Shown one piece after another: positions 1-27,212 of a stretch of DNA of 27,212 nucleotides. Positions within the stretch are counted from its first letter, which is position 1; each line of letters starts with the position of its first letter. Location of the stretch: positions 1 to 27,212 of IMG/VR virus record IMGVR_UViG_3300005613_000005, one strand, 5' to 3'. Both the position numbers and the translations under genes were made by a program. The notes under the pieces are model-generated. The model did no database searches and was not told the origin of the DNA. It saw only the letters and a program-made list of their open reading frames with translations. Source of the DNA: a virus. Taxonomy: Duplodnaviria > Heunggongvirae > Uroviricota > Caudoviricetes.

Positions 1-3000
1 CTCTGAAGTACCAATTATTTCATCAGAGCTATCTGATATATTATAGATTTTACATTTATGCCGACTTACGTCCCATGCGGGAGCTTTCGCTAAAATTTTA
101 TACACACCTGCCGCTAAAGTAAATTGATTACTAGATAAAGAGCACCAAGTCTGACTATTTTCTGTAGTGTTTAAAACTCTAGTTTGCCATGACCCACTTG
201 TGAAAGTTCCTCCCACATTATTATTAGGTTTTACATCCTTAAGATACACCGTATCTGTAAAGAATCGATCTAACATTTGCCAATTGCTTCCATCTGATAT
301 AATTTTAAGCCTTGCATACTGACAATCTAAAGCAATAGTAGTGCATCCTGATATTGTCTCCGCGCCTTCCCCATCTACAACAACATTATAGGTTGTACTA
401 TCTGTCTTTATAAATTCTATAACTCTATTTTCATTATCTGCTGCGGTCGGTAAAGCCATTGTTACATCAGCAGTATCAGCAGAATTCGTGCAAAAAATTA
501 AACTATAACCATCTGTATCCGTTATAGTATAATCAGCACTTTTACTAGCCGCATTATTTAAAAATCCGCTTTTTATTTGTGTTATATTAGTAGAATTATC
601 ATCACTTGTATCATTAGTTCCTATTCTTCTTTTAACACTTATGCTTAAAGAGCTACCGCTATAATCAGAGTCAAGTTCAATGTATCCGCCATTGGGATCT
701 TCTGTATAATTAGCATTTGGCGTTAACGTTCCATCTACATATCTTGGAATTTCTTTACCATCTAAATAAACTTCTAAATCCCCAAAAGGATTACCAGAAT
801 TTACTCCACTCACAAAACTGGGAAAATCATCTGTAAAAGTTACTCTAGTGTTAGAAGGAGTTGTAATTGCACAATTTATTTCAGTTCCAGCACCATCAGT
901 TCTACCATAGGCCTGATTATGTATACCTCCGTTATTATAATCACTTTCTTCATAAAAAGCTGAGTCATATTCATAAAGAGTAACATTCCCTTTTCCCGTG
1001 GCTTTATTAGCAAAAAATCTTATGAAAAAATGTGCTCCAGCAGTCCCCTGGATAGTTTGAACTGTTTGCTCATTTGCAAAATTCTGTTCCCGAGTATAAC
1101 CGTATTCGTTTGCCCAATTTGCGGCTAAATCAGGGGCAGTTATTGAAGTATAAGCTACATCTACGTCTCCACTCCAGCCGCTGTCATTATAATTAATTAT
1201 ATATTGAGTTAAAGGCCTTATAATATAACCATCTCCATCTCCTCCGAATCCGGTAGTATCTGCTAATACAAAAGTATCAGAATCAGTTATACTAGAAACC
1301 GTAGTTTCATATAAATCTCCTCCATTTTCTTTTAATACTATATCCGCTGCTTGAGGAGTTAGCCAATCTGGCTCTTCTGTATGATCTACGGTATCTACTG
1401 CTCCATTATCTATTAGAGTAAGTGCAAGGTGTCCTACTAATTCTCCACTGGGTCTACTTTCGGTATCTGAAGAATCGTAATAAAACATTCCATCTTTAGT
1501 TTGAATTTTTTGAGAAACCCCGGCATAAGTAGATGTATTTAAATTAGCACTAAAAGTCGATTCTATATCAACATCTGTTTGACTATTAACTGTAACAATT
1601 TTCCTTACTTCTAAATTTCCTCCAATCATTCCAAAAACAACATCTCCCACCGCGACTGTAAAATTTGGAGTACCTGTCCAGGTAATATTAGCTGCAGCTC
1701 CTGCCATATTTGATAAAGAGCCGGCTCCTTGATCTGTATCATATTCTATAGAGTAAGCTTTATTAGCCGCACTATAAGATGCGGTAGTAGCTGCATCTGA
1801 AGCCGCATCTGTAATTTCTATTAAATCTTGGTTATCAAAGGTATCTTTAAAGCCACATCTGAAAGGAAGCTCGTCTAATTTGAGCCCAAATGCAGTTCCT
1901 TCTCCTCCTCCTGAACCCGAAGCTCCAAGTCTTACACTTTGACCTGGCTCAAGTACTTGTTTATGCAGGGGAATATGTAAATATCCAGCTCCACCCGCAT
2001 CTATTCTCTGAAATAAAGGAATTATATCTTTATTAGCTTGACTCTGAGCAGGCAAAGAAGCAACTATGGTAACACTCACATTTTCATCTGTGGTTCTATC
2101 TATGTCTACATAAGCTATTTGTCCATCTGTTAAAGAAATAGGACTTCCTGCTTGTAGAACAGTATGAGTAGTAGCTGTTCCACTTTTAGTATTAATTATT
2201 TTGAGTTCCAGGTCTGAGCTAAAAGTTAAATCTGCTCCATCCCAAACCACCACATCATCACTTCTAAGGAAGGCTGATCTATCTTCTTGCTCATCTCCAA
2301 TTGCATCTGTATGTGCTTGTATCCTATCAACTAGTGATTCTAATGCTGTACCACGAATATTAGATGAATATTCATATGGCATTGTATTGTTATCTTCAAC
2401 AATGACATCATTATTAATGCGTCGTGCTATTATAAAAGTATCTTCTGTATTTGGTATACTTTCTATCGCAGTAATATTTACTGTTCTATTAGATGGTACA
2501 ATTGAAGAATCCCTATTTAAAGTAATATATGCGCATTGTCCATCAGAAGCAAGAACAATCGGTGATTGCGTAGATTGTTGTATGGTGTTACAAGTGTCTG
2601 CTAAACCTGGAAGTTGAACATATGCATCAGCTGTAAATGATAACTGATTAGGTGCCGCAATGTCCCATGTCCAAGTACCGCCTTTTATCAATGATGCATT
2701 TCGGTCTTCATTGATTATATCAGTAAGGTGTTCTGGCGTAGGAGTAGTACCTATCGGTACGTTTGTTCCATCCCATAACCAGACGTCATTGCCTGCTAAT
2801 CTGGTAGCTATGACAAATACGTTCTCATTTATAGGAAACGTTACGTCAGTGCCGCCTATGTCAGCGACCGTTACAGCTGCTAAGTTTGCCCATGTTTTTG
2901 CGTCGTTGCGGTCAACTTCTATATACGCTATCTGATTAGCAGTTAGTGATAAAGTTCCGTTTAGAGTTAAAACCTGTTTATAAACCGCATCGTCAGAACC

Positions 3001-5202
3001 AGGAAGTACCATGTTCAACACGGGCGTTCCGCCTGACAGAGACGTAAAAGTTATATCTTGGTCAGCACCGTTGGTCGTGTTGGTTATGCGATCCGTATCA
3101 TCAAGAAGTTTTTGTATAGTTTTATCTTGGGCTTTATCAGCTATCATAGCTGATAACTTAGATGCCCTTTCAGTTAAGTTATCAGTAACTGAACAATTGT
3201 AGTTGTGCATTCCGTCGAGCGCGTCAAAACTACCCGTTATCCTATATTCAGGATATGTTTCTGTGTCAGCTAACATGCCGACATAGTTCATCAAGCTGTT
3301 ACTTTCACTCTCACCAATATCTATATCCTGACCACGAGTAAGCTTAACAATGCCTGATTCAGAACGAACGTTTATTCGTACTAATGTCGCTGTGCCAGAT
3401 GATGCGGCACTGTAGTTACTTGCTACCGGAAACGTAAAAGTAGTTGCCCCGGTAACGTTTATCTGATGTGTTCCATCGTAGTTATTTATATTAGCGTCTA
3501 TCAGTATAGACTGATTATTTTCAAAATTATGGTTTGCTGACTCATATTCAAGACCTTGTGCATTTACTCTAGCTTTGGTAGTACAAGTAGCGTAATATCC
3601 AGGACATGCTGCTTCGTCTGTTGTTGCTGCCGTGTTTATGTAGAACACGTCCGCGTCAATTACTTCAACCTCGTACGTGTCATCATAATTAACACTTCCC
3701 GATATTGTTATTCGATCTCCGTCTGCAAGTCCGTGACCTACGTGTTCGCATCGGGCAGTAGTGCCGTCACCTTCAGTTATGTCTATAGATAATGTGGTAG
3801 TTGCTATAGAATCTATTGCCATTATGGTATCTGATCTCATGGCCAACCACATCAAATCACCTTTTAGATCTTCAAGGGTGCCGTTTTCTGAGCGTCCTGT
3901 AAATTGAACGTCACTGGTTTCATATATGCCTTGCGTGTACACGCCGTACGCTGATTCTGTGGTACCAGGATACGCGCTACTTATGGTAATAGACTGTGCT
4001 AGTGCTGGCGTAGCACCAGGTGAACCACCATTAAGTGATCCATTAAACCACTCTATCCTGCGATAGTAATGTTTAGGGTCGGATTTTTTCTTAACCCAAT
4101 CACCTTTTTGTAGATTAGCAAAATCGCCTACGTTACCGTTGACGTAAGTCTTACCGTTGTCCCATTCTATGGTCGCTACTGGCGTTATTATGTCAGTGTC
4201 CTTGTTGAACTCGATATACATAACATCATCGTCGTCTAACGTTTTGTTACCGGCTCTTATCACGATGTCCCGGTCGTCGTATATTGACTGTATCAGTATA
4301 TCTTCGGTCCACGTTAGCTTGCCGGCCGTTGATGAATCGTGCTGCCATTGTCCTTTAGATTTTATAGTGGTTGCCTGAGAAACTTCAAATAAGTCATATA
4401 TACCTAGACCAGCATCCTCGTACCAATACGTAGTGCCACCAAGTTCTAATAACTTGGTCATGACCACGTCCATCCACTCTTTGAGACTTTCTATATTTTT
4501 ATCGCCGCCTTCAAACGGATTAGGATCAAGCGCCGATGACATGGTTGTTGGAGGTTCAGATCTAGCATAGGATGAACTCGGTTCATTTCTAAAACTGTAG
4601 GTTGAAAACGGATCTGGACTCAGCCCACCAGTTCCTAAACGATACATTAAGTTGCGGCAATCTTCTATAGAATCTATAGTGGTAGCACCTACTACAACCT
4701 TAGCAATTGGAATAGTATTGTTAGGAAAAGATGATATAGATACGTTTATCTCAACTTCTAGTACAGATTCAGTATTTATGTCCTGTGTAAACTCACCGCC
4801 AGCTCCGCCGTCGATATCGGGATCCCAAAAAGCACGAGTATCTCTAGATACTTCAAACGTGTCAAATGTTAAATATACGTAGTTAGTGGCATTTTTACGT
4901 AGTTCCGGTACTAATGGCTGCGCATATTCATGGCCTTCTTCTAATCCGTGGTAGAAAGAACCAGTATCAGACCCTGGAAACCATACCACTGAATCATGTA
5001 TATTCACCGATATACTCTGACTGTTGATGGCATCACTTGGATTATCAACTTCAAATCCTTTTAAGATGTAGGGTTGATCATCGCCTATTAAACCCTTGAT
5101 AAAATATTTGAAATCTCCAGCAGTATATGAGTCAAAACTTAAAAAATCTGGTAAGTCAATACGCTCAGCAGACGCTATTAATAATCTTCCAAGAACGGCC
5201 AA
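1..5202 (-). CDS. Long modular tail fibre / receptor-binding protein, 3'-partial (>=1734 codons, continues past base 1); not in the supplied ORF track
   Basis: Translated by hand: TTG at 5202-5200, 5 nt after AAGGAGG. Begins MAVLGRLLIASAERIDLPDF. I found no in-frame stop down to base 1. Contains four ~110-aa repeats (..W....LTF/W..D..........L.DGQ.AY+.+DR...F+IA.R), two HGL..GD.I.I.G..NY-type beta modules (~3400-3760), an SKSADYTITDTDG..TMALPTAAD..R.IEFIKTD module (~300-545), and a distal DVK...GGTFTSGSWQTRVLNT..NQFTLAAGVY domain like the C-terminal domains of phage fibres. It is the last gene after the baseplate genes. Confidence 0.85.
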   Translation of the reverse strand, partial: MAVLGRLLIASAERIDLPDFLSFDSYTAGDFKYFIKGLIGDDQPYILKGFEVDNPSDAINSQSISVNIHDSVVWFPGSDTGSFYHGLEEGHEYAQPLVPELRKNATNYVYLTFDTFEVSRDTRAFWDPDIDGGAGGEFTQDINTESVLEVEINVSISSFPNNTIPIAKVVVGATTIDSIEDCRNLMYRLGTGGLSPDPFSTYSFRNEPSSSYARSEPPTTMSSALDPNPFEGGDKNIESLKEWMDVVMTKLLELGGTTYWYEDAGLGIYDLFEVSQATTIKSKGQWQHDSSTAGKLTWTEDILIQSIYDDRDIVIRAGNKTLDDDDVMYIEFNKDTDIITPVATIEWDNGKTYVNGNVGDFANLQKGDWVKKKSDPKHYYRRIEWFNGSLNGGSPGATPALAQSITISSAYPGTTESAYGVYTQGIYETSDVQFTGRSENGTLEDLKGDLMWLAMRSDTIMAIDSIATTTLSIDITEGDGTTARCEHVGHGLADGDRITISGSVNYDDTYEVEVIDADVFYINTAATTDEAACPGYYATCTTKARVNAQGLEYESANHNFENNQSILIDANINNYDGTHQINVTGATTFTFPVASNYSAASSGTATLVRINVRSESGIVKLTRGQDIDIGESESNSLMNYVGMLADTETYPEYRITGSFDALDGMHNYNCSVTDNLTERASKLSAMIADKAQDKTIQKLLDDTDRITNTTNGADQDITFTSLSGGTPVLNMVLPGSDDAVYKQVLTLNGTLSLTANQIAYIEVDRNDAKTWANLAAVTVADIGGTDVTFPINENVFVIATRLAGNDVWLWDGTNVPIGTTPTPEHLTDIINEDRNASLIKGGTWTWDIAAPNQLSFTADAYVQLPGLADTCNTIQQSTQSPIVLASDGQCAYITLNRDSSIVPSNRTVNITAIESIPNTEDTFIIARRINNDVIVEDNNTMPYEYSSNIRGTALESLVDRIQAHTDAIGDEQEDRSAFLRSDDVVVWDGADLTFSSDLELKIINTKSGTATTHTVLQAGSPISLTDGQIAYVDIDRTTDENVSVTIVASLPAQSQANKDIIPLFQRIDAGGAGYLHIPLHKQVLEPGQSVRLGASGSGGGEGTAFGLKLDELPFRCGFKDTFDNQDLIEITDAASDAATTASYSAANKAYSIEYDTDQGAGSLSNMAGAAANITWTGTPNFTVAVGDVVFGMIGGNLEVRKIVTVNSQTDVDIESTFSANLNTSTYAGVSQKIQTKDGMFYYDSSDTESRPSGELVGHLALTLIDNGAVDTVDHTEEPDWLTPQAADIVLKENGGDLYETTVSSITDSDTFVLADTTGFGGDGDGYIIRPLTQYIINYNDSGWSGDVDVAYTSITAPDLAANWANEYGYTREQNFANEQTVQTIQGTAGAHFFIRFFANKATGKGNVTLYEYDSAFYEESDYNNGGIHNQAYGRTDGAGTEINCAITTPSNTRVTFTDDFPSFVSGVNSGNPFGDLEVYLDGKEIPRYVDGTLTPNANYTEDPNGGYIELDSDYSGSSLSISVKRRIGTNDTSDDNSTNITQIKSGFLNNAASKSADYTITDTDGYSLIFCTNSADTADVTMALPTAADNENRVIEFIKTDSTTYNVVVDGEGAETISGCTTIALDCQYARLKIISDGSNWQMLDRFFTDTVYLKDVKPNNNVGGTFTSGSWQTRVLNTTENSQTWCSLSSNQFTLAAGVYKILAKAPAWDVSRHKCKIYNISDSSDEIIGTSE

Positions 5203-5207
5203 GATAT

Positions 5208-5215
5208 CCTCCTTA
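5208..5215 (-). promoter_or_regulatory. Strong Shine-Dalgarno (TAAGGAGG) for the TTG-started fibre gene; overlaps the HNH stop codon
   Basis: Minus strand reads TAA GGAGG ATATC TTG GCC. The TAA is the stop of 5213..5746. Confidence 0.85.
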
Positions 5216-5746
5216 TCCTATATAACGATTATTTTTAGAAAGGTTGTCCTTAGCCCACATAGGTTGCAGATTACTGTAATGACAAGCTTTTTTAAGTTCG
5301 TTATAATTAATTAAATCAAATTTGCTCAAAGGTTTAACGTGGTCTATGTGCCACTGTCCATAGTTATCCCAGGACATCCCTGGTTTAAATTTGGACTCCA
5401 GGTGCTTTTTAAGTTCTTCTATAGAACAACCTAGGTCTCTAACAGCTGAGCCAATCTTATAATCTTTCTTAATTGCCTTATTAAGTCGAGATCGTAAATT
5501 TAATGCTAGTTTGATTTGTATATTGTTATTTTTATACAATATTCTTTTTGCATTTACTTTTCTTTTATTTTTTTGATACCATACAGCGTTATTGTTTTTT
5601 TCTTTTTTTTGATTAGCGTGTTTCCAATTTTTGTTGATTTCTTTTTTGCAGGTTTTACATATAGAATACAAGCCATCTTTACTTGTTTTATTTGAATAAA
5701 AACAAGATTTATTCTTAGTTGTATTGCACTTATTACATTTCTTCAT
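5213..5746 (-). CDS. Free-standing HNH(N) homing endonuclease 1 with N-terminal CxxC...CxxC zinc-finger-like region (177 aa)
   Basis: C-terminal WDNYGQWHIDHVKPLSKFDL...CHYSNLQPMWAKDNLSK is a beta-beta-alpha-metal motif (DH..N..N). N-terminus KKCNKC...F......DG...ICKTC. Lys/Asn-rich, AT-rich, and sits between structural genes. Confidence 0.88.
   Translation of the reverse strand: MKKCNKCNTTKNKSCFYSNKTSKDGLYSICKTCKKEINKNWKHANQKKEKNNNAVWYQKNKRKVNAKRILYKNNNIQIKLALNLRSRLNKAIKKDYKIGSAVRDLGCSIEELKKHLESKFKPGMSWDNYGQWHIDHVKPLSKFDLINYNELKKACHYSNLQPMWAKDNLSKNNRYIG
5244..5296 (+). repeat. Dispersed direct repeat, copy 1 (53 nt; 50/53 identical to 8040..8092)
   Basis: ttgtccttagcccacatagg-ttgcag-attactgtaatgacaagcttttttaag, aligned by hand with copy 2. 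Confidence 0.95.
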
Positions 5747-5778
5747 AATTACTTATATTATACCTTATAAAACACCAA

Positions 5779-8019
5779 TTAACCGGGATCTACTCCGGAT
5801 CTATAAACATCTAAAGTCGCATATAGTTGCTCCGGATACCTAACTAAAAATTCAACGAAAATACCGACACTCTTGACTTCTCTGATGATATCTTGTAGTA
5901 TTTCTCTTGCGGCTGCTGTATCAGTAACGTAAAACGCATATTCACTTCCATCACCGCTCATAGCATGCGCTCCGCGTTGGTTTATCATGGTGATCGAAGA
6001 TCCACTACCGTGATCGTATTGAAAAACATAAGCAGGATCAAGGGCTATGGAATTGCTAGACGGTTTATATAGATACCTTATCGGTCCTTCTTCTTGTTCC
6101 GTCCCAAAATCAAATATGACCTCGCCTCCGGCTTCTGGTATCGTATTGATTCCTAGTTCGAGTATCTTTTTGATCTGACCAGCGCTTATGTCTTCTGCTG
6201 TTAGACCAGTATACGAAGATAATACAAACAGTGCCTCTTCATCCCATATATATGGACCTATAATCTCTGTATCTTCAGCTGCCTGTGAATCTTTTAGATA
6301 TAGTTTTGAACCAGAAGCAGCAAGACCAGCACGTTCTACCCGCACGGTTCCTGTTGAACCAGTGCTTAAATCTTCACCGCGTGCATAGCACTTAAATTCG
6401 GTAGTATTCACTATCTCAAATATTTCCCAACTACCATCCATCTGCACAGCTTCTGACCACCATGTGGGCGATGTATCCGGTTGATGGTTTAAGTTTCCAG
6501 CTTGCAATGACCTGTATATCAGATCATCGTAGTTGACCAGATCACCGGCCGCGTACGTAGTACCAGAATTCCAAGTATCTGTCACGGACGTACCGTATAT
6601 GATCGCGTACTCACCTACTGAATAACCGTGTGCTGAAGCTGTTGTAACCGTTAATATTTTTGATACACGATCGGCCGAACTTATGTTAAACTGATTCAAA
6701 CTAGATAACTCAGGTAAGTTAGGTGAAATGCCTGTCAACGTGTTGGAACTTTTTCCAGTGTAAGTATATCTGGTAGCAAATCCTTGTATGCGACTGTTAG
6801 TATTCTTTGATACAGTAACATCTTCATAGACGTTCAAGTAACGAGTTTGTATAGTTTTAGCTTGTTCTAAAACAAAAGTTCCCGAAGTTGGCCACGAACT
6901 AGCATCTTCAAGTGTCAATGAAGTATCACTGTCGCGATTGGTCATTACCCCGACCAGACCGTTTATGTGTGCTGATCCCTGCAACGATCGTCTTACAACT
7001 GGAGGAGTAGTTGGCATCTCTACTGTTATCTCACCTGGTTGAGTTTCCCAAGTTATTGCTCTACGATCCTCTTTGTATATGACAGACTTGAACGGCCGTA
7101 TAAACTTAACATCTCGATCAGAAGATTGTGTATAGCTTCCAGGAGTTGAGAATGTGTTCTCAAATACTATCTTATTTTCACTTACGATAACCTGATCTAT
7201 AATAAAAGATCCGACGTTGTCCGTCAAATTGTTTATGATTATATCGCCAGTTTCTAGTTGATCTAGACCAGGACTATTTCCTCCGACGTGTTCCATGGTT
7301 GTCGTATAACCAACTTTAGTTATGTCCCATTGGGTATCGTTTCCGGTTCCAGCATCAGATATGAAACCGTTGAATTGTAGAGCGATATTGCCTCTACCAC
7401 CCGCCATTTCTACCGATCCTTTAGATCCTATTGTGTTGGTAAACAATCGAACGGTATCTTCTTGAGTAACACTACTTGAAAACACAACGGCAAAACTGCT
7501 TGTGGCCTGTCTGTTTATAGCGGCCGCAACTTCTTCTGCAGTAGCAGCTGCTATATTAGTAAAGTCTTCAGTGTTGAATTCAATTCGTTCAGTTTTGTCG
7601 CCGTCCACGTCATATTCTAGTTCCCAACCATCTTCTAAGTTATAAGGAGATGCTTGTTCTGTAACTATAAATGACGTAGTTGATTCTTTAAAAAAGAACA
7701 GATCAAGTAAAGTATCTATTATTAACTTAACTTGCTTTGGTTGATACGCTAATATAGGAACGTATTTGCGAAAAGTCGGATCGTCCATGCCTATAAAACG
7801 TGGTCGATCTACTTTAACATTAGCTCCCAATCTGTCAATATAGGGACGAGACGCTGTTTTCATAAAAAATTGCTTGCGTACTTCTTCCAATAAATTGTGT
7901 AAGTATTCGTCTTCAGTTCCTATAGCTTCTAACAACGCTGACCAATTAATATTAGACTTAGTGCGCATAAATTTGGGCATCTGGTCATGTAAGCGATTTA
8001 CTTTTGTTTTATTGTCCAT
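5779..8019 (-). CDS. Baseplate wedge protein (P2 gpI / T4 gp7-like N-terminus) extended with accessory beta modules and a CBM5/12-like insert (746 aa)
   Basis: N-terminal TASRPYIDRLGANVKVDRPRFIGMDDPTFRKYV resembles the gpI-type A.G..LD.+G...G+.R....DD..+R motif. It follows baseplate J. It contains WNSGTTYAAGDLVNYDDLIY...N.NHQPDTSPTWW (CBM5/12-like). Confidence 0.72.
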   Translation of the reverse strand: MDNKTKVNRLHDQMPKFMRTKSNINWSALLEAIGTEDEYLHNLLEEVRKQFFMKTASRPYIDRLGANVKVDRPRFIGMDDPTFRKYVPILAYQPKQVKLIIDTLLDLFFFKESTTSFIVTEQASPYNLEDGWELEYDVDGDKTERIEFNTEDFTNIAAATAEEVAAAINRQATSSFAVVFSSSVTQEDTVRLFTNTIGSKGSVEMAGGRGNIALQFNGFISDAGTGNDTQWDITKVGYTTTMEHVGGNSPGLDQLETGDIIINNLTDNVGSFIIDQVIVSENKIVFENTFSTPGSYTQSSDRDVKFIRPFKSVIYKEDRRAITWETQPGEITVEMPTTPPVVRRSLQGSAHINGLVGVMTNRDSDTSLTLEDASSWPTSGTFVLEQAKTIQTRYLNVYEDVTVSKNTNSRIQGFATRYTYTGKSSNTLTGISPNLPELSSLNQFNISSADRVSKILTVTTASAHGYSVGEYAIIYGTSVTDTWNSGTTYAAGDLVNYDDLIYRSLQAGNLNHQPDTSPTWWSEAVQMDGSWEIFEIVNTTEFKCYARGEDLSTGSTGTVRVERAGLAASGSKLYLKDSQAAEDTEIIGPYIWDEEALFVLSSYTGLTAEDISAGQIKKILELGINTIPEAGGEVIFDFGTEQEEGPIRYLYKPSSNSIALDPAYVFQYDHGSGSSITMINQRGAHAMSGDGSEYAFYVTDTAAAREILQDIIREVKSVGIFVEFLVRYPEQLYATLDVYRSGVDPG

Positions 8020-8635
8020 CAGTATCTCCCTTACTTAAATTGTCCTTAGCCCACATAGGCTGTAAATTACTGTAATGACAAGCTTTTTTAAGCTGTTCTC
8101 TGTCACTTAAATCAAAACTAGATAAAGGAACAATATGATCTAAATGCCAGCCATCCTTAGACCAATTATCCCACGTCATCCCTGATTGCCATTTACATTC
8201 AATGTATTTTTTAAAATCTTTTATGTTACAACCTAAATCTTTTATTGCTGAACCTGTTTTCTGATTGTTTTTAAGGGCGATATTAAGCCGTGATCGAAGT
8301 ACTGAACGTATTTTGTATTGAATATCGTTCTTATAACGTATTTTATTGTGATTACTATTATTTTCTTTCCATTTTTTCTTAGCCAAAATAATTTTATCTT
8401 TGTTCTGCTTACTCCATTTCAATTGTAATTTGCGTTTGTATTCTCGATATTGATGAAATTCTTCTTCAGTAAAATTATCACGTCGACGCTTATTATTAAT
8501 TTTATTGCGCTTTCTTCTTATATCCCGTTGTTCCTGACTCATGTTTTTCCAACGAAATCTTTCACGGCACGATGAACAACAAAATTTACTTCGTTGTCTA
8601 TTATTAATTTCATTACATTCCAAGCATCTTCTCAT
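8009..8635 (-). CDS. Free-standing HNH(N) homing endonuclease 2 with N-terminal CxxC...KFCCxxC finger (208 aa); overlaps the wedge gene start by 11 nt
   Basis: WDNWSKDGWHLDHIVPLSSFDL...CHYSNLQPMWAKDNLSK, same family as HNH1. AAGGA SD overlaps the J stop. Its last codons contain AAGGGAG, which serves as the SD of the next gene. Confidence 0.88.
   Translation of the reverse strand: MRRCLECNEINNRQRSKFCCSSCRERFRWKNMSQEQRDIRRKRNKINNKRRRDNFTEEEFHQYREYKRKLQLKWSKQNKDKIILAKKKWKENNSNHNKIRYKNDIQYKIRSVLRSRLNIALKNNQKTGSAIKDLGCNIKDFKKYIECKWQSGMTWDNWSKDGWHLDHIVPLSSFDLSDREQLKKACHYSNLQPMWAKDNLSKGDTDGQ
8040..8092 (+). repeat. Dispersed direct repeat, copy 2 (53 nt)
   Basis: ttgtccttagcccacatagg-ctgtaa-attactgtaatgacaagcttttttaag. 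The three differences from copy 1 are synonymous. Confidence 0.95.
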
Positions 8636-8644
8636 TATTTATCC

Positions 8645-11600
8645 TTACGCTATACTAATATCACTAGTTTCAATGAACGCTTTCTCGATATCATCGATAG
8701 ATATCCTTTCGGTACTAGGATCAGGAATATTAAATGTGGCAGCAGCAACACCGCTGACGTCCATTATGGCCGCTATTATCTCAGATAAGATAACATCATT
8801 TCCAACACCTAAACCATTTACGTAGTTGATGATAATAGTTTTTATCTCGTTAGATATCTCTCCTAAGTTAACACCTTCATCAGTGGTTATATCAATGGAC
8901 ATCTCAACTCTTCTAATAAGAGGAGGTAATATCTCGATGACACCACCTACAGCACGACGTCCAGGATAAGTTTCTGAATCAGGCTCATAACCGTCTATGG
9001 TACGCTGAACTGTTCTCAACAATCCTGTGTAATACAAATATCCATCTACACCAGAAACGACCTCAGTCGAGTATCCTAACTTACCAACTGACTGCATCTC
9101 AGATCCGTTAGATTCAGAGAACTTATAAGAGTGATCTGACGGCGTCACGTACACTATCCTTCTAGTATCGTCGAAACTATCTAATATTATATGCTCGACA
9201 CGTCTGTAAGATGAATAAGCATTATCGGCATGTTCTGTGATTATAAAACCAGTAGGATCTACGGACATCAACTTGTTTGTTTCTACAGTACCACTTGCGT
9301 TCAACACACGAACATACGGTTTATAGTCAACACTTGTTCCAAGACCAACTATATCAAATGTTCCAGTATTTGAAACGTTAAACCAACTATTGTTAACTAC
9401 ACTTGAAACATACAGCGAATCATCGGTACGAACACTGTCGCTCTCTAATATCCTAAGATCACCGATTGATTTTAAAACTACGCCCGCGTTCACACCGGTA
9501 ATTTGATTGAATTTAACACCGGTTGAAGAACCTGTAGTGCCACCATATGGACTGCTTAAAGTAACGGATGTTGCTGTAAGTGGATTTCCTGTATTAAAGC
9601 TAGAAACTTGAGCCCATAAAGTCCCACTATCCTCTGCTTTTTTAACAGAGTCACCAACTATCAAGTTTTCAAACGATCCAGCAGCTCCCGTTATCACGAG
9701 CGCGTTCTGAGTCCAAGATACAGCTGTTCCTAAATTATTAAAAGGTATGTTATTTAAGTTAACTTCTTCAGCCGCATTAGTGTTTTCATATATCAAACTG
9801 ATATTATCAACACCGCGCACCCTAAAACTACCGTTGTTATTCGAGTTAAAAGTTGTTCCACTGATTATCAAGAGATCGTCTATCGCCACACCACAATCCT
9901 TAAAACGAGGTGGAGCACCACCGGCCCACGATAGTCTAACTAAATTTTTAAAGCCAAGTATCTCAACTTTATAACGCGTTCTATCATGATCTATAGTAGA
10001 CGAAAATTGACTATCAGCATCTATAGCCGCCTGCACAACGCCGGCAACCGTAGCCGCATCATCGCCCGTTGCAACGCCCGTAATTTCTACAGCACGGTCA
10101 CAGGCAGAAGCACCAGCCGGAATCCCTGTTCCTGAATCATCAACGTCAAACCAAAAACCGACAGAACCATTTTCATCGTATAATACAAAATATTTAGCAT
10201 CAAGTGAACCAGCTACGTCTGCTACAGTGATAATCTCAGTTACTCTGCGAATATTAGTTCCACCTTCTTGAAAAACACTTACTGTAAAACCAGAATCTCC
10301 AGCACCTGGAGTACCAGCACCACCAACATACTCATTAATGGCCACTACTAAATCTTGATTTTTACGAATTATAGTACCGGTGTCGTAGGTTGCATCAGTA
10401 ATACCAGAAGTTGCATAAGTAAAAGTATTATATCCAGTTACGCCAACAACAGTTCCTATTCCAGAACCTGGATCTGAAGGTAAAGCGTTATTGTTTAATA
10501 ACTCAAAATTATCTCCAACCTTAAGATGATGCGGATCAGTTGTTGTAGCCGTAGATACGTTGGCGACATCTGTCACCGAAACGTTGTTTCTCGCCATATG
10601 AGAAACGTTCCACTCTATTATAGGAGTTGGGCAGATTTCTACTGAACCACTAATTCCTATAGTAGTAGCACTCATTATTTCACCGTACGGGTTAACAATT
10701 TCAAAATATCTGTTTGTATCATCAACGGCGACTATTGGAAATCCAGCAACTTTATCATCACCAGTTCCACTAGACATATTTCCTGCACTCCAACCTGAAA
10801 ACGTACCTGATACAAACAACAAGTCACCAGCAGCAACATCATTTAACGTTGCTCCTGACGTCTGCGTTATTCCCCACACATTGTTGAAGTCAGAATCTAA
10901 TGACAGAGTATTAACTAATTTCTGAATTATATCGTTTACACTATCGCCAGTTGCTATATCAACTTCGATTTGATAGTCAGTTAAGCTATAAGGAACATTG
11001 GCAGCAGGAGGAGTTCCATCAGCATCGATGTCAAACCATATGCCAAACAGTTCATTAGAACCAGGACCATCGATCAAGAAATAATCAGCTTGCGTTGGAA
11101 AATCGCTCAATGTTAAGTTAAACTGCTGTGGATTTGATCCATCGCCAGCATGAACGCTAATAACTTCTAGATTAGTAGCAGTTCCACCAGAATCTGCTCT
11201 GTAATTAGTGGCTGCGTACACATCAGGAGCACCATTACTGTCTGCTGTGATCTGAGCATATGATCCTGAATCAGCATGAGTCCACCTAAAGACAGTTCCT
11301 GTTGGTCTGGCATGTGCTGCTGACACGTCTGTTATAGTTACCTTAACGTACGGAGTAAAATATATGTTTTTCGGATTATACATATAATCGTAGTAGTCAC
11401 CACTTGTATTTACAACGTCGATAGAATCTGTACTTGATAACCGGTTATATCGTGCTGCACCTGCTGAGTTAACAAACTTAACGATATCACCTGGGTTTAT
11501 AGTATCTGGATATGAACGTATTCTTGTTGCCATGAAATTTGAGCCACTTTCACTTATTATTTCAGAATCAGCTATCAACGAGAATGAAGCGCTATTGGCA

Positions 11601-14600
11601 CGTCCGCCAACTACTTCAATTTTTCCACCTGATCCTAGTTCTTCAGAAACTATCTGTACTTTTTTATTGTCTCCAGCGATATTTATGTCAGATACTAATG
11701 GTAACTGTGATAATGCTTTATGTACTAGATGATGTCTGACGTTCTGTATAGTAGTCGGTATCAATTTAAAATATTCGCCGGTTTCTGTATCATCATAGTT
11801 CGGTGTAGTGTCCATCTGATATACGGTTGGTTCAACACCCGGTAACAGTAAAGGGACCTTAAATGTGAAGTTAGGATTAGAGTTTGAAAAGTTAAGTACC
11901 CGATTTTCACTATCGTATAAATTAACATGATCGTGATTGCCGCTTGTAGGATCTGTATCGTGTCCGTACGCAACAGCAGCTGTAGTCTCATCCCTTGTTG
12001 CTAATTCTATAGTTTTAGAATCGTCGCCTATGGCAACAGCAATCATCAGATCTTCAGCGTTTATCGTATCTACTATATCACTCACTGCAGTTCCTTCTAA
12101 AGGAAATATAGTTATCGCTGTTGGAACTGAGATAATCTCATCAGAAGCATTAGATCCGTTAACAGACGTAGCGGTAGTAAAACCAGAAGTACCATTAGAA
12201 GGCGCTGGTCTACCACCGACATTAGCATCAGTAACCGTTATGACGTTGGCTCCTGGTGCTGGTGCTGAAAATTCAGAATCAGCGTTGATAGCAGCGCGAA
12301 CTGCTAGTGCAACGTTGTTGGCACTCATACCAGAGGTGATAGTAGTAACTGCTATTGATCTGTCAGCACCGTGAAGTGGTTCTGCGGTGCCGGTATTATC
12401 AACATCCATCCAGACGGCTACAGAACCGTTCTGATCTTGTAGTACGAAATATTTACCATCAAGAGATGTAGGATCAACACCTGCGACCTGTTCTGTGATA
12501 CTAAAAGCTGTAGTTCCTGCATTACCCTGTGTACTTAATTCATACGCAGTGTGCGTGACATCAAGTTGATCTGTAGTTGCACCAACTGCTGCCGCTGAAA
12601 ATTCAGGATCAGAGCCTATAACAGTTATTAAACGATCTCTAACATTTTCTTCAGTGTCTGCCGCTACGACGGTCGTTATCTCAATGGACCTTGAACATCC
12701 GTGAGCAGGTTCAGCTGTTCCTGAGTCGTCAACGTCTATCCAAAACGCTACTGATCCGTTGGAATCATATAGTTTAAAATATTCACCGTCTAAAGTACCG
12801 CCGTTTTCACCGTTGAGGTCGATACGATCTACACGCTGTGTTCCTGCTCCATCAGCGATAGTAGTTACTGTTGTCACTTCAGCAGCACCAACTCCGGTAG
12901 CTGCGCCATCAGGATTATAGACTTTTATGAATTGGTTAGCCGGAACAGCCCAGTTACCAACCTCTGTTATTATCAATTGCCCGCGGTTGCTGCTAGAAAT
13001 TCCAGAGTTACTGAGAGCGCTGAATACGTCGCCGGCGACTACGCCGTTAGCTGACAGATCACCCGAATTTGTAAAAGTATATTTAAAGATATTACTTCCT
13101 AAATCACTTACAGCTATAGTTGTCGTACCGGTGATCCCAGTTGTTCTACCAGATCCGCTTCCAAAATAATACTTGTAGGTACTTGCTACTGGACTATTTT
13201 CATGCACCGTTGTCGCATCTGTGTCTGGAACAGTTGGATATTCAATTGAAAAGATTATTTTTTCTCCGATTGGTCCAAACTGCGCGGCACGCAGCATCAT
13301 CTTACCGTCACTGCTGGCAACGCCGTTGGCACAGTACCAGTTTCTAGCTCTGAACCACATCTTATAGTCAGCGAACTCCGTGTTCGTTAAGGTTTTGCTC
13401 CACACCGTTGGTGTTCCAAAATCAACACCGATCTCATTGTCAGAGTCGTCGGCGGATAAGGCATAGTTGCTAGGAATAAATGTTCCGCCTTGTGAACCGG
13501 CATTAACACGGCCGGTTCTTGCGATGTTAACGTCAACGGTTTTATTGACTGAATCATCGTCTAATATGGTAACGATACTGTCTTCTGCTGAAAACCGTAA
13601 GTTTTCAACGATTTGAAATTCGTCTCGGGCAATATGCGCCATCGTTGTTGCGGGTTTATTATAGCGAGTTCCTACTCTATCACCAGATAATATCTGCTTT
13701 ATTGCCTTCCATTGTTTTTTATTAGCACCTTTAGTAAAATAGATAGCATCATCATAGTTAACAAATGCATCAGCTAATACATCAGTAGATTCTAGTATCT
13801 CTGCATAGGCATCTATACCTTCTGTACCTATAGTAGCATCAGCTGCTAAATTACCTCGTCTGTCACTGTATACGTATCTATCTAACCACGTATATGTGCT
13901 AGTAGGTGTTGTACGTTTAAACCACGTTATCATCTCACCTTCAGTTTTTCTATTAGCAACGTGCGGAGGATTTCCATCTTCAGACGCGTTTCCTGTAGCA
14001 AACAATAAAGTTGCATTTCCAAGTGATACTGGAATAGCGATACTTCCGCCATCTTCTGTTGTAGAAGTTATCTTAACTTTATTAGTCTTATATATAGACG
14101 CTATCACGTTTTGAGTGTTATCGTTTATAGAATCGATAAGATCTTCGATAGCTTCTGATGCGGGAGTCGTAGCCATCGATCCTAGCCAAATTTGAGGATA
14201 AGCGTCAGCGTAGAACGCTTGCATATCTTCGGGGGCTAAAACTGAGATAGGACCTTCTGCTGTTATATCATCGTTCAATACTTCTATGTAAGTATCTGTT
14301 CCCGCACTTGTGTGGTTACCTTTTGCAACAACTTTAAACAGGCCTGTATTGCTGTTACTTAACCAAGAGCTTGTGCGCGATGCGATGTAGATGTAATCGT
14401 GTGTCGTAGCATGCACGTTTCTGAAAGTTGATATTGAACTTGACATTATCCTCATCACGCCGTCACCTTGATCTGATATCGTGATGGTTGATCCAACCGC
14501 GGCTAGACCACTGGAACGAACTATAACTTCATCAGCGTCTGCTACTATGACCAACGTTGCTGGTGTTCCGTTCGCATCTGCAGACACGTTAAAATTACCT

Positions 14601-16519
14601 GTTGTAGTAGCTTCTGATATTATAGCTCCTTTAGCATCGTCAGTTCCCGCAGATATGGTATCATCTTCTGCTATATCGGTGAGTATCTTTATGTTTCCGT
14701 TCTGTCTATTAAGTTCAAAATTAGAACTTTGTCCTTCTGCTTCAATATCTAAGTCAGAAAACCATATGTTAAGTAAGTCACCACCTAAAATTTCAAGTGA
14801 TGAATTATCACCTATTTGATTAGACGATATACGCATTGCTCCAGATGACAGAGCAGAAGCTGTGATACCGGCAAATTTACTGTTAAACGCTGTTACCCAA
14901 TCACTCAACGTCAACGCGTTCCATGATGCAGCACCAAAATCTGTTAAAGTAAAAGTCTGATCTTGAGCAGGTGTTCCATCAACAGAGATCACCACGTTAC
15001 TGTCACTATTGACTCCCCAAGTTGAAAATATCGTGGTTATCAAAGTAGCGGCCTTTTCTTGTTCTTTAAGCAACGTATTGTTTTGATACAGTTTAATATA
15101 TGAAAATTCATTTGTCGGAAATTTTAATATTGAATTGGCATATAATGATGCGTTTTCTGTACTACTTCTAGGAGGAACTTGTATTATCTCAGCGTCGTAC
15201 GCAACAGGATAAATAAGTAAACGTGTTGAATTCGTCGTCATGCGAATCTTAAACAGCGTTGATTGATCGTTAACCATGGTAACTATTTCAGGTAAGGTAG
15301 CGGCTGCTATGTTAGCAAAATCACTAGAACTAAAAGAGATCGTTTCTTCATCGTCATCTACACGGATCCTCAATGTCATACCATCTGTTAACTCATAAGG
15401 ACCATCGGCCGCGTTTACGACCTGAGGTCTTGGCAGTGGGTAGTTGGCTAATTGAAGATATTCTTCAGTACCTGAAGCATTGGCTAATAAGGTATCTACT
15501 GATTGCCCTACGTATGATGGCTCAAACCCACCGCCATCGTCAATGTATATAATAGAAGGCTCGCCAACCGTTACTGGTTCGGCGATAACAGCCGAGGCTA
15601 CTTGTTTATTGTCGTCGATGTCAGACACACCGACGATAGCAGCTAATATAGCAGACCGTGTTCCTCTAGCTAACGTACTTGAATATGATTTTATCCTTTC
15701 GCGCAGTTCAAAATCCGATTCCATATCGCGACCATTTGTCAACGGTACAGAATTGGTTATTGTAGCAGTAGGAAAAGGTAAAGTTGTAAAGTTAGTAATA
15801 GTATTAATACCAGCATTACCTTGTGTTCCAGCCTTTAATGCTATAATTTCTACGTTGTCAACGTGATCATCACCAGCTGGTATGACTGCATCACGAAGTG
15901 TATTATATTTGACGGCTGGCGATTGGTTATTTGCGGGTATGTTAATTTCTGTACCTGCTGATATCAATCTATCTGTTGTTCCTTGAGCATCGACAACACG
16001 TTCAGAAATTAAATGATCTTTTTCAAGCGCTGATGAAAGTTGAATACTGTAATAAGTAACATGGTTAGTTATTGAGGTATACGATATTGGTCCTTCAAAA
16101 TTAGCAGTTTCTTGTCCTATATATAATGTTCCGGTAGGTTCCCAATCAGAGGCGTTATTAACATATAATACGGTTGATCCAGCAATAGGAGCTGGTTTAA
16201 TAGGAAACAATGTTGTACTTCGTTTTGTTATACTAGAATCACTGATAGTAACAAAACCTGATGCTCTTATAGCATTTATTCTTTCAAGACCAAAGTCAGC
16301 AGCTCTAGTATCTAGATCAGCATTTTTAAGCATATCAATATTTAATAACTCTAAAATACTTAAAATAGCTACGTTATTATCAAAGTCGTTTTGTGCACAG
16401 GCCTCTAATAATGTTAATAACGCTGATCCAGTATTAATATCGTTAAGCACTGATTCGGCAATCACTTTCCGAATCATGTTTCCTAACATCTGGTTATATG
16501 ATTTAATTTCAATGCTCAT
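8645..16519 (-). CDS. Giant baseplate J-like wedge protein (P2 gpJ / Mu gp47 / T4 gp6 family) with ~2200-aa modular insertion (2624 aa)
   Basis: J-type N-terminus (KSYNQML..MI......D.N.GS..TLLEA.A...LD..AADFGL.R..A..A.G.VT), J core (ESDFELRERIK.Y...L.RGT..AI..A...V) at ~15530-15725, and J C-terminus (V..SI.IT.D.GVNL.EI..EIK..I.NY+N.LGVG.DVI.SEIIAAI..V.GV) at ~8650-8925. It follows the gp25-like gene. Confidence 0.9.
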   Translation of the reverse strand: MSIEIKSYNQMLGNMIRKVIAESVLNDINTGSALLTLLEACAQNDFDNNVAILSILELLNIDMLKNADLDTRAADFGLERINAIRASGFVTISDSSITKRSTTLFPIKPAPIAGSTVLYVNNASDWEPTGTLYIGQETANFEGPISYTSITNHVTYYSIQLSSALEKDHLISERVVDAQGTTDRLISAGTEINIPANNQSPAVKYNTLRDAVIPAGDDHVDNVEIIALKAGTQGNAGINTITNFTTLPFPTATITNSVPLTNGRDMESDFELRERIKSYSSTLARGTRSAILAAIVGVSDIDDNKQVASAVIAEPVTVGEPSIIYIDDGGGFEPSYVGQSVDTLLANASGTEEYLQLANYPLPRPQVVNAADGPYELTDGMTLRIRVDDDEETISFSSSDFANIAAATLPEIVTMVNDQSTLFKIRMTTNSTRLLIYPVAYDAEIIQVPPRSSTENASLYANSILKFPTNEFSYIKLYQNNTLLKEQEKAATLITTIFSTWGVNSDSNVVISVDGTPAQDQTFTLTDFGAASWNALTLSDWVTAFNSKFAGITASALSSGAMRISSNQIGDNSSLEILGGDLLNIWFSDLDIEAEGQSSNFELNRQNGNIKILTDIAEDDTISAGTDDAKGAIISEATTTGNFNVSADANGTPATLVIVADADEVIVRSSGLAAVGSTITISDQGDGVMRIMSSSISTFRNVHATTHDYIYIASRTSSWLSNSNTGLFKVVAKGNHTSAGTDTYIEVLNDDITAEGPISVLAPEDMQAFYADAYPQIWLGSMATTPASEAIEDLIDSINDNTQNVIASIYKTNKVKITSTTEDGGSIAIPVSLGNATLLFATGNASEDGNPPHVANRKTEGEMITWFKRTTPTSTYTWLDRYVYSDRRGNLAADATIGTEGIDAYAEILESTDVLADAFVNYDDAIYFTKGANKKQWKAIKQILSGDRVGTRYNKPATTMAHIARDEFQIVENLRFSAEDSIVTILDDDSVNKTVDVNIARTGRVNAGSQGGTFIPSNYALSADDSDNEIGVDFGTPTVWSKTLTNTEFADYKMWFRARNWYCANGVASSDGKMMLRAAQFGPIGEKIIFSIEYPTVPDTDATTVHENSPVASTYKYYFGSGSGRTTGITGTTTIAVSDLGSNIFKYTFTNSGDLSANGVVAGDVFSALSNSGISSSNRGQLIITEVGNWAVPANQFIKVYNPDGAATGVGAAEVTTVTTIADGAGTQRVDRIDLNGENGGTLDGEYFKLYDSNGSVAFWIDVDDSGTAEPAHGCSRSIEITTVVAADTEENVRDRLITVIGSDPEFSAAAVGATTDQLDVTHTAYELSTQGNAGTTAFSITEQVAGVDPTSLDGKYFVLQDQNGSVAVWMDVDNTGTAEPLHGADRSIAVTTITSGMSANNVALAVRAAINADSEFSAPAPGANVITVTDANVGGRPAPSNGTSGFTTATSVNGSNASDEIISVPTAITIFPLEGTAVSDIVDTINAEDLMIAVAIGDDSKTIELATRDETTAAVAYGHDTDPTSGNHDHVNLYDSENRVLNFSNSNPNFTFKVPLLLPGVEPTVYQMDTTPNYDDTETGEYFKLIPTTIQNVRHHLVHKALSQLPLVSDINIAGDNKKVQIVSEELGSGGKIEVVGGRANSASFSLIADSEIISESGSNFMATRIRSYPDTINPGDIVKFVNSAGAARYNRLSSTDSIDVVNTSGDYYDYMYNPKNIYFTPYVKVTITDVSAAHARPTGTVFRWTHADSGSYAQITADSNGAPDVYAATNYRADSGGTATNLEVISVHAGDGSNPQQFNLTLSDFPTQADYFLIDGPGSNELFGIWFDIDADGTPPAANVPYSLTDYQIEVDIATGDSVNDIIQKLVNTLSLDSDFNNVWGITQTSGATLNDVAAGDLLFVSGTFSGWSAGNMSSGTGDDKVAGFPIVAVDDTNRYFEIVNPYGEIMSATTIGISGSVEICPTPIIEWNVSHMARNNVSVTDVANVSTATTTDPHHLKVGDNFELLNNNALPSDPGSGIGTVVGVTGYNTFTYATSGITDATYDTGTIIRKNQDLVVAINEYVGGAGTPGAGDSGFTVSVFQEGGTNIRRVTEIITVADVAGSLDAKYFVLYDENGSVGFWFDVDDSGTGIPAGASACDRAVEITGVATGDDAATVAGVVQAAIDADSQFSSTIDHDRTRYKVEILGFKNLVRLSWAGGAPPRFKDCGVAIDDLLIISGTTFNSNNNGSFRVRGVDNISLIYENTNAAEEVNLNNIPFNNLGTAVSWTQNALVITGAAGSFENLIVGDSVKKAEDSGTLWAQVSSFNTGNPLTATSVTLSSPYGGTTGSSTGVKFNQITGVNAGVVLKSIGDLRILESDSVRTDDSLYVSSVVNNSWFNVSNTGTFDIVGLGTSVDYKPYVRVLNASGTVETNKLMSVDPTGFIITEHADNAYSSYRRVEHIILDSFDDTRRIVYVTPSDHSYKFSESNGSEMQSVGKLGYSTEVVSGVDGYLYYTGLLRTVQRTIDGYEPDSETYPGRRAVGGVIEILPPLIRRVEMSIDITTDEGVNLGEISNEIKTIIINYVNGLGVGNDVILSEIIAAIMDVSGVAAATFNIPDPSTERISIDDIEKAFIETSDISIA
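9995..12793 (-). repeat. Four copies of a ~72-aa protein repeat inside the J protein (approx. 12580-12793, 12248-12463, 10884-11100, 9995-10204)
   Basis: LDGEYFKLYDSNGSVAFWIDVDDSGT / LDGKYFVLQDQNGSVAVWMDVDNTGT / ADYFLIDGPGSNELFGIWFDIDADGT / LDAKYFVLYDENGSVGFWFDVDDSGT, each followed by I.+..+..G..A..V...+..AI..DS.F. Confidence 0.9.
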
Positions 16520-16569
16520 ATTTATTCCTATCTAGTATAAGTTTCGCCTTATTACTACATTTTACTTAC

Positions 16570-18174
16570 TTACGTAACATTTACTACAAAACTAATGGGT
16601 ACTACTGCACTACCACCGGATAGTTTAACTTCTAGTGTTATCAAAAACATAGTCCCAGGTATCCTGCTATCTGAAGTGTTGAAATACTCTACATTTAATC
16701 GTTCAACTCTGTCATAACGAGTATCATTTTCTATATTAAAATTTATAGATTCTATTATAGCTTGTCTTATAGCAGTTATATCAATATTTTTATTACCTTG
16801 TATTGCTATAAGACCATATTCGGGATGACGTGATAATTCTCCTGATTCTGTTGCTAATTTTAATTTTATGGCTTGAATAGCATTGTCTAATCCATAACTT
16901 AATTGGACATCACTTGTCGCAGTAAATATTATATCGCCGTTTTCATCTAACATAAGGTCAACTTTTGCTTGTTTTTCATCAGCAGCACTTGCTTGTAAAA
17001 ACCATGGTATATCTTTATAAGTTTCTGGATTAATAGGATCATTAGAAGGTATCAACACATAAAATCCACTATTGATAGTATTGCGTTTATATATTCGGAC
17101 GTTGGCATGATCTGTTACTGTATATTTACTTAGATCATCGTCTCCATTTAACTCTACAATAATTTCTCCACTTACAGGAACTTCATATATGTCTACAATT
17201 TTCCTCTGATCAGGATTGACTTCTGTGTCAGAGCGCAATATAACTATTTGATCTATATATAATTTTTCAATGTTTGGATTGCCGTCAGCATCTGTTGCAT
17301 CTAGGTTTATCTTGTTGCCATTAGCATTTGATAATAAATCTATGGTACTACCAACCTCATCAATATAAGGTGGTCTTAGACCATTAGCAACAGCAATTTC
17401 CATCCATTTATCGGCGTCATTAAGATACCTTTGGGCTAATGTTTTTAAATCTTCTCCGTAGTTCATCTTTACCAGACGCCCAGATGAGTATAGTTCAAAG
17501 GGTATATCTGGATTATTAGCATTAGCTTTAAGAAGAGCAAACGGATCGATACTTACTGTGTCTAGCGACCTGATATTAGCTAATATGAAATTGATTCCAG
17601 ACATAGCATCTTGATATAATTTCATAGTTTGTACGTCACTTATTGATGCTTCTGTTTGTTCAGCAACAGATGATCGATTATAAACGCTGTTATAACTATT
17701 ATCAGAAATCCCAACTACATCGGCTTTTTCATCGCGTACAGAACGAATGTCATTCTTCATAGATAAAAATTGACTTTTTGTATATGCCCTGATCTTTGCT
17801 ATCCTCGTATTAATTATATCTTGTTCATTGTTATTTATGGGAAATATGTCTAGTGGTAATAATTTCCATACGTCATAGTAACGATAAAAAACAGCTTTAT
17901 CAGAGAAAGGATTAAGTTGTGATGATGTCAATCGTTGGATCGCTATAAATTCGGTAAATTTATCTATTTTTTCTTTTGTCTGATCTGGATTATCTGCGTC
18001 TTCAGCGTACCCATAAACGCGATCTACTAAAAAAGACCATTTATCGCGGAATTGTGGCCAACGAAGTGCTATGAGATCTGGTATATCAGCCATTACTATA
18101 GTATCGCTGCTTTGTAATTTAAGCCATAAACTTACATCAGCGATATGTTGATATGCGGTTATAGCAGTTGCCAC
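16570..18174 (-). CDS. Baseplate wedge / sheath-initiator: LysM-like domain fused to C-terminal gp25/gpW-like domain (534 aa, GTG start)
   Basis: GEDLKTLAQRYLNDADKWMEIAVANGLRPPY is LysM/gpX-like. C-terminal DLML.ENGD.......QLSYGLDNAIQAI..KL.TE.GEL..HPEYG...I.....D.R...V is gp25-like. GTG lies 5 nt after AGGAGG. Confidence 0.78.
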   Translation of the reverse strand: MATAITAYQHIADVSLWLKLQSSDTIVMADIPDLIALRWPQFRDKWSFLVDRVYGYAEDADNPDQTKEKIDKFTEFIAIQRLTSSQLNPFSDKAVFYRYYDVWKLLPLDIFPINNNEQDIINTRIAKIRAYTKSQFLSMKNDIRSVRDEKADVVGISDNSYNSVYNRSSVAEQTEASISDVQTMKLYQDAMSGINFILANIRSLDTVSIDPFALLKANANNPDIPFELYSSGRLVKMNYGEDLKTLAQRYLNDADKWMEIAVANGLRPPYIDEVGSTIDLLSNANGNKINLDATDADGNPNIEKLYIDQIVILRSDTEVNPDQRKIVDIYEVPVSGEIIVELNGDDDLSKYTVTDHANVRIYKRNTINSGFYVLIPSNDPINPETYKDIPWFLQASAADEKQAKVDLMLDENGDIIFTATSDVQLSYGLDNAIQAIKLKLATESGELSRHPEYGLIAIQGNKNIDITAIRQAIIESINFNIENDTRYDRVERLNVEYFNTSDSRIPGTMFLITLEVKLSGGSAVVPISFVVNVT

Positions 18175-18175
18175 A

Positions 18176-19150
18176 TTACCCTCCTAATCCGCTTAATCCA
18201 CCGGCAGCAGCACCCAATAAATCTTTTGCTCCACCAACAGTCTTTTTAATATCACCCAGTATCGAAGAACCGCGCACCCCATCTAATCCTAAAGCTCTTA
18301 AACGATCCTTATATGATTCTCCAACAGTTGGTACACTTAAAGGACTTAAATTATAAGCCCGTAAAACTATATTATATCTATATAGCATTGGATCATTCGT
18401 AGTTCTGCGTAATACAAATCTTTGTATAGCACAATAATATTGATTGTTATCTTTATAATTTAAAAATATCAGCGGATGTTTACCGCGTTCTCTTGGTTTA
18501 GTACTTTCCAAACCAGCAACATCAATTTTATATTCTTGAAAAAACTTATATAACCGATGAAACGCTGCGTATCCTGTATGATATATATCTAACCCTGTTT
18601 CATTGACCTGCGGCGATATCAAATCTTGAGCTTTATTTGCTATGGTATTATAACGTCCCAACGTTGACGCAAAAAATCCACCAGCCGATGCTGCCCCCCA
18701 ATTTCTATCGGTAACGTGAAATGAAGCACGATATGATGTTTCAGCCTTTCCGCCAGTAGTAAATGAATCAGGATACAAAGGGGCCATTCCCGTAGTTCCT
18801 TCAATAGATATATCAAAATAGCGCTGTTCAGAGTGTTGTTCTACGGTACCGTATAAGGTTGTTATCACGTTGGTAGCATAATGTGTTGTTATGGTTAAAT
18901 TTTCAGGAGAAATAGGAAGATATATCGATTGCGTTAAACCATTTCTCGTATGTCTTCTAAAACCGTACGGCAATGCCTGATACCAGTTCTCGGTACGAAT
19001 ATCATATCTTTCTATGGTTCGTTGCGGTTCAAACTGTGTAGCCATCATTTTTGACATCGCTAAATTTTTCTTAGCTAACTGATCTAAGCCGCTCGTATCA
19101 GCTTGAAAACCAATTTTGTTGGCCGCATACGACAGATTAAAACCTGACAT
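18176..19150 (-). CDS. Tail-tube-fold baseplate/tube-initiator-like protein (probable start 19150, 324 aa, rather than 19168)
   Basis: YLPISPENLTIT...ATNV..TL.G.VEQH...YFDISIEGTTG ... LIFLNYKDNNQYY.AIQRF.L.R....PMLYRYNIVL resembles P2 gpU / T4 gp48-gp54-type tube-fold proteins. AGGAGG (19158-19163) lies 7 nt before ATG 19150 and inside the longer ORF call. Confidence 0.6.
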   Translation of the reverse strand: MSGFNLSYAANKIGFQADTSGLDQLAKKNLAMSKMMATQFEPQRTIERYDIRTENWYQALPYGFRRHTRNGLTQSIYLPISPENLTITTHYATNVITTLYGTVEQHSEQRYFDISIEGTTGMAPLYPDSFTTGGKAETSYRASFHVTDRNWGAASAGGFFASTLGRYNTIANKAQDLISPQVNETGLDIYHTGYAAFHRLYKFFQEYKIDVAGLESTKPRERGKHPLIFLNYKDNNQYYCAIQRFVLRRTTNDPMLYRYNIVLRAYNLSPLSVPTVGESYKDRLRALGLDGVRGSSILGDIKKTVGGAKDLLGAAAGGLSGLGG

Positions 19151-19196
19151 ATATGATCCTCCTATCATATATTGTATAGCAAAAAGAGTTAATTAA

Positions 19197-19847
19197 CTAT
19201 TTAATTGTCCCATTGGACGCTGATCCACCCTGCAATGCTCCAGGATTTTTAGGGCAATATCCAATGACCATGCCAGGAGCATATTCGACCTCAGCGTTGG
19301 CCATGATATAATCGCACAGTGCGGTATAAAACCGTATCATATCAGTCTCTTGAGGGATTTTAGGAAAATAACTGGTGAACGTACTCCTTACTATGTTGGC
19401 CAACGCCGACCCGTTCAACCTAGTTATACGCCCTAACTTACCGTTTCCCTGTAAAAGATTGCTGTCACTAACACATTTTCCTTTTATAGTTCCTGACTCA
19501 AATTTGACTTTTCCAGTAGCCATGATATAGTCGCACACGGCTTTATTTTCTTGAGCTATGGCACCACTGTTAGATTGATTAAAGGTGGCTGTTATCTTGG
19601 CAGTCATTAGATCCGACATGACGTTAGTTATCGTGCCGTTATCAGAGTTACCAGACTCTAATTGACTCCCCGGTTTAGTACTGCCATCTACTTTAGGTTG
19701 TGCAGTTATTCCCACTTTGATAGCAGTTATTACACCAGCAGCGTATGCTTTAGCATGCTTGGTGAGTTGAGGATCAAGTCTGTCTTTCGTTTTTTTATTA
19801 CTCAACGCGTCGAATAATACCTGAGCTAAATCGTTAACTACCATCAT
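19197..19847 (-). CDS. Three-fold internally repeated small protein downstream of the spike; candidate spike-tip protein (216 aa)
   Basis: Three ~70-aa units ending NGTIT, LGRIT and NGTIK. Units 2 and 3 share A+CDYIMA..V.+..G.+.G.C. It directly follows the spike gene. The function is inferred. Confidence 0.45.
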   Translation of the reverse strand: MMVVNDLAQVLFDALSNKKTKDRLDPQLTKHAKAYAAGVITAIKVGITAQPKVDGSTKPGSQLESGNSDNGTITNVMSDLMTAKITATFNQSNSGAIAQENKAVCDYIMATGKVKFESGTIKGKCVSDSNLLQGNGKLGRITRLNGSALANIVRSTFTSYFPKIPQETDMIRFYTALCDYIMANAEVEYAPGMVIGYCPKNPGALQGGSASNGTIK

Positions 19848-19850
19848 AAT

Positions 19851-20930
19851 TTATAACTTTATTTGATCAATAAGCGATTTTAAAGCAGCAAAATCACTGA
19901 CCGTTGATATCGGAGCGCCAAAACCGGCGGCCGTCGTTTTTGATAAAAAATCTAGGGTTTGAGATAGTATATCTACTACTTCTACACCTGGTTTACCGAT
20001 GCTAACCTTATTACTTTTAACTTTATACTCGCTTGTAGCATCTAAACTATATTTATCTGTAGTTCCCTCTACTTTTTCACTGGCTGTAAACTTATATTGC
20101 TTTGTTGCCTGTATTATTTTATTTTGAGCCGTTAAGGAACTCTCTTTGGTCGTGCTAGTTATCTTATCGGTAGCGTTTATCGTCAATTGTTTAGTGGTAA
20201 GTGTCGTGAACTCAGGTTCCTTTTCCATTTTTAATATGATGTTACCGGATTGTATAGTTATAGTACCTTCTGCCTTATGTATCTTGATAAGTTGAGGTTT
20301 TTCTTGAGCAGCATCGTTGACGTGCCAGCTACCTTGCTTATCAAACTCATAGTAACTACCGGTCGTTTCTTCGGGATAGACAGGATCCGGAATGGGTGTG
20401 CCTGTTACAGGATTGTTGAGTGCCGATTGGTTGGTAGGCGCGCCACGAAACGTTATTTTATATTCACCATCTTTGTTTATCGTAGTTTTTAAACCATTGA
20501 ATTCACTATAGTATGATACATCCTGTTCATCTTGGATATTAGGTGTTCTAGCTGAATGTTGTTGTACATAACCTAAAATAACACCTTCTTTAGATAATCC
20601 CCCTAAATAAGCAATAACAACAACGTCGCCTGGTCGTATGTTATAGCTTCCTAAACCTTCTTCAGATTGTCCTTGAGTAAATCCCTGTAATACATATTCT
20701 TCATAATTGTATGCACCGCCAAAACGCGATGTTGGTACACATAACACAGGAACTCTGTTTCCATTATCATAAACTTCTACTACATAACGTCGCTGTCCTT
20801 TACCCTCTTTTTCATTGAAACGTCCCTCTTTGACTATTCCAATGCGTACTTGTGTATCACGGTGTTTTAATGCACCCGATACTTTTTTATGTTGCCATAA
20901 CGAACTGTCTTTAACAATATAATCGGGCAT
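19851..20930 (-). CDS. Central baseplate spike (T4 gp5 / P2 gpV-like: OB-fold plus beta-strand repeats), no lysozyme domain visible (359 aa)
   Basis: N-terminal VRIGIV....RYVVEV...P.PGD.VV+AY+GG....GVILG is the OB-fold motif. The C-terminal half is Thr/Lys-rich short beta repeats (LTINAT, SLTAQ, KFTAS, SLDAT). It follows the hub. Confidence 0.75.
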   Translation of the reverse strand: MPDYIVKDSSLWQHKKVSGALKHRDTQVRIGIVKEGRFNEKEGKGQRRYVVEVYDNGNRVPVLCVPTSRFGGAYNYEEYVLQGFTQGQSEEGLGSYNIRPGDVVVIAYLGGLSKEGVILGYVQQHSARTPNIQDEQDVSYYSEFNGLKTTINKDGEYKITFRGAPTNQSALNNPVTGTPIPDPVYPEETTGSYYEFDKQGSWHVNDAAQEKPQLIKIHKAEGTITIQSGNIILKMEKEPEFTTLTTKQLTINATDKITSTTKESSLTAQNKIIQATKQYKFTASEKVEGTTDKYSLDATSEYKVKSNKVSIGKPGVEVVDILSQTLDFLSKTTAAGFGAPISTVSDFAALKSLIDQIKL

Positions 20931-22726
20931 TAGTTACCATCCAATGTTTCTATATCAGGATCACTATCTGATGATGTTCCAAGTATATCTCTATTGTTCT
21001 TATCGCTAGCCGGTGGCATAGTTGAGGCATTTTTATCTACTCGTCCTTCTGCTGGTTCAATGATAGATGATACGTTTAATGGTTGTCTATCATCACCAAC
21101 AGCGATACCACGAACAAAACTAACAGTTGTTATAAAATTGCGCGCACCATTTATACTTACCGTAAATTGATGTGCAACTGATTCAACGTGTGCTAGAATT
21201 TTTGGATTTTTATCACTACTCAATAACGTATCAACATTAGTGTTATGTGATGATGTTATTAATGATTCATCAAACAATATATTATCACCAACTTGTATAT
21301 AATTGTTTTGTCCAATGAATACTATGTTACCATTGAGTAATAGATGAGTGTTAAAATACCATTCTCTCAATAAATTTTTCCATTTAGCCGTTCCATAAGG
21401 GTCAAAACCTAATTCTGAAGTAGGAGCAAGATATTTTGTGGATTTTATTATTGGACGAAATCCTTCACGACTAAACGCGTGTTCATCAAAACTCTGTGAT
21501 TGTAATTTAACGGCGTGTGGTCGTATAAAATCACCTAAACTTTGATCTGGCATAACTTCTGTAAAATTACTTTTATCGCGCCAGTTAGTCCCTATATCAA
21601 CGGCTAATACTTCATCCGTCGGTATGGATACTGTCCGTACATCAGAAAAACGTGCTGTAATGTCAATGACATCATTTTTACCAATAAAATCTTCACGAAA
21701 CACGAAAGGTCGGACTCGACGATATAATGCTAATTCCGCTTTTCCTTTAGGATTCCATCTTATATCGGCTATTAGTTCATTAAGTGTATCATTACAATTA
21801 TCTATCAATAATTGCCATATAGTGTGTGTTCCAAATATAGTATTTGGTTGTATAATGCCAACTGCTTCATTTTCAATTTTTTTATATTGATCGTAATATA
21901 TAGTACTGCCATTATCAGGATCAACATATCGTTGATTATTTGATAATACAATTCCTTCATAATTTAAGTTTATAATGTCAGCGATAGAATTTTGTCTAAA
22001 ACCAAAATAACGAGATACTTCAGTAGGAAATCGTAAGACGGTTGTAGATTTTAATGTAATAGGCGATATACCTTCAAATGTTGCCGTACTTCCTATACCT
22101 TCTAAACTATTTAACGCGTCATTTACATTAGTTACAACATTACTATCAGTACCCCATAATTTTAATAATACTTCCATATTTTTTTTAGGAGATGGTAGGC
22201 CCGTTGACCAAGCTTCTAATGCATGTTGTTCATATATGACTTTCCATTGCCCCCAAAATGTATTAGATCCTACATCGCGTATTAATGGATCAACATATAT
22301 CGCAGTATTAAAAACTCCACCCCAATCACTACCTTGAACTATATATTCAGTACTCCGCGCACCTGTTTCTTGGTTAACGGTTACATGGGCTCTTACAGAT
22401 TCAATTCTTCCTAGCATCTTTATTTTATTAGGATCAGCAGTTTCTACTAAATCTGAATATTCAATTTTTTGTTGTGACATTAATATTGCAAGCCAACTAC
22501 CGGGCGATAGTACCGATACCCAATTTTTTGTTGGTGCTAAACGAAGTTCAAAAGTGCCTTGCGGTTGACCCTTTGATTTTGCAGTTTTTATACTGATACA
22601 CGATACTGTACTTAATATTACTTTTTCTACATCATGCAAAGTACTCTTATCAGTATCTTCAGCACCCAATCGATTGACATAATTCCATATAACTACAGCA
22701 GCATGAGGCGTCTTTATGTTGCTCAT
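20930..22726 (-). CDS. Baseplate hub protein (T4 gp27 / Mu gp44-like) (598 aa)
   Basis: Located between TMP and spike. SI.T.KSKGQPQGTFELRL at the N-terminus and G.I...G.N.IQVGDN+...AHVESV.H.FTV..NG.R.F.TT+.FVRG at the C-terminus fit hub proteins. TAATG stop/start overlap with the spike gene. Confidence 0.7.
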   Translation of the reverse strand: MSNIKTPHAAVVIWNYVNRLGAEDTDKSTLHDVEKVILSTVSCISIKTAKSKGQPQGTFELRLAPTKNWVSVLSPGSWLAILMSQQKIEYSDLVETADPNKIKMLGRIESVRAHVTVNQETGARSTEYIVQGSDWGGVFNTAIYVDPLIRDVGSNTFWGQWKVIYEQHALEAWSTGLPSPKKNMEVLLKLWGTDSNVVTNVNDALNSLEGIGSTATFEGISPITLKSTTVLRFPTEVSRYFGFRQNSIADIINLNYEGIVLSNNQRYVDPDNGSTIYYDQYKKIENEAVGIIQPNTIFGTHTIWQLLIDNCNDTLNELIADIRWNPKGKAELALYRRVRPFVFREDFIGKNDVIDITARFSDVRTVSIPTDEVLAVDIGTNWRDKSNFTEVMPDQSLGDFIRPHAVKLQSQSFDEHAFSREGFRPIIKSTKYLAPTSELGFDPYGTAKWKNLLREWYFNTHLLLNGNIVFIGQNNYIQVGDNILFDESLITSSHNTNVDTLLSSDKNPKILAHVESVAHQFTVSINGARNFITTVSFVRGIAVGDDRQPLNVSSIIEPAEGRVDKNASTMPPASDKNNRDILGTSSDSDPDIETLDGN

Positions 22727-22738
22727 CTATAATCCTTA

Positions 22739-25609
22739 TTAATGGTGTGTACCATAAAAATCTATCGCTTCATATTCTGATTGTTTTAGTGATTTAATTG
22801 GCGTTTTATCTTTATCAACATCAACGCCGACAGCTTCTGCAAATTTATTTACCGCGCGTTCAAATACATTAGCAGCTTCACCAATTTTAGTAGCGGGTGT
22901 TTCAAATCGCTCTGCTGCTTCTGGCGCTGCTTCTGCTAATTCTCTTGGCGCTGTCGTTCTTTCTATAGCATCTAAAAAATCATTTAATCCAGTAATTTGT
23001 TTAGCTACATCTCCTGACGTATCAATTTCTTCAAATACACTAGCGCCTTCTTTGAGTATTTTAAACCCCATTTTACCTTTACGTATACGTTCTCTATTAG
23101 CTTGAGTTGCTCTAGTACCAGGTTGTACCCATTCTTCTTTTGCCGCATCTTCTCTACCGATATTAGCAAAGCCACCTAAACCAATTCCCCAAGCTGCATT
23201 AAAACCCGCAACTTCATCTTTAACATCATCGCTCATCTCATTAAATGTTATTTGCCCTAAAGCGTACTTATTATACTCAGCTCTAGCTTTAGGAGACATC
23301 ATCCAATATCCAGGAGTAGTTAAGGCGTATGTTCTTTGAGTAAAACGTCTAAATTTTGCTAAATTCTCAGCATTAACACCGGTTACGTTACCGTTAATAT
23401 CACGTTCTGCAAGTATACCACTTAAACCTGTTTGGTATAAAGTTTGTTGTACTTTTTTAGGATCACCGGCGACCATTGCTGCTTCTATTTGTTCTAACTT
23501 TTCTCTACTACCTGCTAATGCGCCTAAACTAACTCCTAATGCCCTATTTCCAAAAACTTGCCGCAACATTCCCATGCGAATTACGTTATTGAGTGAATAG
23601 CGTCTAGGATCCATGGCTTGATTAGCAGCAGTTATTAAATTTTGTGCTGCGCCGGCTCTTAAATTTTCTGCGACGCCAAGTTGCTGTAAACTTTGCATGG
23701 TTGTTGCCATCGTCTCTCGTGCACCAGCAGCTATATCTACACCGCGAGCAGCTTGTCCTGCACTAATACTAATTATTCCACTAACCATCTGTCCTATATT
23801 TTTTGAAGTATCTAATCCTTGAGCTGTAGCATTTGCTATTATAGTTTCTAAATTTTGAGTTGCATTAATACCAATATTACTTAATTGACTGGTCATACTG
23901 ACAAATTGCTGCGCAGTCATTGTTCCACCAAGTTGTGCTCTTGCTGCCGCTGCCAACGTATTATTAAAACCAAACTGTGCACCCATTCCCTGAACACCAG
24001 CCGCTGTTAAACCTGTTATATCTTGGTTTGTCAAGCCCATATTCATGAGATCTTGTAAACTAGCTCCTGCCCAAGTTTCTCTAATAGGCCCCATAGGAGC
24101 TTGTAATTGCCATAAGCTTTGTAATGCTGTTTCTCTTTGACGTCCCATTCCAATAGTTGCTCGTCCAGCTTGTATACTATAATCTGTAAATTCTTGTACG
24201 TTATAATTACCAACTTTATTAAATGAGTCAAAAAGTTGTAATGCTTTAACTTGACCTTGAATCCCAGCTAATGCTCCAGGAACACCTGTTGTAAATAATG
24301 CTATTCTTTTAGCAATGTTAGCAGCATCACGCATGCCAGCAGATACTGTACCAGTAGGATCAGTTGCCCACGTACCTGCTACATTACCGCTTGCTATTGC
24401 GATGTCACCTGCGATATCAAATCCTAGGGCTGTTTGTTCAGCCCAACGCATCCCTTGTCCAACTCTAGCAGCAGCTGCCCATCCACCAGCTAACCGTCTA
24501 GCAGCTGCAATATCGTCTTCTCTAGCAGCTTTATAAAAATCAAAAGATCGCCTGTTCGCTAACTCAGCATAACCTAGTTGGGCTTCCATACGCTGCATAG
24601 GAAGTTGGACACCAAAGAAACGGGTTAGGTCACCAGTAGTTCTTAACGCAGCACCGGCCCATCCACCGCTAAGTATATTTGCCAACCAACCTCCACGAGC
24701 TTGTGGACGTGAAGGATCAATACCTGCACCTCGTGCAACATTGCTAGCACTTACATATGAATCTTGAGCTTGTTGATATGCTCTTGACAGATCATCAACG
24801 TTATCTGCACCCTCTTCTAATGCTTTCCTAAACTTTTCCCACGCTTTATCCATGCCAGTTTGTGCAGACATCAAGTTTGTGGCAGCTTGTCGTTTACCAA
24901 TTTCACCTGTATATCCCATTCTAAACTCAGCTTCACCACGAAGTTGCTGTTGTACTTTCATACCAGTCGCGTATATAGATGCAGGATCAGCACGTTCTAC
25001 TCGCATGCGCTCCATGGCAAACGATGTCCTGGCTATTTCTTCTTCTGTGCCGGTTACTTTTCTAGCGGCTCTCTCTAACAGTTCTGGCGATGTATTAGGA
25101 TCTTGTGATAATATACCTAAATTTTCGCGATATTGTTCTAAGCGTTGTGTTGCTGCAGCATATCTTCTACGCATAGAACCGAAACCAGGTTGAGCCATCA
25201 CGTTGTAACCACCAGCTCGCATCACACGTTCTTCTTCCATGCCTTGACGTATACGTGTTGCGGACATGCGAGTACTCGCAAAACGGGTTATACGTTGTTG
25301 ATATTCAACATTGTATCGTTGCTGTCTTGCTATCTGCTCTTGTCGGACCTGTTCTCTAAACCGTTCTGCTTCAGATCCTATATCAGCAACTTCACCATAA
25401 TATTCTGCTATGGTTTGATCAGGATCAGGGCCGCGTCCTTTAACGTACTCCAGTTCTTCCTGCGCTCGTTGAGCGGCTGTCATGTAACGTGATTCGGCAG
25501 CACCAGGTGTAACTCTAGCACGTTGTAAACGTTCCATTATTTGGCCAAACTCTGAAGTCGTGTTTACAGGTCTAGTACTTCTATTTACAGGCCCTTTTCC
25601 TTTAGGCAT
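22739..25609 (-). CDS. Tape measure protein (956 aa)
   Basis: Long, predicted helical, Ala/Gly/Gln/Arg-rich protein with a charged coiled-coil N-terminus and Gly/Ala-rich hydrophobic patches. It lies immediately after the chaperone/frameshift pair and before the hub. Confidence 0.85.
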   Translation of the reverse strand: MPKGKGPVNRSTRPVNTTSEFGQIMERLQRARVTPGAAESRYMTAAQRAQEELEYVKGRGPDPDQTIAEYYGEVADIGSEAERFREQVRQEQIARQQRYNVEYQQRITRFASTRMSATRIRQGMEEERVMRAGGYNVMAQPGFGSMRRRYAAATQRLEQYRENLGILSQDPNTSPELLERAARKVTGTEEEIARTSFAMERMRVERADPASIYATGMKVQQQLRGEAEFRMGYTGEIGKRQAATNLMSAQTGMDKAWEKFRKALEEGADNVDDLSRAYQQAQDSYVSASNVARGAGIDPSRPQARGGWLANILSGGWAGAALRTTGDLTRFFGVQLPMQRMEAQLGYAELANRRSFDFYKAAREDDIAAARRLAGGWAAAARVGQGMRWAEQTALGFDIAGDIAIASGNVAGTWATDPTGTVSAGMRDAANIAKRIALFTTGVPGALAGIQGQVKALQLFDSFNKVGNYNVQEFTDYSIQAGRATIGMGRQRETALQSLWQLQAPMGPIRETWAGASLQDLMNMGLTNQDITGLTAAGVQGMGAQFGFNNTLAAAARAQLGGTMTAQQFVSMTSQLSNIGINATQNLETIIANATAQGLDTSKNIGQMVSGIISISAGQAARGVDIAAGARETMATTMQSLQQLGVAENLRAGAAQNLITAANQAMDPRRYSLNNVIRMGMLRQVFGNRALGVSLGALAGSREKLEQIEAAMVAGDPKKVQQTLYQTGLSGILAERDINGNVTGVNAENLAKFRRFTQRTYALTTPGYWMMSPKARAEYNKYALGQITFNEMSDDVKDEVAGFNAAWGIGLGGFANIGREDAAKEEWVQPGTRATQANRERIRKGKMGFKILKEGASVFEEIDTSGDVAKQITGLNDFLDAIERTTAPRELAEAAPEAAERFETPATKIGEAANVFERAVNKFAEAVGVDVDKDKTPIKSLKQSEYEAIDFYGTHH

Positions 25610-25618
25610 AATTTACCC

Positions 25619-26077
25619 TCAAAATTCTATCTTTAAATCGTCACCAAAATCTTCACCGAGCTCTTTCTTGTTTTTCTTAAGTTGCTCTTCCATCCACTCT
25701 TTATCTTTTTTCTTCTGCTCTGCTTCCTGCTTCTTCTTTAACTCTTTTAACTCTCGTAACTCTTCTTTTTCAGCCCAATCTAAGTTATTTTGAAGCCGTT
25801 CATCTTCTATTTTATCAGAATCTTGGTCAGCTTGATCTTTAGCAACACGTTTTCGTTCTGCCTTATCATGGTATTCATAGAGCAGTTCTTCAAGGGTATA
25901 TTGTTCAAGTAACGGGTCCTTGAGAGGTTTATTATAGTATTCTGACCACCAAGACTGTAATCTTAGCAGTAATGTTTTTTCTGAATTTACTTCTTTGTCA
26001 GCAAGCGCCCTGACTATGTTATAAATGGCATCGTAGGTGGAGAGCTGCCTTATTTGCTCCCCGTACTCTTTTCCCCC
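25619..26077 (-). CDS. -1-frame extension (T part) of the tail assembly chaperone; with the 26448 start the GT fusion is ~276 aa; not in the ORF track
   Basis: Open -1 frame GGKEYGEQIRQLSTYDAIYNIVRALADK...LQSWWSEYYNKPLKDPLLEQYTLEELLYEY...GEDFGDDLKIEF*, stop TGA at 25621-25619. No ATG/GTG/TTG until 21 residues from the end. It fills the entire gap before the TMP. Confidence 0.8.
   Translation of the reverse strand, partial: GGKEYGEQIRQLSTYDAIYNIVRALADKEVNSEKTLLLRLQSWWSEYYNKPLKDPLLEQYTLEELLYEYHDKAERKRVAKDQADQDSDKIEDERLQNNLDWAEKEELRELKELKKKQEAEQKKKDKEWMEEQLKKNKKELGEDFGDDLKIEF
26039..26077 (-). promoter_or_regulatory. Programmed -1 ribosomal frameshift signal: G_GGG_GAA slippery heptamer (26077-26071) plus 3' hairpin (26062-26039)
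   Basis: Frame 0 reads TTG GGG GAA AAG. After an 8-nt spacer, GGGGAGC / 10-nt loop / GCTCTCC forms a 7-bp stem with one G-U pair. GGGGGAA is the slippery sequence known from mycobacteriophage L5-type chaperone genes. Confidence 0.78.
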
Positions 26078-26448
26078 AATTTGGGGTCTTTCGCTTTAGA
26101 ACGCTTTTTAACTTCATCTTTCCACAACATTTCTTGTGCCATTACTTGATCATAGAGTTTTACACATACATTCTCATCCATGATATCAAAACCGCCGTTG
26201 CTATCTTTCCACCAACTCGGTCCTTCAATAATCCGCACTCGACAGTTAGCTAACACTTCGCCTAATCCCATCAGGTTCATTGTAGGATTAGTCTGATCTG
26301 CTTGTAAACGTGTTTTTTCTATTTCAATGGCACGTTTTTGAAACATGTTTGGTATACATATGACGGTAAATTCTCCCTCATATTTCTTACCAGTATCTTC
26401 ACCAACAGCTTCAAAAGAAAAACTTTTCTCGTTCTTCGGGAGATCCAT
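26050..26448 (-). CDS. Tail assembly chaperone (G-type), probable start at the second ATG (26448, 132 aa)
   Basis: Small acidic protein two frames upstream of the TMP with P.WWKDS.G....DEN+..KLY.QV...E..W. AAGGAG is only 1 nt from ATG 26454 but 7 nt from ATG 26448. Confidence 0.75.
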   Translation of the reverse strand: MDLPKNEKSFSFEAVGEDTGKKYEGEFTVICIPNMFQKRAIEIEKTRLQADQTNPTMNLMGLGEVLANCRVRIIEGPSWWKDSNGGFDIMDENVCVKLYDQVMAQEMLWKDEVKKRSKAKDPKLGEKSTGSK

Positions 26449-26502
26449 AAACATACTCCTTCATTGTTTTTATACCATTATACTTGATTTATATTAAATT
26501 GC

Positions 26503-27147
26503 TTAAAATACGTTACTGAACCATTTCTTAGCTCTATTTACTGTTCTTTGTATTGGCGAACGAACCGCCGCGAGACGATTGGTATCACCAGTTGCGCCGC
26601 GTGGATATTCTGGTATCTTTTCATCACGATAAGCGATCGCTTTAAAACGGAGTGTAAGATTAGCTAATTGTCCAGCTTTTATATTCTCTTGACGATCAAC
26701 AATCATTGCTCGCCCTGTATAAAACAACAATGAATCAGTCTGTGCATCACGCACTTCGATACTAATATGTTTATGAAATAAAAAAGAAAGTACATCGGGA
26801 GATATAAGTTGATTGGTTGGACCATTTCCAGGTATCACAAGACCGTTTAACGTTCCGGATACCATTATCTTGTTAGGTACAATTTCTATCGGCATGTAGT
26901 TGTCGATGCCCCATAGTTCTTTAGAGTCCGTCTGCATCCTCCACGAAACACCAGTAGCAAAAGCAGCGATACGACCGTTTATTTTTATAATAGTTCTAGC
27001 ACCTGTCATGTATTTTGCAGCAGGTTTAGCAGATAGTATACCTTGAAAACCACTTACTAAATTTTTACCAATGTTAGAAGGATCAATAGCGCTGGCAGCC
27101 GCACCCAACACTGAATTGTCACTAAAACCTTTTAAATAATCAGCCAT
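26503..27147 (-). CDS. Tail-tube-fold protein (tube or tube paralogue) (214 aa)
   Basis: YMTGARTIIKINGRIAAFATGVSW.......GIDNYMPIEIVP..I.VSGTL ... SIEVRD.QT..LLF....AMI..RQENI.AGQLA..TL.FKAIAY resembles myophage tube proteins. It lies upstream of the chaperone. Confidence 0.65.
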   Translation of the reverse strand: MADYLKGFSDNSVLGAAASAIDPSNIGKNLVSGFQGILSAKPAAKYMTGARTIIKINGRIAAFATGVSWRMQTDSKELWGIDNYMPIEIVPNKIMVSGTLNGLVIPGNGPTNQLISPDVLSFLFHKHISIEVRDAQTDSLLFYTGRAMIVDRQENIKAGQLANLTLRFKAIAYRDEKIPEYPRGATGDTNRLAAVRSPIQRTVNRAKKWFSNVF

Positions 27148-27156
27148 ATTTATACC

Positions 27157-27212
27157 TTATGCAAATTGCTGTCCTAATCCTGACATAGCAGCTTCAAAAC
27201 TATCTTGATCTA
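27157..27212 (-). CDS. 3' end of an upstream gene (...DQDSFEAAMSGLGQQFA*), identity unknown (tube or sheath region by position)
   Basis: Open frame from the window edge to TAA at 27159-27157, 9 nt before the next ATG. Confidence 0.55.
   Translation of the reverse strand, partial: DQDSFEAAMSGLGQQFA

What the first reader, a model, noticed from the sequence alone, without database searches (positions are those of the whole stretch)
8645..16519. 2624-aa baseplate J: a ~2200-aa multi-module insert between the J core and the J C-terminal domain
Seen: J-type N-terminal/core motifs end near 15520 and the J C-terminal domain starts near 8925, with ~6.6 kb of in-frame repeated beta-rich modules between them. 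Known: P2 gpJ is ~300 aa and T4 gp6 is 660 aa, and both form the wedge ring. Inference: the insert loops out of the ring as a large decorated skirt, giving a baseplate architecture in which the wedge itself may carry adhesion or scaffolding domains normally supplied by separate proteins. I cannot tell whether relatives are already in metagenome databases.
Basis: partly seen in the sequence, partly recalled or inferred. Interest (0 to 1): 0.75.

Follow-up and report, generated by a model that had tools for sequence, protein, structure and literature searches.

The report
Giant split baseplate J wedge protein
An uncultured 176-kb tailed phage makes its conserved baseplate "wedge" protein eight times larger than usual by inserting about 20 small surface-type domains into it, a design shared by hundreds of metagenomic phages and the cultured Myxococcus phage Mx1, with no published description found.

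Summary
Observation confirmed. The ORF at 8645-16519 (-) encodes a 2624-aa, 279-kDa protein. Residues 1-345 and 2471-2624 are the two colinear halves of one baseplate J/gp6-type wedge protein, and both halves hit the same solved 350-aa J chains. Between them lie about 2125 residues with no Pfam or PHROG family.

It is not a mis-assembly. More than 300 full-length homologues exist. Among the 146 newly returned proteins in the top-150 list of 50%-identity representatives, 98 carry both J halves, with inserts of 669-2251 aa at the same site. The only cultured relative found is Myxococcus phage Mx1 (1925 aa).

AlphaFold models and profile comparisons show about 20 small domains from three duplicated module families:
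- FliD/flagellin-outer-domain-like alpha/beta modules.
- Small beta-barrels, one of them endosialidase-barrel-like.
- A roughly 100-aa "R" module resembling tail-sheath insertion domains.

A backbone (D1-D2-X1-E2) is conserved across the superfamily, while R and barrel modules vary in number and position. R also occurs in two other proteins of this phage.

The reading as a peripheral, surface-binding arm is plausible but untested. First readers of this scan noted the same architecture in four other genomes. Verdict: a new variant of a known kind, of moderate interest.

The parts
8645..16519 (-). Whole gene: 2624-aa (279 kDa, pI 4.3) giant baseplate J-type wedge protein, stop codon included
15485..16519 (-). 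J N-terminal core, residues 1-345
   Evidence: Pfam PF04865 positions 27-131 and PHROG 6 positions 159-286. Profile hits to solved J chains 8v3w_E, 9g8s_C, 9euf_C, 9ndy_H and 9ki1_H.
9110..15484 (-). Insert, residues 346-2470 (about 2125 aa, 226 kDa): about 20 small domains
   Evidence: No Pfam or PHROG family. AlphaFold models cover 330-1440 and 1430-2475. Conserved at 40-60% identity across 123 homologues.
8648..9109 (-). J C-terminal domain, residues 2471-2624
   Evidence: PF04865 positions 178-255, PHROG 6 positions 281-405, precomputed PF26079 Baseplate_J_C. Hits to 9euf_C 249-317, 8v3w_E 241-339 and 9zd7_0 390-484.
15095..15442 (-). Module D1 (res 360-475): alpha/beta domain like flagellin outer domains and FliD. 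A related module occurs in the 746-aa neighbour.
   Evidence: VIA Z 10.0 to 9n8h_A, rmsd 2.5, 91 aligned. Sequence sharing with the neighbour.
14720..15067 (-). Module D2 (res 485-600): FliD D2/D3-like, like the insertion domain of the XM1 tail sheath
   Evidence: VIA Z 11.2 to 7kh1_A6 (29% id, 105 aligned) and Z 9.5 to FliD 6kty. hhalign D2~E2 80%, D2~D5 68%.
14180..14527 (-). Module D4 (res 665-780): small beta-barrel, member of the barrel family D4~D7~E4~F1~F3
   Evidence: hhalign probabilities 90-97%. VIA Z 6.3 to phi92 endosialidase 255-338.
13259..13594 (-). Segment X1 (res 976-1087): rich in invariant residues but modelled with low confidence. Conserved in most giant-J lineages, including Mx1.
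   Evidence: Invariant columns D1025...P1095. pLDDT 30-40. Module map.
12200..12844 (-). Modules R1 and R2 (res 1226-1440): tandem copies of the ~100-aa R module (motif YFxLxDxxGSVAFWxDVDxxGTxEP)
   Evidence: hhalign 100%. VIA Z 10.0 to A-1(L) sheath 91-184.
11600..11824 (-). Module E2 (res 1566-1640): alpha/beta module present in nearly all giant-J lineages
10856..11170 (-). Module R3 (res 1784-1888): third R copy, present in about 57% of close homologues
10346..10600 (-). Module E5 (res 1974-2058): beta-barrel like the barrel domain of phage endosialidases and E1 FCCH. In tandem arrays of up to 6 in other lineages.
   Evidence: VIA Z 8.9, rmsd 1.9, 74 aligned, 26% id to 4hiz_A 257-339. Module map.
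9980..10336 (-). Module R4 (res 2062-2180): fourth R copy, a lineage-specific gain seen only here and in P0005
9110..9976 (-). Modules F1-F4 (res 2182-2470): beta-rich, high-confidence block. F2 is shared with the fibre gene.
16570..18174 (-). Upstream neighbour, 534 aa: gp25-like sheath initiator/wedge subunit with a long N-terminal extension
   Evidence: PHROG 975 and 120. 9euf_L ORF61 hit.
5779..8019 (-). Downstream partner, 746 aa: presumed I-type third wedge subunit with a central CBM5/12. Homologous to the gene that follows J in Mx1.
1..5202 (-). Fibre gene (at least 1734 aa, runs off the contig start) sharing the F2 module with J

Best explanation
The gene encodes a genuine J/gp6-type baseplate wedge protein. 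Its fold is interrupted once, between the parts that correspond to residues ~204 and ~245 of ordinary 350-aa J proteins, by about 2125 residues. The insert is a chain of about 20 small, separately folding domains made by duplication of three module families. These are FliD/flagellin-outer-domain-like alpha/beta modules, small beta-barrels (one close to the endosialidase barrel domain), and a ~100-aa 'R' module resembling tail-sheath insertion domains. Some domains appear to be nested inside others. A backbone (D1-D2-X1-E2) is conserved across the whole giant-J superfamily. The R and barrel modules come and go between lineages. Inferred mechanism: the J halves build the normal wedge and iris ring, and each J sends out one long arm. 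The conserved backbone forms the rigid part of a peripheral baseplate. The variable outward modules bind host-surface polymers, much as decoration and adhesion domains do on sheaths, capsids and flagella. With the usual two J per wedge, this gives 12 arms, about 2.7 MDa of insert. The arm leaves the fold in the trifurcation/dimerisation region, which moves when the iris opens. Displacement of the arms on the cell surface could therefore feed directly into triggering. Shown: identity, split site, module families, family-wide conservation. Inferred: copy number, outward location, binding, and the trigger role.
For: Identity and split: Pfam and PHROG coordinates are colinear across the insert. 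The N-half and C-half profiles hit the same solved chains: 9euf_C at 95-204 and 249-317, 8v3w_E at 105-180 and 241-339, 9g8s_C at 93-192 and 264-364. Gene order is gp25-like, J, I-like, fibre, as in P2, Mu and phage 812. Real and constrained: at least 309 homologues of 1443-4592 aa (the length range searched), of which the 120 listed are 2350-2730 aa, on contigs up to 178 kb. The insert is 40-60% identical across 123 proteins and has many invariant residues. The profile search found 1827 representative clusters, and 98 of the 146 new proteins in the top list carry both J halves with inserts of 669-2251 aa at one site. Modules: models have pLDDT 74 and 77. D2 scores Z 11.2 to the XM1 sheath insertion domain, R1 scores Z 10.0 to the A-1(L) sheath domain, and E5 scores Z 8.9 at 26% identity to the phi92 endosialidase barrel. 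hhalign defines the three families. Backbone versus variable modules. R copy number is 2, 3 or 4. Use on surfaces: R also occurs in two other proteins of this phage, in a 1222-aa sheath protein and in about 48 small metagenomic proteins, two of them with FN3. One relative carries an Ice_binding domain between R1 and R2. The neighbouring I-like protein carries a CBM5/12. Published structures show (J)2-I wedges and an iris that opens by movement between the trifurcation and dimerisation domains (XM1 preprint 10.1101/2021.12.18.469577; phage 812, PMC13433997).
Against: There is no experimental data on any member: no virion proteomics and no EM of the Mx1 baseplate at useful resolution. Fold similarities of small domains at Z 8-11 show shape, not function. 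No ligand-binding residues were tested. The exact sub-domain of J that hosts the insert could not be fixed, because published domain boundaries were available only for XM1 gp16. Stoichiometry is assumed from other phages. In solved baseplates, peripheral parts hang on the single-copy I/gp7-type subunit rather than on J, so twelve 226-kDa arms would be an unprecedented load. Two invariant-rich segments (X1, X2) are modelled poorly, so part of the insert is structurally unexplained.
Confidence: 0.6

Rival explanations
1. The insert is purely architectural. It builds a large outer baseplate or spacer that positions the fibres, and has no binding function of its own. The variable modules only adjust size.
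For: The conserved backbone and the high conservation of the whole insert. Compact prediction of residues 1645-2475 (pTM 0.68), reproduced in an independent BFVD model of a 35%-identical relative (TMq 0.66). Separate fibre and I-like genes with carbohydrate-binding modules already exist next door.
Against: Rapid gain and loss, and tandem amplification, of R and E5 modules between close lineages. The same R module is used on other virion-type proteins and on a sheath. A foreign Ice_binding domain has been taken up. All of this is typical of exposed interaction modules.
Confidence: 0.25
2. The protein is functionally the single-copy, gp7-like outer subunit of the wedge (6 copies), not the two-copy J subunit, despite its J-family sequence.
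For: T4 gp7 and the phage 812 arm scaffold are the large, multi-domain, outward-facing wedge subunits (PMC13433997; established T4 knowledge). gp6 and gp7 share the core fold.
Against: The protein matches Baseplate_J and the two-copy wedge proteins of solved baseplates. A separate gene in the I position follows it and is conserved with Mx1.
Confidence: 0.08
3. The giant ORF is a polyprotein that is cleaved after translation, so the modules act as separate baseplate proteins.
For: None direct. It is only that the domains are strung like beads (pTM 0.37 for residues 330-1440).
Against: The J fold needs both ends of the chain. No protease or intein family was detected in the insert. The apparent nesting of domains is incompatible with simple cutting.
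Confidence: 0.04
4. Assembly or annotation artefact: two or more genes joined by mis-assembly or by a sequencing error.
For: None.
Against: The same uninterrupted architecture occurs in hundreds of independently assembled contigs from several sources and in the finished genome of isolate Mx1.
Confidence: 0.01

Closest known systems
Myxococcus phage Mx1 'baseplate protein J-like protein' (WNM70274.1, 1925 aa; OR576727.2)
   Same: Same split-J design and same insertion site. Homologous over residues 4-1180 (26% identity) and the last 160 residues (31%). Shares the backbone modules D1, D2, D3, X1, D7 and E2. It is followed by a homologue of the 746-aa I-like gene. Genome size is similar (170 versus 176 kb).
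   Different: It is 700 aa shorter, has no R module, and has a different set of distal modules. Its I-like partner carries Kelch repeats instead of CBM5/12. The genome announcement does not mention the baseplate.
Ordinary J-type wedge proteins with solved structures: phage 812 gp116 (9EUF chain C, 348 aa), diffocin TRI-2 (8V3W_E), gp65 triplex 1a (9G8S_C), Mu gp47 (9KI1_H), T4 gp6
   Same: Both halves of the protein align colinearly to them. Same gene position after the gp25-like gene.
   Different: They have roughly 40 residues where this protein has about 2125. In those baseplates J only builds the inner wedge and the iris.
T4 gp7 (1032 aa) and the phage 812 arm scaffold protein gp117
   Same: Works like: a large multi-domain wedge subunit from which the baseplate periphery projects (PMC13433997).
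   Different: Those are the single-copy third subunit of the wedge trimer. Here the expanded protein is the J-type subunit, and a separate I-type gene is also present.
Insertion domain of the Vibrio phage XM1 tail sheath gp6 and FliD D2-D3 / flagellin outer domains
   Same: Module D2 superposes with Z 11.2 (29% identity, 105 residues), and with FliD at Z 9.5. The XM1 authors also noted the FliD D3 likeness of that domain (10.1101/2021.12.18.469577).
   Different: There it is a single decoration on the sheath or on the flagellar cap. Here several such modules sit in series inside a wedge protein. No FliD or flagellin sequence family is matched.
Beta-barrel domain of phage endosialidases (phi92 4HIZ, K1F 1V0E/3JU4)
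   Same: Module E5 superposes at Z 8.9, rmsd 1.9 A, 74 residues, 26% identity. There is also a weak profile hit.
   Different: No sialidase propeller is present. Whether the sugar-binding site is kept was not tested.

Membership tests
Baseplate J / gp6 / Mu gp47 wedge protein family (Pfam PF04865, PF26079) | Sequence match to the family model above the curated cut-off | tested here: met
   PF04865 scores 49.1 bits against a cut-off of 21.1. All 19 relatives tested also match. Precomputed PF26079 Baseplate_J_C is recorded on the window's own protein and on most homologues.
Baseplate J / gp6 / Mu gp47 wedge protein family (Pfam PF04865, PF26079) | N-terminal and C-terminal parts of the fold both present and colinear | tested here: met
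   Profile positions 27-131 then 178-255. PHROG 6 positions 159-286 then 281-405. The same solved chains are hit by both halves at consecutive positions.
Baseplate J / gp6 / Mu gp47 wedge protein family (Pfam PF04865, PF26079) | Gene sits between the gp25-like sheath-initiator gene and the I-type wedge and fibre genes | tested here: met
   The 534-aa gp25-like gene lies upstream. The I-like 746-aa gene and the fibre lie downstream. The order is the same in two other assemblies.
Baseplate J / gp6 / Mu gp47 wedge protein family (Pfam PF04865, PF26079) | Two copies per wedge forming a (J)2-I trimer, with a ring formed by dimerisation of the C-terminal domains | not testable with these tools
   Needs cryo-EM or virion stoichiometry. 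Assumed from T4, XM1, 812 and phi92.
T4 gp7-type single-copy outer wedge subunit | Third, single-copy member of the wedge trimer that lacks the J C-terminal dimerisation domain | tested here: not met
   The protein has the J C-terminal domain, and a separate I-position gene exists.
FliD (flagellar cap) D2-D3 / flagellin outer domain | Fold of the alpha/beta domain | tested here: met
   D2 scores Z 9.5 to 6kty (rmsd 2.4, 98 aligned). D1 scores Z 10.0 to Vibrio flagellin 9n8h_A. This is likeness of fold only.
FliD (flagellar cap) D2-D3 / flagellin outer domain | Sequence membership, including the flanking coiled-coil D0/D1 | tested here: not met
   No FliD or flagellin Pfam family was found in this protein or in 18 relatives.
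Endosialidase beta-barrel (sialic-acid-binding) domain | Fold, and conserved sugar-binding residues | tested here: inconclusive
   The fold matches (Z 8.9, 26% identity). Binding residues were not examined. Generic EF-Tu-domain-2 and FCCH barrels score almost as high.

The most novel reading that the evidence does not exclude
In a large, so far unstudied clade of ~170-kb myoviruses (Mx1-like), the universal J wedge protein has taken over construction of the whole outer baseplate. It does so through one hierarchical, nested insertion with domains inside domains. Twelve arms per virion act both as multivalent adhesins, through an undescribed ~100-aa R domain with an acidic DVDxSG loop and through endosialidase-type barrels, and as levers that open the iris directly. 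Receptor sensing and triggering would then reside in one polypeptide instead of the T4-style relay of separate proteins.
Probability: 0.3. Interest if true: 0.7.

Novelty: new variant of a known kind. Interest (0 to 1): 0.55.

Why it matters
J/gp6/TssF-type proteins are the most conserved part of every contractile injection machine, and they are normally small. In solved baseplates the periphery hangs on the other wedge subunit. A widespread lineage in which J itself carries up to 2250 extra residues at one fixed site would be a different way to build and possibly trigger a baseplate. It also offers a natural catalogue of small, swappable surface modules, including an unnamed R domain reused on sheaths and other virion-type proteins. 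Because Mx1 is in culture, the question can be tested directly by cryo-EM and genetics.

Tried and rejected
Complex prediction:
- Complex prediction of the N half (1-350) with the C half (2455-2624) scored 0.31 against a mark of 0.32. That is no verdict and was not used as evidence.

Searches on the insert that found nothing useful:
- Pfam and PHROG scans of four 500-aa pieces of the insert, and Pfam on 19 relatives, gave no family apart from Ice_binding in one relative.
- A PDB sequence profile of the whole family gave nothing significant inside the insert.
- Foldseek against PDB with the 1430-2475 model gave only low-probability rows. The ESM Atlas shape search was weak, with TM about 0.2.
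- The Atlas look-up of the single-R protein P0127 found only unnamed viral clusters.
- Pfam on ten non-J proteins carrying R modules found only one sheath domain.

Sequencing runs:
- The look-up of sequencing runs found only small shares (0.13-0.15) in one study, and no RNA holder is listed. No habitat or expression claim is made.

Literature:
- No paper was found on a giant J protein. The Mx1 genome announcement is silent on the baseplate.

Technical failures:
- Self-BLAST of the whole protein returned only the identity hit. It was replaced by a windowed BLAST.

Considered and rejected:
- Mis-assembly, because of the many independent assemblies.
- An intein or mobile insertion, because there is no Hint or endonuclease family and the insert is conserved family-wide.
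- A second J fragment from a gene fusion, because the profile coordinates are complementary rather than duplicated.

Not done:
- I could not obtain model coordinates. The nesting of domains rests only on the aligned ranges reported by VIA-align (model 216..1046 with 75 residues aligned; model 9..296 with 72 aligned).
Full report
**The observation**

The minus-strand ORF 8645-16519 is open for 2624 codons. Its start is supported by a conserved N-terminus in homologues.

Pfam Baseplate_J scores 49.1 bits against a cut-off of 21.1, in two stretches. Residues 176-285 align to profile positions 27-131, and residues 2499-2584 align to positions 178-255. PHROG 6 ('baseplate wedge subunit') gives the same picture: residues 180-342 align to positions 159-286 and residues 2470-2623 to positions 281-405.

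Profiles built separately from the N part (1-350) and the C part (2455-2624) hit the same solved J-type chains at consecutive positions:

| Solved chain | N-half match | C-half match |
|---|---|---|
| Phage 812 wedge protein, 9euf_C | 95-204 | 249-317 |
| Diffocin TRI-2, 8v3w_E | 105-180 | 241-339 |
| gp65 triplex 1a, 9g8s_C | 93-192 | 264-364 |

So this is one J fold, split once, with about 2125 residues (346-2470; nt 9110-15484, checked) where ordinary J proteins have about 40.

**It is real and family-wide**

- The window is the first 27 kb of a 176,243-bp IMG/VR virus record rated complete.
- A word-indexed search restricted to proteins of 1443-4592 aa found at least 309 homologues. The best 120 are 45-70% identical, 2350-2730 aa long, and lie on contigs up to 178 kb from several sources.
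- Two independent ENA assemblies show the same order: a ~532-aa gene, the giant J, then a ~710-aa gene.
- Across 123 aligned proteins the insert is 40-60% identical to the query, against 57-74% for the J halves, and carries many invariant residues.
- An exhaustive profile search with residues 330-1440 found 1827 representative clusters at E<=1e-3 and 385 at E<=1e-30.
- Of the 146 proteins in the top-150 list that were new to the session, 98 have both J halves. Their inserts range from 669 to 2251 aa, always starting after residue ~350 and ending ~170 residues before the C-terminus.
- Among 50,697 deposited phage genomes only Myxococcus phage Mx1 has a comparable protein: 1925 aa, annotated 'baseplate protein J-like protein'. 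It is homologous over residues 4-1180 and the last 160.
- UniProt and BFVD hold 'Baseplate protein J-like [uncultured Caudovirales phage]' entries. One is 35% identical, and its predicted model superposes on mine over ~1000 residues (TMq 0.66).
- First readers of this scan noted the same architecture in four other genomes.

Mis-assembly is excluded.

**What the insert is made of**

No Pfam or PHROG family matches the insert in this protein or in 18 relatives. The one exception is an Ice_binding domain in one relative.

AlphaFold2 models of residues 330-1440 (pLDDT 74, pTM 0.37) and 1430-2475 (pLDDT 77, pTM 0.68) show about 20 small domains. Structural comparison gave these matches:

| Module | Residues | Best structural match | Score |
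|---|---|---|---|
| D1 | 360-475 | Vibrio flagellin outer domain | Z 10.0 |
| D2 | 485-600 | Insertion domain of XM1 tail sheath | Z 11.2, 29% identity |
| D2 | 485-600 | FliD D2/D3 | Z 9.5 |
| R1 | 1226-1345 | Protruding domain of A-1(L) sheath (also PhiTE and Mu sheath proteins) | Z 10.0 |
| R1 | 1226-1345 | T4 gp11 | Z 8.0 |
| E5 | 1976-2056 | Beta-barrel domain of phi92 endosialidase | Z 8.9, rmsd 1.9 A, 26% identity |

The XM1 authors themselves likened that sheath insertion domain to FliD D3 (10.1101/2021.12.18.469577). For E5, generic EF-Tu-domain-2 and FCCH barrels score only slightly lower.

Profile-profile comparison of the modules defines three families:
- R1~R2~R3, at 98-100% probability.
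- The barrels D4~D7~E4~F1~F3, at 90-97%.
- The alpha/beta modules D2~E2~D5, at 68-80%.

Two segments rich in invariant residues (X1, 976-1087; X2, ~1505-1565) are modelled with low confidence. They may order only in the assembly.

Several barrel matches align about 75 residues while spanning model positions 216 to 1046. I read this as domains nested inside domains: roughly 1645-1684 pairing with 2436-2475, and roughly 338-359 pairing with 601-625. I could not inspect coordinates, so this is an inference.

**Conserved backbone, variable decoration**

I mapped HMMs of the 24 segments (the 22 insert modules plus the two J halves) onto the 98 split-J representatives, Mx1 and the query. Nearly all keep the order Ncore-D1-D2-(D3)-X1-(D7)-E2-Cterm. 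The R modules, E5 barrels (tandem arrays of up to six) and D7/F-type barrels differ in number and position.

Among close homologues R occurs in 2, 3 or 4 copies, giving forms of about 2360, 2500 and 2620 aa. The fourth copy (R4) is present only here and in one 58%-identical protein.

The R module is not confined to J. It also occurs:
- Three times in a 543-aa protein and once in a 220-aa protein elsewhere in this genome.
- In about 48 small metagenomic proteins, two of them with FN3 domains.
- In a 1222-aa tail sheath protein.

J also shares a D1-type module with the 746-aa neighbour and an F2 module with the fibre.

**Context**

- Upstream lies a 534-aa protein whose C-terminal part is gp25-like (PHROG 975 and 120; phage 812 ORF61).
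- Downstream, after a 208-aa endonuclease-like ORF (PHROG 1035 'endonuclease VII'; the sequence HLDHIVP suggests an HNH type) that is absent from related contigs, lies a 746-aa protein.
- That 746-aa protein is homologous at both ends to the 'kelch repeat protein' that follows J in Mx1. It carries a CBM5/12 instead of Kelch repeats.
- Then comes a fibre gene of at least 1734 aa.

This is the W-J-I-H order of P2 and Mu.

**How it probably works**

In solved baseplates two J-type subunits and one I/gp7-type subunit form each wedge. The J C-terminal domains dimerise between wedges to form an iris. The iris opens by movement between the trifurcation and dimerisation domains. Peripheral proteins hang on the single-copy subunit (XM1 preprint; phage 812, PMC13433997).

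If the stoichiometry holds here, twelve 279-kDa J chains amount to 3.35 MDa, of which 2.7 MDa is insert.

I propose that the conserved backbone forms a rigid arm leaving the J fold in its C-terminal half. The variable modules, of types otherwise found on exposed sheath, flagellar and tailspike surfaces, would bind host-surface polymers. Arm displacement could then act directly on the iris. Only the anatomy is shown. Location, copy number, binding and triggering are inferred.

Rivals, none excluded experimentally except the last:
- A purely architectural outer baseplate.
- A gp7-like single-copy role.
- A cleaved polyprotein.
- An assembly artefact. This one is refuted by the independent assemblies.

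**Novelty**

The family is present in public databases and is annotated as J-like, so the gene is not unknown. However, I found no paper or solved structure that describes a J protein with such an insert. It is a new variant of a known component rather than a new kind of system.

Mx1 is in culture, and its adsorption is reported to be improved by 1 mM CaCl2 (PMC6070905). That makes the proposal testable.

Noticed in passing
window 8009-8635 (-): A 208-aa ORF between J and the I-like gene matches PHROG 1035 'endonuclease VII' and carries the sequence HLDHIVP, which suggests an HNH type. In two related assemblies J is followed directly by the ~710-aa gene, so this looks like a free-standing homing endonuclease inserted into the baseplate operon.
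   Followed up: partly
window 5779-8019 (-); L001 13769-16717: The 746-aa protein after J is homologous at its N end (26-370) and C end (586-732) to the Mx1 'kelch repeat protein'. The middle has been exchanged: CBM5/12 here, Kelch in Mx1. An E5-type half-barrel (448-486) directly precedes the CBM, which suggests a nested insertion.
   Followed up: partly
G000:C1:99736-101382 (-) = L004 4734-6365 (P0126); G000:C1:116688-117380 (-) = L005 3686-4348 (P0127): Two further proteins of the same phage carry the R module. One is a 543-aa protein with three copies flanked by repeated helical segments. The other is a 220-aa single-copy protein lying among genes with tail-fibre/adaptor-like and 'DNA transfer protein' PHROG hits. 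Neither has a Pfam or PHROG family.
   Followed up: partly
relative P0019 (2730 aa), between R1 and R2: One homologue carries an Ice_binding (PF11999) domain inserted between the first two R modules. This shows that foreign surface domains are taken up at this position.
   Followed up: no
window 1-5202 (-) and contig end: The fibre ORF runs off the start of the record. If the two ends of the 176,243-bp record are joined, the frame closes after four more codons (1738 aa). This hints that the record is a complete, circularly permuted genome.
   Followed up: partly
window 16570-18174 (-): The gp25-like sheath-initiator homologue is 534 aa. Its recognisable gp25-like part lies at residues ~400-497, and a short match to phage 812 ORF61 lies at 238-274. 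It therefore also carries about 400 extra N-terminal residues of unknown nature.
   Followed up: no
P0244 (1222 aa, metagenomic): A tail sheath protein (Phage_sheath_1 at 1025-1167) from another phage contains R modules at residues 138-378. This is an enlarged sheath decorated with the same domain.
   Followed up: no
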